A stretch of 64,000 nucleotides of DNA, from assembly GCA_965261595.1 (NCBI GenBank), contig CBDHDG010000006.1, positions 448,001 through 512,000 of the forward strand, written 5' to 3'. Source of the stretch: a bacterium. Lineage in GTDB: Bacteria > UBA8248 > JACPRG01 > G963555815. Below, one piece after another: positions 1 through 64,000 of the stretch (its first letter is position 1; each line of letters begins with the position of its first letter). Position numbers and translations under genes: made by a program. Under the pieces are notes generated by a model. It was given only the letters and a program-made list of their open reading frames with translations. It searched no databases and had not been told where the DNA came from.

Positions 1-166
1 GTGGAGGGACCTCAACGTCTTCAATCGGGCCGGGATTCCGTCGCTGACGTATGGTCCGGGCGCCCCGACGGGGGGCGGGATGAAATACCTGAGCGTCGAA
101 GACCTCGAAAGGGCGGCGCGGGTCTACGCCCTCACCGCCTACTACACCTGCCGCGAGGCTTCCTGA
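1..166 (+). CDS. M20/ArgE-DapE family metallopeptidase, C-terminal fragment (runs off window start)
   Basis: Frame 2 reads WRDLNVFNRAGIPSLTYGPG...YLSVEDLERAARVY..., stop TGA 164-166. D..F..GIP...YGPG is typical of M20 C-termini. Not in the ORF track. Confidence 0.65.
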   Translation, partial: WRDLNVFNRAGIPSLTYGPGAPTGGGMKYLSVEDLERAARVYALTAYYTCREAS

Positions 167-252
167 AATCAGAATCCGGGGTTTTCTCAATTGATCCCCG
201 GCCGAATCCAATCTAGGATTCAAGAAATTCTACCCGCCTCAAGGGATGACCC

Positions 253-1059
253 GTGACGAAACCGCCGCACCGCTACTGGAATGAGATGACGACCGAGGAC
301 TTCTCGGCCCTGGACCTCCGGAGGGTGATCGCCGTCCTGCCCGTGGGGGCCACCGAACAACACGGCCCGCACCTGCCGGTCCACACCGACTGTTGCATCA
401 ATGAGGGCGTCCTTTCGCGGGCGCTGGATCTGCTCCCCGCCGATTTGCAAGTGACGGCGCTGCCGATGATCTCGATCGGGAAGAGCAGCGAGCACACGGC
501 CTTCCCCGGAACGCTGACCCTGACCACCGAGACGCTGATCCGGGTGTTGATGGAGATCGGCGAGAGCGTGAACCGCTCCGGCGTGCGCAAGCTGGTTTTG
601 TTCAACAGCCACGGCGGCCAGCCGCAGATCCTCGACATCGTGGCGCGCGACCTCCGGGTGAGCTTCGGAATGCTGGTCGCCGCCGTGAACGCCGGCCGGC
701 TGCTCGTATCGGACGGCCTGTTTTCCGATTCCGAGATGAAGCACGGCATTCACGCCGGGGCCAAAGAGACGTCGTTGATGCTCCACCTCCGACCTGATTC
801 GGTCCGCCGCGAGAAGATCCGGCGGTTCGAGACCCTCTCGGAGGAAATGGAGGCGCACTACAAGTTCCTCTCACCCGAGGGCAGGGTGGGGTTCGGCTGG
901 CAGGTTCAGGACCTGAATCCCGCGGGGGTTTGCGGCGACGCGACCGACGCCGACGCCGGGCGTGGCGGAAAGATGGTGGAGGAAATGGCGGGCAATCTCG
1001 TTGAGGTCCTGAAAGAGGTCGACCGCCTGCCCATCGACATTCTGAAGGATCGGCCCTGA
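253..1059 (+). CDS. Creatininase / creatinine amidohydrolase family protein
   Basis: Motifs LPVGATEQHGPHLP..TD, SSEH..FPGT, NSHGG, HAGAKETS. Confidence 0.9.
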   Translation: MTKPPHRYWNEMTTEDFSALDLRRVIAVLPVGATEQHGPHLPVHTDCCINEGVLSRALDLLPADLQVTALPMISIGKSSEHTAFPGTLTLTTETLIRVLMEIGESVNRSGVRKLVLFNSHGGQPQILDIVARDLRVSFGMLVAAVNAGRLLVSDGLFSDSEMKHGIHAGAKETSLMLHLRPDSVRREKIRRFETLSEEMEAHYKFLSPEGRVGFGWQVQDLNPAGVCGDATDADAGRGGKMVEEMAGNLVEVLKEVDRLPIDILKDRP

Positions 1060-1097
1060 GTCGCGGGGAGTACGGGAGGAAAGGGAGGGGGGGCGCC

Positions 1098-2531
1098 GTG
1101 ACGCGCGAACCGGACACCGGAAGGCGGCGGATCGACTGGCAGGACTTCGCCCGGGCGCTGGACGGCGTGCCGGCGACGCTCGACCCCGGCCGGGTCAAGA
1201 AGAAGTCCCACGATTATTACTGGTTCAGCCCGATTCTCAAGGAAACGCTGAGCGACAAGTTCGGCGATATCCTGGTCACGCCGCGCGGCCTGGAGGACGT
1301 GCTGAAGGTCGCCCGCACGTGCGTCGAGTGGCGGGCGCCGCTGACCGTGCGGGGCGCCGGGACGGGCAACTACGGACAGGCCATCCCGCTCGAAGGCGGC
1401 GTCATTCTCGACGTCTCGAAGATGACCGCCGTCCGGTGGCTCAAGCCCGGGCTGATCCGATGCGAAGCGGGGATCCTGCTGGGTGCCGTTGACGCCGAGT
1501 CGCGAAAGACCGGCTGGGAGCTGCGGATCACGCCCTCGACCAAGCGCACCGCCACCCTGGGCGGGACCATCGCCGGCGGCAGCGCGGGCGTGGGGTCCAT
1601 CCTCCACGGCCTCCTGCGCGACACGGGCAACATCAACGGCCTCCAGGTCGTCACGATGGAGGACGAACCCCGGGTCATCGAGCCGCGGGGCAAAGAGATC
1701 CAACAGGCCAACCACGCCTACGGCACCAACGGGATCATCACCGAGCTGGAAGTTCCCCTGGCGCCGGCCTATCCTTGGGCGGACCTGATCGTCGCCTTCG
1801 ACGGCCTGATGACCGCCGCGCGATTCGGCCAGGCCCTGGGGGACGCCGACGGCATCGTCAAGAACGAGTGCAGCGTCTGCGCCTGGCCGATCCCCAAGTA
1901 CCTCAAGCCGCTACGGGGGTTCATCCCCGAGGGGAAGACAATCGCCATCTGCATGGTCGCCGAGCAGTCGCTGGAACCCTTCGAGACCCTCGTGGCAGAT
2001 TTTGGCGGCGAGATTTGCTACCGGAAGATCGCCGAAGAGGTGGCCTCGGGCACGCCGCTCTTCGAATACACCTGGAACCACACCACGCTCTACGCTATCA
2101 AGGCGGACCCCTCGATCACTTATCTCCAGGCCCTGTTCAAGCCCGGGCGCAACCTGGAGCGGATCGAGCACGTGGCCGATCATTTTGGGGATGAAATGCC
2201 GATTCACCTGGAATTCATCCGCCTTCACGGCCAGGTGGGCTGCATGGGCGTGGTGCTCTTGCGCTACCGGGGGGAATCGCGCCTGAACGAGGTGATCGAA
2301 TACCTGGAAGACTACGGCGTGCCGGTGTTCAATCCGCACACCCCGATCCTGGAAGACGGAGGGATGAAGATGGTCAACCGGGCGCAGCTCGATTTCAAGA
2401 AGCTCGCCGATCCCTACGGCCTCCTCAACCCGGGCAAGATGCGCGCCTGGATGGAAGACCGGGAGGTGCTTGGAAAGGAAGACGCCCTCTACCCCGCGGA
2501 CCACTCCGGCGGCCGCACCGTCGAGGATTAG
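1098..2531 (+). CDS. FAD-binding oxidoreductase (GlcD/VAO-type FAD-linked oxidase)
   Basis: RGAGTGNYGQ, ATLGGTIAGGS.G, YGTNGIIT, C-terminal DPYGLLNPGK. Confidence 0.85.
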   Translation: MTREPDTGRRRIDWQDFARALDGVPATLDPGRVKKKSHDYYWFSPILKETLSDKFGDILVTPRGLEDVLKVARTCVEWRAPLTVRGAGTGNYGQAIPLEGGVILDVSKMTAVRWLKPGLIRCEAGILLGAVDAESRKTGWELRITPSTKRTATLGGTIAGGSAGVGSILHGLLRDTGNINGLQVVTMEDEPRVIEPRGKEIQQANHAYGTNGIITELEVPLAPAYPWADLIVAFDGLMTAARFGQALGDADGIVKNECSVCAWPIPKYLKPLRGFIPEGKTIAICMVAEQSLEPFETLVADFGGEICYRKIAEEVASGTPLFEYTWNHTTLYAIKADPSITYLQALFKPGRNLERIEHVADHFGDEMPIHLEFIRLHGQVGCMGVVLLRYRGESRLNEVIEYLEDYGVPVFNPHTPILEDGGMKMVNRAQLDFKKLADPYGLLNPGKMRAWMEDREVLGKEDALYPADHSGGRTVED

Positions 2532-2607
2532 GCCGGATTTCTCAAGAAGTTTGGCTGGGGCGCTAGTGCGCCATGGATGCAACGGTGGTCTGCCGGGGAG
2601 CAGAGAA

Positions 2608-2708
2608 GCAGGGGCGGGTACGGAGCCCCGCCCCTACATCTGGGCGCCCTTCGGGAGTTTTCCGTGTAGGGGCGGGGCGCGAGTCGGTTGACTCCTGCAC
2701 CCGCCCCC
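2608..2708. repeat. GTAG-type REP-like palindrome pair
   Basis: GGGGCGGG-TACGGAGC-CCCGCCCCTAC followed by GTAGGGGCGGGG...CCCGCCCC; resembles the copies at 14973, 45818-45992 and 50897. Confidence 0.6.
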
Positions 2709-2791
2709 AACAACCGGCCGCAAGTCGAATCGCCGACGAACAGCCCAAGGGAGTTCGACCTGTTGAATCGTTCCCCTTCCCGCGGGTCCCT

Positions 2792-3033
2792 TCACTCATC
2801 CCCGGTGACAGCCACGGCCTGAGCCTCGGGCATCCTATCCGGGTGCGCGAATCCCGCTACGGTGATCCGGGCGCCGGCGGGGCAACCCCCGGAGAAACAC
2901 CCGCTTCGAATCTCCCCCCCCCCCCCGAACTTCAGTCCGTGGCGGACGTCGAGGATGAACACCGTCATCGTCACCAGGTCTTGCAGGCTCCCGCCCACCT
3001 CCTCCAGCCGCTTTTCCATTTTCCGGAACGCGG
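2792..3033 (-). pseudogene. Degenerate duplicate of the 3' two-thirds of the RidA-family gene at 5381-5773
   Basis: Colinear with 5381-5613 (FRKMEKRLEEVGGSLQDLVTMTVFILDVRHG...VTGDE*). No 5' part or start; the C4 run is expanded to C13 at 2914-2926. Confidence 0.85.
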
Positions 3034-3238
3034 TATGATCCCCTGAGACGGTCGGCTTTTTTGACATCCCGCTCATCAAGAGAAGGGACCCGTTTTTGGG
3101 AGAAGGAATCGAGGGGAATGACCGGGTGTGTTGCATTTCTTGGGCGGGGGGTCCAGAAAATGGAATGTCATCATCCATGCCCTTTCTCCCGGCGGCCCGT
3201 CCCATGGTCCATCCCGTTATGGAAGAACGAACCAGGAA

Positions 3239-5336
3239 ATGATTGAGCGGCTTGAGTCCATCATCTCCGCATTGTTTCAGCCCAATGACGGGGATGACAA
3301 TTTCTCGATCTTCGATCCCGCCGTTCAACTGGACGAGGATCGCACCGACCCCGCCGGCATCGCCCGGTCGCTGAACGCCGCATTCCTGATCTTGCTCGCG
3401 GGCGGGGGAGACGCGGGGCGTCCGGCATTCGAGCGGGCGCACCGCTACCTCTCCCGTATGACCGATTCCTCCGAGTGGGCGGAAGTCGCCGGATTCTTCC
3501 TGAAAGGGAGAGAGCTGATTCATGAAGAGATCGAAACGGTTTGCAAGAACGACGCCGGTTTCGCGGAACGTCTTGAGGGCCTCTCGGAATGGCTGTCGGA
3601 TCAGCAGAATCTGAAGAAGCGGGAAGAGACCATCGAGAAAATCTGGTCGGTCTTTTTTCCGGAAGCCCTCCACATCCGGACAAGGACAGAAAAAGCCGTA
3701 GAAGACCTACGGGCGAAGCGCACCATCACCCTGACGAAGCTGAACGACAAACCGATCACCCATGTTGCCCGGCAGATTCTCTTCACCTCGAACATCATTC
3801 TCGCGGCGCCCCCTGCCTCCAGGTCTCTCGATGAGCTCTCCCTGAGCGAGGGGCTGAAGGAAAGGCTTTCTCGAATCGCCCGCGAACCTCAGCTCCACTG
3901 GTACGATCACCCCATCCAAATCGGCGTGGAACAGGAGAAAAACGAGGTCCTATACGGCCTCCGCGGCTTGGACGCGGCGGTTGCGTTCGAACGGGTCCGG
4001 GGCGGGGCCTCACGCGATGAAAAACTGACCTGCGTGTTGTCGGTCTCGGTGACCCATCAAGGCCTCAAAGATATGGTCAGAACCGTACCTCGGGGAGGAA
4101 TTCGCCCGCTTTGGCGGGCTGAACAACCTGGAGGTCACCGTGTTCACCGAAGAGGACACCCGCCGGATGATCGACGAGGTTCTCGATCCCGCGGCCCGGC
4201 GTTACCTGCAGCGCAACGACGCCAAAGAGCTCCTCGGCATCTTCGGCGTGGACGGCGAATACGGCAGGCACTACAGCTTTCTGAAGGCCGTCGCCGCATT
4301 CTGGAACGTCTTCATCCAGCCGGAAATCAGGGCCACGTTCAAGATCGACCTCGACCAGGTTTTTCCGCAAAACGAACTCGTCGAACAAACCGGCCGGTCC
4401 GCATTCGCCCACCTGGCAACTCCGCTCTGGGGAGCCCGAGGAATCGATGCCGGCGGGAAACCCGTCGAGCTCGGCATGATCGCCGGGGCGCTCGTCAACG
4501 AGAGTGACATCGACAAATCCCTGTTCACCCCCGATGTCCTTTTCCCGGACCCTTCCCTTTCTCCGGATGAGTGCATTTTCTTTAGCCCATTGCCGCAGGC
4601 AGTTTCGACGGAAGCGGAAATGATGACGCGCTACAACACGGAGAAACCGGACGGCCGGAGAACGTGCATTCAGCGCATCCACGTTACGGGCGGAACGAAC
4701 GGCATCCTCGTGGACCCCCTGCGCCGGTATCGTCCCTTTACACCATCCTTCATCGGCCGGGGAGAGGACCAGGCGTATCTCCTCTCCGTGCTCTCTCACC
4801 GGGAACCGAGACTCGCTTATCTCCACAAGGACGGCCTCATCATGCGCCACGAGAAAGAAGCATTTGCGCAGGAGGCCATCCAGGCCGCTTCCGTAGGCAA
4901 GCTGATCGGTGATTACGTCCGCATTCTCTACTTTTCCGCGTACGCCGAGACGCTGGGAGAAGGCAACTCGACGCCCCTGAAAGATGCGGTGGATCCGTTC
5001 ACGGGCTGTTTCATCTCCAGGATTCCGAAAACCGTCGTGTTCCTTCGCTTCGGCCTCAAGGCCGCGTCGCTCTTCACGGAGCGTGAAGACGAACAAGGGC
5101 TTGAGTTCGTCACCCTGGGCTCACGGAACATCGCAAAGGCGCTTGATTTTGTCCGGGGTGAAAAAGGCGGGCTCAGGCAGTCCTACGAAAGGGAGCGCCG
5201 TGGGTGGGACGTGTATTACGACGTCCTCTCCGCAGTCGAAGACGCCCTGCGTGATGAAGACGCCTTTGCGCTGGATTTGCGGAAGGGGGCGCAACGCATC
5301 GTGGATCAATGCGCCGTCCGCTTCGGCCCCGCGTGA
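3239..5336 (+). CDS. Hypothetical protein of about 700 aa, frameshifted near 4080; possible GT-A-like DxD motif
   Basis: ORF 3128-4507 looks protein-like up to ...SVTHQGLKDMVR, then coding continues in the 4140-5336 frame (PYLGEEFARFGGLNNLEVTVFTEED...). Motifs FKIDLDQVFP and GRGEDQ. Confidence 0.7.
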
Positions 5337-5380
5337 GCCCTCCGGTCATTCGGCAACCCCTGTGGCATCCGTGGATCTCT

Positions 5381-5773
5381 TTACTCATCCCCGGTGACGG
5401 CCACGGCCTGGATCTCGATCATCATGTCCGGGTGCGCGAATCCTGCTACCGTGATCTGGGCGCTGGCGGGGTAACCCCCGGAGAAATACCCGCTTCGAAT
5501 CTCCCCGAACTTCGGTCCGTGGCGGACGTCGAGGATGAACACCGTCATCGTCACCAGATCCCGCAGGGTCCCGCCCGCCTCTTCCAGCCTCTTTTCCATT
5601 TTCCCGAACACGGCGCGGGCCTGGGCCTCGAAGTCCCCCGCCAGGGAGTTCCCATCCTCGTCTTCCCGCGCCGTCACACCGGCCAGCCAGAGGGTCTTCC
5701 CGCCCCGTGTGACAACGGTTCGTGAGTACCCGCGCGCTTCCTCCCGCTCTCCCTTGTGGTATTCCCGTGGCAT
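5381..5773 (-). CDS. RidA/YjgF family protein
   Basis: GYSR.V..GG..LWLAGV, QAR.VF, YPAS...V.GFAHPD..IEI.AVA; ATG at 5773. Confidence 0.9.
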   Translation of the reverse strand: MPREYHKGEREEARGYSRTVVTRGGKTLWLAGVTAREDEDGNSLAGDFEAQARAVFGKMEKRLEEAGGTLRDLVTMTVFILDVRHGPKFGEIRSGYFSGGYPASAQITVAGFAHPDMMIEIQAVAVTGDE

Positions 5774-6657
5774 TTCTTGAAACCTCCCCGCGAGCCCGCA
5801 ATGGCTGAGCTCTTTGTTGGCGTCCCGCCGCATGAGCGGCAAACTTCAAACCTGTTGATTTTCCCGCAAAACCGGATCCTCCCCCCGTGCGGCGAAGACC
5901 GCAAGCCATCTTTCATCCCATCCATCGGTTGTGGATCAACCCATGGGTCGAAGAGAACAAAGCGACGGATTCCGGAGATTTTGTGATTCACGGAAGCGCC
6001 ACATTCAATCGCGGTGCAGCGCGGGCCGGTTGACCCCGCCGGTTTTCGGTTCAATCCGGGATGGGCGTTCCGTTGTCCCCGATCTCCACCCCGCTTCCCG
6101 GGGTCGCCGGGCGAGAGCCAACCAAGCATGGCCTTGCGCCCTTCGGTCTGTAACGGCTTCCCGCAAGGGTCCAACGGCATCCGGGCAGCCGTCTGAACCA
6201 AGCTGAAGATAATGGCAAAGCCCGTTCGAGCGCCACCCGATTCTTGCTGAATTGAAGGCCGACGCACACCGTGAGGAATGTTTTGGACGATAAAACCGGC
6301 GGTGACGCCACCGGGCCATTACGGGCTCGGGACGCGGATCCGCCGTTGATGGGAGAAGGGGCCGCGATTCCTGAAACCGTCCCAAAGCGCCGCCTGACCC
6401 ACTGATGGAGGGCCGGCGCTCAATCGATTGGGTTGTGAGGAATTTGGGTTCGGTGCTCCGATCCGCGCTTTTCTAAAGGGGACCGATGAGAACCCTTCGG
6501 GGGAGACGGCGGGGCCGAAAATGGGATGCACCGGTTGGCGGTATGTCCGGCGCTCGGCGGGAGGCTCCCCCCCCTTGAGAGGAGGGCTGACCGGACACTT
6601 GGATTCGCGGATTCGCGGATCCACCTTGAAAGGGTCGCCCCGGCCCGCGCCCGCGGT

Positions 6658-7053
6658 TCACTGCACCAAGCTCGCCAAGCTCGCCAAGCTCGCCAAGCTC
6701 GCCAAGCTCATGCTGATGCTGGTTTTCAGGTATTCAATGTCAACGGGCTTGGTGATGTAATCGTAAGCGCCTTCGGAAAGGGCATTCCTTCCGATATTCT
6801 CGGCATGGAGCGCGGTGACCATGATGAATCCCAAGGCGGGATCAATGGCCTTGGCCCTTCTCATCACTTCCATTCCGTTCATTCCCGGCATCCGGATGTC
6901 GAGAAGCACCAGGTGCGGCCGCTCCGCCTGAATCAACTCCAACGCCTGATTTCCTGTAGTGGCCTTCGAAACTTCATACCCCTGCTTCCCCAGAAAAGTT
7001 TCCAGGAACTCGCAGGCCATTGGCTCGTCGTCAACAATCAGGATTTTTGCCAT
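6658..7053 (-). CDS. Single-domain response regulator receiver
   Basis: KILIVDDE, LLDIRMPGMNG, MVTA, GAYDYITKP; C-terminal tail is encoded by a tandem repeat. Confidence 0.9.
   Translation of the reverse strand: MAKILIVDDEPMACEFLETFLGKQGYEVSKATTGNQALELIQAERPHLVLLDIRMPGMNGMEVMRRAKAIDPALGFIMVTALHAENIGRNALSEGAYDYITKPVDIEYLKTSISMSLASLASLASLASLVQ
6666..6710. repeat. 9-bp tandem repeat (CCAAGCTCG) x5 in the receiver gene 3' end
   Basis: Four perfect copies plus a final CCAAGCTCA; encodes SLA repeats on the minus strand. Confidence 0.95.
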
Positions 7054-7277
7054 ATCAGCCCGCGCTTCGAGAAAAGAAGTCATGGTCATTTGGTGAGAAC
7101 CTCATCTTCAACCCTCGGGGGGCCGCTGATTCAGGAGGTCGGATTTCCACCGGTAAAAAACGCCGGCGGCTCCGAGGGGATAGCCAACGGGCATGGAGCA
7201 GGGATGGTGGTAAGGGGGATGAGGGTTATGAATACCATCCCGCTCCAAAACCCGAAGGCCCAAGATTCAGGTCCGAA

Positions 7278-7580
7278 TCAATTCGATACGGCCAACGCCA
7301 GTGTTTTCGCGGCGGCCTTGCGCGCGCGCAGCCCCAGGAGGCCCTCGGCGGCATGCGCCACCTCAATCCACTGAGAGGCGTTCAGGTCGCCCGCGCGACG
7401 CTCAGACTTCGCTTGACGCCGCGCGTCCGTCGAGAGCCGGGCATCGATTCTCCGAATCGTCCGGCTTTCGGCGCCGTATAACCTGGAGAGAACCCGCTCC
7501 TGCGCGAGGGCGCCGCCAACTACCGCCGCCAGAACAAAACCGGAAAGAGCGATCGTCTTTGTGATTTTCGCGACTTTCAT
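7278..7580 (-). CDS. Small exported protein of unknown function
   Basis: Signal-peptide-like N-terminus (MKVAKITK-hydrophobic-ALA|QE), GAGG upstream, and a sigma54-like promoter in front. Confidence 0.6.
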   Translation of the reverse strand: MKVAKITKTIALSGFVLAAVVGGALAQERVLSRLYGAESRTIRRIDARLSTDARRQAKSERRAGDLNASQWIEVAHAAEGLLGLRARKAAAKTLALAVSN

Positions 7581-7628
7581 TGGCCATACCTCAAAATATC
7601 AGTTTGAATTCTTGCTTTTCTTGTATTA

Positions 7629-7780
7629 ACAAAGACCGTGCCAAGACGCCAGAAATCGTATTCTCACTGTATTATCAATTTTTTATGTGATATTTCATCC
7701 CAACCGACTGCATCGGGCGAGACCCGTTTGAGACAACATGATTGTCTCAAGATTGTCTCACATCCGTCTCATGTGAGACA
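7629..7780 (-). promoter_or_regulatory. Putative sigma54 promoter with IHF site and upstream palindromic activator sites
   Basis: Minus strand TGGCACG-GTCT-TTGT (7643-7629); TATCAA-TTTT-TTA (7673-7685) matches the IHF consensus WATCAAN4TTR; perfect inverted repeats at 7728-7750 and 7754-7780. Confidence 0.65.
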
Positions 7781-8239
7781 TGCTTTCCCCGGATCTGGAA
7801 TTCCTCGCACAGATGTTATCCAGTTTTGTATTGCCGGAAGAATCTTATTGTCCGGCGTCTGATTGGAAATAAATTGGAATATAAGACATAAGGGGGTGGG
7901 GTGAGGGGCGGATTCTTTCACCGCTATCGAGGCTGTCTTGATCCCCCGTCCTTGTGGTAGCCTATATTGTAGTGGGGGTTGAGGTATTTGGCGTCCCGCG
8001 TGAAAAGGCGGTGATCGGCGATTGGGACATCCCGATTCCGATTCCGCGATTTTGGAGATTCAAAATGAAGCGCCTTGCGGCTGCGATCCTGGTCTGTTTG
8101 GCCCTTTCCCCGGTCAGCGTTTTCGCGAAACCGTTTCTCATCCGGGCCGCCGGGGTCCAGCTCGAATTGCCCGAGTACTGGGGGGTCAGGGAGCGGGAAG
8201 GCATCCTCACCCGCATTTCCCATATGGATGATAATTTTT

Positions 8240-9139
8240 GGGGATTATAAAGGTTTTGACACCAATTGAGTGAGATGTTGGACCACCAGGGGAAAGAGAT
8301 CCTGGTGTCGGTGATTGTAACGGAATTCCATCTCCTTCAGGTAGAGGGGGAACCGCTCTTTGGACACCCCATGATGTTTGATGAGCCTCTCCTTGGCGTA
8401 GGCCCAAAAGCCTTCCAGGCCGTTGATGTGCACTTTGCCCCGACTGAAGCGCCGATCATGATCCACCCGCAAGTGGCGATAGCCGCAGAACATCAGGGCG
8501 TCATAGACCCGGTAGCGGTCGGTGTAGACCACGCTGCCCCGACGGACCAACTTCACGGTGGAGGCCAAAAGGGTCTGGGCCTTGACGTTGCCGACCGCCT
8601 CCACCTTCACCCGGCCGCCCCGCTCCAATATGCCGAAAACAGGGACTTTACCCGCTGCGCCTCGGCCTCTCTTGCCCTTGCGCTTGCCCCCGAAGTAGGC
8701 CTCGTCCGCCTCCACCTCCCCTCGAAGAAGCTCCTGTCCCCCCGGCGTGCCGGCCACAAGACTGCGCCTGAGCGTCGTCACGGCCCGCAGCGCTGTCGGA
8801 TAGCTCACGGCGAGTTGCTGGGCCATCTTGCGGGCCGAGACCTCCAGCTCAAAGAGCTTCACCACCCAAAGCCACTGCCGGGCCGAGAGGCGAAGTTGGC
8901 CCAGCCAGCGGCCCGTGAACGGCCCGAAGGTGTACCGACACCCAGCGCAGCGAAAGCGCCCCCGCGTGCCCAAAACGTAGCGTTTTCGACCCTCACAACG
9001 AGGGCAGATTTTACGCCCGTTTTTCTGACACGCCATGAGCAGATGGCGTCTCGCTGTAGCTTCCGATTTTACAAGGACTTCAAAGCTCTTCAAGTCCACG
9101 ACACCAGCCTAATCCGGTGTCATATCTTTTACAATCGCC
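8240..9139 (-). mobile_element. IS1595-family element nested in the IS1380 left end
   Basis: 8-bp direct repeat TAATTTTT at 8232-8239 and 9140-9147; imperfect TIRs GGGGATTATAAAGG / CTTTTACAATCGCC. Confidence 0.9.
8245..9099 (-). CDS. IS1595-family transposase
   Basis: CPRC..C..C zinc ribbon, VEADEAYFGG, VYTD, HINGLEGFW. Confidence 0.92.
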   Translation of the reverse strand: MDLKSFEVLVKSEATARRHLLMACQKNGRKICPRCEGRKRYVLGTRGRFRCAGCRYTFGPFTGRWLGQLRLSARQWLWVVKLFELEVSARKMAQQLAVSYPTALRAVTTLRRSLVAGTPGGQELLRGEVEADEAYFGGKRKGKRGRGAAGKVPVFGILERGGRVKVEAVGNVKAQTLLASTVKLVRRGSVVYTDRYRVYDALMFCGYRHLRVDHDRRFSRGKVHINGLEGFWAYAKERLIKHHGVSKERFPLYLKEMEFRYNHRHQDLFPLVVQHLTQLVSKPL

Positions 9140-10819
9140 TAATTTTTAACGCCCCGAAGGCCGTTTTCTCGTGTAAAATCAAGGTGTTGGCCTCTCCCTG
9201 CCATCATCTTGCGAGGGGACCCAATGGGTGAAGCGAAAAAGAGGCCGTTGAGGCTCCAATTCGACGGTCGGCTCAGGCTGGAGTTTCACGGAGCAAAGGT
9301 TACGAGTGACGCCGGTTTGCTTGCCTATCGTGAACTGGATGAGGTGTTGGGGCTGACGAAGGCGGCCGAGGGGTTTCTGTCCGATTCACGGACGGGCGGG
9401 AACACCCGGCACAGCCTCACCGCTTTGGTGCGCCAGTCGGTCTACAGCCGCCTGGCAGGATATAAAGACACCAATGATGCCGAGCGGCTCTGTGTCGATC
9501 CCGCCATGCGTCAGGTGGTTGGGGGGCGAGCGAAGTATCACACCGCTGCCTCCACCAGCCAGATGAGCCGATTCGAGACGCAGACCCTCACCCGGCCCCT
9601 TAACCCCTCAAGGCGCTGAGCGGTCTGCCCGGTGTGTTGGTGGATCGTGTCCGCAAACGCAAGCCGATTCGCAAGCTGATCCTGGACATGGACAGTTCGG
9701 TCAGCCCGACCCACGGTGAGCAGGAAGGCTCTTCCTACAACGGCCACTTCGGCTGCACCTGCTATCACCCACTGTTTTGCTTCAACCAGTTTGGCGATCT
9801 GGAGCGGGCGCTGTTGCGCAACGGCAAGGTCCACAGCGCTGATGACTGGCGGTCTGTATTGGAGCCGGTGGTAGCTCGCTACCGGGATGCGAAGGTCTGT
9901 CGGTTTTTTCGAGGCGACGCGGCATTTGCCAAGCCGGAGGTGTACCGATACCTTGAGGCGGAGGGCTACTCCTATGCGATTCGGCTTCCGGCCAACGCCA
10001 TCTTGTACAGGGACATCGAATACCTTCTGACCCGGCCGGTTGGCCGACCGCCCAAAAGGCCCATTATCTTCTACCACAGCGTCTCCCCTATCAGGCGGCT
10101 AGTTGGGAGAAGCCTCGCCGGGTGGTGGTGGCGGTCGAGTGGCACCAGGGCGAGTTGTTTCCAAGAGTCAGCTTCATCGTGACCAACCTGCACTGGCGGG
10201 AAGAGAACGTCGTGAGGTTCTACAACCAGCGTGGGACGGCGGAGCAGTGGATCAAGGAGGGCAAGTACGCCCTGAACTGGACGCGCCTGTCCTGCCACGG
10301 CTTTGAAGAGAACCAGGTTCGCTTGCAACTATTTGCCTTGGCGTACAACCTGGCAAACTTCCTGCGGCGGCTGGCGTTGCCCAGAGCGGTGAAGCACTGG
10401 TCGCTGACGACGTTACGCGAGAAGCTGATTAAGATTGGGGCCAAGGTGGTCACCCACGCCCGGTACACCACCTTCCAGATGGCCGAGGTGGCCGTGCCGC
10501 GTCAACTGTTCAGGGCAATCCTTGAACGAATTCGACGGTTGTGGTTACCGCCTCCCGTACCAGATACCGGATGACGGAGCAGATGGCCCGGAAGCTTAGT
10601 GACGTGGTGGAGACGGGGGATCAGTCTGTGCCGAACTCCCCTGAGTGTGCCGGTAGAGCTGGGTTTTCAAGGGATTGCGGCTTTAGGACGGCCGTTGCCC
10701 CTCGATTGAGCAGAGGGTTCTGCAAAGAGACCCTGAATCTGTAGTAAAATGGGGTACTTTGATGACACAGGAGGACCACAGGATGGCTAAGAGTGGTCAT
10801 CTGGGAAATCCCGGTTTAA

Positions 10820-11423
10820 ATCAAGACAACTCTTGTATTGACCACCCGTTGCTCTTTAACTCAATTAGAGCCCTCTTTACCGGGGCTGTCAACACCATTT
10901 CGGGCGCCTGAAACCCTGATCGGAGCGGTATCCGCCATTGGAAAACCATGTCAGCGCCGGCGTGTAAACGGGCTTGACCACCAGGTTTGGAGTCTTCGTC
11001 ATTTTGCCCTTGTGTGGACTCCGCTTAGGGTCGCTAGACAGGCACCGGGCATCATCGCTTGATTCTCTCCAAGATAAGGGCAAATGTCTTCCTGGATACA
11101 CCGACCTCGGCCAACTGGAAGGTGATGTGGCGGGCGTACCGCACGAGCCGGCCGCCCATTTTGAGGAGCTTAAGCTGAAGGCCGCGTAACGACCAGTGCT
11201 TGATCCCTCTCGGCAGGCCAGCAATCCCGCATCCGAAGTCATTCTGGTTCCGTGAAACTCAAGCCTCAGCCGACGCTCAAAACGGACCTTCAACGCCCAC
11301 TTTTTCGCTTCACCCATTGGATTACCCCGCGAGAGGATGGCTCGGGGAGGCTCATGCATTGATTTTACTCCAGAAAATGTCCTCCGGTCCGACAAAAGTT
11401 ATGATCCATATGGGATATCTGGG
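10820..11423 (-). mobile_element. Internally deleted IS1380-family remnant in inverted orientation
   Basis: Transposase N-terminus MGEAKK...[11 protein letters not shown] (ATG at 11317) abuts the C-terminus LKLLKMGGRLVRHARHITFQLAEV...ERIKR* (stop 11052). The end at 11423 is an inverted match to 8210; the lower-coordinate boundary is approximate. Confidence 0.8.
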
Positions 11424-12027
11424 CCTCATGGCCTCGCCCCGGGACGGGACCTTGCTGCTCGTGTTCTGGGTGGTCGCGGACCGAGACCTGGATGAAGCCT
11501 TGAAGAATCTGGACAAAGACCTCTCGAAGTTCGTCCGTTCCGCAAAGATCGAGGGGGAGCCGGAGCAAACCGAGATCAACGGAATGCGCGGCCTCTCCGT
11601 GGCCGCTTCGGGGGAGACCGAAGGGAAGAAAGTCGACATCGCCACGCTTCTCCTGGAAACGAAGTCGGCGAACATCCTTTTGGTCCTCGGCATCGGCGAA
11701 AAGGGCCAGTTCGAAAAACACCTTCTCGTCGTCCAGCAAATCCTCGGCAGCCTCAAACCCGCGTGACCCGATTCCGGCGAGCGCGGATTTCTCGCCCATG
11801 CGAACGTCCGGCCGAGGCAGCCCCCCTCCTTTCCCCGAATTCCATCGATTGAACTGTTGACCCCGTCAGACCGCGGACGGTCTCCGAAACCGCCCACGCC
11901 CCCCCATCGGGATTCCCTGAAAGAGAAATTCAGGATAGGATGGCGCATCCGAGCCATTCGTGCGTCCTGAAATTCACTGCGTTTCCCGGCTGATTTCCAG
12001 GACCGCAGAATCAAAGGAGATTCCGAA

Positions 12028-13398
12028 ATGCCGTTCGACGATCCGCGGGATTTTCTGGAATGCCTCGAAGAACGAAACGACCTCCTCCGCATCTCCGAGG
12101 AGGTGGACCCCAAATATGAAATCGGCGCCTACATCCGGAAGACCTCCGATCAAGAAGGACCGGCTCTCCTGTTCGAGAACGTGAAAGGGCACGACACGTC
12201 GGTCGTCGGGGGAATCTTCGCCTGCCGCCGGCGGCTCCTGATGGCCCTGGAGGTCGATTCGGAAAACGTTTACGAACAGTTCGACCACGGAGTGGGCCAC
12301 CCCATCCCCCCCCGGCTGGTCGAGACGGGTCCCTGCAAAGACGTGATCCTGAAAGGGGACGAGGTGGACCTCACCCGCCTGCCCATCCCCACCTACGCCG
12401 AGGGCGACGGCGGCCCCTTCATCACACACGGCATCCAGATCAGCAAAGACCCCGAGGACGGATCCAAGAACGCCTCGATCTACCGGATGCAGCTCCGCGG
12501 GAAGCGTGAGCTGAGCGTCTATCCTTCCGGTTACCAGGACCTTTTCCGCCAATTCGCCAAGGCGGAGGCCAAGGACGAGCCTCTGGAGATCGCCGTGGCC
12601 ATGGGGTGCGACCCGGTGGTGATGCTCGCCACGCAGGTGACGGCCGCCTACGGGGAAGATGAGCTGGGGATCGCCGGCGGGCTGCGAGGCAGGCCCGTGG
12701 ACGTGGTGAAGTGCGAGACCGTGGACCTGGAAGCGCCCGCGACCTCGGAAATCGTCATCGAGGGCCGGATCCTCCCCCACCGCCGGGAGCACGAGGGCCC
12801 CTTCGGCGAATACTCGGGGTATTACGGCCCGGCGTCGATGCAGCCCGTGGTCGAGGTGACGGCCGTCACCCACCGGCGGAACCCGATCTTCCACGCCGGC
12901 TTGACCGGACGCCCCATGACCGAAAACCACTTCTTGAAGGAGATCCCGAGCGAGGCCGCCCTGCACCGGTATCTGAAACCGAGCTTCCCGGGCCTGAAAA
13001 GCGTCCACGCCACCGGGGCGGGCTGTTGCGCGTTCATCATCTTCATCAGCGTTCAGCAGACCTTTCTGGGCGAAGGCCGAAAGGTTCTGATGGCCGCCAT
13101 CGGGAGCGAGAAGCCCCTCAAATACGTTGTCGTGTGCGACGAGGACATCGACGTCTTCGACCATTCCCAGGTCCTGTGGGCCATCGCCACCCGGGCCCGG
13201 CCGGCGGAGGACGTGATCATCATCCCCAACTACCCCACGGCCAACCTGGACCCCTCGAAACCCGATGGGCAGTTGGGATCGGCGATGGGGATCGACGCCA
13301 CCCGGCCCTTCGGGGAACCGTTCCCGGAGGTCCCCTTCCACCCGGGCCTCGACCGCGTCCCCGATCTTCTCGAGATGATGCGGCAGCGAGGCGGGTGA
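12028..13398 (+). CDS. UbiD-family (prFMN-dependent) decarboxylase 1
   Basis: PALLFENVKG, DGGPFIT, NASIYRMQ, EGPFGEYSGYY, DEDIDVFD..VLWAIATR, GIDAT. Confidence 0.93.
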   Translation: MPFDDPRDFLECLEERNDLLRISEEVDPKYEIGAYIRKTSDQEGPALLFENVKGHDTSVVGGIFACRRRLLMALEVDSENVYEQFDHGVGHPIPPRLVETGPCKDVILKGDEVDLTRLPIPTYAEGDGGPFITHGIQISKDPEDGSKNASIYRMQLRGKRELSVYPSGYQDLFRQFAKAEAKDEPLEIAVAMGCDPVVMLATQVTAAYGEDELGIAGGLRGRPVDVVKCETVDLEAPATSEIVIEGRILPHRREHEGPFGEYSGYYGPASMQPVVEVTAVTHRRNPIFHAGLTGRPMTENHFLKEIPSEAALHRYLKPSFPGLKSVHATGAGCCAFIIFISVQQTFLGEGRKVLMAAIGSEKPLKYVVVCDEDIDVFDHSQVLWAIATRARPAEDVIIIPNYPTANLDPSKPDGQLGSAMGIDATRPFGEPFPEVPFHPGLDRVPDLLEMMRQRGG

Positions 13399-13862
13399 TC
13401 CATTTCCGATGATGAGGATGTTCCAACGCGGCGCCCGGTCCGGAAAGGGGCGTCAATCTTTGTTGACGACACACTGTCGCGAGACGGCGGATAGGGCTTG
13501 ACACCCTTCCCATTGATGTCAGACGATAGGCCGTCGTCTGCAAACAGGAAAAAATTCAACCTATTCAATCGCGGCGCCGGAGGGGGGTCCGGAAGGGAAC
13601 GGACTTGCGAACCCGGCTGCGTGCTCTTTGCGCCCCCGGGCGCGGCGGCCCGAGTGAATCGATGGGCGGTCCCGGCCGAACCGGGGCGTGCGGTCTGATG
13701 ATCCGCGAATTCAGACTCATCCGTCGATGATGTGGCTCCCGGAAACATCGTGTCCGCACCGAAACCGTGACGATTTTGATCCGGCAGTCCGCGAGGGCGG
13801 CCTGCCATTGATCCCCTGGAGGCCCATCCGGATGATCCGGGTGGGCAAGGGAGGGCAGAAAG

Positions 13863-14855
13863 ATGTCTCGGAATAGCTCCTGGTTCATGAGATTCACCGT
13901 CGCGCTTGCCTTCTTTTTGAGCGGAGTCGGGTTTTCCGGTTTGAGCGCCGCGGAGAAATCCGTGAAGTTCCGGATGGACTGGAAGATGAGCGCGGCGCAC
14001 GGCCCCTTCCTGATCGCCGCCGAGAAAGGGCTTTACAAAGCCGAGGGCCTGTCCGTTCAGGTGATGGGAGGCTCGGGCTCTACGGACTCGCTGAAACTGC
14101 TGGGCGGAGGGTCCATCGAGTTCGGTCTGGTGGACGCGCCGGTTATCGTTCAGGGACGGGTCAAAGGGGTTCCGGTCAAATCCATCGCCGTCTACTGGCA
14201 GCGGACTCCGCAGATGATCGTGTGGAACGCAGGAAAATTCAACGTCAAGACCCCCAATGACCTGAAAGGGCTCAAGGTGGGCGTCAAGCACAAGTCCTCC
14301 ACCTTCCAGGGTTTTCGCGCGTTCACCCGGGCCCAGGGCATCGACATGAAAAAGGATATGAAGCTGATACCCATCGGGTTCGGCGTGGCCCCGCTGCTGG
14401 CCGGGCAGGTGGACGCCCTGGTGGGCTTCACAACGAGCGAGCCGCTGAGGGCCGCGGACAAAGGGCTCAAGGTGAAGGAATTTCTCTTCGCGAACTATGG
14501 AGTCAAGATGTACGGCTTGACGATCGCCACGCGCGAAGACCTGATAAAATCGGACGGCGCGACGGTCAGGAGCTTCCTGAAGGCCTCTCTGCGTGGAATC
14601 AAATACGCCGCGGACCATCCGGATGAGGTGGCGCCGGCGGTGAAGAAAATAGTCACCCAGGCCAAACTCGGCCAGCAAAGCCGCATATGGCAAAAGGTGG
14701 TGAAAGCCGTCCTCTTCGCCGACGGACCCGGCAAGCGCGTGGGCGTTCAGAACAGCAACGGCTGGGGGAAGACGCAAAACATCCTATTCGACCTGAAGCT
14801 GATCGAGAAAAAGGTTCCGGTCGGATCCATCTACACCAACGCGTTTCTACCCTGA
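13863..14855 (+). CDS. ABC substrate-binding protein, NMT1/THI5 family
   Basis: Signal peptide; MDW....HGPF.IA.EKG.Y..EGL.V; GSGS. Confidence 0.88.
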   Translation: MSRNSSWFMRFTVALAFFLSGVGFSGLSAAEKSVKFRMDWKMSAAHGPFLIAAEKGLYKAEGLSVQVMGGSGSTDSLKLLGGGSIEFGLVDAPVIVQGRVKGVPVKSIAVYWQRTPQMIVWNAGKFNVKTPNDLKGLKVGVKHKSSTFQGFRAFTRAQGIDMKKDMKLIPIGFGVAPLLAGQVDALVGFTTSEPLRAADKGLKVKEFLFANYGVKMYGLTIATREDLIKSDGATVRSFLKASLRGIKYAADHPDEVAPAVKKIVTQAKLGQQSRIWQKVVKAVLFADGPGKRVGVQNSNGWGKTQNILFDLKLIEKKVPVGSIYTNAFLP

Positions 14856-14972
14856 GTGTGGTGTTTGATCCATTCGTGTAAGAACACCGGCGATGATCAA
14901 GGCGGATGTTTCCCTGGACCTTGATCGGGGGGGGTGCGAAGCCCCGCGTGGGAGGTCAGGGGGGGTGGGTGG

Positions 14973-14995
14973 GGCGGGCAAGATGCCCGCCCTAC
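14973..14995. repeat. GTAG-type REP
   Basis: GGCGGGCAAGATGCCCGCCCTAC is the exact reverse complement of 50897-50919. Confidence 0.8.
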
Positions 14996-15035
14996 CGATG
15001 GACGGTGGATCCCACTGACAGGCAGACCGGGCGCG

Positions 15036-15100
15036 GGTCGGTGGACCCTCGGGGTCGGTGGACCCCTTGGGGTCGGTGGACCCCTTGGATCGGTGGACTC
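15036..15100. repeat. Tandem repeat of 17-18 bp (GGTCGGTGGACCCCTTGG), about 3.5 copies
   Basis: Directly visible between the SBP and ATPase genes. Confidence 0.85.
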
Positions 15101-15201
15101 TCCAGCCTGGCCGAAATGCGTGAATAACCCCGCCCGAATTCGATCAACGGATTTCTAAAACAGGACCTCTGGAGATTCACCGGGGAAATGAACCGGAGGG
15201 G

Positions 15202-15990
15202 ATGAACCGGCGCTTGATGACGACACCTTGCATCGAACTTCATGAGATCCATAAGACCTACCTGACGGCCAAGGGCCCGGTTCACGCCCTTCAGGACATC
15301 ACGCTGAGCGTGGCGGAGGGAGAGTTCGTCTCCATCGTGGGGCAGACCGGGTGCGGAAAATCCACCCTCCTGAAAATCATCAGCGGGATCCTCAAGCCCT
15401 CGAAAGGAGAAATCTCGATTCGGGGAAAATCCGTCCGGGAGGCGCAGGTCGAACACGAGTTCGGCTTCATCTTTCAGGACCCGGTCCTCCTGCCCTGGCG
15501 GGACGTGCTCAAGAACATCCGCCTGCCTCTCGAGGTGATCGGCTATCCCCAAAAAGATTTGGAGCGTCACTGCCTGGAGATGCTCGATTTCGTCGGGCTT
15601 CGGGACTTCGCCGCCGCGAAGCCCTGGGAGCTTTCGGGTGGAATGCGGCAGCGCGTGGCCATCGTCCGGGCGCTGGGCTTTGACCCATCCACCCTTCTGA
15701 TGGACGAGCCCTTCAGCGCCCTGGACGAAATTACCCGCCAGAACCTTCACGGGGACTTCCTCCGGCTCTGGGAAAAAGGGCGGAAAACCGTTGTTTTCGT
15801 CACCCACAGTGTGGCGGAGGCCGTGTTTCTGTCCGACCGGGTGATGGTGATGTCCCCCCGGCCGGGCCGCATCCGGAAAGAGGTCGACGTTCATCTTCCC
15901 CGCCCACGCACGCCGGAGATGACCGAAAGCCGTCCTTATTTCGACCTGTTGGCGGAAGTCCGCGGCCACTTGGTGGGCGAGTTGACATGA
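15202..15990 (+). CDS. ABC ATP-binding protein (TauB/SsuB-like)
   Basis: GQTGCGKST, LSGGMRQR, LLMDEPF, FVTH. Confidence 0.95.
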   Translation: MNRRLMTTPCIELHEIHKTYLTAKGPVHALQDITLSVAEGEFVSIVGQTGCGKSTLLKIISGILKPSKGEISIRGKSVREAQVEHEFGFIFQDPVLLPWRDVLKNIRLPLEVIGYPQKDLERHCLEMLDFVGLRDFAAAKPWELSGGMRQRVAIVRALGFDPSTLLMDEPFSALDEITRQNLHGDFLRLWEKGRKTVVFVTHSVAEAVFLSDRVMVMSPRPGRIRKEVDVHLPRPRTPEMTESRPYFDLLAEVRGHLVGELT

Positions 15991-16769
15991 TGGAGGAGCG
16001 CGAAACTTTCAAACCCCCGCTGTCTCAGCGGATTCGCGAGGTCTACGCGCCTCCGTTCATCTTCCTGGTTGTCATCCTGGGGGGTTGGGAGCTCGCCGTG
16101 AGCGTGTTTCAGGTCCCCCGGTGGCTCTTGCCCAGCCCTTCGGGCATATTCCGCCAGTTCTTCAAATCACCCGACCTCTGGCTCCACACCCGGTTGACGC
16201 TGACCGAGGCCTTCCTGGGATTCGCGGGCTCCGCCGTCTCGGGAATCCTGATCGCCATTCTGATCGCCCACTCCCGGTTTTTGGAAAAAGGCATTTTCCC
16301 TTTTCTGGTCGTCGCCAACTCGATACCCATCGTGGCCATCGCGCCCCTGTTGACCATCTGGTTCGGATTCGGGCTTGCGCCGAAAATCATGATCGCCATG
16401 ATCATCACGTTCTTCCCCATCGTAACGAACACCACCCGGGGCCTTAAGGCCGCCGACTATCGGATCATCGAGATGATGCAATCCATCAACGCAACCCCGT
16501 GGCAAATCATCCGGAAAATCGAGCTTCCCACGGCGCTCCCCTATATCTTTTCCGCCTTCAAGATCAGTCTTTCCCTGAGCCTCATCGGGGCGGTGGTCGC
16601 GGAGTTTTACGGGGCGGACCATGGCCTCGGGTACCTGATTATCTATTCGGCGACGCAGCTGGAAACCGAGCTCCTGTTCCTGGCCATCTTGATCCTCGCC
16701 GGAACCGGTGTGAGCGTCTTTCTCGTCTTCTCGTGGATCGAGTCCCGCTTCGCTTCCTGGAAGGGATAG
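15987..16769 (+). CDS. ABC permease (TauC/SsuC-like)
   Basis: LLPSPS, IPIVAIAPL..WFGFG, GAVVAEF; hydrophobic. Confidence 0.93.
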   Translation: MMEERETFKPPLSQRIREVYAPPFIFLVVILGGWELAVSVFQVPRWLLPSPSGIFRQFFKSPDLWLHTRLTLTEAFLGFAGSAVSGILIAILIAHSRFLEKGIFPFLVVANSIPIVAIAPLLTIWFGFGLAPKIMIAMIITFFPIVTNTTRGLKAADYRIIEMMQSINATPWQIIRKIELPTALPYIFSAFKISLSLSLIGAVVAEFYGADHGLGYLIIYSATQLETELLFLAILILAGTGVSVFLVFSWIESRFASWKG

Positions 16770-16797
16770 CGGAAACCGGGATCGAAGGAGAACGTTT

Positions 16798-18165
16798 ATG
16801 GGCAACGATTTGCGCACCTATTGGAAGGACCTGGAGGAGGAACGGCCCGAAGATGTCCTCCGGGTGTCGGACCCCGTTCGACCGGACTTCCTCCCCACCG
16901 CCGTCGCCACCCTGGTCGAAGAACTCCCGGCGTCCCCGGCGGTGTTCTTCGAAAACGTCGAGGGGTTCGATCATCCGGTCATCTTCAACCTGTTCGGCAC
17001 CCGGGAGCGTATGGCCCGGGCGGCCGGGGCCACGGCCGGGACCTTCGCCGAAAGATGGCTGAACGCCGAGGCCGCGCCCATCGCGCCGGTTCCGGTCGCC
17101 TCCGGACCCGTCCAGGAGGTTATCCACGTGGGGAAGGAGGTGGACGTCACCCAGCTCCCCATCCTCCATCATTTCCCGCAGGACGCCGGCAGATACCTGT
17201 GCCTGGGGATGTTCCTGTGCCGGGACCCCGACACCGGGATCGGCAACCTCTCCTATCACCGCATGGAGATGAAAGGCCCCGACCGTTTCGCCTTGAGCCT
17301 TCACTCGCGCGGCCATCCCTGGGACTTCTTCCGGCGGCAGGAGGAACGGGGGAAGTCTCTTGAAGTCGCCGTCGTCATCGGCGCCCACCCGGCCCTTCAC
17401 GTCGCGGCCGGGGCCGAGTTCGGTATGGACGTGGACGAGCTGGCGGTGGGGGGCGCGCTCCTGGGGTCTCCGGTGGAAATGGTCCCCTGCAAGACCCTCG
17501 ACCTCCAGGTCCCCGCGAATGCGGAAATCGTCGTGGAGGGGGAGATCCTCCCTGACGTCCGGGAGGCGGAGGGGCCGTTCAACGAATACACCGGGTACAC
17601 CACGTCGCGATCCACGGAGAACGTTTTCCAGGTCAAGGCCGTGACCCGCCGGCGGGACGCCTGGTACCTCGATGTGATTCCGGGCTACTCCTCCGAGCAC
17701 CTTCTGTTGAGCCGGGTGGCCAAAGAGGCCCGTGTCCTCCATCGCCTCAAGGAGATCATGCCGGCGGTCAAGGCGCTGAACTGTCCCAAATCCGGAACCC
17801 TCTTTCACGCCTACCTCTCGATGAAGAAAACCGCCGAGGGAATGCCCCGCCACGCCCTGATGCTTCTGATGGGGCTGGACCACTACATCAAGCTCGCCGT
17901 CGTGGTGGACGAGGACGTGGACGTCTTCAACGAAGAGGAGGTCCTCTGGGCCATGGCGACCCGGATGCGGGCGGACCGGGACGTGTTCATCATTCCCAAT
18001 GACTTCCAGAACCGTCTCGACCCAACCGCCGCGGACGGGACCACGGCGAAGATGGGCATAGACGCCACCGCCCCGCTGGACTGGGACGTCGAGCGGGTCC
18101 TCATGCCGGGAGACATCCTGGCCGAAGCGAAGAAAGTCATCGACAAAGCCCTCGGAAACGGCTGA
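16798..18165 (+). CDS. UbiD-family decarboxylase 2
   Basis: DAGRYL, NLSYHRME, EGPFNEYTGY, DEDVDVFN..VLWAMATR, KMGIDAT. Confidence 0.93.
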   Translation: MGNDLRTYWKDLEEERPEDVLRVSDPVRPDFLPTAVATLVEELPASPAVFFENVEGFDHPVIFNLFGTRERMARAAGATAGTFAERWLNAEAAPIAPVPVASGPVQEVIHVGKEVDVTQLPILHHFPQDAGRYLCLGMFLCRDPDTGIGNLSYHRMEMKGPDRFALSLHSRGHPWDFFRRQEERGKSLEVAVVIGAHPALHVAAGAEFGMDVDELAVGGALLGSPVEMVPCKTLDLQVPANAEIVVEGEILPDVREAEGPFNEYTGYTTSRSTENVFQVKAVTRRRDAWYLDVIPGYSSEHLLLSRVAKEARVLHRLKEIMPAVKALNCPKSGTLFHAYLSMKKTAEGMPRHALMLLMGLDHYIKLAVVVDEDVDVFNEEEVLWAMATRMRADRDVFIIPNDFQNRLDPTAADGTTAKMGIDATAPLDWDVERVLMPGDILAEAKKVIDKALGNG

Positions 18166-18234
18166 GGCCCACGGCGCGCCCGGAGGCTTAAGACGGAATC
18201 AAGCCGTGACGTTTCCGGAACGGAAGGCAAGCGC

Positions 18235-19620
18235 ATGAATCAGGACTTGCGGAGCTTCTTCCGGGCATTTGAGGGGGCCTACGCGGGAGAGGTGATTCGC
18301 GTCTCCGAGCCGGTCGACCTCGAATACGACATCATGGCGCTCGTTCTCGAATACGAGCGGCGGAAGCGCTATCCCATCCTCTTCTTCGAGAACGTCCGGG
18401 GCCATGCGATTCCCGTGATCTGCAACATCCTGGCAAGCCGCCGCTCTCAGGCGATGGCCCTGGGCGTGCCGGAGGCCGAGCTGGCGGAGGCGTACTCCCG
18501 CCGTCTCAAGCGTTACATCGACCCGTGCGTGGTGGAGGCGCCCGCCTTCCGCCAGGTGGTCTGGACCGGCGAGGACGCCGACCTCGGCCGGCTCCCCATC
18601 CCCACCTACTTCCCCGGAGATGCCGGGCCCTACCTCACGGGCGGGATGATGGTGGCCAGGCATCCGGACACCGGCGTGGAAACGGGGGGATTCCACCGGC
18701 TGCAAATCAAAGGACCCCGGAAAATGGGTTGCAGTCTGCATTCGCGCAGACGGATGTTCCACTACCAGCGCCTGTACGAGGAGCGGGGCGAAAACATGCC
18801 CGCGGCGATCTGTCTGGGCCTGCACCCCCTCGTCCTGATGGGCTTCCTCTCCTATCCCCCGCCGGAGATCAGCAAGTTCCAGGCGTGCGGCGGGGTTTTC
18901 GGCGAGCCGATGGAAATCGCCCGGTGCGCCGGACTCGACCTGCATGTGCCGGCGTGGAGCGAGATCGTCATCGAAGGGGAATTCCTGGCGGGCGCGCGCG
19001 AGCCGGAGGGTCCCTTCGGCGAGTTCACGGGGTATTTCTCCGCACGAAGCACCGAGCACGTTTTCCGGGTCCATTCCATTTCCATGCGGGAAAACCCCTG
19101 GTTTCAGAGCATCGCCTCCGGACAGGCCGGGGACCACCGGACCACGAGCGGCCTCCTCCGGGAGGCGGAAGTGCGCAACGCCCTGCGGCGGTCCATCCCC
19201 GGCGTCAAGGACGTTCATGTTCCCTTGTCCGGCGGGAGCGCCTTGACCGCTTTCGTCTCCCTGCGTCAAACCCGGCCGGGAGAGGCGAAACACGCCATCG
19301 CCATCACCATGGGCGTAGATCATTATCTGAAGTTCGTGGTCATCGTGGACGACGACGTGGATGTGTTCAACGAATCCGACGTCCTCTGGGCCATTTCCAC
19401 CCGGGTTCAGGCGGACCGGGACTTGGTGACCGTCTCCGGGTCCTTGGGCGCAATCCTGGACCCCTCGGCCACCGAGCAAGGGTTGACGGCCAAGCTCGGC
19501 ATCGACGCCACGAAACCCATGGGCGATCCGTTCGCGGAAAGGCTGCTGATGGACCCCGGGAAAGCGGCGTGGGCGCGCTCCCTGGCGGAGCGGTTGGCAG
19601 CGAAGGAAACGGCCGTCTGA
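18235..19620 (+). CDS. UbiD-family decarboxylase 3
   Basis: DAGPYLTGG, GFHRLQ, EGPFGEFTGY, DDDVDVFN..VLWAISTR, KLGIDAT. Confidence 0.93.
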   Translation: MNQDLRSFFRAFEGAYAGEVIRVSEPVDLEYDIMALVLEYERRKRYPILFFENVRGHAIPVICNILASRRSQAMALGVPEAELAEAYSRRLKRYIDPCVVEAPAFRQVVWTGEDADLGRLPIPTYFPGDAGPYLTGGMMVARHPDTGVETGGFHRLQIKGPRKMGCSLHSRRRMFHYQRLYEERGENMPAAICLGLHPLVLMGFLSYPPPEISKFQACGGVFGEPMEIARCAGLDLHVPAWSEIVIEGEFLAGAREPEGPFGEFTGYFSARSTEHVFRVHSISMRENPWFQSIASGQAGDHRTTSGLLREAEVRNALRRSIPGVKDVHVPLSGGSALTAFVSLRQTRPGEAKHAIAITMGVDHYLKFVVIVDDDVDVFNESDVLWAISTRVQADRDLVTVSGSLGAILDPSATEQGLTAKLGIDATKPMGDPFAERLLMDPGKAAWARSLAERLAAKETAV

Positions 19621-19902
19621 GCGGGTTGACGCCCGGAGGACGGGCGGTCGGCGCCATGGGGCTCGATGCGGCTTCGGGAGGAGCGCCGCGCCGCGGGATG
19701 CTCGGGGCGGGAAACCACAAACCGCCGCACGCGCCGGAAACGGCTCTTGCGGAAACGGATGCGCCCCGGTATTCTGACATTCATTATATGGAAATCTGTT
19801 GTGGACGGCGGGTGTCTGTGAACCGTCGACCTGAATCGTTCCGGATTCCCCCCCCGCCCTTCGCGGGAGGAACGGGACACCAGACAAGCGAGAGGCTCGG
19901 GC

Positions 19903-20775
19903 ATGCGGAATTTCGAGTTGTTGACGTGCAAGACAGTGGACGATGCGCTGGACGCGCTATCGGCTCACGCCGAGGACGGCAAGGTCCTCGCTGGGGGTGT
20001 GGCGCTTCTGATTGTGATGAAGCAGCGGATCTACTCTCCCGACTACCTGATTGACATCGGCGAGCTATCGGATTTGAGTTACGTCAAGGAGTCGGGCGAC
20101 ACGCTGTGCATCGGCGCGCTGACGACCCACCGGACGATCGAGCGGGACGCGACGGTTCGCTCGGGTTACCCGCTGTTGGCGGAGGCCTTTCACCGTGTGG
20201 GGACGATTCGGATCCGCAACCAGGGGACGATCGGAGGCAACCTGTGCTTCGCCGAGCCCGCGGCGGACCCTCCCGCGGCGCTGACGGCGATGGAGGCGGA
20301 GCTGGTTCTTCGGAAGAAGGGCGGCGAGCGGACGGTGTCGATCAGTGATTTTTTCACCGATTACTACGAGACGTGCGTGGAGCCGGACGAGTTGTTGACC
20401 GAGATTCGGGTGAAGCGTCTTGGGGACAGTTGGCGGACGTCGTACACGAAGTTCACGACGCGCTCGAAGGAGGACAAGCCTGCGCTGAGCGTTGGGGCGG
20501 CGGTGGAGGTGGAGTCGGACGGCGTGACGTGCAAGCAGGCTCGGATCAGCGTAGGGGCCGCGGTGCCGACGCCACGGCGGATGAGCGAGGCGGAGGCCCA
20601 TATGCAGGGCAAGGAGCTGACCGAGTCGGTTCTCACCGAGGCGGGTGAGCTGGCGAAGGGGGCGGTGGATCCGATAGACGACATTCGCGGCTCGGCCGAA
20701 TACAAGCGGGCGATGGTGGGCGTATTTTTGAGACGGACGGTTCAGGCGGCGCTGGCGGGCAACGGGGCCCACTGA
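19903..20775 (+). CDS. Mo-hydroxylase FAD subunit (CoxM-like)
   Basis: VLAGG, IGALTT, IRNQGTIGGN, DIRGSAEYK. Confidence 0.92.
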   Translation: MRNFELLTCKTVDDALDALSAHAEDGKVLAGGVALLIVMKQRIYSPDYLIDIGELSDLSYVKESGDTLCIGALTTHRTIERDATVRSGYPLLAEAFHRVGTIRIRNQGTIGGNLCFAEPAADPPAALTAMEAELVLRKKGGERTVSISDFFTDYYETCVEPDELLTEIRVKRLGDSWRTSYTKFTTRSKEDKPALSVGAAVEVESDGVTCKQARISVGAAVPTPRRMSEAEAHMQGKELTESVLTEAGELAKGAVDPIDDIRGSAEYKRAMVGVFLRRTVQAALAGNGAH

Positions 20776-20799
20776 GCGGGTCCGGGAGGGATTGAGGCA

Positions 20800-21273
20800 A
20801 TGGCGAAGCAAATGGTCACGCTGAGCGTGAACGGCGAGGAGCGCGAGGCGGTCATCGAGTCGAAGAAGAGTTTATTGGACACCCTTCGCGAGGACCTTTA
20901 CCTGACGGGCGCGAAGAAGGGCTGCGACATGGGCGTGTGCGGCACGTGCACGGTGAAGGTGGACGGAGAGCTGGCGAGCGGTTGTCTGACGCTTGCGGTT
21001 CGCGTTCAGGGCAAGGAGATCGAGACGATCGAGGGGGTGAAGGGTGAGGATGGAGGTCTTCACCCGATGCAGGAGAGCTTCATCAAGCGTTGGGCGATCC
21101 AGTGCGGTTACTGCACGCCCGGGATGATCATCGCGTCGATCAAGCTGTTGGAGGACAACCCGCACCCGACGGAGTTTGAGATTCGCCACCACCTGGCGGG
21201 CAACCTCTGCCGCTGCACCGGGTACGCGAAGATCATCGAGGCCGTCCAGGCCGTCGCCGACGGCGAGGTGTGA
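20800..21273 (+). CDS. Mo-hydroxylase 2Fe-2S subunit (CoxS-like)
   Basis: GC..G.CG.C and QCGYCTPG...GNLCRCTGY. Confidence 0.95.
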   Translation: MAKQMVTLSVNGEEREAVIESKKSLLDTLREDLYLTGAKKGCDMGVCGTCTVKVDGELASGCLTLAVRVQGKEIETIEGVKGEDGGLHPMQESFIKRWAIQCGYCTPGMIIASIKLLEDNPHPTEFEIRHHLAGNLCRCTGYAKIIEAVQAVADGEV

Positions 21274-21425
21274 GCGGGCGGACTCAACCGATGACTTTGC
21301 GCCCGTCCGCTTGAACCGGAGCGGACGAGCCCAGGGAAGACAAAGCTCCCTTCCGAGGGATCGCGGAAACAACCGGCGTTGACCGGCCCGAGCCGGTCGA
21401 CAATGTTTTCTGAGAGGGGAAACGG

Positions 21426-23744
21426 ATGACGAGTCACGACTATATCGGGGCTTCCTACGAACGGGGAGACGGCTACGAGAAGGCCAGGGGGCTGGCCATC
21501 TATGGCACCGACGTGACCGTGCCCAAAATGCTTCACGCCAAGATCCTCAGGAGTCCCGCTCCCCACGCCATGATCCGGAACATCAACGTCGAGAAGGCGA
21601 AGCGTCTGAAGGGCGTGCACGCCGTCGTGACGGGACTCGACTATCCCGACTCCCGGTGGGGCGCGCACCTGGCCGACCAGACGATCTACGGCGTGGACCG
21701 GGTGCGGTACGTGGGCGAGGCGGTGGCCGGCGTCGCCGCCGTGGATGAAGACACGGCCCAGGAAGCGGTGGAGCTGATCGAGGTCGAGTACGAAGACCTG
21801 CCGGTGCTGTTCGACCCGGATGAAGCCCTGAAGCCCGACGCGATCCTCATCCACCCGGATCTGGGCGAATACGATTACAACGAGCACGTCCTGGTCAAGC
21901 AACCCGGAACGAACATCGCCAACCTCACGCGGGTTCGCAAGGGGGACATCGACGAGGGCCTGAAAAAATCGGACCTCGTCGTCGAGGGCACGTACGAAAT
22001 CCCGATGGTCCAACACGTCTGCATGGAGCCCCACGTCTGCGTCGCCCAGTTCAACGCCCAGCGGAAGCTCGACATCTGGAGCAGCACCCAGGGCCTGTAC
22101 CTCGCCCGGGAGCACGTGGCCAAAGGCCTGCGCCTTTCCCAAAGCGACGTCCGGATCATCACCATGTACGTCGGGGGCGCCTTCGGGGGCAAGATCAGCG
22201 GCCTCACGGAGGGGCTCGCCGGCTCGCTGGCGCTGAAGACCGACTGCCGTCCCGTCCGCCTGGAGATGACACGGGACGAGGAGTTCATCTCGACGTTCGT
22301 CCGCCAGCCCATGAAGTCCGTGATCCGGACCGGGGTCATGCGCAACGGGGACTTCGTCGCCCGAAAGATCCACAGCGTCTGGGACACGGGGGCCTACGGA
22401 GACTATGAGATCCTGGTCTCCCGCGCGGCGGGCATCTCCTCGATCGGCCCGTACAAGTTCCCCCATATCTGGATCGACTCGTATTGCGTTTACACCAACA
22501 AGCCCATCGCCGGCGCCTATCGGGGCTTCGGAGTGCCCGAAACGTGTTTCGCCTACGAGGGTCAGTTGGAGGTCATCGGGCGCGAGCTCGGGATCGATCC
22601 AATCGAGCTCCGGAACCGGAACTGCGTGGTATCGGGAGACCTCACGGCGACGGGGCAGGTCCTGAAGGGGTGCGGTCTCAAGGAATGCATCCAAAAGGCC
22701 CACGATGCTTTGCACGAAGCGCCCATGGCACCGGCCGCTCCGGGAAAGCGGCGCGGACGGGGCCTGGCCTGCATGTGGAAATTCACCAACGGTTACGCCC
22801 ACGTCTCCAGCGGTCTCAAAATCAACGAGGACGGCAGCGCCATCCTCCTCACCAGCTCCGTGGAGCACGGCCAAGGGGCCCACACCGTTCTGCGGCAGAT
22901 GGCGGGAGAGGCCCTCGGCCTCGACCCGGAAAAGATCGGCATCGCCCACCCGGACACTGCCGTGAGTCCCTACGGCTGGGAAACCTCGTCCAGCAAATCG
23001 GTCTTTTATGACGGGAACGCCATCCTGAAAGCCGCCGAGGACTGCAAGCAACAGTTATTCAAGGTGGCGGCGATCAAGCTGGAAGCCGACCCGCAGGACC
23101 TGGAGACCAAGGAGGGGACCGTCTTCGTCAAAAGCGCCCCGGAGCGCGCCGTCTCCTTTGAGAAGTGCGCGATGGGGACGCCCGGCCCCGACGGCAAGTT
23201 CGTGGGCGGGCCCATCCTCGGCCAGGGGCATTTCACCCCGATCGAGCAGACCGGCCTCGATCCGAAAACCGGACAGGGCAAGCAACCCGGGGCCTTCTGG
23301 ATGTTTGCGGCCCAAGGGGCGGAGGTCGAAGTGGACGAAAGCACCGGAGAGGTCACCCTGGTCCGGATGACCGCGGCGCACGACGTGGGGAAGGCGATCA
23401 ACCTGCAAGGGTGCACCAGTCAGATCGAGGGCGCCCTGGGACAGGGAATCGGACAGTCTTTCTTCGAAGAAATGGTCGTCGAGAACGGTGTGGTGATCAA
23501 CCCGACCCTGATGGACTACAAGATCCCGTGCATGCTCGACTTGCCGCCGATGGTCCCCATGGTCGTCGAAGAGCCGCACCCCGATGGACCCTGGGGGGCG
23601 AAGGGGGTGGGCGAGCCCGGCCTGGCCGCGACGGCGCCCGCGATCGGACACGCCATCTACGACGCAATCGGCGTACAACTCCGGGCCATCCCGTTCACGC
23701 CGGAGCGGGTCCTCGAAGTCATCCAAAAAAGGGATTCCGCGTAG
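21426..23744 (+). CDS. Xanthine dehydrogenase-family molybdopterin subunit (substrate unknown)
   Basis: LRSP..HA, VGGAFGGK, AYRGFG, EHGQG, QIEG..QG, GAKGVGEPG. Confidence 0.93.
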   Translation: MTSHDYIGASYERGDGYEKARGLAIYGTDVTVPKMLHAKILRSPAPHAMIRNINVEKAKRLKGVHAVVTGLDYPDSRWGAHLADQTIYGVDRVRYVGEAVAGVAAVDEDTAQEAVELIEVEYEDLPVLFDPDEALKPDAILIHPDLGEYDYNEHVLVKQPGTNIANLTRVRKGDIDEGLKKSDLVVEGTYEIPMVQHVCMEPHVCVAQFNAQRKLDIWSSTQGLYLAREHVAKGLRLSQSDVRIITMYVGGAFGGKISGLTEGLAGSLALKTDCRPVRLEMTRDEEFISTFVRQPMKSVIRTGVMRNGDFVARKIHSVWDTGAYGDYEILVSRAAGISSIGPYKFPHIWIDSYCVYTNKPIAGAYRGFGVPETCFAYEGQLEVIGRELGIDPIELRNRNCVVSGDLTATGQVLKGCGLKECIQKAHDALHEAPMAPAAPGKRRGRGLACMWKFTNGYAHVSSGLKINEDGSAILLTSSVEHGQGAHTVLRQMAGEALGLDPEKIGIAHPDTAVSPYGWETSSSKSVFYDGNAILKAAEDCKQQLFKVAAIKLEADPQDLETKEGTVFVKSAPERAVSFEKCAMGTPGPDGKFVGGPILGQGHFTPIEQTGLDPKTGQGKQPGAFWMFAAQGAEVEVDESTGEVTLVRMTAAHDVGKAINLQGCTSQIEGALGQGIGQSFFEEMVVENGVVINPTLMDYKIPCMLDLPPMVPMVVEEPHPDGPWGAKGVGEPGLAATAPAIGHAIYDAIGVQLRAIPFTPERVLEVIQKRDSA

Positions 23745-23864
23745 GTTTCTTCGATTCCTCGCGGCATGAACCCGAAAACTTCCCGGAGCACCGCGATGGA
23801 ACGCGGCGCCACCGTGTTTTTCGGGCATGCGCTCCCGCCGCTTCGATTTAGCGGAAATTTCGGC

Positions 23865-24227
23865 TTATTCCCCGAACTCGTTCTTGGCGTATTCGGAGCT
23901 CTCCATCTTCTCTCCGAATTCCACCACAAGGTCGCGGATCAACCGGTAGCGGGGGATGGGCTCGACGACCATGTCCTCTTCCAGCGGGATCTGGCAGGAG
24001 AGAACGGATTTTCCGTTGACCTTCATCTGGCAGGTGCGGCAGTCCTCGATCCGGCAGGACCACCGGACGGCGAGAGAGTGGTCCACCTCTTCCTGGATGT
24101 AACGCAGCCCGTCGAGGACCTTGATGCCCTCCCACCAGGGGATGGTGAATTCTTCCAGCCGACCCTCCCGCTCGCCCGCGTCGGGATCCTGGCGGTAGAC
24201 CTTAAACCGCAATTTCCGGTCGCTCAT
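23865..24227 (-). CDS. Stand-alone SdhB/FrdB N-terminal-type 2Fe-2S protein
   Basis: WSCR..DC.TC...VNG...LSC and IRDLVV; the 4Fe-4S/3Fe-4S domain is absent. Confidence 0.85.
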   Translation of the reverse strand: MSDRKLRFKVYRQDPDAGEREGRLEEFTIPWWEGIKVLDGLRYIQEEVDHSLAVRWSCRIEDCRTCQMKVNGKSVLSCQIPLEEDMVVEPIPRYRLIRDLVVEFGEKMESSEYAKNEFGE

Positions 24228-25995
24228 CGATGACCTCCTTCGGATCGACGCTTGTCACGTGGACGGGCGCCGTCCGGATTTGCGCCGAACCGTCCCCGCC
24301 GCGGTTTACATAGACGTTCCGAAGCCAATTTTCGTTGTCTATCGCCAGGTAATCGTCCCGGTGGTGATTCCCCCGGCTTTCGGTCCGCTCGAGCGCGGCC
24401 CGGGCCACCATCATGCACGTGTCCAGTTGGTGGGGCAGGATGATCGCCGTGGACCATTCCACGTTGAACGTGGCGGCCCGGGTTCCGATCCGGGTCCGGG
24501 GCAGAAGCTCTTCCTTGGCCTCGGAAAACCACGCCAGGGCGGATTTCATGTCTTTCTCGTTCCGGATGACGCCCACCTTCTCCCACATGATCTCCTGCAT
24601 CTTCTGGCGAAGCCGGATGGGGCTTTCGCCCTTTCCGCCACCGTCCATCCAGCCGAAGACGCGCCGGCGCTCGGCCTCGACCTTCGCGTCGGACGGGGCG
24701 GCCCCGGCGGTCCGGGCGGCGTAGCCCGCCGCTTCCCGGCCGGCGGTCCGGCCGAAAGCCAGGACGTGCGTCAGGGCGTTTCCGCCGAGGCGATTCGCCC
24801 CGTGGACGCCGCCCTGGATCTCGCCGGCGGTGAACAAACCCTCGACGGTGGACATCATGTCGACGCCGGTCCGCACGCCGCCCCCCGTGAAGTGGGACTT
24901 GGCGCCGACCTCCATCGGCTCTTTGGAGAGGTCGAAGCCCACGCGCTCGCACCGGACCCGGTAGCTTTTGGGAATGGACTTTCCGCCCTGGAACTTGTCG
25001 AACTCATAGATCAGGACGTCTTTGGGGACGCCGGTCAGGTCCATGTAGCAGCCGCCGTGGGGGGAGCCGCGTCCCGCGCGGACTTCGCTGTAGATGCCGA
25101 ACGAGCGGATGTCCCGCGTGGTGTTCCATTTCCGGACGTCGTCGTACTTGGCGAGAAAATCCTCGCCCAGGGCGTTCAGGAATTTGCCGTGCTCCCGGAT
25201 CTGGGGCCGCCAGCCGGGGAAATTCGTGATGGTCACGTTGATGTGCGTGATGCGCGGATCGACCTGGGACGGAAGGAACTGGACGAATTCCATGTCCACG
25301 AAATCCGCGCCGGCTTCGTAGGCCATTCCGTGGACGTCGCCCCCGCACTCCACCGCGGTCGTCGTGAACCGGTAAGGCCACAGGGTGGCGTATCCGCCGG
25401 CGGCCAGGATCACGGCCTTGCTCTTGAAAACGATGAACTCCCCCGTTTTCCAGTCGAGCCCGGTCACGCCCCCCACTTTTCCGTCCTCGACCAGCAGGCT
25501 CGTCACCAGGATGTTCTCCATCCAGGGGATTTCCAGGCGGTCGATCTCCTTGCGCAGCGCCCACATGATCCGCGGCCCGGTCATGAAACCGTAGTGAACC
25601 GATCGCTTGCGCGAATGTCCGCCGGGCGGCCAAACGAGGTCGAATTTTCCGTCCTTGTCTTTGCGAAAGGTCTTGCCCCCCCCCCATTCATCCAGCTCAT
25701 AGAGGGTTTCGGGGGACTCGTTCGCGTAGCGTTCGACGAGGCGCTGGTCGGGCATGCAGTAGCCGCCGATGACAGTGTCCCGGAAGTGCTGGTCCGGGGT
25801 GTCGTCGTCGCCCACGGCCGCGGTGCAGGTGTGGCCCGCTGTGATGGTGGCCCCGCTGCGGCCGAAGGTGCCGCGATCGAGGATCAGCGCCCGGGCGCCG
25901 CCGCTTCTCGCGTGAATGGCGGCCTCCCCCCCGGCGCCGCCCGAGCCGACGACGATGACGTCCGTTTCCACAACGCGATGGGATTTAGCATTCAA
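24202..25995 (-). CDS. SdhA/FrdA/NadB-family flavoprotein with non-canonical active site
   Basis: GSGGAG, DMEFVQF, HFTGGG, HGANRLGGNAL, RTESRG.H; AGGAGG before a TTG start. Confidence 0.9.
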   Translation of the reverse strand: MNAKSHRVVETDVIVVGSGGAGGEAAIHARSGGARALILDRGTFGRSGATITAGHTCTAAVGDDDTPDQHFRDTVIGGYCMPDQRLVERYANESPETLYELDEWGGGKTFRKDKDGKFDLVWPPGGHSRKRSVHYGFMTGPRIMWALRKEIDRLEIPWMENILVTSLLVEDGKVGGVTGLDWKTGEFIVFKSKAVILAAGGYATLWPYRFTTTAVECGGDVHGMAYEAGADFVDMEFVQFLPSQVDPRITHINVTITNFPGWRPQIREHGKFLNALGEDFLAKYDDVRKWNTTRDIRSFGIYSEVRAGRGSPHGGCYMDLTGVPKDVLIYEFDKFQGGKSIPKSYRVRCERVGFDLSKEPMEVGAKSHFTGGGVRTGVDMMSTVEGLFTAGEIQGGVHGANRLGGNALTHVLAFGRTAGREAAGYAARTAGAAPSDAKVEAERRRVFGWMDGGGKGESPIRLRQKMQEIMWEKVGVIRNEKDMKSALAWFSEAKEELLPRTRIGTRAATFNVEWSTAIILPHQLDTCMMVARAALERTESRGNHHRDDYLAIDNENWLRNVYVNRGGDGSAQIRTAPVHVTSVDPKEVIDERPEIAV

Positions 25996-26326
25996 CGTGG
26001 CGACCTCCTAAACGAGGGCAAAGAACAAATCCGGGCCGGGCGGGGGGGGGGGACCTTCCCGCGAAAAGCCGGATGTCTCAACGGATCATGCCGGATTTGA
26101 CCAGCGCACCCCCCGGATGACGGAAGCGGACGGCCCGGCCGCCAACGCTACGCCCCGGAGAGAAAAGCTTGACGGGCTCGGAAGGGCTTCTGTAGCATGA
26201 CTTGGGTTTCGCACAACATCCCGGAAATCATCATTCATGAACCCCGGCGGGGTGTCAAGGTCTGTCCCAGGCGCCCTCCCCGAAGAATCCGTCGACTCGC
26301 TTTCAGCCTTCCCGGGGGAATCCGTC

Positions 26327-27511
26327 ATGCCGAATCCGCTCACGCAACGACTTCGCGAAAGCCTCGAAGGCCTCAAGGCCGAGAAGCGATTCAGGACCAT
26401 ACCCATTCTCGAGAGCGAGCAAAAGGCTCACGTCCGCCTGAACGGCCGGGACGTCATCATGCTCTCCTCCAACAACTACCTCGGACTGGCCAACCACCCC
26501 AAGCTCAAGGAAGCGGCCCGGGAAGGGATTCAGCGCTACGGCTGCGGGACGGCGTCGGTCCGGTTCATCTGCGGAACGATGGACATTCACCGCGAGCTCG
26601 AAGCGGAGATCGCCGCGTTCGTCGGCGCGGAGGACGCGCTCCTCTACTCCTCCTGCGCGGCCGCCAACGAGGGGCTGATCCCCGCGCTCATGGGCGAGGG
26701 AGACCTGATTTGCAGCGACGGCCTCAACCACGCCAGCATCATCGACGGAATCCGCCTGAGCCGCGCGGCGCGGCGCATCTATCCCCACCGGGACTTGGCG
26801 GCGCTGGAAGCCGGGCTCGCGGCCCATGGGGACGCCGTCCTCAAAATGGTCGTGACCGACGGGGTGTTCAGCATGGAGGGGGACCTGGCCCCGCTTCCGG
26901 AAATGGCGGACGTGGCGGACCGGCACGGGGCGTTCCTGGTGGTGGACGAATCCCACGCCCTGGGGATTCTCGGAGAGAACGGCCGGGGAACGGGCGAGCA
27001 CCTCGGGGTTGAGGATCGCGTCCGGATCCAGACCGGGACGCTGGGCAAATCGCTGGGGGGCGCCATGGGCGGATACGTGGCCGGAAGCCGCGACCTGATC
27101 GAGCACCTGACGCAAACCTCGCGGCCTTACATCTTCTCCAACGCCCTCCCCCCGGCCGTCGTGTTCGTCGCCATCGCCGCCCTGAAGCTGATCCGGGAGG
27201 ACCCCTCCCCCCGCGAGCGGCTGCGGGAAAGCACCGCATACTTCCGCCGGGAAATGGGGACCGCCGGGTTCAACATCATCGAGGGGTTCCACCCCATCGT
27301 CCCCGTTTTGATCGGCGACACCCCCAAGGCCCTGGAGATGAGCGCGGCGCTGTTCGAGGAGGGGGTCTTCGTGACCGGGTTCGGCTTTCCCGTGGTCCCC
27401 AAAGGGGAGGCCCGCCTGCGGGCGCAGATCTCGGCCGCCCACACCCGGGACGACATCGACCGGTGCCTGGAGGCCTTCCGCGCCGTCGGCCGGCGTCTCG
27501 GCGTCATGTAG
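26327..27511 (+). CDS. kbl: Glycine C-acetyltransferase (2-amino-3-ketobutyrate CoA ligase)
   Basis: SSNNYLGLA, SVRFICGT, LNHASIIDGIRL, DGVFSMEGD, GTLGK, FPVVPKGEARLRAQ. Confidence 0.85.
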   Translation: MPNPLTQRLRESLEGLKAEKRFRTIPILESEQKAHVRLNGRDVIMLSSNNYLGLANHPKLKEAAREGIQRYGCGTASVRFICGTMDIHRELEAEIAAFVGAEDALLYSSCAAANEGLIPALMGEGDLICSDGLNHASIIDGIRLSRAARRIYPHRDLAALEAGLAAHGDAVLKMVVTDGVFSMEGDLAPLPEMADVADRHGAFLVVDESHALGILGENGRGTGEHLGVEDRVRIQTGTLGKSLGGAMGGYVAGSRDLIEHLTQTSRPYIFSNALPPAVVFVAIAALKLIREDPSPRERLRESTAYFRREMGTAGFNIIEGFHPIVPVLIGDTPKALEMSAALFEEGVFVTGFGFPVVPKGEARLRAQISAAHTRDDIDRCLEAFRAVGRRLGVM

Positions 27512-27639
27512 GCGGTCCGGCCGGTTCGTTTCGGGGTCCGGACCGCATTTCCGAAAATCCGAAATCACCCATCCCCCCCTCCCCCGACCCCCGGTTGTTG
27601 AAACCGGGATTTCGCGTGAGATAGAGGAGAAAGTCCAAA

Positions 27640-28536
27640 ATGGCCGGTAAGGGCAAGGAAACCCAGGTTTACGTCAACGGAAAGTTTTACCCCGAAAGCC
27701 AAGCCTCGGTTTCGGTTTTCGACCATGGCCTTCTATACGGGGACGGCATTTACGACACCCTTTGCTCGTGGAACCATTCCATCTTCCGGCTGCGGGAGCA
27801 CATCGACCGTCTCTACCGCTCGGCCCACGCGGTCATGCTCAAGATCCCCCTGTCCAAGAAGAAGCTCTCGGAGACCATCGTCGAGACGGTCCGCCGATCG
27901 GGATTCCGAAACGCCTACGTCAAGTGCCTCGTCACCCGGGGCGTGGGGCCTCAGCCGCTCTTGGATCCCCGCGGATGCAAGCCGACGCTGATCATCTTCT
28001 GTCGGCCCTATATGTGGCTGACCGGGAGCAACAAGGGCGTCGGGGTCCGGTGCAAGATTACACAGACCCGGCAGATTCCCAACGACGCCCTGAGCCGGCA
28101 GGTGAAAAACCTGAACTATCTCAATTTCGTCCTGGCGAAGATTGAAGCCATCGAGACGGGATTCGACAACGCCCTGTTGCCCAACCTGGCCGGCGAGGTG
28201 CTCGAGGGGCCGGGGCTCAATCTCTTCCTGGTGAAAGATCGCGTCCTGGTGACGCCGCCCTCGGGAGAAATTCTCGAGGGGATCACCCGGACGGTCATCT
28301 TCGATATGGCGGCGGAGCTGGGCATCCCGGTCCGGGAGGAGAGCCTCAGCCCTTACGACTGCTACACGGCCGACGAAGCCTTCTTCTGCAGCACGGCGGG
28401 GGGGGTCGTCCCCATCACCAATATCGATGGGCGGAAGATCGGGTCCGGGAAAATGGGCCGCGTCTCCAAAACTTTGGAGGAGACCTACTTCAAGTGGCTG
28501 GAGTCCGGGCGCGACGGCACGCCGGTGAAAGCGTAA
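27640..28536 (+). CDS. Class IV (fold-type IV PLP) aminotransferase
   Basis: SVFDHGLLYGDG, KNLNYLN, EGPG.NLF, LEGITR, ADEAF..STAGG. Confidence 0.9.
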   Translation: MAGKGKETQVYVNGKFYPESQASVSVFDHGLLYGDGIYDTLCSWNHSIFRLREHIDRLYRSAHAVMLKIPLSKKKLSETIVETVRRSGFRNAYVKCLVTRGVGPQPLLDPRGCKPTLIIFCRPYMWLTGSNKGVGVRCKITQTRQIPNDALSRQVKNLNYLNFVLAKIEAIETGFDNALLPNLAGEVLEGPGLNLFLVKDRVLVTPPSGEILEGITRTVIFDMAAELGIPVREESLSPYDCYTADEAFFCSTAGGVVPITNIDGRKIGSGKMGRVSKTLEETYFKWLESGRDGTPVKA

Positions 28537-28595
28537 TCCGCATTCGTCACTCCCTCCGTTTTTGGGGGGGGATCCGGGTCCAACCGCGATCCGGG

Positions 28596-29678
28596 TCAAC
28601 CGCGTCCGAAGAGGTCGAGCTGGGAGCCGGCGGGCCGTCTGAACGCCCCCGTCGAAAGGCTCGGCTTGCCGCCCGACAACCCGGCCTTCCGGCGGGCCAC
28701 GGAGAAAAGGCTCTCAATCTGTTCGGCAAAAACGCCCTCCCCTTTCATCCTGGATCTGAAGCGCGGGTCGTTCAGCCGGCCGCCCCGCATGGCGCGCACC
28801 CGGTTCAGCACCTTGTCCTTCCGATCGGGGAAATGACGGCTCAGCCAATCCTCGAACAGGGATGAAACGCCGTAGGGCAGCCGGAGGAGGGTGTAGCCCG
28901 CAAACCGCGCGCCGGCCCTGGCGGCCGCCGAGAGGATCGACGGAAGCGCGTGGTCGGTCAGCCCCGGAATGACGGGCGCCACGAGAACGCCCGCCGGAAC
29001 CCCCGCCGCGGCCAGGGTCTCAATCGCTTCCAGCCGCCTTTGGGGGAGGGACGCCCGCGGCTCGAGATTTCGGCTGAGGCGGGCATCCAGCGTCGTGACG
29101 GACAGGCAGACGGCCACCGCGTCGCTCCGGGCCAGGTCGGCCAAAAGCTCTACATCGCGCGTCACGAGACGGTTTTTCGTGATGATGACAACGGGGTTCC
29201 GGAACTCCAGAAAGACTTCGAGGCATCCCCGCGTGATTCCCAGGCACCGCTCGGCCGGCTGGTAGGGGTCGGTCGCTCCGCACATCGCGACGACCCGGGG
29301 GCGCCACCCGGGAGAGGACAAGGCCTTCCGCAACAGGGCCGGCGCCTTCTCTTTGACCAGGATCTTCGTCTCGAAATCGAGGCCCGCTGAAAATCCCAGA
29401 TATTCGTGAGTCGGCCGGGCGTAACAATACACGCAGCCGTGCTCACATCCCCGGTACGGATTGACGCCGGCGTCGAAGCCGATGTCCGGACTGTCGTTGC
29501 GGGAGATAATGGAGCGCGAGGGGTCTTTCAGATAGACCGTTTCGGGCGCGTGGGCGTCGGCCGAGCAGTCATCCGGATCGAGGAATTCATCGTCCCGGAC
29601 GTACTCGATCCTTTCGAAGCGGGTCCCGGGATTCCCGGCGGCGCCGCGGCCGCGTATCGACTGGGGGCTTCCCTGCAT
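28596..29678 (-). CDS. Radical SAM protein, PA0069/Rv2578c (SplB-like) family
   Basis: NPYRGCEHGCVYCYARPTH, TDPYQP.E, PVIPGLTD, LRLP. Confidence 0.92.
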   Translation of the reverse strand: MQGSPQSIRGRGAAGNPGTRFERIEYVRDDEFLDPDDCSADAHAPETVYLKDPSRSIISRNDSPDIGFDAGVNPYRGCEHGCVYCYARPTHEYLGFSAGLDFETKILVKEKAPALLRKALSSPGWRPRVVAMCGATDPYQPAERCLGITRGCLEVFLEFRNPVVIITKNRLVTRDVELLADLARSDAVAVCLSVTTLDARLSRNLEPRASLPQRRLEAIETLAAAGVPAGVLVAPVIPGLTDHALPSILSAAARAGARFAGYTLLRLPYGVSSLFEDWLSRHFPDRKDKVLNRVRAMRGGRLNDPRFRSRMKGEGVFAEQIESLFSVARRKAGLSGGKPSLSTGAFRRPAGSQLDLFGRG

Positions 29679-29995
29679 CCCAAACTCCCGAGAGGCCGGC
29701 GAAAGAGATATTTCGTCTTATTTTCGTCTTCTTCGGCCAATCTGTCAAGACAGATTCGCCCGGAACAACGCCTCATCGACAGGCCGCCCCGCTCACCCCA
29801 AGCCGGATCATCATGGCCGGCGAGTCCGCGCGGCGCTTCGGCATCTCTCAGAAATCCATGTATGATGACTTCCGCTTGACTGTATTTTCCGATGAACCAC
29901 CTCTCCACGGATTGGGTGCGCGCAGCTTGCGGAATCACAATACGGCCATCAGCGACCCGGCGGTTCGGGCCGAAACGACGCCCCGGACGAAGTCG

Positions 29996-31184
29996 GTGAA
30001 TTATCCGCAGCTTTATTTGCTGGCCTCCAGCCACTTTATGCTGGACGCCTACAGCGGATCTTTGTCCCCCATTTTGCCTTTGCTGATCGCCAAGTTCGGA
30101 CTTTCCCTGACCCTGGCCGCCCTTCTCCTTTCGGCGTACCAGTTGGTCGCATCGCTGGGACAGGCCTTGTTCGGCTTCCTGACGGATCGATTCCCCCGAT
30201 TCAACTACAGCGTATGGAGCCTGGTCATCACCGGGACCTTCATCAGCGCGATGGGCTGGGTCCCCGTGTATTCCATGATTCTGGTCCTGCTGATCCTGGC
30301 GGGGCTCTCGACCGCCTCTTATCATCCCCAGGCGGCCGCGATGTCCGGCGAGGCGTCCAAAGAGTCCCGGGCCTTTGGAATGGCCGTCTTCATGACGGCG
30401 GGAAGGTTGGGCTATGCCGTCGGACCGCTCATCGCGGTGCCGATCGCCGTAACCTTCGACCACAAGGTTCTCATCCTGGCGGCCCTGCCGGCCCTGATCC
30501 TCGCGGCGGTCCTCCACCGTCACCGGACCCCGGTCGGGCGGGGGGCGCCCTGGCCCGGGCGGGCGGGGGGCGCCCTGGCCCGGGCGGGCGGAGTTTCTCA
30601 AGCCTTTTGTGGAAAACTCCCGTCCGCTGGTTCTCCTTTGGTTGTTCGAGGCCTTTCGGACAGGCATCATGACGGGCCTCAGCGCCTTTCTGCCGTTGAT
30701 GCTGATCGAGAAGGGGTATTCACTGGTGGCGGCCGGCGCCTCGGTGTCCTTGTTCATCGGCGCCGGGGCGGTGGGAAACCTGATCGGCGGCCGTCTCGCG
30801 GACCGCATCGGGCGGAAGCGGATACTCGTGTTCTCGGGCCTCGGCGCGATTCCTTTCGCGTACGGGTTCCTGTGGACCGAGGGGGCGCTTTTATGGGTCT
30901 GCCTCGCCCTGTTGGGGGCGGTGCTCCTTTCCTCCCTGGGTGTAACGCTGGCCAAGGGACAAGAGCTGGTGCCCGCGAGCTCGGGAACGGTCTCCAGCCT
31001 CATCATGGGGCTCACCTGGACGCTGGGGAGCCTCGGGATCCTGTTCATCGGCGCCGTGGGGGACTGGGCGGATCTTCCTACGGCGATCGCCATTTTGTTC
31101 CTCTTGCAAATCCCCGCGGGGATTTGCGCCTGGCTTCTTCCTCCGGACCGGGAACATTCGGCCGAACGGGAAGCCGCCGGGTAG
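29996..31184 (+). pseudogene. MFS transporter (Fsr-like) frameshifted by a 25-bp tandem duplication
   Basis: N-half (HF.LD.Y...PILP, YHP.A) and C-half (GG.LADRIGRK) are in different frames; 30536-30560 is duplicated exactly at 30561-30585. Confidence 0.85.
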
Positions 31185-31278
31185 GATCGGGCGTTCAGTC
31201 TTTCGCGGGGCGTTTCAGGGCGTCCCGGCGGGTGGCCGGGGCCCGGCGGATTCCGCTGAACATTCAGGAGGCATCGTC

Positions 31279-31674
31279 ATGGAAAAAACCATTCTGCAAC
31301 CCAAGACCCTTCACAAGCCTTTCAGCGCGTACTCCCACGGGATCGCCGTGGACGGGGCGAAGCGCGTCATCTTCTGCGCGGGCCAGGTGGCCGGCGACGC
31401 GGAAGGGAACATCGTCGGGGAGGGGGATTTCGACACCCAGGGCGAACAGGTCATGTCCAACCTCCGGGACGTTCTGGCCGAGGCCGGGGCGGCCTTCGCG
31501 GACGTGGTGAAGCTGACGACGTACATCGTCCGGAAAGAAGACACCCAGAAGGCCCGGGACCTGGTGGGCAGACACTTCAGTGAATATCCGCCGGCCAACA
31601 CGCTGTGCGTCCTTCAGGGACTGGCGACCCCGGCTTATCTGGTGGAAATCGAGGCGATCGCGGTTCTGGCGTGA
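31279..31674 (+). CDS. RidA/YjgF family protein
   Basis: YSHG, AGQV, DVVKLTTY, PANTL, LVEIEAIA. Confidence 0.92.
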   Translation: MEKTILQPKTLHKPFSAYSHGIAVDGAKRVIFCAGQVAGDAEGNIVGEGDFDTQGEQVMSNLRDVLAEAGAAFADVVKLTTYIVRKEDTQKARDLVGRHFSEYPPANTLCVLQGLATPAYLVEIEAIAVLA

Positions 31675-31784
31675 CGGTCGCTTCAAGATTCCGAGTCCAA
31701 TTCGCCGAGGCGTCGAACCCTTTACGTCAGGGGTCCGCTTGAAGGATTCCCTTCTCATCCACCACCGGAGAGGAGTCAGCGATC

Positions 31785-32183
31785 GTGGCGGGAAAACATG
31801 AAAAATACATCGTCACCGAACCGAAAATCATCACCGATTACCTCTTTCACGGGAAGCCCAAGGAAGATCCCTTCCGCATCTACATGAGATCGGAGCTGGT
31901 CGCCGAGGCCGAGGCCTTTTGCGACATCTTCTGGAGGACCGGGCTGCCGGACCCGAACCCGACGTGCGAGATCCACCACCACCCCAAACCCCAGCTTCTC
32001 ATGTTCGCGGACGCGGAGGGGTCGTTCGAGGTCGAAGTCCCCCTGAACGACGAGCGCTACACCTTCACCAAGACCACCGCCATCTGGATCCCCGCCGGGG
32101 TGGATCACAACGTCAAGTACAACCGCATCGACGCCCCGATGATGGAGACGGGCATCGTCCTTGGACAGGGCCATTACAGTTGA
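31785..32183 (+). CDS. Cupin-like hypothetical protein
   Basis: H.HP...L and WIPAGV.H spacing; AGGAG upstream. Confidence 0.65.
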   Translation: MAGKHEKYIVTEPKIITDYLFHGKPKEDPFRIYMRSELVAEAEAFCDIFWRTGLPDPNPTCEIHHHPKPQLLMFADAEGSFEVEVPLNDERYTFTKTTAIWIPAGVDHNVKYNRIDAPMMETGIVLGQGHYS

Positions 32184-32189
32184 CCGACA

Positions 32190-32228
32190 TTTGCCCCCGA
32201 CCCTTGGGTTTCAAAGGGTGTGGGGCAA
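32190..32228. terminator. Hairpin between convergent genes
   Basis: TTGCCCC..ACCCTT...AAGGGT..GGGGCAA. Confidence 0.5.
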
Positions 32229-32256
32229 ACGGATCGGGTCCGGAGGCCCGAGGGCG

Positions 32257-33366
32257 TCAGGCCACACGCACGATGGCGGCCACGGTCCCCCCGCCGGGCG
32301 GCCCCTGGTGCTCCGCGCCGCCGGAAACGTAGACCATCGAGTCTCCCACAATCGAGGAGATGACGGCGTTGACGGCGGCCCGCGCGTGGCGGGTGCTGTT
32401 GATGTCGGAGTCGTCCAGCATGGTGTGCCGGCGGCCGCGGATTCGGCCGTCCGGGCTGGCCTCGCACTTGGCCAGGATGTTGACGACGCGCTCCCGTTGC
32501 TCGGGCGACGGGCGCCAGTCGAAAGAGATTCCGGCGTTCTCCAGCGCGGCCTTCACCGCGTCGCCGTCGATGGCGTCCCGCATGACGCTGTGGCCGATGA
32601 CGAGGTCCCCGCCCCACGAGGCGCTGTTGCCCAGCACCATGATCTCGTTGCACAGGAGCTCGATGCCCGAGGAGGTGGAGGCCACGCCCGATGAAAGGGA
32701 CCAATCGCGGCCGATCACCTCGTCGCTCAACCGCCCTTCCGAGATTTCGCCCGTCACAAGGCCGACGCCCAGGGCCGAAGCGGCGCGCGAATACCCCATG
32801 GATTTGTACGTGTTGTCCGAGCAAACGGTCTTTCCCCGCCGCGCGGCCTCCTCGGCCTGGTCCGTGCTGATCAAGGGGGTTTTGACCTGGACGAAATGGA
32901 GGTCTCCGGCGCCCTCGATCCCCGCCTCCCCCATCAGGCGGCGCACCACGGCGGCCGTCTCGCGCACCTGCGCCATGCGGCCCATCTCCTCCGGGAGGAA
33001 ATCGCGCGTATGCCCGGAGGCCATGGCCAGGCGTTTTTCGCCGTTGCCCCCCCCCTCCCCCCCTTCCGGCGACTTGGCGAAAACGGTGAAATGCGGACTC
33101 ATGACCCCTTCGGTTCCGCCCGACATGATCAGGGCGATCCGCTCGCCGGTTTCTTCGCGCGAGATCCCGAGACACCGGCCGAAATAATCCGCCAGAACGA
33201 AATTGCTGAACCCGCGCGCGAAATCGTTGACGCAGCCGTTCCCCTCGGTCTTTCCCATGATGCAGACAACGTCCTCCGCCCCGCACCGGCCGCTGTCGAT
33301 CAGCTCGACGACTCCGCTGATGTCGTCCGGGGACGCCATCGGCACGCGAAAAACCTGTGCCTGCAT
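32257..33366 (-). CDS. atzD: Ring-opening amidohydrolase, cyanuric acid hydrolase/barbiturase family (closer to cyanuric acid hydrolase)
   Basis: [58 protein letters not shown]. Confidence 0.85.
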
Positions 33367-33450
33367 ACCTTCGCTCTCCTTTTCCGTCGGGTAAAAAGGC
33401 CCCGGAAAGGCCCGGGCGCGCTCACATCGGATGGGACGCGGCGGTTGATC

Positions 33451-33852
33451 TCAGATTTCGACGCCGGACACCTTTTCCGTCCGGCCGAAGTCGGCCTGGT
33501 CCGCCTTGGGGACAAAATAGCTGATCTGCGTCGTGGGCTCCGACCCCCGGTTGGCCACGCCGTGAACCGCGCCGCTCTCGACGATGAGGGTCTCCCCCGG
33601 CCGGCACACGGACCGCCGCCCGCCGACGAGGGCGTGCACCTCGCCGTGGATAAAGTGAATCACCTCGGCGGTGTCATGAAAATGGGGCAGGACGGCCGCG
33701 CCGGGCTCTATCTTTTCGAAGAGGATTCGCCACAGCTTCAAGCCCAGCGACCCGGCTTCCTCCCGCGACAGGAGCTCCTTCACATTGACGTTCGGATTCC
33801 CGGGCAGCGGAGTCCACGGCAAATCATCAAACCGCCTGATCATCGATTCCAC
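33451..33852 (-). CDS. Cupin domain protein
   Basis: PHFH...E.....G and G.VHGV.N. Confidence 0.8.
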   Translation of the reverse strand: MESMIRRFDDLPWTPLPGNPNVNVKELLSREEAGSLGLKLWRILFEKIEPGAAVLPHFHDTAEVIHFIHGEVHALVGGRRSVCRPGETLIVESGAVHGVANRGSEPTTQISYFVPKADQADFGRTEKVSGVEI

Positions 33853-34252
33853 GAGGCCACCTTTTCTCCCTTTCCAAGCCGGCCGCGAACCGGAAATCCG
33901 CGGACAGAGCCACCCTTTTCCCGGGATCCCCCCTCTCGTCTCCTTCGAATCCATCCCCGTCGTCATCGAAAGGGCCGAATCAGAATAACAAATCGGACCG
34001 CGGGAAAGAACCCGCCTGGAACCGATTTTCATTCCGTGTTTAGCGTGGCGCCTCCTTTCGGTTATACTAGAGGCTGAAATTTCCAGTCAGGGTTTACAGG
34101 AGGAGAAGTCACTCAGGCGCCGCCGACGCCTTGAGCCGGCCGATGATTCAGCCCATATCCCGTGATGGAAGCAAACGTTCTCATCGCCATGGAAGTCAGA
34201 CTTTTCGAATAAGGGTATCCGTCCGTGCCGACCTCTCGAAAAGGAGCGTCTC

Positions 34253-35659
34253 ATGTTCTTCGAACAAGTCGTACGCCTGGAAACCGGCTGCGTCTCCTAT
34301 GTATGCGGTTGTCCCGGGGGCGGTGAGTGCGCGGTGATCGACCCGCTCTGGGACCCGGCGCCGTACGCACGCATCGCCCAATCTCAAGGCGTATCCATCC
34401 GATACGTCATCGACACCCATTCCCACGCAGACCACGTCTCCGGAGCCCGGCGGCTCGCGCGGCTCACGGGCGCCGAGCTTATCCTTCACGAACTGGCCGA
34501 AATCGAGTATCCCGCACAGCGCGTCAAAGACGGCGACACATTCCGGATGGGATCCGTCCGGATGGAGATCCTCCATACGCCGGGCCACCGGCCGGAGCAC
34601 ATCATCGTCGCCATCACCGATCTCAGCCGCACGCCCGAGCCCTGGATGATCTGCACGGGCGATTTCGTTCTCGTCGGCGACATCGCTCGGCCCGATCTGG
34701 CCCAATCCGCCGCGGAGGGCGCGGGGGAGCTGTTCGACAAGGCCCTGCCCCGCGTCGCCGGGCTGCCCGACCACGTCGAGGTCTACCCGGGCCACGTGGG
34801 GGGCTCGACGTGAGGACGCTCGCTCAGCGGCAAGTTTGCCACCACACTCGGATTTGAGCGCCGCCACAACGCGGCCTTCCAAATGAAGAAACGCGACGAC
34901 TTTATCCGCCACATGTCCGAGGGACTGCCCGATCGGCCGGCGAATATCGCGCGGATCGTCGCCAACAACCAGGGAACCCTCCCCCTGACCCTGGAGGCGC
35001 CCGAGGCCCGGCCGGTTCCGCCGTCGGAGGCGTCGCGGTGGATGGAGGAGGACCCGGCGATCCGGATGATCGACATGCGCGAACCCGCCGGCTTCGGCGA
35101 GGCCCACGTCCCCGGGGCGGGAAACCTCCCGATCTCCAGCGCCGAGTTCGAGCAGCGGGCCGGGTGGGTCTTCGACCCCGACACCCCGTTCCTCCTTCTC
35201 GGCGAAAACGACCGCGACGCCCGGCGAGCATCGCACAAGTTGGCCTTTGTGGGACTGGACAGCAACGTTCGGGGATTCATCCCGGGCGGAATGCCGGCTT
35301 GGCGCGACGCGGGACTTCCCTCCGCGTCCCTTGACCAGATCTCCGTCGAGGGGCTTCATGAGCACCTGCGCGGTGACGCCGGGAACGGCTGGAATATCGT
35401 CGACGTGCGAGAGGACGAGGAGTGGACGGAAGGGCACATCGAGGGGGCCCACCACATGAATTTCAAGAAGATGGGCAAAGCGGATCTTGACCTGCCTTTC
35501 CCCCGCGGGGAGACCCTGGCCGTCATCTGCGGCGGGGGGATACGCAGCAGCACCGGCGCAAGCCTTCTTCAGGGACACGGCTACTCCGGCGTGATCAACG
35601 TCGTGGGCGGCATGAGCGCGTGGCGCGCCGCCGACTACGAGGTCGCCACGGAGAATTGA
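34253..35659 (+). CDS. Persulfide dioxygenase (MBL fold)-rhodanese fusion (CstB/Blh-like); probable selenoprotein with TGA at 34811-34813
   Basis: THSHADH, HTPGH, TGD; YPGHVGGST-(TGA)-GRSLS...TTLGFERRHN continues in frame into two rhodanese domains, the last with CGGGIRS. Confidence 0.85.
34814..34850 (+). promoter_or_regulatory. Candidate bacterial SECIS
   Basis: GCGGCAAGTTTGCCAC begins 13 nt after the TGA; GGCA/TGCC stem with a G-containing loop. Confidence 0.6.
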
Positions 35660-35750
35660 GGACACCGGGACCGGCCCGCGGTTCGAAAGCAATCCATTGA
35701 CGCGAAGAGGGCCAGGGCGGACAGTCCGCCGCGCCCACAGGGAGTGATTT

Positions 35751-37307
35751 GTGGTCACCTATGGATTCGTCATCGACAACCGGAAGTGCATCGGGTGCCA
35801 CGCCTGCACGGTCGCCTGCAAGGCCGAGAACGAGGTCCCCATCGGGGTGAACCGGACTTGGGTCAAGTACATCGAGAAGGGGGAGTTTCCCCTCACCCAG
35901 CGGAAGTTCTCCGTCATGCGGTGCAACCACTGCGCCGACGCCCCCTGTGTGGAAATCTGCCCGGTGACCGCCCTCTACACCCGGCCCGACGGAATCGTGG
36001 ACTTCGACAGCCAGCGGTGCATCGGCTGCAAGGCGTGCATGCAGGCGTGTCCCTACGACGCCATTTACATCGACCCGAACGATCAGACCGCCGCGAAATG
36101 CAATTATTGCTCCCACCGGACGGACGTCGGCCTCGCGCCCCCCTGTGTCACCGTCTGTCCCACGCACGCCATCATCTGCGGCGACCTGGAGGACCCGGGA
36201 AGCGAGATCGCGGGCCTCGTGAACCGCGAGGCGGTCCAGGTCCGAAAACCCGAGAAAGGGACGGACCCGAAGCTTTTCTACATCGAAGGGGACGCCGCTT
36301 CTCTCGACCCTACAGCGGCCTCTCCCGCGGACAGCTATATGTGGAGCCAGGGCGGGGGGGGCGGGGGGGAGACGCTCGAAACGCCCCGCGCCCTTTCCGG
36401 GGGGGGGGCGGCCGGTCCAGACCCCGCAAGCGGACTCGCCGGGCGTCTGGGGACCCTCGCCCGGCGCGTCTACGATGCGCCCCGTGAACAGATGGTCTGG
36501 GGGTGGAAGGTTTCTTTATACATCCTGACGAAGGCCGTCGCGGCCGGGGCGTTCGCCATCCCGCTGTTGGCCTTCGGCCCCGGCCGGCCGCCCGGCCCGA
36601 TGGGGTGGACGGGCGCCCTGCTCGGCCTCATCTTCCTCGGGCTGACCGGTCTCCTTCTCATCCAGGATCTTCGCCGGATGGACCGCTTTCTCTACATTTT
36701 CCTTCGCCCCCAGTGGAAGTCGTGGCTGGTCAAAGGGGGGTTTGTGTTGTTCGGGTTCGGCGGGGTGATCGGCCTGTGGCTCATCAGCGGAATCCTGGGA
36801 GGACGCGCCTTCCAGTCCGCTTTGACCTGGCCGGGGGTCGCCCTGTCTTTTCTGGCGGCCGTATACACGGCCTTCCTGTTCGCGCAGGCCAAAGGGCGGG
36901 ATTTCTGGCAGAGCCCGCTCCTATCGGTCCACATGCTCCTCCACGCGGTTTTGGCCGGGGGGGCGGCGTTGCTCCTGTTCAGCCCGTTCTTTCCGGCGGC
37001 GGCCGGCGACCGGTTGAAGGAGATCCTCCTGGGGGGGCTCGGGGTGAGCTTCCTGGCTTTCATGGGGGAGCTTTTCTTCCCCCACCCGACAAAAGACGCG
37101 CGCGCCGCGGCCCAAATGATCCTGCGCGGTCCCGGCGCGCTCCTGTTTTGGGGAGGCGTCGTGGCCCTGGGTCACGCCGCGGCCGCCGGCCTGCTGCTCT
37201 CGGGAATCGGCGGCCTCGAAGTCCTCAGCGCTCCCTTGATCCTGGGCGGGGTCTTCGCCGCCGCCCACCTCTGGGTGACCATTCCGCAGCGGATCCCGCT
37301 GAGTTGA
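35751..37307 (+). CDS. 4Fe-4S ferredoxin (NrfC/DmsB-like) fused to an NrfD-type membrane anchor
   Basis: CIGCHAC...C, CNHC..APC...CP, CIGCKAC...CPY, KCNYC; hydrophobic C-half starting WGW.VSLY. Confidence 0.92.
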   Translation: MVTYGFVIDNRKCIGCHACTVACKAENEVPIGVNRTWVKYIEKGEFPLTQRKFSVMRCNHCADAPCVEICPVTALYTRPDGIVDFDSQRCIGCKACMQACPYDAIYIDPNDQTAAKCNYCSHRTDVGLAPPCVTVCPTHAIICGDLEDPGSEIAGLVNREAVQVRKPEKGTDPKLFYIEGDAASLDPTAASPADSYMWSQGGGGGGETLETPRALSGGGAAGPDPASGLAGRLGTLARRVYDAPREQMVWGWKVSLYILTKAVAAGAFAIPLLAFGPGRPPGPMGWTGALLGLIFLGLTGLLLIQDLRRMDRFLYIFLRPQWKSWLVKGGFVLFGFGGVIGLWLISGILGGRAFQSALTWPGVALSFLAAVYTAFLFAQAKGRDFWQSPLLSVHMLLHAVLAGGAALLLFSPFFPAAAGDRLKEILLGGLGVSFLAFMGELFFPHPTKDARAAAQMILRGPGALLFWGGVVALGHAAAAGLLLSGIGGLEVLSAPLILGGVFAAAHLWVTIPQRIPLS

Positions 37308-37317
37308 GGAGCGCCGA

Positions 37318-40206
37318 ATGAGCCACCAACCGAAACCCGGCTGGATCGAGCGAACGGCGGAGAGCCTCGGATGGATCCAACGGCTGGACCCGCCGCCCGC
37401 TCCCCGGGAAAAACGCCTGGCGCCGGAGGGGAAATTCGAGCAATATCCGCCCACCGACCGCTGGGGGGACTGGGCCGACCCGGTTCCGCCGGGCACCGAA
37501 GCGGACGCCTCGCGTGAGTGCGTCCTCATTCCCACCACCTGCTTCAACTGCGAAGCGGCCTGCGGCCTGCTCGCCTACGTGGACAAGGAGCGCCTGGAGG
37601 TCCGGAAGTTCGAGGGCAATCCCCTCCACCCGGGAAGCCGGGGGCGGAACTGCGCCAAGGGGCCGGCCACGATCAATCAGATTCGGGACCCCGATCGCAT
37701 CCTGCACCCCCTGAAGCGGGTGGGGCCGCGCGGCGGCGGCCGGTGGGAGCGGGTCGGGTGGGACGCGGTCCTGGACGACCTGGCCGCCCGCATCCGCGAA
37801 AGCCTCACCGGGGGAAAACCGGAGGAGGTGATGTATCACGTCGGCAGACCCGGCTACGAGGGATCCGTCGAGCGGGTCCTCAAGGCGTGGGGCATCGACG
37901 GCCACAACAGCCACACTAACGTCTGCTCGGCGGCCGCCCGTCTCGGTTATCACCTCTGGCAGGGGTCCGACCGTCCTTCCCCGGACCATCAACGGTCCCG
38001 CTTCATCCTCCTCATGAGCTCTCACCTGGAGGCGGGCCACTATTTCAACCCGCACGCCCAGCGCATCATCGAGGGCAAGCTGGCCGGCGCCAAACTGGCG
38101 GTCATCGACCCCCGGCTGTCGAATACGGCCGCCCGGGCGGATACCTGGCTCGCGCCTTATCCCGGGACCGAGGGGGCCCTTCTGCTGGCCATGGCCCATG
38201 TCCTCCTGGAAGAAGACCTCTTCGACCGGGCGTACGTGGAGACCTGGGTCAACTGGGAGGAGTATCTGAGGGAGGAGGCGGGCCTGTCCGGGGCCTCCTT
38301 TGATGTCTTTCTCTCAGAAATCAAAGAGGTCTACGCGGCGTACACGCCCGAATTCGCCGAAGCGGAGAGCGGCGTCCCGGCCGCGACGATCCGGAAGTTG
38401 GCCCGGGAGATCGGCCGGGCGGGGTCCGCCTTCGCGACCCACATCTGGCGGGGGGCCGCTTCGGGCCATCTGGGGGGGTGGCAGATCGCCCGCGCCCTTC
38501 ATTTCCTGAGCGTCCTGACCGGCAGCGTAGGGACCCCCGGGGGGACCGCGCCGGCGTCCTGGAACAAAACGAAACCGGCGCCCTTCGACACACCCCCCGC
38601 CGTCAAGTTCTGGAACGAGCTGATCTACCCGAGGGAATACCCCCTCTCGCATTATGAGATGAGCTTCCTCCTCCCCCACTTCCTGAAGGAGGACCGGGGA
38701 AAGCTCAGCGTATACTTCACCCGGGTCTACAACCCCATCTGGACCAACCCCGACGGCTTCACGTGGCTCGAAGTCCTCAAAGACGAGGAGAAGATCGGTC
38801 TGCACGCCGCAATGACGCCGACCTGGAACGAATCGGCCCTGTTCGCCGACTACGTCCTGCCCATGGGGCTCGCGGGCGAGCGTCACGACGTCCAGAGCCA
38901 GGAAACCCATTCGGGGATCTGGGTCTCGTTCCGCCAACCCGTCCTGCGGGTGGCGATGGAGCGGATGGGCAAACCCGTCCAGTGGACCTACGAGGCCAAC
39001 CCGGGGGAGGTGTGGGAAGAGGATGAGTTCTGGATCGAGCTCTCCTGGCGGATCGATCCGGATGGGGATCTCGGCATCCGGCGTCATTTCGAATCCCCCT
39101 ACCGGCCGGGGGAGAAGGTCACGGTCGAGGAATACTACCGCTGGATGTTCGAGAACAGCGTGCCGGGACTCCCGGAGAAGGTGGCCGAAGAGGGCCTCAC
39201 CCCCATCGAGTACATGAAAAAGTACGGGTCCTTCGAGATCCAAAAGGACATTTTCCAAAAGTACACCCGGCGGCTTCCGGCCGAAGAGATGGAGGGCGCG
39301 TCCATCGATCCCCGGACCCGCGTGGCTTCCAGAGACGGCCGGCCGATCGGCGTGGAGATCGCCGGGCGGGTCCTCGAGGGATTTCCGACCCCCTCGCGAA
39401 AACTGGAGTTCTATTCCTCCACGCTGAAGGATTGGGGCTGGCCCGAGCACGCCCTGCCCGGATACGTCTTCAGCCACATCCGTGAAGAAGACATGGGCCC
39501 GGGGGAGCTCATCCTCCTGCCGACCTTCCGCCTGCCCACGCTCATCCACACCCGGTCGGCCAACGCCAAGTGGCTGCTTGAGATCTCCCACCGGAACCCG
39601 GTCTGGATGCATCCGAAGGACTGCGGCCCGTTCGGGCTGAAGACGGGGGACCTGGTCAAGGTCCACACCGAGATCGGGTATTTCGTCAATCGCGTCTGGG
39701 TCACCGAGTCCATCCGGCCGGGGGTGATCGCCTGCTCCCACCACGCGGGCCGGTGGCGGCTGGACGAAAACGAGGGGGGAGGGGGGCGGATGGGCGCCGC
39801 CCTGGTCCGCCTGGAAGAACGGGAGAAGGGCCAATGGCTCCTCCGCCAGATTCACGGCATCAGGCCCTATGAAAGCGAGGACCCGGACACCGCCCGGATC
39901 TGGTGGCAGGACCCCGGCGTCCATCAGAACGCGGCCTTTCCCGTTCACCCGGACCCCGTGAGCGGGATGCACTGCTGGCATCAGAAGGTCCGCATCGAGA
40001 AGGCCGGCCCCGATGACCGGTACGGAGACGTCTTCGCGGACACCCGGAAGTCCTTTGAGATTTACCGCGAGTGGCTTCAGAAGACCCGTCCGGCGCCCGG
40101 CCCCGGCGGATTGAGACGTCCCCTCTGGCTGAATCGTCCCATTCCCTGCGAGCGGGACGCCTACCAATTGACCCCGGAACCGCCGGTGGACGGCCCCCAG
40201 GCGTGA
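37318..40206 (+). CDS. DMSO reductase-family molybdopterin oxidoreductase, no Tat signal
   Basis: TTCFNCEAACG...NCAKG; GHNSHTNVCS; ADYVLP; LIHTRS; WMHP.D. Confidence 0.92.
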   Translation: MSHQPKPGWIERTAESLGWIQRLDPPPAPREKRLAPEGKFEQYPPTDRWGDWADPVPPGTEADASRECVLIPTTCFNCEAACGLLAYVDKERLEVRKFEGNPLHPGSRGRNCAKGPATINQIRDPDRILHPLKRVGPRGGGRWERVGWDAVLDDLAARIRESLTGGKPEEVMYHVGRPGYEGSVERVLKAWGIDGHNSHTNVCSAAARLGYHLWQGSDRPSPDHQRSRFILLMSSHLEAGHYFNPHAQRIIEGKLAGAKLAVIDPRLSNTAARADTWLAPYPGTEGALLLAMAHVLLEEDLFDRAYVETWVNWEEYLREEAGLSGASFDVFLSEIKEVYAAYTPEFAEAESGVPAATIRKLAREIGRAGSAFATHIWRGAASGHLGGWQIARALHFLSVLTGSVGTPGGTAPASWNKTKPAPFDTPPAVKFWNELIYPREYPLSHYEMSFLLPHFLKEDRGKLSVYFTRVYNPIWTNPDGFTWLEVLKDEEKIGLHAAMTPTWNESALFADYVLPMGLAGERHDVQSQETHSGIWVSFRQPVLRVAMERMGKPVQWTYEANPGEVWEEDEFWIELSWRIDPDGDLGIRRHFESPYRPGEKVTVEEYYRWMFENSVPGLPEKVAEEGLTPIEYMKKYGSFEIQKDIFQKYTRRLPAEEMEGASIDPRTRVASRDGRPIGVEIAGRVLEGFPTPSRKLEFYSSTLKDWGWPEHALPGYVFSHIREEDMGPGELILLPTFRLPTLIHTRSANAKWLLEISHRNPVWMHPKDCGPFGLKTGDLVKVHTEIGYFVNRVWVTESIRPGVIACSHHAGRWRLDENEGGGGRMGAALVRLEEREKGQWLLRQIHGIRPYESEDPDTARIWWQDPGVHQNAAFPVHPDPVSGMHCWHQKVRIEKAGPDDRYGDVFADTRKSFEIYREWLQKTRPAPGPGGLRRPLWLNRPIPCERDAYQLTPEPPVDGPQA

Positions 40207-40300
40207 GCGTCTTCGCCGGCCCGCCATGGCCCGGATGGAAGGCCCGCCCGCCCCGCCCCGCCCGACCAATCGCGGCGGGAACGGTTTGCGCGCAAGCTGA

Positions 40301-41116
40301 ATGGAAATGCTCTGGATCTATCTCCTGATCGGTCTCATTACGGGCTTTTGCTCCGGTCTGATCGGCGTGGGCGGGGGGTTTATTCTGATCCCGCTCCTCC
40401 TGCTCGCCCGCGTCCCCATGGAAGTGGCCGTCAGCACCAGCCTGGTTTTCGTCCTGTTCAGCGCGGCCTCCGGGGCGTTGCGACACGGGTTTCAAGGGAC
40501 GGTGGACCGGCGTCTGGCCGGGTCGGTCGCCCCGGTTTCGGTCCTGACCGCCTTCGCCGGCTCCCTGTTGACCGTCCGGTTCCCCACCTCCGTGCTTCAG
40601 TCGCTCCTGGGCATCTGCGTCCTGGCCGGTCTTTATCTCCTGAATCGCAAGGCCCGCCTCCAGGTGGAGCTCACCGCGACGGACCTGCCGGGCCGCTGGA
40701 CCTACGACCGGACGGTCGAGTGGGGGGAGGAATCCATTCACTATCGCCTGGACTTGAAGAAGGCGGCGGGGGTCGGCGGCGTGGTGGGTTTTCTGGCCGG
40801 CCTGTTGGGCGTCGGCGGGGGGTTCTTGATAATCCCCGCCTTCGTCGGCCTGATGGGCATCCCCCTGCGCGTCGCCATCGGAACCTCCCTCCTCACCATC
40901 CTGGCGTCCGCCTTCGTGGGGACTGTGATGCACTGGGGACAAGGAAGCATGGACCTCACCGTGGTCTGGACGACGATCCTGACCGGGATGATCGGGGCGC
41001 AGCTCGGAGCCCTCTGCGTGCCGAAAATGCAAGAGGCGGGGATGAAAATCCTGATGAACGTCCTGCTGGGACTCTCGGCGGCTTATCTATTCGTTCTGGC
41101 GGGAATCGGACTTTGA
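40301..41116 (+). CDS. TauE/SafE sulfite exporter family protein
   Basis: Duplicated G..G.GGGF..IP...A.GTSL motifs. Confidence 0.92.
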   Translation: MEMLWIYLLIGLITGFCSGLIGVGGGFILIPLLLLARVPMEVAVSTSLVFVLFSAASGALRHGFQGTVDRRLAGSVAPVSVLTAFAGSLLTVRFPTSVLQSLLGICVLAGLYLLNRKARLQVELTATDLPGRWTYDRTVEWGEESIHYRLDLKKAAGVGGVVGFLAGLLGVGGGFLIIPAFVGLMGIPLRVAIGTSLLTILASAFVGTVMHWGQGSMDLTVVWTTILTGMIGAQLGALCVPKMQEAGMKILMNVLLGLSAAYLFVLAGIGL

Positions 41117-41200
41117 GTCCGCACGGTCTGGGAAAAAATACTGGACAGAAAAACGGCGACCCCCGAGCGGGGCCGCCGGCCACATCGGAATCCCTCCGTC

Positions 41201-41440
41201 TTACAGCGTGGCGTGCGTTCCGTCACACAGGGGTTTGTTCCCCGACTGCTTGCAGCCGCAGAATCCATACGTTTCACCCGCCTTCACTGAGTGGGTCATC
41301 GGCCGGAACGGGGTTTCCTTGTGGGAGCCGTCACAGAAGGGCTGGTTGCTGCTATGCCCACAAGCGCACCAATGAACCTCACCGTCTTTCTCGGCGGTGT
41401 GCTTGTAAGATCCTTTTTGAGCGATATTCGGCTTTTCCAT
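41201..41440 (-). CDS. CDGSH iron-sulfur domain protein (two motifs)
   Basis: WCACGHS..QPFCDGSH and FCGCKQS...PLCDGTH. Confidence 0.93.
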   Translation of the reverse strand: MEKPNIAQKGSYKHTAEKDGEVHWCACGHSSNQPFCDGSHKETPFRPMTHSVKAGETYGFCGCKQSGNKPLCDGTHATL

Positions 41441-41710
41441 GAAAGGTGGTCTCCTTTTTGCTCATACACGGTCCCGGGGTGCACATAGGCCCCCGAAAAG
41501 ATGATGGACACGACTGCCGTCCGGGCAATCATATATGATGGGGTGCTCGGCGCACAACCGCCGAACTCACCGACACGGACCGGAAATTGGTGAAACGTCA
41601 AGCTTTCCGGCATTTTCCATTGTTGAAACACCTTAAGAACGCGCTTTTGCGGGGCCTCCCAGTCGGCCGGATAAGTCCGGCCGCCCTGGAATCTTCCGTC
41701 TCGCCCGACC

Positions 41711-42373
41711 TCAGGCGTGAACCGCGTCCGCCTTCTTTTCTCCGGCCTCCTGCTTCTCTTCAGCCAGGATTTCCCGGATAACGCCCTCCCGAACTTCCGG
41801 CTTCGTCCAGGTGCCCTTGTAGACGATGTTCCCCTCCCGGTCGGCGATGTACGCCATGTTGGACAGCCAACCGAAGGCCTCGTAAATCTTCTGGTCCATA
41901 CCGTCCACCAGAACCGTTACCTTCTTGATACCCTTTTGCTCGACCAGCTCCTTGGCGTAGCCCATTTTCTGCTCATACGAAGCGTGAGCTTCGTACTTGC
42001 CGAAGATCCCTTCATTCGCGTGCGGCGCGCGGACGTAGATGTTGAAAATCTCCAAATCGTCCCCGTACCTTTCGGCCAGATTTTCCATGTGCGGCACTTG
42101 CCGCCGGTACGGCGGTCACGTGATAGCGCCGAACTCGAAGAGCTGGAGCTTCTTTCCGATCAGGTCCACCGTATTGACGCGGCGGCCGTCCGTGGTCTCG
42201 AGCTGGACCGTCGGGATCTTCGAGCCGAGGGCCGCCGCGTCCTGGAATTTTGCGTACACGGCGCTCACCTTCTCGTTGAATTTTATCTTGACGAGCTTCC
42301 ACCAGTTCAGGAACAGGAACGAGTAGAACTTGCTCGGCGGGTTTCTGCCGAATTCACCTCTGGTCTGAATCAT
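41711..42373 (-). CDS. Iodothyronine deiodinase-like thioredoxin-fold protein; probable selenoprotein with TGA at 42118-42116
   Basis: FEFGAIT-(TGA)-PPY is in frame with the downstream ORF; IYVR.PH, VDGMD, G.IVYKG follow the deiodinase pattern. Confidence 0.85.
42088..42115 (-). promoter_or_regulatory. Candidate bacterial SECIS
   Basis: GCGGCAAGTGCCGC (42104-42091) begins 11 nt after the TGA; perfect GCGGC/GCCGC stem. Confidence 0.65.
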
Positions 42374-42736
42374 CCAATCCTCCCTGTCGGCCTCGGGATT
42401 TGCATCTCCTCCGGACACTCGCCACACAAACGGCCGGCCTCAGCGAGAAACCCTGCGGCGATCACGCGAATCACCCCATTTTCCATTTTACCCCCTAAGA
42501 TTGTAAATAAGCGAGGGCGCGTAATATTCCACCCGATTGCTCCATTCGCCCGGCCGACCCGGTCCGGGAGACCCCGGCCAACCGTCCCGCCGGTTGAAGG
42601 AAAAAACCCTTTCTGTTAACATCCAGGCCGACCCTGAAGCGAAGCGCCATTCCCCACCGAGAACCTTATCCTTGACGGGTCGCCTCACAACAGGAGGGGA
42701 TGGGCAACGGCGCGCGGGAACGCGGAGATTGGAACG

Positions 42737-43447
42737 ATGAGCGTCCTGTCCATCCAGCACGTGGGATGCGAGCCCATGGGTCTGCTTGAGGAGATCCTGG
42801 AGGAATACCGGATCGGCTACAGGTACGTCCGGCCCTACCTCGGCGAGCCGGTCCCGCAGACCCATTTCGGAATCGACCTCCTTATCCTCATGGGCGGCCC
42901 CATGAACGTCTACGAGCACACCGCCCACCCCTGGCTCCTGGATGAGGACGTCCTGATCCGGAACTGCCTGAAGGAACGGACCCCCATCCTCGGCATTTGC
43001 CTGGGGTCCCAGCTCATCGCGAAAGCGGCCGACGTCGAGGTGAGGGCGGGTCACGCCAAAGAAATCGGTTGGCACCCGATTCAGCTGACCCCCGAGGCCC
43101 GGGCCGACCCGGTCTTCGCCGGGATGGAGGAGGAGTTCCCCGTCTTTCACTGGCACGGAGACACGTTCGACCTGCCGGAAGGGGCCGTCCGCCTCGCGGG
43201 CTCGGCGATGTATCCGAACCAGGCCTACTGCCTGGCGGACAACGTCTACGCCTTCCAGTTCCACGTGGAAGTCACCCAGCCGATGGTCCGCGCGTGGTGC
43301 GCGGAATACCCGGAAGACGTGGAGACGGTGGATACCGCCATCGATGATCCACCCGTTTACGAAGGCTGCCGGGAGCGGATCGGCCCCCTGCACGAGAAGG
43401 CGCGGCAAATTTTTGTCAATTACTTCAGGCACATCCATCTGATCTGA
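42737..43447 (+). CDS. Type 1 glutamine amidotransferase-like protein
   Basis: MGGPM, LGICLGSQL, EIGW, FHWHGDTF, FQFHVE. Confidence 0.92.
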   Translation: MSVLSIQHVGCEPMGLLEEILEEYRIGYRYVRPYLGEPVPQTHFGIDLLILMGGPMNVYEHTAHPWLLDEDVLIRNCLKERTPILGICLGSQLIAKAADVEVRAGHAKEIGWHPIQLTPEARADPVFAGMEEEFPVFHWHGDTFDLPEGAVRLAGSAMYPNQAYCLADNVYAFQFHVEVTQPMVRAWCAEYPEDVETVDTAIDDPPVYEGCRERIGPLHEKARQIFVNYFRHIHLI

Positions 43448-43511
43448 TTCGCCGCCTGTCGCGGGGGCGCGCGTCGGCGCCCCCGCGAAGCCCATCCGCC
43501 CAGGAGTCCCG

Positions 43512-44495
43512 TTGATGAATGCGCCTACCCCCGAGGGCCCCGCCGTCCGGGCGCCACGATTCAGCGTTCAAATCCCGCAGCAGGACATCCCCTACGCCGA
43601 GCTGGTGGAGATCGCCCTGGAGGCGGAAGACCTGGGCTACGATTCGGTCTGGGTCTTCGATCATTTCTTCCCCATCATCGGACGCCCGGAGGGGCCCTGC
43701 ATGGACGGCTGGACGGTCCTCTCCGCGCTGGCGGCGCTGACAAAGCGGGTCCGCCTCGGCGTCCTGGTCAGTGGAATCACGTACCGTCATCCGTCCGTTC
43801 TGGCCAAGATGGCGACGACGATCGACATCATCAGCGGGGGGCGGCTGGATTTCGGCCTGGGGGGCGCCTGGTTCGAGCTGGAACACCGGGCGTTGGGCAT
43901 CCCGTTTCCCGGCATCCGCGAACGGCTCGAGCGGCTGGAGGAGGCCCTTCAGCTCACCCGCCTGCTCTGGACGCGGGGGACCGAGGGCAAGGTCGATTTC
44001 GAGGGAAAGCACTATCAGCTCCACGAGGCGCTTTGCAATCCCGCCCCGGTCCAGAAGCCTCACCCGCCCATCATGGTCGGCGGGGGGGGCGAGAAGCGAA
44101 CGCTGCGCACCGTCGCCCGCCACGCGGATCTGTGGAACACCTTCGGCTCGCCAGAGGTTTTTCGCCGCAAGCTCTCCATCCTGCGCGGACATTGCGAGGC
44201 CGAAGGCCGGAACCCGGACGACATCGAGAGCTCGGTTCTCCTTGCCACCTATGTCAGCGAGGATTCCCGATCGGTGGATCGGGTCGTGAAGGAAACCGCC
44301 GCGAAAATGGCTCAGTCGGAAGAGGGGGCCCGCCAAGCGATGCTTGTCGGGGACCCCGACGCGGTCACGGACCGGATCCGGGAGTATCACGACGCGGGCG
44401 TCACCCACATCTTTTTCGGGTGCATGCCGGTCTGGGATCGCCCCTCCCTGCGCCGGTTCGCCGCGGAAGTGATCCCGAGATTCAGGGACGCCTGA
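43512..44495 (+). CDS. Luciferase-like monooxygenase family (LLM, F420-type) oxidoreductase
   Basis: GYDSVW.FDH, YRHPSVLAKMATT.D..SGGR, P.Q.PHPPI.VGG.GEKRTL. Confidence 0.9.
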   Translation: MMNAPTPEGPAVRAPRFSVQIPQQDIPYAELVEIALEAEDLGYDSVWVFDHFFPIIGRPEGPCMDGWTVLSALAALTKRVRLGVLVSGITYRHPSVLAKMATTIDIISGGRLDFGLGGAWFELEHRALGIPFPGIRERLERLEEALQLTRLLWTRGTEGKVDFEGKHYQLHEALCNPAPVQKPHPPIMVGGGGEKRTLRTVARHADLWNTFGSPEVFRRKLSILRGHCEAEGRNPDDIESSVLLATYVSEDSRSVDRVVKETAAKMAQSEEGARQAMLVGDPDAVTDRIREYHDAGVTHIFFGCMPVWDRPSLRRFAAEVIPRFRDA

Positions 44496-44577
44496 GCGGC
44501 GGGTCCGGCCGGCCCGAATCCTGAAGGACCGTCCAAGTCGTCCCCATCCGGGACAGATATCCACTTCGGAGAAAACC

Positions 44578-45801
44578 ATGGATTCATTCGCCCGCGGAAC
44601 CTTCAACGTGGACTACGAGGCCCGCATCGATTGGGATCGCCTGCGACTTGAACGGGTCGAGAAGACCCAGCGGCGCATGAAGGCCGAGGGCATCGACGCC
44701 CTCCTTCTCTGGCAGGATGAGAACGTCCGCTACCTGACGAGTCAGCGGGCCATCATGCTCCAGTACCGCTCGGTGACCCACTACGGGGTGCTCCTCGGGC
44801 AGGAGGCCGGCCCGGTGCTGTTGACCTCGGGCGGAGAGATCGACCGGGTCCGGGAGGCGATGCCCTGGGTCCCGCACATCGAGGCCATCCCCCACATGAC
44901 CGAGCCGGGTCTGGTCGAGAACGTGACGCGAAACCAGATTCTCCCCCACCTCGAAGCGTTCGGCGCGGACCGGGGAAAGGTCGGAATCGACGCGGCCACG
45001 TTCACCATGCGCCAAGTCTTCGAGAAAGAGCTTGCGGGCGTCGAGTGGGTCGACGGCGAGCACTTCATGTACCTGTCGCGCGTCCGGAAGCTCCCGGACG
45101 AGATCCAGGCCCTCCAGGAGGCCACGGCCATCGCCGACGCCGTCACGCAAACGGCCATCGACCACGTCCGCGCGGGCGTGCGGGAGTGCGAGGTGGCGGC
45201 CGAGGCCATGCGGACGCTCTTCCGGCTCGGGGGGGAATTCGCCCACCTGGCCAGCCCGTTCGTGGCGTCGGGGGAGAGGATGTCGCCGCCGACCCGTTTC
45301 GCCACGGACAAGATCATCCGCCACGGCGACATCGTCTTCATCGACATCGGCGCCATGTGGGGGGGATACTTCGGAGACGTGGGGCGGACGGTGATTTGCG
45401 GAAAACCCTCCCGCCGCCAACAGGAGATCTACACCGCCGTCTACGAGTGCCTGCACGCCGGGGTCGAGCAAATGCGGCCCGGGAACACGAACGTCCAGGC
45501 CACCCGGGCGTTTCTCGACAAGGCCGCCGAGCACGGCCTGGAGAAAAACTTCATCAACCTCTACATCGGGCACGGCTGCGGCGTCAGCCCCAACGAGCCG
45601 CCCTACGTGGGCGAGGCGGCCACGGGGGCGATGGAGATCGAGTTCCGGCCCGACATGGTGTTCGCCATCGAGCCGCTCATCTGGGTCCCGAACGTCCGGG
45701 GCGGAGGCGGAGTCAGGGTGGAGGACATGATCTGGGTTCGGGAGGACGGTCCCGAGTACATGAGCCGCGCGCCGTACTGCGAGGAGCTTCTCATCCGATA
45801 A
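44578..45801 (+). CDS. M24 (Xaa-Pro peptidase/creatinase fold) hydrolase
   Basis: IDIG....GY.GD..RT, GHG.G, AIEP, GVRVED. Confidence 0.9.
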   Translation: MDSFARGTFNVDYEARIDWDRLRLERVEKTQRRMKAEGIDALLLWQDENVRYLTSQRAIMLQYRSVTHYGVLLGQEAGPVLLTSGGEIDRVREAMPWVPHIEAIPHMTEPGLVENVTRNQILPHLEAFGADRGKVGIDAATFTMRQVFEKELAGVEWVDGEHFMYLSRVRKLPDEIQALQEATAIADAVTQTAIDHVRAGVRECEVAAEAMRTLFRLGGEFAHLASPFVASGERMSPPTRFATDKIIRHGDIVFIDIGAMWGGYFGDVGRTVICGKPSRRQQEIYTAVYECLHAGVEQMRPGNTNVQATRAFLDKAAEHGLEKNFINLYIGHGCGVSPNEPPYVGEAATGAMEIEFRPDMVFAIEPLIWVPNVRGGGGVRVEDMIWVREDGPEYMSRAPYCEELLIR

Positions 45802-45817
45802 TCCGGTGTCTTTCATT

Positions 45818-45992
45818 GTAAGGGCGGGGCTCTGTACCCGCCCGCACCCGTAGGGGCGCACGGCCGTGCGCCCGCTTTCTGCCAACGCCAACCTACACAC
45901 GATCCTTCGTAGGGACGGGTCGGAGCCTGTGCTGATCCAAGCGAAGTATCCCGGCCTGAATCATCGTGGGTAGGGCGGGCTTCCAGCCCGCC
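45818..45992. repeat. Cluster of GTAG-type REP-like palindromes between convergent genes
   Basis: GTAAGGGCGGG..CCCGCCC, GTAGGGGCGCACGGCCGTGCGCCC, GTAGGGACGGG, GTAGGGCGGGCTTCCAGCCCGCC. Confidence 0.75.
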
Positions 45993-46025
45993 TTCCAGCT
46001 TGCGCGCCGGCGCCTCCTTGCACGG

Positions 46026-46739
46026 TCAAACCGAAGGCTTGAGGATCTCCACGCCGAGCGGCTTGTTCTGCGGGCCGCTGCACCCCCCCGGGCAGGCGGA
46101 GATCGCGACGATGCAGTCCATCTCGGCGTACAGATCGATGGAATCCCCCTTCTTCGCTTCGGCGTCCAGGAAGAAGAGGCGGTCCCCCTCATCGATCCCT
46201 GTCGTCATGAAGATGTTGAACGCGTCGTGCACATGGTCGGGGCTCAGGCCGAATTCCGCGATCGCGCGGGCCAGGTTGTTCTGACAATTCGGGCGGCCCT
46301 TCTCGCCCGTCAACAGCTCGAAGTACACCTCGTTGCATCTCGAAAAAAGCAAATCGTGCGAGGCCGCGCCGTGCGGGAGGGGCCTGTGCTCAACCGTATC
46401 GGCGATGATCGTGAACATGGGACGCATCCCGGGCGGCGTGCTCCAAAGCTGACTTCCAACCGTCAGGTGCGCCCCCTCGAATATCCGGGTCCTCCCAGAC
46501 CAGAACATCTCCCGGGGGTCGTCTTTGCCGAAGGCGTTGAAATCCGCCACTTGGGATCCTTCAACCTCGATCACGCGCAGGACCTGACCCTTCTCGACGA
46601 CGAAGGCCCGGCCGGTTTCTTTCGGAATGACGAATTCCTGAAGCAGCTCGCCGTCCTCGCGGCCTTCGGCAAGCCTCTGATAGAAAGCTTCATCTTTGAC
46701 GTGGAACTTCGGATGTTGGTCGAACTTTTTCGGGTTCAT
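46026..46739 (-). CDS. DUF1989 (urea carboxylase-associated) family protein
   Basis: G.QVADF, HD....C, NC..NL, FNIF, ISACP. Confidence 0.9.
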   Translation of the reverse strand: MNPKKFDQHPKFHVKDEAFYQRLAEGREDGELLQEFVIPKETGRAFVVEKGQVLRVIEVEGSQVADFNAFGKDDPREMFWSGRTRIFEGAHLTVGSQLWSTPPGMRPMFTIIADTVEHRPLPHGAASHDLLFSRCNEVYFELLTGEKGRPNCQNNLARAIAEFGLSPDHVHDAFNIFMTTGIDEGDRLFFLDAEAKKGDSIDLYAEMDCIVAISACPGGCSGPQNKPLGVEILKPSV

Positions 46740-46887
46740 CCACGCTTCCCCATGATCCCGGCCTGAAATGAAAAGGCGGCCCCATCAGGGCCGCCCGCTT
46801 CGCCAATGAGAGACTCTTCCGGGGAGGAAGAGGGGGGGGTCCGGAAGAAGATGCCCGTAAAAAACCTCCGGAGCGAGATCCGCCTCC

Positions 46888-47541
46888 TTACCGCTTCACC
46901 GCCGCGCCCCGCTCGGCCCAAGCGGCGATGACCTCATCGGCCTTGCCGACCCGGCCGAAGAACCTGCGGGCGTTGGCGAGGGTGCCTTCGTGAAACTCCT
47001 TGCTCGTCGTCGCGCAGGCGTCCTCGACGATGACGACGTTGTAATCCAGCATGAAGCCCTCCCGGGCCGTGCTCTCGACACACACGTTCGTGGCCACGCC
47101 CGTCATGATGATCGTCTTCACGCCCAGGTTTCGCAGCATCAGGTCCAGGTTGGTCCCGGTGAATCCGCCGTAGCGGTTCTTCGTCAGGAGAACGTCGCCG
47201 TCCTTCGGCTCGAACCCCTCGCAAAGCTCCGCCCCCCAGCTTCCCTCTTCCACGATGGGGACGGCGTCGGGACCGAAGTTGAGCTCCTCCAGGCGCTGTT
47301 TGGCCGGCCAATCAGCCTCCGGCGAGCGGGCGACCCGGAAGATGACGACCTTGCAGCCGGCGCCGCGGGCCTCCTCCATCAGATTTTCAAGACGGGGGAG
47401 GATCTCCTGGATCGGGCCCATGTCCGTGCCCAGCTTCCCGAAGGCCCCCTCGTCATGGCAGAAATCGTTCTGAACGTCGATCACAATGAGCGCCGAGGTG
47501 GAGGGGTCCACCCATTCGCCCAGGTCGGTTACGTCCTTCAT
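46888..47541 (-). CDS. Isochorismatase-family cysteine hydrolase (RutB-like)
   Basis: IDVQNDF, KNRY, GVATNVCVESTAR. Confidence 0.9.
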   Translation of the reverse strand: MKDVTDLGEWVDPSTSALIVIDVQNDFCHDEGAFGKLGTDMGPIQEILPRLENLMEEARGAGCKVVIFRVARSPEADWPAKQRLEELNFGPDAVPIVEEGSWGAELCEGFEPKDGDVLLTKNRYGGFTGTNLDLMLRNLGVKTIIMTGVATNVCVESTAREGFMLDYNVVIVEDACATTSKEFHEGTLANARRFFGRVGKADEVIAAWAERGAAVKR

Positions 47542-47670
47542 CGTCAGCCCTCCTCCCCCATTCGGTTAACGCCCAAGCGCCCTTGAAGCGCGGCGGAATT
47601 CAGCGGATTATTGAAAAACAGTCTAGGGGAAATGGACGCCCCAGTTCAAGCCAATCAAGCCGGTCCAGTA

Positions 47671-47825
47671 TAGAACCTATCTCAAAATCCCATTTCCCAC
47701 TCCTTGGGCCTTTGGTCGTCATTCCCGCGAAAGCGGGAATCCAGTGTTTTCAAGCTTCTCTGGATGCCCGCCTACGACATGAGGACATGACGGTTCGGAT
47801 ACGACCGATTTCGAGATAGGTTCTA
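47671..47825. mobile_element. MITE-like element of 155 bp containing a GTC-type REP
   Basis: TIRs TAGAACCTATCTCAAAATC / GATTTCGAGATAGGTTCTA (18 of 19 match); internal GTCATTCCCGCGAAAGCGGGAATCCAG. Confidence 0.7.
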
Positions 47826-48023
47826 GTGTCTCGTAAAAGGTTTTACATTTCGTGACCCGAATGGTCCCGCTCCGGCCGGGCAAGGAGTCAACCGACCCAA
47901 ACGCCCGGCCTGCCGAAAGGTGTAAACCCGGTGTTTTCAAAGGGAATTATATAGATAAGTGGCATTTCCCCCTTAACATCCGTGCCACTTTCCTATAGGA
48001 TTATCTGTAGGAGGTCAAGGGAG

Positions 48024-49011
48024 ATGGCACACAAAGCACCTGGAAAAGCCCACCGCGTAGGACTCGGATTCGTCCAGTTCACCGAGATGTTCCCCGACAA
48101 CGAGACGGCGGAGAAGTGGATTGCCGAAGTGCGGTGGCCCGATGGCCCGCGTTGCCCAGTGTGCGACTCGGACAAGGTGCAGCACCCGACCGGTCACAAG
48201 ACCATGCCGTACCGGTGCCAAGTCAAGGGATGCCGGCAGAAGTTCAGTGTGAAGACCGGCACCGTCATGGAATCGTCGAAGGTCACCTATCGGGAGTGGG
48301 CCATTGCCGTGTACCTGTTCTGTACGAACCTCAAGGGCGTGTCGTCCATGAAGCTGCACCGGGACCTGAACCGGACTCAAAAGACGAGCTGGCATCTTGC
48401 CCACCGGCTCCGCGAGGCATGGGTGCATGACGAAGGGTTTGCGTTCACCGGACCGGTTGAAGTAGACGAGACCTACATGGGTGGCAAGGAACGCAACAAG
48501 CATGGCGTCAAGAAGATCAACAAGGGTCGTGGGCCTGTTGGCAAGAAGGCGGTTATCGGCATGAAGGACCGGGACACCAACTGGGTCACCGCCATGACGA
48601 TAGACAGGACGGACGCGCCCACGTTGCAGGGTTTCGTGCTTGGGGCAGGTGGCACCCGACGCGAAGGTGTACACCGATGACCACGGCGGGTATTACGGCC
48701 TGCCGAACCACGAGACGGTCAAGCACTCCGTGGGCGAGTACGTGGACGGACAGGCCCACACGAACGGTATCGAGTCCTTTTGGTCCATGCTCAAGAGGGG
48801 CTACCACGGGGTGTACCACCGCATGAGTCCCGAGCACCTGGACAGGTACGTGACGGAGTTCTCGGGACGCCACAATCTGCGGAATGAGGATACGGTTGCC
48901 CAGATGGTCGCCGTGTTCCGGGGCACGGTCGGACGGCGGTTGAAGTACGATGACCTGATTGCCCCCAAGCTCGCTCCGGTGCTGACCGCGCCGGGGAGCG
49001 ACGTGTTCTAG
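48024..49011 (+). pseudogene. IS1595-family transposase, frameshift near 48640
   Basis: CPVC..C...C, VEVDETYMGG; then VYTD, HTNGIESFWS..KRG..G.YH in another frame. Confidence 0.9.
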
Positions 49012-49062
49012 GGAGGCGGCTTGGCTGGGGAATTATAGCGGATAGCCAAGCCGCCCATGGCA

Positions 49063-49290
49063 TCAAGCGGAAATCCATTTGAGGTATGCGAAGACCAAGG
49101 AAAGTGCCGTGGCAATAGAGACTAGCGCGCCCATGACTACCTGGAACTTGGTGGGATAATGCTTGTCGAGATCATTGCGGAGGCCGGTGACTCTTTGTCC
49201 AAGAACGGCAACTTTGACTGCGATATCTTCCCTATCCTCACGGTCGCCTTCCTGTGGCGGGGGTCCGCCGGGAGGTCGCCGAACCGCCAT
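49063..49290 (-). CDS. Small passenger protein with coiled segment and C-terminal TM helix
   Basis: Translationally coupled to the upstream gene (TAATG overlap); hydrophobic C-terminus. Confidence 0.6.
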   Translation of the reverse strand: MAVRRPPGGPPPQEGDREDREDIAVKVAVLGQRVTGLRNDLDKHYPTKFQVVMGALVSIATALSLVFAYLKWISA

Positions 49291-49574
49291 TACTTCCGAC
49301 TTTCAGCTTCCGTAAGCCACTCCCAAAGGGACGGCGACGTGTAGCCTGAATATGCGCCATTCAACTTGAAGACTGCGCCGGTCGCGGCGTCGACCTGCTG
49401 AGCCCCCTTGATGCCGATGTTTTCAGCAATCGTCTCGGTAAGCTCTCCCGAAACAAGATAGACCCTGTTGGAAAAGTCGTAATGGTTGGGGTAGTGCGCC
49501 TCGATTTTTTCGGTGACTGCCCCTACGGCATCATCGGGAATATCTTCGTCCAGCACAATAATGAAGATCGGCAT
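49290..49574 (-). CDS. Small passenger protein of unknown function
   Basis: 94-aa ORF with a G-rich RBS; MPIFIIVLD...LWEWL. Confidence 0.65.
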   Translation of the reverse strand: MPIFIIVLDEDIPDDAVGAVTEKIEAHYPNHYDFSNRVYLVSGELTETIAENIGIKGAQQVDAATGAVFKLNGAYSGYTSPSLWEWLTEAESRK

Positions 49575-49867
49575 TGGTCAACCCCCCCCTCTCTCGTGAG
49601 GCATGACCCCACTGTTAACACGAAACCGCCTTCCGTTCGAGAGGATTCTGACCCTCTTGTGCGCCCGTGGGTTGTGATGTGAATGGAGCACGCGACGTTG
49701 TACGACACAACGTGTACCGTGAAAAAATCTCGACCTTCCCGGTCATCAACCTCCGCGTTTCCGGTTGACATCTCCGCCCACCCTTCCTAGTCTCGCACCC
49801 GAACGCATCCAACGGGAGTCCCGGCAACCTCGCCGGGACATTGATCCGAACCAACGGGAGGCATGAC

Positions 49868-50619
49868 ATGAAGAAGGCCGGAGGAATCATCGGAGTCGTA
49901 GCGGGCACCTTGGGCGTGATCGCCGCTTTCATCACTCTGTTCGTGGGCGGGGTGGCTCTGCCCTCGAAGCGGAAGGAGCAAGCACGGTAGTCGGCCTCGG
50001 CTGGGCCGGCGTGTTCTGCTCGTTCTTGGTCATCGGGCTCGGCACCGCCACCATTGCCGCCAAGGGCAAGCTCTCCGCTTGGCTGCTCGTGGTCGTGTCC
50101 CTCATCACGGCGGTCGTAGGCGGAACGATTGTCGCCATCTTCATGGCCCTCGCCTTGCTGGGTGGCATCCTGGCACTCTTGGATCGCACCCCGTCAGCCT
50201 CGATAGGCGTACTGTTGCCTTTCCTGGCGGTTGCATTCACGCTTCCAGCTTTCTCGGCACCGGTTCCTGTCAAACTGTCCGAGTATGCGTTCGATTTTCC
50301 AAAGTACGGCCATGAGATCACGGTAGACGGCAAAACCCGGAACCTTCAGGAAAAACTGACGGCGGACGACTACATCACCATCGACGATGATGGGTACAAG
50401 CTGAAGACGCTCATTGACCGGATGGGCCGTAAAGATCGCCAGCAGTTTATTTCGTTCTTCAACGAACACTGCATCACAGGCTTTATGGGGAAGCCCTGCG
50501 CGATCACGGCCTCAGGGGAAATCGAGTTGAACGAAGACATGAAAATGATCTTCCGGATGAGTACGACGAAGATCAGCAAAGGCGGAGAAGAGTGGTCGAA
50601 TGCCAACAAGGCCAAGTGA
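49868..50619 (+). CDS. Passenger membrane protein, frameshift near 49953
   Basis: GGAGG then MKKAGGIIGVVAG...FVGGV; continues as SALEAEGASTVVGLGWAGVFCSF in the 50011 frame. Confidence 0.6.
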
Positions 50620-50640
50620 TCCCTGCGAGGAGAAAACCCG

Positions 50641-50847
50641 ATGAAGACCAAGGGCAAGCGGAAGCCTATCAAGCTGACCCACCCGGAGTACCAGCCGACG
50701 AAGGCCGAGCAGGAAGAACAGACGGTGCTGAGGAACGCGGACGGGTCGGTGCCCACGCCGACCGAAGTCATGCGCGCCCTGACCCGTCCCGTCGAAGTCG
50801 CCTACCTGGAGAAGCCCAAGAGAGCCAGCCTTTCACGCCCCTCCTAG
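50641..50847 (+). CDS. Small passenger protein
   Basis: GAGGAG RBS; 68 aa; ends just inside the TIR. Confidence 0.55.
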   Translation: MKTKGKRKPIKLTHPEYQPTKAEQEEQTVLRNADGSVPTPTEVMRALTRPVEVAYLEKPKRASLSRPS

Positions 50848-50896
50848 CCTAGCAGGGAGCGTGCCACTTATCTATATAATTCCCTTTTCAAAACAG

Positions 50897-50919
50897 GTAG
50901 GGCGGGCATCTTGCCCGCC
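50897..50919. repeat. GTAG-type REP
   Basis: GTAGGGCGGGCATCTTGCCCGCC. Confidence 0.8.
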
Positions 50920-51058
50920 TTCTCCGCTCAGCGGGCCGGGAGGGGGAAAGGGGGAGGGGGGAGAGGGGGGGATTGATCCCGCCACGTTCACCGCTTTATA
51001 ATGACTTTCATCCTTCAATGAAGAATGGACTGACCCATCGCATGGGAGACCGATTGCC

Positions 51059-51685
51059 ATGACACCGGATGCCGGAGAAGTTCAAGGAGAAGTCCTCGAG
51101 GACCGAATCGTCGAGCCCCGGGGCCATTACGCACGGGAGGTCCGCCAGGGAGAGGTCCTTCGGATCATCGACATCCAAGGCCAGCAGGTGGCCGACTTCC
51201 TCGCCTTCAACCTCAACCGGCTGGAGGAGAGACTCTCGCCCGAGAACACGGTGAACCTGAACCGCTCGGTGTTCCCCAAGGTCGGCTACACGCTGTTTTC
51301 CGACGAGGCCGGAAAGCTCATGACCATCATCGCCGATACGTGCGGGGTCCACGACATGATCGCCGGGGCCTGCTCCCGGTTCACCAACGAGTACCGCTAC
51401 GGGGTGCCCGACACGCCCAACTGCCGGGACAACTTCGCCGCCGCCGTCAAACCCTGGGGCCTGAACTGGAAGGACGTTCCGTACAACATGAACGTCTTCA
51501 TGAACTGCCCCATCCAGCCCGACGGAACGTTCACCATTGAAACACCCAAATCCAAGGCGGGCGATTATGTCGATTTCCAGGCGGACATGGACGTCCTGGC
51601 GGCCATGTCCAACTGTCCGCAGGAGCGCAACCCCTGCAACTCGGGCGAGCTGAAACCCATGCGGGTCATCCACTACAAACCCTGA
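51059..51685 (+). CDS. DUF1989 (urea carboxylase-associated) family protein
   Basis: GQQVADF, DTCGVHD...AC, NCRDNF, NVFMN, MSNCPQ..NPCN. Confidence 0.92.
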   Translation: MTPDAGEVQGEVLEDRIVEPRGHYAREVRQGEVLRIIDIQGQQVADFLAFNLNRLEERLSPENTVNLNRSVFPKVGYTLFSDEAGKLMTIIADTCGVHDMIAGACSRFTNEYRYGVPDTPNCRDNFAAAVKPWGLNWKDVPYNMNVFMNCPIQPDGTFTIETPKSKAGDYVDFQADMDVLAAMSNCPQERNPCNSGELKPMRVIHYKP

Positions 51686-51757
51686 CGGGACCGTGACGAC
51701 GGCCGGCGGACACCCTTCAAACGCCCCCCCCCCCCCCGGCGCCCTGGAGACCGAGAC

Positions 51758-52582
51758 ATGCGCGGCTACAAAAACCCGGACCTTCTCTGGACCCCAGACC
51801 GGCTGCGGCGGACCCTGGACGGCGGCCCCCCCCTCCCTCCTCTGATTCTGGACATCCGGACGACGCAGGATTACGTGGCCGGGCACATCCCGGGCGCGGT
51901 CCACCTGGACCTCTTCGGCCTGTCCGTCCGGCACACCGGGCCGGAATCCCTGGACTCGTTCTTCTGGATGATGGAGGGCCTGTTCGGCAACCGGGGCGTC
52001 GATCACGGCAAGACCGTCGTCGTCTACGACGAACGGACGGGCACGAGAGCGGCGCGGGCCTTCTGGTTCCTGGAGTATTTCGGGCATGAAGACGTCCACG
52101 TCCTGGACGGCGGATACGACGCCTGGGAGATGGCCGCGCACCCCGTGAGCCGCGACCCGGTGATACCCGAGGGGGCGAGCTTCAAGGCCCGGCCGGTCGC
52201 GGACCGCCTCGCCACGGCGGAGACGATCCGGAAGGGACTCGACGACGGCGGATGCGTGGTCCTGGACACCCGCACCGACGGCGAGTATCACGGAACCGAG
52301 CTCCGCGCCAAGCGGGGCGGGGCGATCCCCGGCGCCGTCCACATCGAGTGGAAGAACAACGTCGAAGACGGCGCGTACAAGAACGCGGAGGACCTCGCCG
52401 CCCTCTACGCGCCGGCCGGCGTGACGCCGGACAAGGACGTATCGGCCTACTGCCAAGGCGGGTACCGCTCGGCTCACGCCTACCTCGCCCTCAGGCTGTT
52501 GGGGTACGAAAAGGTCCGGAACTACATATCGTCCTGGGCCGAATGGGGAGAGCGCGAGGAGCTGCCGATCGAGACGCCGTAG
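51758..52582 (+). CDS. Tandem-domain sulfurtransferase (rhodanese/SseA family)
   Basis: GHIPGA, LDGG, YCQGGYRS, Y..SW.EW. Confidence 0.92.
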   Translation: MRGYKNPDLLWTPDRLRRTLDGGPPLPPLILDIRTTQDYVAGHIPGAVHLDLFGLSVRHTGPESLDSFFWMMEGLFGNRGVDHGKTVVVYDERTGTRAARAFWFLEYFGHEDVHVLDGGYDAWEMAAHPVSRDPVIPEGASFKARPVADRLATAETIRKGLDDGGCVVLDTRTDGEYHGTELRAKRGGAIPGAVHIEWKNNVEDGAYKNAEDLAALYAPAGVTPDKDVSAYCQGGYRSAHAYLALRLLGYEKVRNYISSWAEWGEREELPIETP

Positions 52583-52727
52583 ATTGCAAGGGCGCGCGGC
52601 CGGACGGGCGACAGCAGGATCGCTGATCCGATTGAAAGAAACAGGGCGGATGAATCACCATCCGATGACCTCGGCAGGCCGGGCCTCCCGCCCGGTCCTT
52701 CATTCCAGAATTCATCCAAAATCCCGC

Positions 52728-54119
52728 TTATAAATAATCTTCCAGCTTCACCTCATCCAGGAACGGGTATTCCAGAAGCTCGTATTCCGACCGGTCCACG
52801 CCTTCCGGGATGGTGGCGTCGATCCCCATCTTGGACGTGGTGGGCAGCGCGCCCTTGGGGAGCTGCGAGGCCCGAAGCGTGGGGTCCAGGTGCTTGCCGC
52901 GCGCGCCCGAGATGATGATCACGTCCTCGTCCGGCCGCACCCGGAAGGCCATCGCCCGTTCGAGATCCATCCAGTCGGTGATGTCCACGTCATCATCGGT
53001 GACGATGACCAGCTTGACGGCGTGCAGGGCCATGAGCGCCAGCAGGGCGTTCTTGCCCTCGCCCGGGCGTTTTTTGATGGACGCGAACAGGTGCCAGTAG
53101 CAGCAACTCGCCGGGGTCGAGTAGACCGCCGTCGTCTGGACGCTCGCCTCCCGCAGCGCCCGCCAGCCGGCCGCCTCCATGGGCGGCGCCTCCAGCCAGT
53201 CGTTCTCCCAGGGCATGAAAACAGTCTGGAAGATGGGGTCCTTCCTGTGGGTGATCGCCTTGACCTTGAACACCGGGTTCCAGCGAATCGAGCACTGGTG
53301 CCCCGTGAAGTCCCCGTACCGGCCCTCGTCGATGGTCCAGCCGTCGGCGGAGATCTCCCCTTCCAGGACGATCTCGGCCGAGGCCGGAACTTCCAGGTCC
53401 AGGGTGGCGCACTTCGTCAGTTGGACGGGCTCGCCGTAGAGCCCCCCCGCCACCGCGAACTCGTCGAACCCCGGCGGAGCCTTGTAGGCGGCGGAAAGGA
53501 TCTCGGGAATGCCCGTTCCCAGGGCGATGGCGATGGGAAGCGGCTCCCCCCGGTCGAGCGCCCGCTGATACGTGAACCGCATGTCCGAGGGCGACACCAG
53601 GTCGATCCCCGTCTCGTTGGGCGTGCGGTACATCAGGCGATAGCAGCCGACGTTGCGGCGCCCCTCTTCATCCTTGCAGACCGCGATCCCGGCGGAGATG
53701 TATGGGCCGCCGTCCTTTCGGTGCTGGAAGGGAATGGGGATCTCCGTCAGGTCCACCTCGTCCCCCACTTTCACGACCTCCTGGACGGGACCGTCCGGAA
53801 CGATTTCGGCGGGAATCGGGCGCTCCAGGGCGTCCATGAAGACCCGGCCCAGGACCTTCTCGTCGCTGGCCAGGCCCAGGGCCAGACGCCTCCGGGACCC
53901 AATCAGCCCGCCGACAACGGACATGCCGTAGTCCGCGACGTTCTCGAAGAGGACGGCCTGATTGGACTTGGAGAGAAGGGTGTGCATGTACTTCGGAGGG
54001 ACGGGCTTTTTGATCCGGAGCAGCTCCCCGTTCGCCTCCAGGTGATCCAGCAGGCCGCGCATGTCCCGGTAGGGGATCCGGCCGCTCATGGCGGCGCGCC
54101 CGCCGTTTTTGCCGTTCAT
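52728..54119 (-). CDS. UbiD-family decarboxylase 4
   Basis: DGGPYISAG, NVGCYRLM, EGRYGDFTG, DDDVDI, KMGIDAT. Confidence 0.92.
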   Translation of the reverse strand: MNGKNGGRAAMSGRIPYRDMRGLLDHLEANGELLRIKKPVPPKYMHTLLSKSNQAVLFENVADYGMSVVGGLIGSRRRLALGLASDEKVLGRVFMDALERPIPAEIVPDGPVQEVVKVGDEVDLTEIPIPFQHRKDGGPYISAGIAVCKDEEGRRNVGCYRLMYRTPNETGIDLVSPSDMRFTYQRALDRGEPLPIAIALGTGIPEILSAAYKAPPGFDEFAVAGGLYGEPVQLTKCATLDLEVPASAEIVLEGEISADGWTIDEGRYGDFTGHQCSIRWNPVFKVKAITHRKDPIFQTVFMPWENDWLEAPPMEAAGWRALREASVQTTAVYSTPASCCYWHLFASIKKRPGEGKNALLALMALHAVKLVIVTDDDVDITDWMDLERAMAFRVRPDEDVIIISGARGKHLDPTLRASQLPKGALPTTSKMGIDATIPEGVDRSEYELLEYPFLDEVKLEDYL

Positions 54120-54184
54120 GGTTTGACTCCCTTTTTCCCGGTTGGCCGGATGGACGGCCGGACCTCAAGGTTCACACAGCGAGG

Positions 54185-54964
54185 TTAATTCATGTGCGAG
54201 CCGCCGTCCACCAGCAGGGTCTGGCCGGTGATGAAGTCCGCGGCGTCGGAGAGGAGGAAGACGACGGCGCCGACGATGTCCTCCGGAATCTGGCTGCGGG
54301 GAATGGCCCGGCCCGGGATCTGGGCGGCCTCGTCCTGGTCGACCAACTCGCCCCGGGCCGCGACAAGACTTTCGCTCCGCGTCAGTCCCGGGCCAATGGC
54401 GTTGACGCAGATCCCGTCTTTCCCCATCGACCGGGCGAGGACGCGCGTGAGGGTGATCACGGCCCCTTTCGAGACGGTGTAGTGGGCGAAGACCGGCGCG
54501 CCCTTGAACGGGACGCCCGAGGTGATGTTGATGATCTTCCCGAGGCCCGGACCGCCCGGCTCGCGGCCCTTCAGGTAGGGATAAACCGCCCTCGAAGTCA
54601 GCCAGGCGCCCTTGACGTTGACGGCCATCATCTTGTCCCATTCCTCGACGGTGACTTCGTCGAACGCCGCGTACCGCATGTCCGCGAAATAGGCGGCGTT
54701 GTTGAGGAGTCCGTCGATCCGGCCGAACTTCTCTTGGGCGGCCTTGGCGAGGGCTTCGACGCTCTTCTCATCGGTAACGTCGGCCTTCACATAGATCCCC
54801 TCTCCGCCCGCGTTGCGGATCTCCTCCACGGTCCCTTCGCCGTCAAGGATGTCGGAGACCACAACCTTCCCGCCCTCGGCGGCGATCCCCTTGGCGTACA
54901 CCTTCCCGATCCCGCGCGCCGCGCCGGTCACGATCACGACTTTGTCTTTAAGCTGCACGGTCAT
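54185..54964 (-). CDS. Short-chain dehydrogenase/reductase
   Basis: TGAARGIG, NNAA, YTVSK, GQTL.VDGG. Confidence 0.93.
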   Translation of the reverse strand: MTVQLKDKVVIVTGAARGIGKVYAKGIAAEGGKVVVSDILDGEGTVEEIRNAGGEGIYVKADVTDEKSVEALAKAAQEKFGRIDGLLNNAAYFADMRYAAFDEVTVEEWDKMMAVNVKGAWLTSRAVYPYLKGREPGGPGLGKIINITSGVPFKGAPVFAHYTVSKGAVITLTRVLARSMGKDGICVNAIGPGLTRSESLVAARGELVDQDEAAQIPGRAIPRSQIPEDIVGAVVFLLSDAADFITGQTLLVDGGSHMN

Positions 54965-55094
54965 TACTCCCTGAAAATCAACAAATGATTGACACAGTTT
55001 TCAGAGGGGCTTTTTTTAAAAACCGCCCCCCTGGAAGAAGTTGTTCATTATTTCGCGCTCCCATCAATAACGCACAAACAGTGGGCGCACCGCC

Positions 55095-55853
55095 TCACTT
55101 CATATAAGATCCGCCATCCACCATGAGCGTCTGGCCGGCGATGAAGTCGGCCCCCCCGGACAGGAAGAACACGATGGCCCCCACCAAGTCATCCGGCGTC
55201 TCGCTTCGGGGGATCGCGCGGGTATGGAGCATGTGCGCCTCCTCCTCGTCGAGCTCCGCTCCCCGGGCCGCCTGGAGGCTTTCGCTTCGCGTCAGTCCGG
55301 GGCCTACGCAGTTCACGCAGATTCCGTCCTTCCCCATTGAGCGGGCCAGGACGCGGGTGAGCGTCAGGACCGCGCCTTTGGACACCGTGTAGTGTGCGAA
55401 GTTGGGGTTGCCCTTGAAGGGGGTGCCGGAGGCGATGTTCACGATCTTCCCGGACCCCTGTGCTTTCATGTAGGGGTAGACCGCCTTCGAGGCCAGCCAG
55501 ACGCCCTTGACGTTGACGGCCATGACCGCGTCCCACTCCTCGACAGTGATCTCGTCGAACGGGCAATACCGTACGTCGGCGAAGATCGCGGCGTTGTTCA
55601 CGAGCCCATCGATCCGGCCGAACCGGGAGTGGACGGCTTCGGCCAGGACCTCGACGTTCTTCTCATCCGAGACGTCGGCGCGGACGTACATCGCCTCACC
55701 GCCCGCCTTTCGGACCTCCTCGACAGTCTCCTCGCCGTCCAGGATATCCGAGACCGCGACCCGGCCCCCCGCCTCGGCGATGCCTCGGGCGTAGACCTTC
55801 CCGATCCCTCGCGCCGCGCCGGTGACGATGACGACTTTATCTTGAAGCAGCAT
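55095..55853 (-). CDS. Short-chain dehydrogenase/reductase (paralogue of the adjacent gene)
   Basis: Same motifs; long identical stretches shared with 54185-54964. Confidence 0.93.
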   Translation of the reverse strand: MLLQDKVVIVTGAARGIGKVYARGIAEAGGRVAVSDILDGEETVEEVRKAGGEAMYVRADVSDEKNVEVLAEAVHSRFGRIDGLVNNAAIFADVRYCPFDEITVEEWDAVMAVNVKGVWLASKAVYPYMKAQGSGKIVNIASGTPFKGNPNFAHYTVSKGAVLTLTRVLARSMGKDGICVNCVGPGLTRSESLQAARGAELDEEEAHMLHTRAIPRSETPDDLVGAIVFFLSGGADFIAGQTLMVDGGSYMK

Positions 55854-55932
55854 GCCTCAACGCCCTCTCCCCGTCCCGCGGGCACAAGTCGCACCGCTCC
55901 ATCCGGACCGGCCCCGTTCGTCAATCCGTCCC

Positions 55933-56819
55933 TTACAAACCCCGCCACCAGACGACCACCTTCTCCGCCCAGACGAGAAGGCCGAACAGGATCAGGGACA
56001 TGACGGTGAGCATGACCAGGGCGGCGAACAGGACCGCCATATTGAGCTGGCTGCTGGTGATCAGGATGACGTTGCCCAGGCCGTGCTCCGCTCCGACGAA
56101 CTCCCCGATGATGGCGCCGATGATGGCGAGGGGCAGGGCGATCTTGGCCCCGTCGAAGATGTAGGGCAGGGAGTAGGGCATCCGGATCTTCCAGAAAATC
56201 TGAGCCGGGGACGCCCGCATCACCTGGACCAGCTCGACCATGTTCTTGGGAACATCCGTCAACCCCGAGAGGGTGTTGACAACGATGGGAAAAAACGCGA
56301 TGAAGAAGGCCATCACGAACTTCGGCATCAACCCCATCCCGAACCACACCGTCAGCACCGGCGCGATGGCCACCTTGGGAACCGCCTGGAAGGCGATCAG
56401 CATCGGGTAAAGCCCCTTGCGCAAGAATATCGAGTACCCGATTCCGACGGCGAGGTCCACCCCTCCAACCACACCCCAGACGAACCCGACCAGCGTCTCG
56501 ATCATGGTCACCTGGAGGTTCTTGAGGAGGTACGGGAAAAACTCGATCAGCGCGAGGACGATGTTCGTGGGGCTCGGGAGGATGTAGTCGGGCATGCCGG
56601 AGTAGCTGCTCACCTCCCAGATGACGAACAGCCCCCCCCACATGACGATCCCGGGGACGGACCCCCGCAAGGCTGCCTTCGCCTTTCCGCCCGCGACTTC
56701 CTTCCCGGACGCGCCGAGCGCCGCGGGGGGGGGGGGAGGGGGGAGAGGCTCTCCCCTACCCCTTCCCCTTCCTCCCCGGCGGTCACTTCGGTTCTGTGTT
56801 CAGCCTGATTTTGCGTCAC
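55933..56819 (-). CDS. ABC permease (TauC-like); 5' end disrupted at a G12 run or starting at 56670
   Basis: ILPSP, VPKVAIAP, GAIIGEF; a short upstream ORF 56610-56819 sits in another frame. Confidence 0.8.
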
Positions 56820-56825
56820 TTCGGG

Positions 56826-57859
56826 TTACATCTTTCCGGGTAGGAAATCATTCGTGTAAAGGTCTTGCGCCTTCAGCGCCGCCTTGACCTTGAACCCTTC
56901 ACGGATGGTGTCGAGGGTCAGCTTGATCTTGGCCGCCTGAATGTTTCCGGCCCCCTCCTTCTCCCACCGGTCCCACTCGATCATGCTGTCCACCAGGGTG
57001 TCAATCTGCAAGCGGGTGACCTGTTTGTCCAGGATCGGGTGGGCCTTCATCAGGCTCTTGTAGGCCGCTTCGCGATCTTTCCGGGTCGCCCAGAACCCCC
57101 GATACGCCGCCTTGAGGAAGCTCCGGACCACCTTTGCGTCCTTCTCAAGCCTCTCCTCGTTGGCCCAGAACGTCATGCTGTAGATGTCGAGGCCAAATTT
57201 CCGGAAGGGCATGAAGTTGACCGTCTTCCCTCTCGCTTTGGCCTTGGTCATGGAGATTTCCTTCGAGCTGGCCTCCCACATGTCCGAGAGCTGGAACTTG
57301 CCCGCGAGGAACTGCGTGTGACCCACGCCGGGCTGGACCGTGATGACCCGCATGGTGGCGTAGTCCGCCCCGCTCCTGGCCATCATGATGGGAAGAAGCT
57401 GCCGCGTAATCGTGAAGGCCGAAAGGCCGATGGTCTTCCCTTCCAGGTCCTTCGGGTGGCTGAGGCGAATCGGCGACAGGGCGCCGACGCCCACGGGGCT
57501 ACTGTCCATGAACACCCCGATGACCCTGGTGGTCCCGCCCTTCGCCCGGGCAGGACGACGGCGGCCATGTCGCCGTAACCGAACTCCGTCTTTCCCGCGG
57601 CCACTTCGCCCGCCGTCTTGTTCGACCCGTAGCCCCGGATGATCTTGAGGTTGATTCCCGCTTCCTTGAACCAGCCCTGATTCAGTGCGTGGAAAACGGG
57701 CGCGGCCGTTCCTTCCGGAATCCAGTTCGTCGTCAGCGTCCGGTCGACGGCCCCGGCGGCCCCGGCGGACCCCTGGGCGAACCCGGACAGGGCCAGACCG
57801 CAAACCACCAAAACCGCCGCCGGAAAACGCCCTCGACCGACTTTTGCTTTCTTCATCAT
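56826..57859 (-). pseudogene. NMT1/THI5-type substrate-binding protein, frameshift near 57550
   Basis: Signal peptide and GWF.EAGI...RGYGS in one frame; the remainder is in the 56826-57803 frame. Confidence 0.8.
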
Positions 57860-57914
57860 CTTTCTCCCTTGATTGGGTGGTTGGCCGGGCCCCATCACCC
57901 GTCCCTCGCGAAGC

Positions 57915-58748
57915 TCAGGAAAACCGCTTCTTGTCTGCCGTGGCTTCCATGCCCTGTTTGGTCTCGGGATCCTCGAGGCCGAGCATCGAACCGATTTGCA
58001 CTTCCATCGCCTTGAAGGCGTCCTCTGTTTTGGTCTTCAAGATTCGAGGCTGATCCAGATCCACCGGGAGGATGTCCATGACCTTTCCGGGCCTGGCCGT
58101 CATGACCACAACCCGTTCGGCCAGGAGGATGGCCTCCGGAATGCTGTGGGTGATGAACAGAATCGTCGTCCGCGTCTCTTCCCAGATTCGCAGCAGGACG
58201 AACTGCATGCGATCCCGCGTCAGGGCGTCGAGGGCCCCGAAGGGCTCGTCCATCAGGAGTATCGGGGGGTCGCTGAGAAGCGCCCGCGCCAGCGCGACGC
58301 GCTGCTACATGCCGCCCGACAGCTCGTGCGGGTAGGCCTTCTCAAAACCGTCGAGACCCGTGAGATGAAGCAGGTCCCGGGTGCGCTCGGCCGCCTGGGC
58401 CATCGGGAGCCGGCAGACCTCGGCCGTCAGCATGACGTTATCGAACACGCTTCGCCACGGAAGGAGCGTCGCCTGCTGGAAGACAAAACCGATGTCCGCC
58501 TCGGACTCCTCGATAGAGCGGCCGCTCAGGCTGATCTCGCCCGAGGTGACCGGGATGAGGCCCGCGATGAGCCGGATGAGGGTGCTCTTCCCGCAGCCGC
58601 TCGGTCCCACGATGGTGAGAAGCTCACCCTCGCCGATTTCGAAGTCCATGCCGTCCAACGCCGTGACGGAACCGGTGCGGCCCTCAAAAACCTTACAGAG
58701 CCGGCGGCATTCAATCAAAGCCGTCGCGCTTGCGGCCACCATGAACAC
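57915..58748 (-). pseudogene. ABC ATP-binding protein with in-frame TAG in the signature motif
   Basis: GPSGCGKST ... LSGGM-(TAG 58307-58305)-QRVALARAL..LLMDEPF, all in one frame. Confidence 0.9.
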
Positions 58749-58832
58749 ACCTTTTCTCTTCAGCCGGGATCTCTTTGTCGATATCTCCCGGGATTATACA
58801 TGCAATTCGGAGGATTGGCTCTTCCTCCATGC

Positions 58833-59888
58833 CTACCCCGAGTCCACCTCCACCCCCAGTTCCCGCATGAACCGCCGGTAGGCCAGGGCCACGGCGTCCG
58901 GGCCTTTGAGGTGGAACTCTTCGGCCAAGTCCAGGGGCAGCTCCCAGGGGCGTTGGTTCTCGACGATAGGCTCGTCCTGATCGGCAATGGTGTCCATGGT
59001 CCTGACGGCCGCCGGGATCTCGAGGCCGTCGTCCCGCTTTCCCTCCGCGTCCTCCATCCACATGTCGTACTGCTCCACCCAGACCGGGCCGTGCCTGATT
59101 TCCGGGGCGTCCAGGTTGTAGTTCCGCCCAACCAGCTCGTACCGCGTGCTCTCGTTGATGGAGTGGGGCGTCACCGGATAGAAGAACACCTCCGTGTCCC
59201 CGTTCTCCTCGACCTTCCATTGGTAGATGGTGAACGGCCGGGTCACACGGTAGTTCCGCACATGGGGGAGGTGGTGCAGTCCGTCGGGGATGTTTTGAAG
59301 CTCGAACCGGAGGGACTCCCCTTCCCGCCGGATATCCACGAGCGAGACCTCTGTATGTTCGCGGTCCCCCAGGATCCCCTCGTGCACCCAGGGAAAGTGG
59401 CCGAAATCGATGAAGTTTTCAATCGACCGGGCGGCGCTGCACTTCCAGAACTTTCGCTGCCGGAAAAAGATCCGGTAGTCCGGGTCGTCGTGGGCCGGGA
59501 ACGCCGGGATGGGCGCGCGCGGCGCTTCGGAAAGACAGACCCACACCAGACCGTGGGCCTCCTCGGCGGGGTAAGGCGTGAGACAGGCCTTCCTGGGGAT
59601 GGGGTGACCAGGCGGAACGGATGGGATGCGGACGCATTTTCCGCCCGCCTCATACGCCCAGCCGTGATAGGCGCAGACGAGGGTCTCCCCCTCCACCCAG
59701 CCGAGGGAGAGCGGGGTCCCCCGGTGGATGCAGAGGTCCTGATAGGCCCGCACCTGACCGGCAATCCGGCAGACGACGACCTTCTCGTCCAGCAGCTTGA
59801 CGGCCAGGGGCTTGTCCGTCGCCTCCTTCGACCAACAAACCGGGTGCCAATACTCCCGCAAAGCCGGCCACAGGGCGGTTTCGTCCAC
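58833..59888 (-). CDS. Rieske non-heme iron oxygenase (VanA-like alpha subunit)
   Basis: CIHRG...CAYHGW; ENF.D..H...VH; late QD ligand. Confidence 0.92.
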   Translation of the reverse strand: MDETALWPALREYWHPVCWSKEATDKPLAVKLLDEKVVVCRIAGQVRAYQDLCIHRGTPLSLGWVEGETLVCAYHGWAYEAGGKCVRIPSVPPGHPIPRKACLTPYPAEEAHGLVWVCLSEAPRAPIPAFPAHDDPDYRIFFRQRKFWKCSAARSIENFIDFGHFPWVHEGILGDREHTEVSLVDIRREGESLRFELQNIPDGLHHLPHVRNYRVTRPFTIYQWKVEENGDTEVFFYPVTPHSINESTRYELVGRNYNLDAPEIRHGPVWVEQYDMWMEDAEGKRDDGLEIPAAVRTMDTIADQDEPIVENQRPWELPLDLAEEFHLKGPDAVALAYRRFMRELGVEVDSG

Positions 59889-60117
59889 AATGCTCCCCCG
59901 AATCAAGCCATAATGCTACCTCTCGGCCGGAAAAAAATCAATCAATCGGAGTGCGCTCGCTGGCCGGAAACGCCTGTCCCAAACGGAACTCCTCTTCGTT
60001 TGCGTCGGGATCCATGCCGACCCGGCAAGCCTCCATCCGGGCCGGGTTTCCGGCCGTGTCGCATTGCGCTAAAGTCCTTCTTCTGAGGGAGACCGATTTT
60101 CCAAAGGGGGCGGGCGA

Positions 60118-61020
60118 ATGAGCACCTTCCCGCAAGAGCTTCTGGCGCGGGACGAGAAGAAGACCTCCGCCGTTGGGTGGCGGAGTTCTCGGGATTTCGC
60201 CACGGACGACTCAACCCTGAAGCGTTGGAGGAAACCGGCGAGCACCTCATCCATCTTCTCACGGAGCTCGGCCTCCCGGCCGGGACACGAGGATGACCAA
60301 CCCGCCCTCCTGGTCGGGGCGCATTACGACGGGATGGCGGGAACCCCCGGCGCGGATGATAACGCCAGCGGGGTGGCGGCTCTTCTGGCTGTTGCCAAGG
60401 CCCTGAGCACAACCCCAATCAGCAAGCCGGTCGAATTCGTGGGTTTCACACTGGAGGAGCCACAACATAGAACAGACGGTCGGTTCCGCCACGGGAGTCG
60501 GCGCTTTGCGAAGGACGCCCACCGAAGCGGACGGAAGTACGCGGGGGTCTACATCCTCGAATCGGTGGGGTGCACCGACGCCCGGTTCGGAAGCCAGCGG
60601 GTTCCCATGCGCACCGCGATCCCGGTCCCGGACGCCGGGACGTTCCTGTGCGTCGTCGGAAACCGGCGTAGCCGCGACCTGATGTGGCACTTCGGAAAGG
60701 CGGCCAAAGACCACGTTCCCGATCTGACGACCATTTCGTATCAGGCCCCGTTCAGCGGCCGCATTCTCCCGATGACGCGGTGGAGCAATCACGCGCCCTT
60801 CTGGGACCGGGGCTATCCCGCCCTGATGCTGACCGATACGGTCCCCTTGCGGAACCCCCATTACCACCAGCCGACGGACACGCCCGATACGCTCGATTAC
60901 GATTTCCTGACCCGCGTCACCCGGGCGCTTCTCGCGGCGATCCTCTGTTTCGACGTTCACTGCGCGGAGGGGCGAGAATGGGAAAAACCCCCACAAACCG
61001 CCCTGGGAGATTTCGAATGA
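60118..61020 (+). CDS. M28 family peptidase; N-terminus uncertain, possibly decayed
   Basis: GAHYD, PGADDNASG, LEE, RNPHYH..TD; SNH where SDH is usual. Confidence 0.75.
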   Translation: MSTFPQELLARDEKKTSAVGWRSSRDFATDDSTLKRWRKPASTSSIFSRSSASRPGHEDDQPALLVGAHYDGMAGTPGADDNASGVAALLAVAKALSTTPISKPVEFVGFTLEEPQHRTDGRFRHGSRRFAKDAHRSGRKYAGVYILESVGCTDARFGSQRVPMRTAIPVPDAGTFLCVVGNRRSRDLMWHFGKAAKDHVPDLTTISYQAPFSGRILPMTRWSNHAPFWDRGYPALMLTDTVPLRNPHYHQPTDTPDTLDYDFLTRVTRALLAAILCFDVHCAEGREWEKPPQTALGDFE

Positions 61021-62234
61021 CGACAAAGATGCCGTACGGTTGGGGGAAGGTTCCGTTCGATCTTGAGGACCGGAAAAAGTGGATGGATCTGCCTTTCCCC
61101 ATAGAGGAATACGCGGCGCGCATCGAGCGCATGCGGGACAAGATGCGTATGCACGGTTTCGATGCCTTGGTAGTCTACGGAACCCGGGGAGACCGCGGAC
61201 CTATCCGCTACCTAACCAACTTCGAGGACTACTATAAAGGTGACAACCTCTGTGTCATCCCCCTGGAGGGAGAGCCAGCCTTCATCACCAACTCGGTCTT
61301 CCACGGCGAACCGATGCACTCGGGCATCCAGCATGTCTGGATGCAGGACGTTCGGTGCACCGCGCACCCCCGGACGGCCCCGGACGCCGCCTCGGTCTTC
61401 GACCACCTGGCTGAGGTCCTAAGCAATCGGGGTCTGGATAGTGGAAAGATCGCCCTTTCGGGTGACGCTGCGGCGGCTCTGAAGGAGCCGATCGAACGGG
61501 TCCTGCCCGGAGCTGGGCTTTCGGACGCGGGTAAGATCGTCGCCGAGGCGATGACGATCAAAAGCCCCGCCGAGGTCCAGGTCCTGAAAGAGAGCGCCCT
61601 AATCGTCGACGAGGCCCTTCACGCCGCGATGGTCAACGCCAAACCGGGGGTAAGCGAATTCGAACTCTCAGGCCTCGCGATGGAAGCGTTGTTCCGCAAC
61701 GGGGCCGAAGGTGGAAACTTCCCGATGGCGCTTTCCTCCGGACCTCGGGCCGGTTTTAAGCACGTCCCCCCTGTAAATCGGAGGCTCCAGAAAGGTGATT
61801 GGGTCTTCGCTGATTTGGGCGGAGTCTATAAGGGATACACCAGCGATGCCTCCCGACAAACGGTTGCGGGCGGACCCTCCAAAGTGCAGCGGGATTTCAT
61901 GGAGGCGCAGATCGCCATCGTCGAGGCGGTCCTGGCCGAGGCGAAGGCGGGCATCCGTATCTGTGACCTAGCGAAGGTCGGCATCGAGGTAGCGCGGGAA
62001 GCAGGGGTCGAGGACTACCTCTACTTTCGCGGTCACGGCATCAGCACATTCTCCCACGTCCCCCCCTCGATCAACCCAAAGAATGAGGCAGTTCTGGAAG
62101 AGGACATGGTGTTCTGCTTCGAGCCAATGCTGGTTCGATACGAGTTCGGCACGGCTTGCGTGGAGAACATGTACCACGTGACGAAGGACGGCCTGGTCAG
62201 TTTGAATGAATGCCCATGGCGGTATTGGGAGTGA
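61017..62234 (+). CDS. M24 (Xaa-Pro peptidase/creatinase fold) hydrolase
   Basis: F..EEY.AR, RYLTNF, IKS..E, DLG..Y.GY.SD, GHG, FEP; ATG overlaps the upstream stop. Confidence 0.88.
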   Translation: MTTKMPYGWGKVPFDLEDRKKWMDLPFPIEEYAARIERMRDKMRMHGFDALVVYGTRGDRGPIRYLTNFEDYYKGDNLCVIPLEGEPAFITNSVFHGEPMHSGIQHVWMQDVRCTAHPRTAPDAASVFDHLAEVLSNRGLDSGKIALSGDAAAALKEPIERVLPGAGLSDAGKIVAEAMTIKSPAEVQVLKESALIVDEALHAAMVNAKPGVSEFELSGLAMEALFRNGAEGGNFPMALSSGPRAGFKHVPPVNRRLQKGDWVFADLGGVYKGYTSDASRQTVAGGPSKVQRDFMEAQIAIVEAVLAEAKAGIRICDLAKVGIEVAREAGVEDYLYFRGHGISTFSHVPPSINPKNEAVLEEDMVFCFEPMLVRYEFGTACVENMYHVTKDGLVSLNECPWRYWE

Positions 62235-62409
62235 AATTCGTGGACTTCATGGTAGAGCGGAAGAGAGTTGGCCGACCCTCCCACCCACCTTCGGAAGGCG
62301 GCCAAGATGTCCGCCCCATCCTCATTTCGCGTAAGGGGGCAAATGCCGCAGGGGCACCCTTGAATGAGTGGCCCCCGCGATGCTTGCTTCCGGCTAGTCA
62401 GATACCCGG

Positions 62410-64000
62410 CTAGGCGCCTTCTTTCGGCGGGATTATCGGCAGAAGGACGTAGGCAACTTGGCCAGGACCCATGTGAAGGGTTGTTTTGCCACCGAAGATC
62501 TCCGCCGGGCGGTCGCGCGGGTCGTCGTGGATGAACGGCCCGCAGCCCTTGAACTCGTTCTTCATCGTCCCGAGCGTTCCCCCACTTTCACCGGCATACT
62601 CGTAGTCCTTCCCGCGCACCGTCAGGGCGATCCGATGGCCGGCCGGCACGACGATAGAGGTCGGCCAGATTTCCACGTCCAGCGCAACCGCCTCTCCCGG
62701 CGTCAGCGGCTCTTTCTCATCGTGGGTGTGGTAGGGCCGGTAATCGGTGCTGAGACCCGGATCGAGCTTGCGGTGGGACGCCCGCAGCCAGCCTTGGCTG
62801 ATCGGCGTGTGCGGGTCGATGGCCCCCTGGAAAACCACCTCCTCCCCATCGGGGCCGAACACGCGCAGGACGAGAAAGAGGTCGGCGTCCGCCGTCGAGG
62901 ACGACACGAACAACCGGGCGGCCGAGGATCCGGTGATCTCCGTCTCCGCATCGAGCGGGGCCGAGGTGAAGGTGACGCCGTCGCCCAGGGCGTCGAACTC
63001 GACCCGTCCCTCGGCCGCCGCCGGTGCCGGACCGAGGCTGAGGTCGGCGGGGTTGAGATGAAAGCGCGTCCACCGGGTCCGGGCGATGGGCCATTCCCCC
63101 TCCATGCGCTCCGTGAAGCCGTCGATCCCGCGGACCTGGAGCTGGACGGCCGGCTGGTCCGCCCAACCGTTGTCGAGACCCTTGAGGAAGTAGTCGAAGA
63201 AGCGCTTCTGGAGGCAGACGCCGTAGTCGGTGTAAAAATGCGTCCAGTGCTCGATTCCGTGGATCTCGATCCACTTCCGCTCGGAGGCGGCGCGCACGAA
63301 GCCCTCGACGTTTCCGCGGAGATGAAGCCCCTGCCCCCCCCAGTTTCCCGTGGTGAGGAAGGGGACGGCGACCTTGTCCCAGACCGGCGAGCGCCCCTTG
63401 TGGTAGTCGTCATCGAGCGGGTGCGCGAGGATCTCGTTGCCCAGGTCGCACCGGTTGTTCGCCAACTCCTCCTCGGACAGCGTTTCCGGGCCGCAGACGA
63501 GCTCGCCGGTGACCCGGCTGCGCGGGCCCCGCTCGCCGAGGCCGTACTGAACGGTCTTGACCTGCATGTCGTACCAGTTCTCCCAGAACTGGCAGAGGAT
63601 GCCGCCGTGGTGCGTGCTGTCGCGGTACCAGTCGGCGGCGCCCTCCCAGATGCACATCGCCGCCAGATGGGGCGGCTGAAGCGAGGCCACCTGCCACTGG
63701 TTCATCGCGTAGTAGGAGATGCCGTTCAGGCCCACCTTTCCGTTGCTCCACGGCTGGACCCCCGTCCACTCGACGCAATTGTAGAAGTCCTTCGTCTCCC
63801 GGGGGGAGAAGTGGTCGATATACCCCGGCGTACGACCGGCGCCCCGGGAATCCACCCGCACGCAAACGTAACCGTCCGTCGCCCACTTCTCCGGATCGAC
63901 GACCTCCCAGCTCTGGTACTTGTTGGTCGAGCCCGCCGGGATGTCCGGATGCTCTTCGACCATCCGGTCCCATTGATCCGTGTAGCCCTCCTGGAAGGCG
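62410..64000 (-). CDS. CocE/NonD family hydrolase (5' end outside window)
   Basis: VD.RG.G.T.G, WSNGKVG..GISYY, GWLRASHR, EIWPTS. Confidence 0.92.
   Translation of the reverse strand, partial: AFQEGYTDQWDRMVEEHPDIPAGSTNKYQSWEVVDPEKWATDGYVCVRVDSRGAGRTPGYIDHFSPRETKDFYNCVEWTGVQPWSNGKVGLNGISYYAMNQWQVASLQPPHLAAMCIWEGAADWYRDSTHHGGILCQFWENWYDMQVKTVQYGLGERGPRSRVTGELVCGPETLSEEELANNRCDLGNEILAHPLDDDYHKGRSPVWDKVAVPFLTTGNWGGQGLHLRGNVEGFVRAASERKWIEIHGIEHWTHFYTDYGVCLQKRFFDYFLKGLDNGWADQPAVQLQVRGIDGFTERMEGEWPIARTRWTRFHLNPADLSLGPAPAAAEGRVEFDALGDGVTFTSAPLDAETEITGSSAARLFVSSSTADADLFLVLRVFGPDGEEVVFQGAIDPHTPISQGWLRASHRKLDPGLSTDYRPYHTHDEKEPLTPGEAVALDVEIWPTSIVVPAGHRIALTVRGKDYEYAGESGGTLGTMKNEFKGCGPFIHDDPRDRPAEIFGGKTTLHMGPGQVAYVLLPIIPPKEGA

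Follow-up and report, generated by a model that had tools for sequence, protein, structure and literature searches.

One gene of the 64,000-nucleotide stretch of DNA analysed here (the window) very probably encodes a single 468-residue selenoprotein, a CstB-type persulfide dioxygenase-sulfurtransferase, and the apparent stop codon inside it is almost certainly read as selenocysteine (Sec). The TGA, the reading frame across it, a small hairpin and the catalytic residues are all conserved. The features on which this reading is built are as follows, numbered from the first letter of the window.

34253..35659, + strand: complete gene of 468 codons, among them an internal UGA, closed by a TGA terminator
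34242..34246, + strand: AGGAG ribosome-binding site, read from the sequence, 6 nt 5' of the ATG at 34253
34253..34810, + strand: codons 1-186, part of the MBL-fold (persulfide dioxygenase, PDO) domain (Pfam PF00753)
34811..34813, + strand: in-frame TGA, codon 187, proposed Sec at the position of CstB C201, followed by Gly188 (G202 of CstB)
34827..34842, + strand: SECIS-like hairpin, positions 17-32 from the U of the UGA (alifold consensus, pair counts)

The gene appears as two ORFs, 34253-34813 (186 codons plus TGA) and 34883-35659, which lie in one frame with their starts 630 nt apart, as an earlier sequence-only reading had stated. Between the TGA and the ATG at 34883 lie 23 codons that translate as GRSLSGKFATTLGFERRHNAAFQ and keep the family pattern attributed to them, being conserved as protein in 111 loci. 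The same reading had described the remainder of the gene as intact, and read-through indeed yields a protein of 468 residues, in which the break reads PGHVGGST-U-GR and the C-terminal rhodanese domain contains CGGGIRS. The gene's own terminator is also a TGA (35657-35659), which argues against a genome-wide reassignment of UGA to a sense codon of the code 4 or code 25 type. Nothing beyond a frame that is open under such codes speaks for reassignment; most GC3-supported ORFs in the window terminate in TGA, as do 22 of the 70 complete Sec-form genes of relatives (29 terminate in TAG and 19 in TAA), and the probability left to this explanation is vanishingly small.

The column occupied by the TGA holds Cys in 18/18 full-length homologues at 40-53% identity, and also in the solved proteins 3tp9 and 3r2u. 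Among the 120 best short database proteins, 119 terminate at ...PGHxxGST, directly before the TGA, and 117 of those 120 listed are 184-186 aa long; the top 50%-cluster representative is likewise a 186-aa protein with a GST end. A TGA-specific DNA pattern gave 112 matches in 185,579 species genomes, and in 111 of these loci the frame continues past the TGA as GRVTSGK..TT.GYERR.N (Chloroflexota 64, Gemmatimonadota 18, Acidobacteriota 18, others 11), all carriers of the TGA form being metagenome-assembled genomes. In the 67 complete loci the frame runs 270-295 further codons after the TGA. The sequence-only reading had called for relatives with TGA or Cys at this column, and had named as damaging the case of a TGA private to this genome with Cys in all close relatives; both states were found, and the damaging case fails, since 111/112 pattern loci keep the TGA and the frame.

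Public gene calls annotate exactly the two pieces expected if there were two genes here, one for a 186-aa MBL protein ending at the TGA and one for a 258-aa double-rhodanese protein starting at the ATG at 34883: database protein P0002 is 258 aa long and 99% identical, and 186-aa entries are many. The ATG is indeed present, but Met occupies its position (+24) in only 1/106 loci, and the protein-level conservation of the 23 intervening codons in 111 loci also opposes a second start. The break would moreover interrupt the PDO domain in the loop that follows the PGH motif, with loss of the C201 equivalent and the remainder of the domain, while full-length Cys homologues and solved structures are single chains. 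A two-gene arrangement is thus very unlikely. We consider it extremely unlikely that the TGA arose as a nonsense change from TGC or TGT in a dying or misread gene. The window does hold a stop-broken gene (an ABC ATPase, with TAG) and broken IS copies, and there are signs of damage in three related loci: the frame ends 36 codons past the TGA in L023 and 24 codons past it in L036, and L046, a 93.8% identical relative, contains Ns and frameshifts. A pseudogene or sequencing error nevertheless sits poorly with a TGA found in 111 species-level genomes of several phyla, mostly with a downstream frame intact for about 275-290 codons, with the retention of all catalytic residues and with a conserved RNA hairpin adjoining the TGA.

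On a phylogenetic tree, 68/68 Sec rows fall in one well-supported clade of 79 rows, 11 of them Cys, and the tree requires 3 changes between the Sec and Cys states against a mean of 55.6 in shuffles. The closest full-length relatives, Cys-containing PDO-rhodanese proteins with the same site motif, STCGRVTSGK (P0003-P0013, P0245), share a well-supported clade with all Sec forms; they are 48-53% identical over the whole protein (60% in the N-domain for P0245) and have a Cys encoded by TGC or TGT where the target has UGA.

A hairpin 3' of the TGA had also been claimed, and it is present as GGCA/AGUU/UGCC at 34829-34840. The full stem pairs 34827-34832 with 34837-34842 around the loop AGUU (34833-34836) and has a single C.A mismatch in the window (34828/34841). 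Folded alone, the window's post-UGA segment gives z = -0.71, with 45/200 shuffles folding at least equally well, and its hairpin, at -5.2 kcal/mol, is less stable than any other in the set, whose mean is -7.9; the significance of the hairpin therefore comes from the comparison of 107 unique relatives and not from the single sequence. The 6-bp stem is paired in these 107 sequences by alifold and pair counts, the one C.A of the window being the exception. The pair 20-29 is G-C in 48 sequences and G-U in 59, and the loop is AGGU in 85 and AGUU in 18. Double compensatory changes in the stem occur in none of the 107, and support consists of invariance together with the one G-C/G-U toggle. A longer lower stem, joining 10-16 with 33-39, was paired in at most 71/107 sequences and mostly in far fewer, so no extended SECIS stem is claimed.

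Codon usage across the hairpin points in the same direction. Codons +5 to +9 are nearly fixed (Ser AGT 106/108, Gly GGC 108/108, Lys AAG 108/108, Val GTT 86/86, Val GTC 58/58), as against codon entropies of 0.27-2.4 bits for the other sense codons between -30 and +30; the Ser at -2 is TCN in 107/108. Judged against these flanking codons of the same genes, the hairpin appears to be conserved beyond coding need. The only Cys paralogue found in the flanks, L079, is of a distant AGSACGK type that lacks the SGK codons and is therefore no control for codon constraint. The SECIS element of E. coli fdhF is a small stem-loop that follows soon on the UGA and has G and U in its apical loop, at a distance of about 22-25 nt from the U of that codon. 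We take the distance of the present hairpin from its UGA and its G/U-containing tetraloop to resemble this bacterial layout; the two presumably differ in that the present stem comprises only 6 bp and a tetraloop, with no bulged U identified, and in that their sequences are unrelated.

The window contains a second gene of this kind on the opposite strand.

41711..42373, - strand: deiodinase-like gene, the other selenoprotein candidate of the window; TGA in frame at 42116-42118 (FGAITUPPY)

The U of this gene stands at the deiodinase-family site, and deiodinase-like proteins are an established selenoprotein family. Its hairpin, GCGGC/AAGU/GCCGC, has 9 nt in common with that of the target, GCGGCAAGU. 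A Pfam scan of 51 window ORFs detected no selA, selB or selD; the 64-kb window gave 0 tRNAs with ARAGORN and 0 Rfam matches at gathering thresholds, and in the flanks of 60 related loci ARAGORN detected ordinary tRNAs only (Gln, Ser, Ile, His, Arg) and no tRNA-Sec. Together with the small size of the hairpin, this lack of Sec machinery genes in the window and of tRNA-Sec in the flanks would suit read-through without Sec, in which a near-cognate Trp, Cys or Arg, or Cys carried on tRNA-Sec under selenium scarcity, would be inserted and the hairpin would act as a read-through stimulator; Cys at this column is, after all, functional in relatives. We regard such decoding as unlikely, given that the hairpin spacing and G/U tetraloop presumably fit a bacterial SECIS layout, that a deiodinase-like gene in the same window has its TGA at the Sec site and a common hairpin core, and that the TGA stands where relatives have a redox-active Cys, as is classic for Sec/Cys pairs. 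The sequence-only reading had proposed a CstB/Blh-type PDO-rhodanese fusion in which Sec, encoded by the TGA, takes the place of the dioxygenase-site Cys and would work with the rhodanese Cys; the Cys column, the recurrence of the TGA and the conserved hairpin support this proposal.

The protein itself follows CstB. Pfam identifies Lactamase_B (PF00753) and two Rhodanese (PF00581) stretches in the 468-aa product, and the order of the domains, PDO, pseudo-rhodanese, rhodanese, is the CstB architecture.

34418..34420, + strand: codon for His56, corresponding to CstB Fe ligand H56, invariant in the homologue alignment
34586..34588, + strand: codon for His112, corresponding to CstB Fe ligand H119, invariant in the homologue alignment
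34661..34663, + strand: codon for Asp137, corresponding to CstB Fe ligand D145, invariant in the homologue alignment
35015..35287, + strand: middle rhodanese-homology domain, about residues 255-345, without the active-site Cys loop (Pfam, 3tp9/3r2u alignment; boundaries approximate, from the secondary structure of the AF2 model)
35330..35638, + strand: C-terminal catalytic rhodanese domain, about residues 360-462 (Pfam, 3tp9/3r2u alignment)
35528-35530, + strand: codon for Cys426, corresponding to CstB C408

The sequence matches 3tp9, a beta-lactamase/rhodanese protein of Alicyclobacillus acidocaldarius, at E 2.8e-74 and 3r2u, Staphylococcus aureus CstB, at E 3.5e-61. An AF2 model of the target (pLDDT 87.6, pTM 0.85) superimposes on 3tp9 in Foldseek with a TM of 0.89. 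Both solved proteins are multidomain PDO-sulfurtransferases with the domain order of the target, and they share with it the His2Asp triad, the hinge Gly, the X-Gly dipeptide, the Cys of the rhodanese and a pair of steering Arg residues, at an identity of about 30-34%. Arg386 and Arg431 correspond to CstB R370 and R413 and, like C426, are invariant in the homologue alignment; in all, H56, H112, D137, R146, G184, G188, R189, R386, C426 and R431 are present in the target. Alignment to the PDB chains places the TGA column at CstB C201 (chain residue 225 less a 24-residue tag offset). Gly184 matches the hinge Gly198 and Gly188 matches G202, and the Cys position between them is encoded by UGA, so that a match to the loop dipeptide C201-G202 of CstB depends on decoding of the UGA as Sec or Cys. 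The local motifs differ, GST-U-GRxxSGK in the target against GSP-C-GKSLG in CstB and 3tp9, both of which have Cys where Sec is proposed here. Residues 181-190 have a mean pLDDT of 57 in the model, a low value that is expected of a mobile loop.

What this loop does in CstB is described in a single 2026 preprint. In its available text, H56, H119 and D145 are the Fe(II) ligands, and C201 is a loop residue that bears a persulfide and then an S-sulfonate; it lies 3.4 Å from the Fe and serves as a covalent substrate carrier, not as an Fe ligand. The sequence-only reading had placed the Cys of such proteins near the non-heme iron, which holds for proximity and not for metal coordination if, as the accessible part of the preprint has it, the CstB residue is the carrier. 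Free glutathione persulfide is, according to the same text, bound by ETHE1-type PDOs and BpPRF, in which the Cys-Gly loop is absent. Human ETHE1 (4chl), the Myxococcus PDO (4ysb) and BpPRF (5ve3-5) have the MBL-fold Fe(II) dioxygenase domain in common with the target; the two-domain BpPRF superimposes poorly over the whole chain (TM 0.43-0.45). CstB-type activity, the conversion of two RSSH to thiosulfate with sulfite not released, would be predicted for the target by analogy.

Other family assignments were considered. The earlier description of a CstB/Blh-type fusion stands in its CstB half, on domain order. In its Blh half it does not: the bifunctional sulfur transferase/dioxygenase model Blh (NF040641) scored 52.6 bits against a cut-off of 625, over residues 10-76 only, and Blh has its rhodanese N-terminal to the PDO, opposite to the target, where the PDO comes first. 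Glyoxalase II (hydroxyacylglutathione hydrolase, TIGR03413, GloB) reached 65.7 bits against a cut-off of 200.8, so that the database name "hydroxyacylglutathione hydrolase" attached to the pieces is unsupported, and the MoeB name, whose NCBIfam match is also under cut-off, is rejected as well. No NCBIfam model, selenoprotein models included, matched the target at or above cut-off; NF041203 and NF045694 were unmatched.

Sec insertion and a selenium chemistry can be inferred from these comparisons, and the catalytic steps proposed here are transferred from the CstB mechanism as far as the accessible preprint text describes it. UGA codon 187 would be decoded as Sec, with SelB and Sec-tRNA recruited by the small hairpin that begins 13 nt past the UGA. 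Sec187-Gly188 would take the place of C201-G202 at the apex of a mobile loop beside the His56/His112/Asp137 Fe(II) site. The selenolate would first accept the sulfane sulfur of a low-molecular-weight persulfide to give Se-S(-), which Fe(II) and O2 would oxidise to a Se-sulfonate. With Arg386 and Arg431 steering it, the loop would then swing over to Cys426, the persulfidated residue of the C-terminal rhodanese, whereupon thiosulfate would leave and the selenolate be regenerated. Selenium would be a better nucleophile and leaving group, a possible gain in both transfer steps, and may resist irreversible over-oxidation beside an O2-activating iron.

Three genes follow downstream on the same strand.

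35751..37307, + strand: fused 4Fe-4S (NrfC/TtrB-like) and NrfD-like membrane subunit (Pfam Fer4_11 and NrfD)
37318..40206, + strand: molybdopterin oxidoreductase catalytic subunit, Psr/Phs/Soe-like (Pfam, NCBIfam and PDB matches)
40301..41116, + strand: TauE/SafE sulfite-exporter family gene (Pfam PF01925, E 6e-49)

This setting of a Psr/Soe-like molybdoenzyme and TauE differs from that of CstB, which we take to lie with cst operon genes. The best NCBIfam match of the fused subunit is TtrB, under cut-off, and those of the molybdoenzyme are the DmsA family, PhsA and TtrB, all under cut-off; its best solved relatives are PsrA/Phs (2vpw, 1e-38) and ArrA. Among the 80 loci retrieved together with flanking DNA, 31 have a homologue of the Mo subunit adjacent to the Sec gene and in the same orientation. 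For the 57 loci that span 6 kb or more, clustering of the flanking ORFs recovered the Mo subunit in 25, a NarJ/TorD-like protein in 18, an SQR-like protein in 6 and two half YeeE/YedE genes in 19 and 18. The catalytic subunit has no twin-arginine N-terminus, and SoeABC is described as cytoplasmic in the available text of PMC11507549; the two together offer a lead towards a SoeABC-like molybdoenzyme. With the TauE exporter, the missing Tat motif suggests that oxidised sulfur is disposed of in the cytoplasm, and this may be the role of the operon. Elsewhere in the window, the ABC ATPase gene mentioned above carries its in-frame TAG inside LSGGM*QRV, and the IS copies are broken.

Among the papers that literature searches yielded, none dealt with a PDO, CstB or MBL-fold protein that contains Sec. 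The 119 selenoprotein families of a 2026 catalogue include, in its available text, no MBL-fold or persulfide dioxygenase entry, a supplementary listing being possible. Term searches of the accessible text of PMC13188914, its Table 1 included, and of PMC9312934, PMC12013277, PMC5029168 and PMC2398784 gave no entry of this type, though their supplements may differ. Within this literature, and for the part of the catalogue available, the earlier statement that no characterised Sec form is known was borne out. The catalogue text does describe rhodanese selenoproteins of forms 1-5, TsoB and NF041203 among them. Like the target, they combine a rhodanese domain, Sec use and sulfur or selenium chemistry; as described there, they carry Sec in or beside the rhodanese active site, whereas in the target it would lie in the MBL dioxygenase domain and the rhodanese loop keeps its Cys (CGGGIRS). 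The sequence comparisons point to a selenium-dependent enzyme family, absent from the available text of current catalogues, in more than 100 bacterial species.

Taking all of this together, we lean, with somewhat better than even confidence, towards a broader reading. The gene would belong to an uncatalogued, widespread selenoprotein family and represent the first Sec-dependent non-heme-iron dioxygenase. Its selenium would be neither a metal ligand nor a simple redox thiol mimic but a covalent carrier, converted from Se-S- to Se-SO3- by Fe/O2 and delivered over about 27 Å to the rhodanese persulfide. The family would have a mainly single origin, with later spread among Chloroflexota, Gemmatimonadota and Acidobacteriota, and would be coupled in Chloroflexota to a cytoplasm-facing Psr/Soe-type molybdoenzyme.

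At present, public gene calls give two pieces for the enzyme, a 186-aa "MBL fold metallo-hydrolase" and a "rhodanese/hydroxyacylglutathione hydrolase" of about 260-290 aa, so the capacity for sulfide detoxification is likely mis-scored in many Chloroflexota, Gemmatimonadota and Acidobacteriota genomes. The hairpin core, AGUGGCAAGGUUGYCAC, offers a search handle for more members and possibly for other selenoprotein genes in these lineages. The family would add a class of MBL-fold Fe(II) dioxygenases, and several little-studied phyla, to selenoprotein biology. Finally, the family would offer an experiment of nature on the recently described mechanism of CstB. Should the loop residue indeed be loaded with a persulfide that becomes an S-sulfonate, a natural Sec/Cys pair at the carrier site would allow the two forms to be compared directly in loading, oxygenation and transfer, to learn which of these steps selenium speeds or protects.

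The persulfide dioxygenase–rhodanese gene is interrupted by an in-frame TGA:

34253 to 34811–34813, forward strand: first ORF, from the ATG to the TGA, 186 codons
up to a second TGA at 35657–35659, forward strand: continuation in the same frame (ORF reading)

An AGGAG lies 6 nt upstream of the ATG. Translation with the TGA as selenocysteine (Sec) gives a protein of 468 residues that reads ...VEVYPGHVGGST-U-GRSLSGKFATTLGFERRHNAAFQMKK... at the TGA, and carries CGGGIRS close to its C-terminus; Pfam assigns it one MBL-fold domain (PF00753) and, in two stretches, rhodanese (PF00581). Everything that the sequence-only reading had stated about the sequence of this gene, whose TGA it assigned to Sec at the dioxygenase-site cysteine of a CstB/Blh-type fusion, was correct as judged by ORFs, translation and Pfam. 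The window protein used as a query (P0001) had one extra terminal residue because translation ran through the gene's own TGA stop, which leaves the conclusions unaffected.

Alignment with full-length homologues (40–53% identity) placed a cysteine at the TGA column in 18 of 18, within the motif PGHxAGS[TL]CG[RK]. The nearest solved structures, 3tp9, a protein of Alicyclobacillus acidocaldarius (E 2.8e-74), and 3r2u, the Staphylococcus aureus CstB (E 3.5e-61), both have Cys there. An AlphaFold2 model built on the homologue alignment A1 (pLDDT 87.6, pTM 0.85) superimposes on 3tp9 with a TM-score of 0.89 across all three domains, and residue 187 corresponds to CstB C201 once the 24 residues of the tag are subtracted in the alignment. 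According to a February 2026 preprint (PMC12934615), H56, H119 and D145 bind an Fe(II) that lies 3.4 Å from C201-G202, the tip of a mobile loop; C201 first becomes persulfidated and then, in a step dependent on Fe and O2, S-sulfonated, and travels ~27 Å to persulfidated C408 of the rhodanese domain, where thiosulfate is released. The preprint also describes R370 and R413 as steering the loop, G198 as its hinge, and the variants C201A and C408A as inactive. Our protein keeps H56, H112, D137, R146, G184, G188, R189, R386, C426 and R431, all of them conserved in the alignments. The mean pLDDT of its modelled loop 181–190 is 57, in line with a mobile element.

Public databases contain many truncated versions of this protein. 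When the 186-residue N-terminal piece was searched against proteins of 102–326 aa, 1083 matched at E ≤ 1e-20; among the best 120 of these, 119 break off after ...PGHxxGST, directly ahead of the TGA column, the sole exception being a 241-aa Cys-form fragment that does not end there. Lengths in the same best 120 are 186 aa (102 proteins), 185 aa (13), 184 aa (2) and 195, 198 and 241 aa for the others, and identity to the query is 59–91%, compared with at most 53% for full-length Cys forms. In a 50%-clustered library the best match is a 186-aa representative ending GST and the second a Cys form with STCGRV.

At the DNA level, the pattern Y-P-G-H-x-x-G-S-T-TGA-GG, which is restricted to TGA forms and carries no information on Cys-form frequency in genomes, occurs at 112 places in 185,579 species genomes. 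The frame continues past the TGA as GRVTSGK..TT.GYERR.N.AL in 111 of the 112, and most loci long enough to judge extend 273–295 codons beyond it; the remaining match (L105, a Kiritimatiellia genome) looks like chance. All 111 carriers are metagenome-assembled genomes, distributed, going by their record titles, among Chloroflexota (64), Gemmatimonadota (18) and Acidobacteriota (18), with one locus each in Pseudomonadota, Krumholzibacteriota, Nitrospinota and Planctomycetota and seven without a phylum label. Three loci count against a perfectly clean picture of TGA conservation: L023 and L036 have stops 36 and 24 codons after the kept TGA and look damaged, and L046, which matches the window at 93.8% identity across 10,093 nt, keeps the TGA in a gene with masked Ns and frameshifts.

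Read-through products from two of the loci (L002 and L026) are 65–67% identical to the window protein, and the homologue search of the protein database found no full-length entries for them; public gene calls therefore split them. That the pieces are truly two separate genes is very unlikely, since the codons between them are conserved while the ATG at 34883, the gene callers' second start, is not, with Met at this position in 1 of 106 loci. Reassignment of UGA throughout the genome is hardly credible: the gene itself ends in TGA, as do most GC3-supported ORFs of the window, and the 70 complete Sec-form genes terminate in TAG (29), TGA (22) or TAA (19). The carrier organisms use TGA as a stop.

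Codon choice beyond the TGA was compared across 108 unique 183-nt rows centred on it, and 107 unique 72-nt sequences starting at the TGA were folded with RNAalifold, which returned a single stem pairing 17–22 with 27–32 (numbered from the U of UGA).

Codons after the TGA and pairs of the predicted hairpin
codon +5, Ser: AGT 106/108; AGC in the window and L046 only
codon +6, Gly: GGC 108/108
codon +7, Lys: AAG 108/108
codon +8, Val: GTT 86/86
codon +9, Val: GTC 58/58
pair 17-32: G-C 107 of 107
pair 18-31: U-A 106, C.A 1 (the window)
pair 19-30: G-C 107 of 107
pair 20-29: G-C 48, G-U 59 of 107
pair 21-28: C-G 107 of 107
pair 22-27: A-U 107 of 107

Codon entropy at the remaining sense codons from −30 to +30 ranges between 0.27 and 2.4 bits, and TCN encodes the Ser at −2 in 107 of 108 rows. 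Support for the putative hairpin comes from this synonymous-site invariance and one pair-preserving toggle; no double compensatory change was found in the stem among the 107 sequences, whose loops are AGGU (85), AGUU (18), AGGC (3) and AGAU (1). At −5.2 kcal/mol the window hairpin is less stable than any other in the set (mean −7.9) and, folded as a single sequence, does no better than shuffles. In its spacing from the UGA and its small, G/U-containing loop, the putative hairpin is similar to the SECIS of E. coli fdhF. A pseudogene or sequencing error would be a most improbable explanation, given the same TGA and continuing frame in 111 other loci and the near absence of synonymous change in codons +5 to +9.

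A second gene of the window also has an in-frame TGA:

41711–42373, reverse strand: deiodinase-like candidate selenoprotein gene (PF00837), TGA at 42116–42118

It reads FGAITUPPY at the TGA, scores below the NF038285 cut-off, and belongs to a selenoprotein family listed in a 2026 catalogue (PMC13188914). Its UGA is followed, 12 nt further on, by a GCGGC/AAGU/GCCGC hairpin that shares the 9-mer GCGGCAAGU with the hairpin of the dioxygenase gene. A shared SelB would predict this arrangement, in which two unrelated genes 7 kb apart carry one and the same small hairpin behind an in-frame UGA. The 64-kb window yielded no tRNA or Rfam match, its 51 ORFs scanned with Pfam no SelA, SelB or SelD, and the flanks of 60 related loci no tRNA-Sec. 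Read-through of the UGA as something other than Sec is improbable. Separately, a DUF1989 gene and, beyond a TGA in the same frame, a double-rhodanese, 3-mercaptopyruvate-sulfurtransferase-like gene at 51005–52582 (forward strand) were read as two ordinary neighbours and not as a Sec candidate.

The relation of Sec and Cys forms was analysed by FastTree on 68 Sec rows (67 complete loci plus the window) and 119 Cys rows (P0003–P0121), leaving out 44 partial loci, the chance match L105 and P0002, which covers just the C-terminal part. One well-supported clade of 79 rows takes in every one of the 68 Sec rows together with 11 Cys rows, and the tree has three state changes, at least two of them forced by supported branches, compared with a label-shuffle mean of 55.6; the method is quick, long branches are flagged, and gain and loss of Sec are not distinguishable because the root was not inferred. 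One Promineifilaceae locus (L079) carries directly downstream of its Sec-type gene a full-length Cys-type paralogue (AGSACGK; 3126–4538, forward strand) without the hairpin codons.

Downstream of the dioxygenase gene in the window lie:

35751–37307, forward strand: fused NrfC/NrfD-type subunit
37318–40206, forward strand: molybdopterin subunit, 962 aa
40301–41116, forward strand: TauE/SafE exporter

The molybdopterin subunit has PsrA/Phs and ArrA as its nearest solved structures, no NCBIfam model above cut-off and no twin-arginine motif at its N-terminus; the set may encode a cytoplasm-facing Soe/Psr-like sulfur oxidoreductase. Flanks came with 80 of the 112 pattern loci, and a homologue of this subunit (46–63% identity) adjoins the Sec gene on the same strand in 31 of the 80, the NrfC/D part in 11. 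Clustering of the flank ORFs from the 57 loci at least 6 kb long, in which the largest cluster (antisense ORFs over the Sec gene itself) was ignored, showed that several neighbours recur: YeeE/YedE (PF04143) as two half-size genes (19 and 18 loci), a NarJ/TorD-like chaperone (18), an SQR-like flavoprotein (6) and DUF1641 (5). Judged by these annotations, the neighbourhoods are concerned with sulfur oxidation and transport throughout.

Elsewhere the window holds four UbiD paralogues, two of them adjacent, and the following genes:

11971–13398, 16714–18165 and 18166–19620, forward strand: three UbiD-family decarboxylases (Pfam scan)
52728–54164, reverse strand: fourth UbiD-family decarboxylase (Pfam scan)
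19822–23744: xanthine-dehydrogenase-type Mo enzyme subunits, near UbiD genes
32257–33366, reverse strand: AtzD/barbiturase-like ring-opening amidohydrolase, near UbiD genes
8245–9108, reverse strand: intact-looking IS1595-type transposase
47955–49011, forward strand: second IS1595-type copy, split into two overlapping frames
9604–10182, forward strand: DDE_Tnp_1 fragment

An ABC transporter ATPase gene (57915–58793, reverse strand) has an in-frame TAG at 58305–58307 inside its signature motif (LSGGM, stop, QRV), likely a nonsense mutation or sequence error.

A full-text literature search, with Haft & Tolstoy 2025, Deng et al. 2026 and supplements outside its scope, found no report of Sec in a persulfide dioxygenase, a CstB or any MBL-fold protein. 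The 2026 review lists 119 prokaryotic selenoprotein families (PMC13188914); its Table 1 includes rhodanese forms whose Sec lies within the rhodanese domain, along with selenoprotein versions of a type III SQR and of YeeE, and contains no entry for an MBL fold, PF00753 or a dioxygenase. Term searches of a 2022 review, deep-Sep, a 2016 ISME J survey and the GOS paper found no such entry, and the available portions of PMC12934615 do not mention selenocysteine. No model in NCBIfam release 20 claims the protein. We judge it a new form of a known enzyme type because it is absent from the literature searched, PMC13188914 Table 1 and this release.

Conservation is shown for the TGA, the reading frame, the hairpin, the fold and the catalytic residues. 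In the mechanism that we propose, SelB-dependent insertion would place Sec at codon 187, whose selenolate would take up sulfane sulfur to give Se-S−; the Fe(II)/O2 centre would oxidise this to Se-SO3−, which the loop would hand to Cys426-SSH, with release of thiosulfate. General selenium chemistry suggests as the advantage that loading and release would be quicker and an oxidising neighbour tolerated. The protein appears to be a known kind of enzyme that has selenium at the residue carrying the substrate, representing a large and uncatalogued family.

Follow-up and report, generated by a model that had tools for sequence, protein, structure and literature searches.

The locus at positions 34253 to 41116 of a 64,000-nucleotide stretch of bacterial DNA (hereafter the window) raises the question of what a persulfide dioxygenase-like gene broken by an in-frame TGA has to do with the molybdoenzyme and the TauE-family protein encoded behind it.

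Organization of the locus

The locus comprises four genes, all on the + strand, with intergenic gaps of 91, 10, and 94 nt; the first-pass annotation had likewise described four co-oriented genes with gaps below 100 bp. The stop codon of all four is TGA. The features are as follows.

34253..35659, + strand: g1, CstB-type persulfide dioxygenase with pseudo-rhodanese and rhodanese domains, 468 aa, U187
34811..34813, + strand: in-frame TGA, predicted selenocysteine codon (U187) of g1, aligning with CstB Cys201
34826..34843, + strand: candidate bacterial SECIS hairpin, from RNAalifold, with invariant columns
35751..37307, + strand: g2, GTG start; fused 4Fe-4S ferredoxin and NrfD-type anchor, 518 aa
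37318..40206, + strand: g3, Mo/W-bisPGD catalytic subunit without Tat motif, 962 aa
40301..41116, + strand: g4, putative TauE/SafE-family anion exporter, 271 aa
41154..41178, no strand assigned: GC-rich hairpin between the operon and a convergent downstream gene

A divergent cupin gene lies upstream, and the hairpin at 41154-41178, which has a T-run on the - strand, closes the operon. A second selenoprotein gene, deiodinase-like, is found 600 nt downstream. Four RNA libraries contain short contigs (at least 99% alike) that map to all four genes and span the g1/g2, g2/g3, and g3/g4 junctions, leaving parts of g2 and g3 uncovered; since such libraries can contain DNA, this is weak support for expression.

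Domain build of the g1 product

The g1 gene is preceded by the ribosome-binding site AAGGAG, 8 nt 5' of its ATG. Its product matched the Pfam families Lactamase_B (51.3 bits) and Rhodanese (87.1 bits, in two stretches) and aligned over the whole length with PDB entries 3tp9 (E 2.8e-74) and 3r2u of S. aureus (E 3.5e-61), residues 1-453 corresponding to residues 25-459 of the latter. The motifs THSHADH (residue 55), HTPGH (108), CTGD (134), and PGH (179) are followed by the rhodanese Cys426. Between residues 134 and 426 there is no cysteine, U187 aside, which leaves the middle rhodanese domain Cys-less. The region VICGGGIRSS around Cys426 aligns with VHCQSGIRSS of CstB, matching C408 and R413, and IVDVREDEEW aligns with ILDVRNDNEW, so that both arginines of the CstB positive patch (R370 and R413) are kept.

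The residue aligned with U187 is cysteine in both 3tp9 and 3r2u, and U187-G188 falls on C201-G202 of the CstB mobile loop, selenocysteine replacing cysteine. CstB numbering was obtained as chain position 225 minus a 24-residue tag, giving 201; the glycines G194, G196, G198, G202, and G206, as named in the available portion of the preprint PMC12934615, fit this numbering. In that portion of the 2026 preprint, Cys201 of S. aureus CstB is described as self-S-sulfonated, Cys201-Gly202 as a 'glutathione mimic' on a CstB-specific mobile loop, and thiosulfate as the product, free sulfite not being released. We conclude that g1, as judged from its sequence, encodes a CstB-type three-domain persulfide dioxygenase-sulfurtransferase. 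The two proteins share the three-domain build, the loop PGHxxGSx-[C/U]-G-[K/R]-SL, the rhodanese cysteine (C408 in CstB, C426 here), and the two positive-patch arginines, and each locus holds a TauE gene, as far as the same portion of PMC12934615 describes that of CstB. They differ in the residue at the Cys201 position, in being of moderate identity, and in context, the four genes here including none for CstR, CstA, or SQR but a membrane molybdoenzyme instead.

The in-frame TGA of g1

The g1 frame is continuous only when the TGA at codon 187 is read through; translation table 11 yields two ORFs instead, of 186 and 258 aa. In two phyla, 20 genomes or contigs have TGA at the same codon. Eight of these sequences belong to the phylum of the window or are related contigs, and an open, conserved frame on either side of the TGA was seen in G000, G001, G006, G014, G015, G141, and two metagenome contigs. 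Among the 401 sampled genomes of Acidobacteriota, 12 have TGA at this codon in a likewise open, conserved frame (49-56% identity), and 10 further matches at 38-42% identity carry cysteine. Cysteine also stands in the motif GSxCG[KR] in 16 of the 19 persulfide dioxygenase (PDO)-rhodaneses that neighbour a Mo module of the g2-g3 kind. In a quick tree, a branch with SH-aLRT 100 set the 17 selenocysteine forms apart, next to two cysteine forms, both neighbours of a Mo module. A metagenome scan for g1 returned only two close loci.

The genome encodes selA (550.5 bits), selB (389.9 bits), selD (329.9 bits), and tRNA-Sec (selC). A database search with residues 1-186 gave 119 of the best 120 matches ending in PGHxxGST or PGHxxDST, exactly one residue before the TGA, and 117 were 184-186 aa long. 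In databases, this type of selenoprotein stands only as a truncated protein. Catalogues of prokaryotic selenoproteins from 2022 and 2026 list no such CstB-type family among their entries.

A hairpin lies 13-20 nt 3' of the UGA, its stem pairing 34827-34832 with 34837-34842 around the loop AGUU (34833-34836). In a bacterial SECIS, the apical loop is expected to carry a G at a distance of about 16-37 nt from the UGA. RNAalifold predicted the hairpin unprompted; across sequences it has 6-7 bp and the loop AG(G/U)U, and it is missing from the cysteine forms. Of its 18 columns, 16 were invariant in 18 sequences from two phyla, two sequences having GC changed to GU, and its four codons were all invariant, as against 32 of the 161 conserved-residue codons gene-wide. 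No compensatory, double-sided change was seen among the aligned sequences, an Rfam search of the region gave no SECIS family match, and the single-sequence fold was not above shuffles (z -0.71). In G000 a C.A mismatch replaces one stem pair, and a G>T change at 34838, present in one close contig and in a single RNA contig, breaks another.

Were the TGA a true stop, g1 would specify two products, an MBL-fold protein of 186 aa and a double-rhodanese protein of 258 aa. Public gene calls do give a 186-aa 'MBL fold metallo-hydrolase', and the lack of covariation in the hairpin agrees with this. Yet in-frame conservation of the 23 codons from the TGA to the following ATG extends over two phyla, and these codons match the unbroken loop of CstB in the alignment. 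Moreover, the TGA sits in place of a catalytic cysteine, the hairpin's synonymous positions are frozen, and the full selenocysteine machinery is present. We therefore give a true stop scarcely any credence, the least of the alternatives weighed here, and conclude that the g1 product is a predicted selenoprotein with Sec187 at the CstB Cys201 position. This residue is what is new at the locus; the Mo module is its ordinary part.

The Mo module and the TauE-family protein

In g2, Fer4_11 (81.2 bits) and NrfD (57.9 bits) are joined in one 518-aa protein, with a ferredoxin part (residues 1-190) connected by a Gly/Ala/Pro linker to an NrfD-type anchor of about eight helices, as the first-pass annotation had proposed for a fused ferredoxin-NrfD subunit. 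No signal peptide was found in g2, and the K+R counts of its loops fit an N-in topology. The g3 product matched Molybdop_Fe4S4 (38.4 bits), Molybdopterin (57.5 bits), and Molydop_binding (57.6 bits). Its N-terminus (MSHQPKPGWIERTAESLGW...) bears no twin-arginine motif, its FeS0 motif is CFNCEAAC, and GHNSHTNVCS occupies residues 195-204. The putative Mo ligand in this loop, Cys203, has an ordinary cysteine codon and lines up with Cys173 of T. thermophilus PsrA (2vpw) and, in ArrA (6cz7), with the cysteine of SHSSVC. The missing Tat leader and the ligand loop had both been noted earlier; the missing leader and the N-in topology fit the earlier proposal of a cytoplasm-facing, NrfD-anchored molybdoenzyme.

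No curated model names g3 above its cut-off. The best NCBIfam scores were 191 bits for DmsA/YnfE (cut-off 778) and 186.1 bits for PhsA (cut-off 694), and the ESM Atlas labels are generic ('formate dehydrogenase family'). The nearest solved structures are of reductases, PsrA (2vpw, E 1.1e-38) and ArrA. The Cys ligand and FeS0 domain of PsrABC and of Shewanella ArrA align with g3, but only g3 residues 71-413 align well, and those enzymes are reductases of about 765-814 aa.

The first-pass annotation had taken the Mo subunit for an uncharacterised clade and the locus for the best candidate for an undescribed system. As regards the Mo enzyme, this does not hold. The family is huge and tightly conserved, all 8000 scored candidates being matched, as were 592 of the 595 stretches from species genomes. 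At 58 of the 61 loci whose upstream DNA extends over 1.7 kb or more, the same FeS-NrfD fusion precedes the Mo gene. Two loci from Chlorobium/Chlorobiaceae MAGs (L075 and L085) have a Mo subunit 59% identical and of the same build, in the order FeS-NrfD fusion, Mo subunit, and then TauE, DsrE, and TusA. The PSRLC3 enzyme of green sulfur bacteria has a fused BC subunit; to our knowledge, it has never been purified, and its sulfite oxidation has been inferred without a biochemical test. SoeA has a size of about 109 kDa, which is consistent with the 962 aa of g3. In the available text of PMC9324843 and PMC6338057, PSRLC3 is 'inferred to be sulfite oxidase', and in that of PMC5114278 and PMC9774590, SoeABC is a cytoplasm-facing Mo-bisPGD enzyme with an N-terminal FeS site, no Tat leader, an FeS subunit, and an NrfD-type anchor. 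The g2-g3 enzyme fits this PSRLC3/SoeABC-like type, the PSRLC3 label being matched by description. An enzyme of g2-g3 build does occur in Chlorobiaceae (L075 and L085), and these are putative PSRLC3 loci. The enzyme is also likened by description to SoeABC of Allochromatium vinosum and Aquifex aeolicus, with which it shares the Tat-less Mo subunit, the FeS and NrfD-type parts, and a sulfur-oxidation context; soeA, soeB, and soeC are separate genes, whereas here B and C are fused and the order is BC-A.

Wider searches added few names. A plasmid search with g3 returned nine records and no proteobacterial SoeA, and matches on Sulfurovum (39%) and Azoarcus (33%) plasmids look like other enzymes. 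A search from a 'Proteobacteria'-labelled MAG locus covered one small phylum of 88 genomes. Against 50% representatives, the family collapsed to a single full-length entry (P0125, 58%); P0129 followed as the second full-length match at 41%, and neither bears a name. The NrfD part retrieved mainly short or partial pieces, many with FeS domains and several bearing the label 'partial', and no named stand-alone SoeC.

The g4 product scored 167.3 bits against the TauE family (PF01925; cut-off 32.6) and is a predicted TauE/SafE-family anion exporter with a putative cargo. TauE likewise follows the Mo gene in G001, G006, and G004 and in Chlorobi and Nitrospinae loci.

Gene neighbourhoods across phyla

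Neighbours were counted at the 45 Mo-module loci flanked on each side by 5 kb or more. PDO-rhodanese was found at 14, SulP at 12, TauE, TusA, and DsrE at 4 each, YeeE at 3, and CDO at 1; at least one of these sulfur genes was present at 25 of the 45. The linkage of PDO-rhodanese and Mo module thus recurs across phyla, but all four genes in precisely this order were observed only within the family to which the window belongs (G000, G001, and G006). NCBI labels near relatives of this lineage Nitrospinota. On R. jostii pRHL3 the module adjoins DsrE, TusA, three MBL-fold genes, and ArsR regulators, and on a T. roseum plasmid it stands behind a metal-sensitive (CsoR-type) regulator.

Outside the window's family, no Mo module adjoined the selenocysteine forms at 12 Acidobacteriota loci with 1.5 kb flanks. 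Wider flanks of seven such loci (neighbours scanned in six) showed no Mo module either, and no recurrent sulfur neighbours in Acidobacteriota, which indicates that the Mo module is no general companion of the selenocysteine enzyme.

Proposed function of the locus

Given that a PDO-rhodanese, an NrfD-anchored molybdoenzyme, and a TauE-family protein are encoded together, which agrees with the earlier view of a sulfur oxidation/detoxification operon, we consider that the locus is probably one operon for the cytoplasmic oxidation of sulfane sulfur. The earlier qualification 'selenium-dependent' stands through the predicted selenoprotein g1 but not through the Mo ligand, whose codon is an ordinary one for cysteine. 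By analogy with CstB, sulfane sulfur from low-molecular-weight persulfides would be loaded on Sec187-Gly188 of the mobile loop and dioxygenated by the non-heme Fe(II) site to a Se-bound sulfonate, which the loop would carry to persulfidated Cys426 of the C-terminal rhodanese, giving thiosulfate (or sulfite). Selenium, as the better nucleophile and leaving group, would speed both loading and unloading. The membrane-bound g2-g3 enzyme, with its catalytic and FeS parts in the cytoplasm, would most likely oxidize sulfite to sulfate and transfer the electrons via four FeS clusters to quinone at the NrfD domain, and TauE may export the resulting oxyanion. Since CstB releases thiosulfate and no free sulfite, coupling to a sulfite oxidase requires one further step, which a rhodanese or a thiol might perform here; the operon has no CstA-like gene.

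The Mo enzyme could instead be a cytoplasm-facing Psr/Phs-type reductase or disproportionating enzyme, in which quinol splits thiosulfate (or polysulfide) into sulfite and sulfide, TauE exports the sulfite, and the sulfide re-enters the persulfide pool. In favour of this, its nearest solved and curated relatives are PsrA, ArrA, and PhsA, thiosulfate is the only CstB product in the available portion of PMC12934615, and TauE is named as a sulfite exporter. The scores, however, fall far under the family cut-offs, as for PhsA. Psr, ArrA, and Phs enzymes are Tat-exported and periplasmic, whereas g3 has no Tat motif. The SulP, CDO, and DsrE/TusA neighbours, which are compatible with a reductase too, favour sulfite oxidation together with the PSRLC3 literature, as far as its available text goes, and we regard a reductase as unlikely. 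Very unlikely, in our estimate, is an enzyme for selenium or chalcogen oxyanions (selenite, selenate, or tellurite) in an operon mainly for selenium handling. The predicted selenoprotein g1, the deiodinase-like gene nearby, and the inclusion of selenate reductases in the DMSO-reductase superfamily (YnfE/F models, 141-143 bits) are in its favour, but those scores are far under the cut-offs of 1650-1675 bits, and most homologous Mo modules adjoin Cys-type PDO-rhodaneses and sulfate/sulfite transporters, with no selenium genes. In addition, selenocysteine use is general across the phylum (48 of 51 genomes have selB, and 48 of 51 have deiodinase-like genes with TGA), so that nearness to selenoproteins means little.

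Returning to sulfane sulfur oxidation, a more specific proposal has, in our view, about an even chance: that g1 represents a large unrecognised selenoprotein family (PGH-x-x-GST-U-GR) of this lineage, Acidobacteriota, Gemmatimonadota, and Krumholzibacteriia, in which selenocysteine serves as a covalent substrate carrier rather than the usual redox residue, a swinging arm taking sulfane sulfur, as Se-bound sulfonate, to the rhodanese, and that it here feeds a respiratory sulfite-oxidising molybdoenzyme. If this is true, persulfides would be detoxified to sulfate with conservation of energy.

Only in 2026 was Cys201 of CstB shown to act as this enzyme's own substrate arm. A natural clade with selenocysteine exactly at the CstB Cys201 position is an independent pointer to the importance of that residue, and it offers a ready-made experiment on how selenium affects S-S/Se-S loading, dioxygenation, and transfer. 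Since public annotation trims these proteins to 186 residues, too few persulfide dioxygenases are counted, and the selenoproteomes of soil and marine bacteria come out too small. For the widespread PSRLC3/Soe-like enzyme, the operon supplies a clean genetic link between PDO-rhodanese, Mo module, and TauE, which helps in choosing the substrate to test.

Organization of the four-gene operon

The first-pass annotation had described four co-oriented genes with short gaps, and this layout was confirmed at the following positions of the window, with domains assigned by Pfam.

34253-35659, + strand: g1, CstB-type persulfide dioxygenase (PDO)-rhodanese gene, MBL fold and two rhodanese stretches
35751-37307, + strand: g2, four-cluster ferredoxin domain fused to NrfD
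37318-40206, + strand: g3, three domains of a Mo/W-bisPGD catalytic subunit
40301-41116, + strand: g4, TauE

The intergenic gaps are 91, 10 and 94 nt, and each gene has TGA as its ordinary termination codon. None of the four reached the cut-off of an NCBIfam model. The TGA at 34811-34813 lies in frame within g1, which is one gene only if this codon is decoded. With a divergent cupin gene upstream, and with a GC-rich hairpin (41154-41178) and a convergent gene on the downstream side, the limits of the operon could be set at both ends.

The order g1-g2-g3-g4 recurs exactly outside the window's own genome (G000), in two genomes of its family (G001 and G006), as the proposed gene-neighbourhood comparison had asked. 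A further genome, G004, carries g2-g4, and two close metagenome contigs carry g1 followed by g2. In G001, which belongs to the same genus, the g1 orthologue (L013, G001:C1:98346-101924) is in pieces across different frames, besides its TGA; this breakage may stem from misassembly, the MAG being in 190 contigs, or from decay.

Four RNA libraries contain short contigs, at least 99% alike, that map to each of the four genes and bridge every junction; one of them begins 30 nt ahead of the g1 TGA and extends 224 nt past it. These contigs fit expression as a unit, but the evidence is weak: DNA may be present in such libraries, and the contigs do not show single transcripts.

Several other genes lie near the operon. 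The convergent gene (41711-42427, - strand) encodes a deiodinase-like, thioredoxin-fold selenoprotein whose codon 104 is an in-frame TGA (FGAITUPPY), and homologues adjoin the operon in G001 and G006 as well. Of the 51 phylum genomes, 48 have homologues with one TGA, frequently in several paralogous copies; selenoprotein catalogues already include this family. An AtzD/TrzD-type ring-opening amidohydrolase (32257-33366, - strand; 485 bits) is encoded two genes upstream. Overlapping ORFs in different frames at 29813-31510 and 30609-31184 (+ strand) match the N- and C-terminal halves of MFS_1, suggesting either that an MFS transporter gene is frameshifted or that the assembly is wrong here. An IS1595-family transposase fragment (47982-48680, + strand) lies 7 kb downstream of the operon.

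Selenocysteine in g1

Judged from its sequence, g1 encodes a selenoprotein with selenocysteine (Sec) at the TGA at 34811-34813. When read through, the product aligns end to end with the solved three-domain protein 3tp9 (E 2.8e-74) and with S. aureus 3r2u (E 3.5e-61), both of which have Cys at the position of the TGA. The same codon is TGA, in the context PGHVGGST-U-GRSLSGKFATT, in five more genomes of the phylum and two metagenome contigs (65-98% identity). Sec-type g1 thus occurs in 6 of 51 phylum genomes, with TGA in all six, and one genome has a distant Cys form. Among 401 Acidobacteriota genomes sampled, 12 carry g1 orthologues of 49-56% identity, each with a single TGA at this codon, and ten carry proteins of 38-42% identity with Cys at the site. 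The genome has the complete Sec machinery (selA, selB, selD and tRNA-Sec), and selB was found in 48 of the 51 genomes of the phylum. The selD gene, which lies outside the window (G000:C5:89297-90265), has one in-frame TGA itself and probably encodes a Sec-containing selenophosphate synthetase.

A near-invariant block, AGUGGCAAG(G/U)UUGCCAC, was found 3' of the UGA in 18 sequences from two phyla. For this block RNAalifold predicts a 6-bp hairpin, with AG(G/U)U as its loop, which lies about 20 nt past the UGA and is a candidate SECIS element. Among the 161 codons with a conserved residue, 32 are identical across all five lineages compared; the four hairpin codons are all identical, the longest such run in g1. 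The Cys forms have neither the hairpin sequence nor its peptide. A G-C pair of the stem is replaced by G-U in two of the 18 sequences. Because the 18 aligned sequences contain no double-sided covariation and an Rfam search of the hairpin region gave no match, the hairpin is supported by conservation and not by compensatory change. A G>T variant at 34838 (GCC to TCC, Ala to Ser), which disrupts a C-G pair of the candidate stem, was seen in L152, a metagenome contig of 98% identity, and in a single contig from the RNA libraries (run X17); either tolerated natural variation or an error may account for it.

Comparison with CstB

The aligned Cys of 3r2u is chain position 225, which corresponds to native residue 201 after subtraction of a 24-residue tag; this numbering is consistent with the loop glycines G194, G196, G198, G202 and G206 named in a preprint on CstB (PMC12934615). 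The preprint describes C201-G202 as a glutathione mimic next to Fe(II), with self-S-sulfonation of persulfidated C201 and travel of the sulfonate over about 27 A to persulfidated C408 to give thiosulfate; the C201A and C408A variants are inactive. Compared with CstB, g1 retains G188, the rhodanese Cys (C426) and both Arg of the positive patch, whereas Sec187 stands in place of Cys201. At codon 20, g1 encodes Cys. Given the conservation of G188, C426 and the two Arg, g1 may follow the CstB-type route, in which residue 187 would carry an Se-S and then an Se-SO3 intermediate.

The molybdoenzyme module

As first noted, g3 lacks a twin-arginine leader, contains the loop GHNSHTNVCS and is paired with a fused ferredoxin-NrfD protein; the g2 and g3 sequences and Pfam bear out all three features. 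In an alignment, Cys203 of this loop coincides with Cys173, the Mo ligand of PsrA, and with the equivalent Cys in ArrA. The g2 protein has no signal peptide and some eight hydrophobic helices; the charges of its loops match an N-in topology, which would place the FeS domain on the cytoplasmic side.

The proposal that the Mo enzyme is undescribed did not hold, since g3 belongs to a very large and tight family that fits the type labelled PSRLC3 in the literature. All 8000 scored candidates matched the family, the best 120 of them being 62-95% identical and from many phyla, and 592 of 595 pattern matches among species genomes encode a relative. Clustering at 50% reduces the family to a single full-length representative, in agreement with a remark in PMC10100899 that such clustering leaves almost nothing of the cytoplasmic, Cys-ligated 'bSreA/SoeA' lineage. 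A FeS-NrfD fusion lies immediately upstream of the Mo gene in 58 of the 61 loci with enough upstream DNA, and in 14/14 loci of the window's own phylum.

Among 45 loci flanked by at least 5 kb on each side, the neighbours of the module were PDO-rhodanese (14), SulP (12), TauE (4), TusA (4), DsrE (4), YeeE (3) and cysteine dioxygenase (1), and 25 loci have at least one of these seven types. In Chlorobium and Chlorobiaceae MAG loci, the same two-gene enzyme precedes TauE, DsrE and TusA. The module also occurs on haloarchaeal plasmids and, alongside DsrE, TusA and MBL-fold genes and ArsR regulators, on R. jostii pRHL3. On a Thermomicrobium roseum plasmid (L145, NC_011961.1), a CsoR-family 'metal-sensitive transcriptional regulator' (5078-5356) immediately precedes the fused FeS-NrfD and Mo genes; it may act as a persulfide sensor of the CstR type that controls the module. 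The flanks of Sec-form loci elsewhere have no adjoining Mo module, and the operon therefore unites two separately widespread units.

Passages of PMC9324843 and PMC6338057 describe PSRLC3 as a molybdoenzyme of green sulfur bacteria, 'inferred to be sulfite oxidase' or 'an alternative sulfite-oxidizing system'. On the strength of this description and of their architecture, orientation and context, rather than of a tree, we infer that g2-g3 belong to the PSRLC3/SoeA type. Collectively, the reading of a cytoplasm-facing, quinone-linked, selenium-dependent sulfur module stands, but not that of a Mo enzyme of uncharacterised clade: the type, with its putative activity, has already been noticed and is not what is new here.

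Extent and novelty of the probable Sec-containing CstB-type family

Residues 1-186 of g1 were used as a database query. The best 120 matches are 59-91% identical; 117 of them are 184-186 aa long, and 119 finish in PGHxxGST or PGHxxDST, stopping one residue short of the Sec. They are annotated as 'MBL fold metallo-hydrolase' or 'hydroxyacylglutathione hydrolase', and those with a named source come from Gemmatimonadota, Acidobacteriota and Krumholzibacteriia. A quick tree was built from 44 rows, omitting L168; L012 and L013, which are partial or frameshifted; the near-duplicate L152; and L069, L076 and L080. In it the 17 Sec forms fall together on one side of a branch (SH-aLRT 100), and two Ktedonobacteraceae Cys forms are closest to them.

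Keyword searches of the prokaryotic selenoprotein catalogues of 2022 (PMC9312934) and 2026 (PMC13188914, spanning 'more than 110 families') found no such family in either. A literature search turned up no work on a persulfide dioxygenase with selenocysteine; most subscription journals lay outside its coverage, so an earlier report in print is possible. What is new and testable here is the Sec at the position of CstB Cys201, together with the large, mis-annotated family that it reveals.
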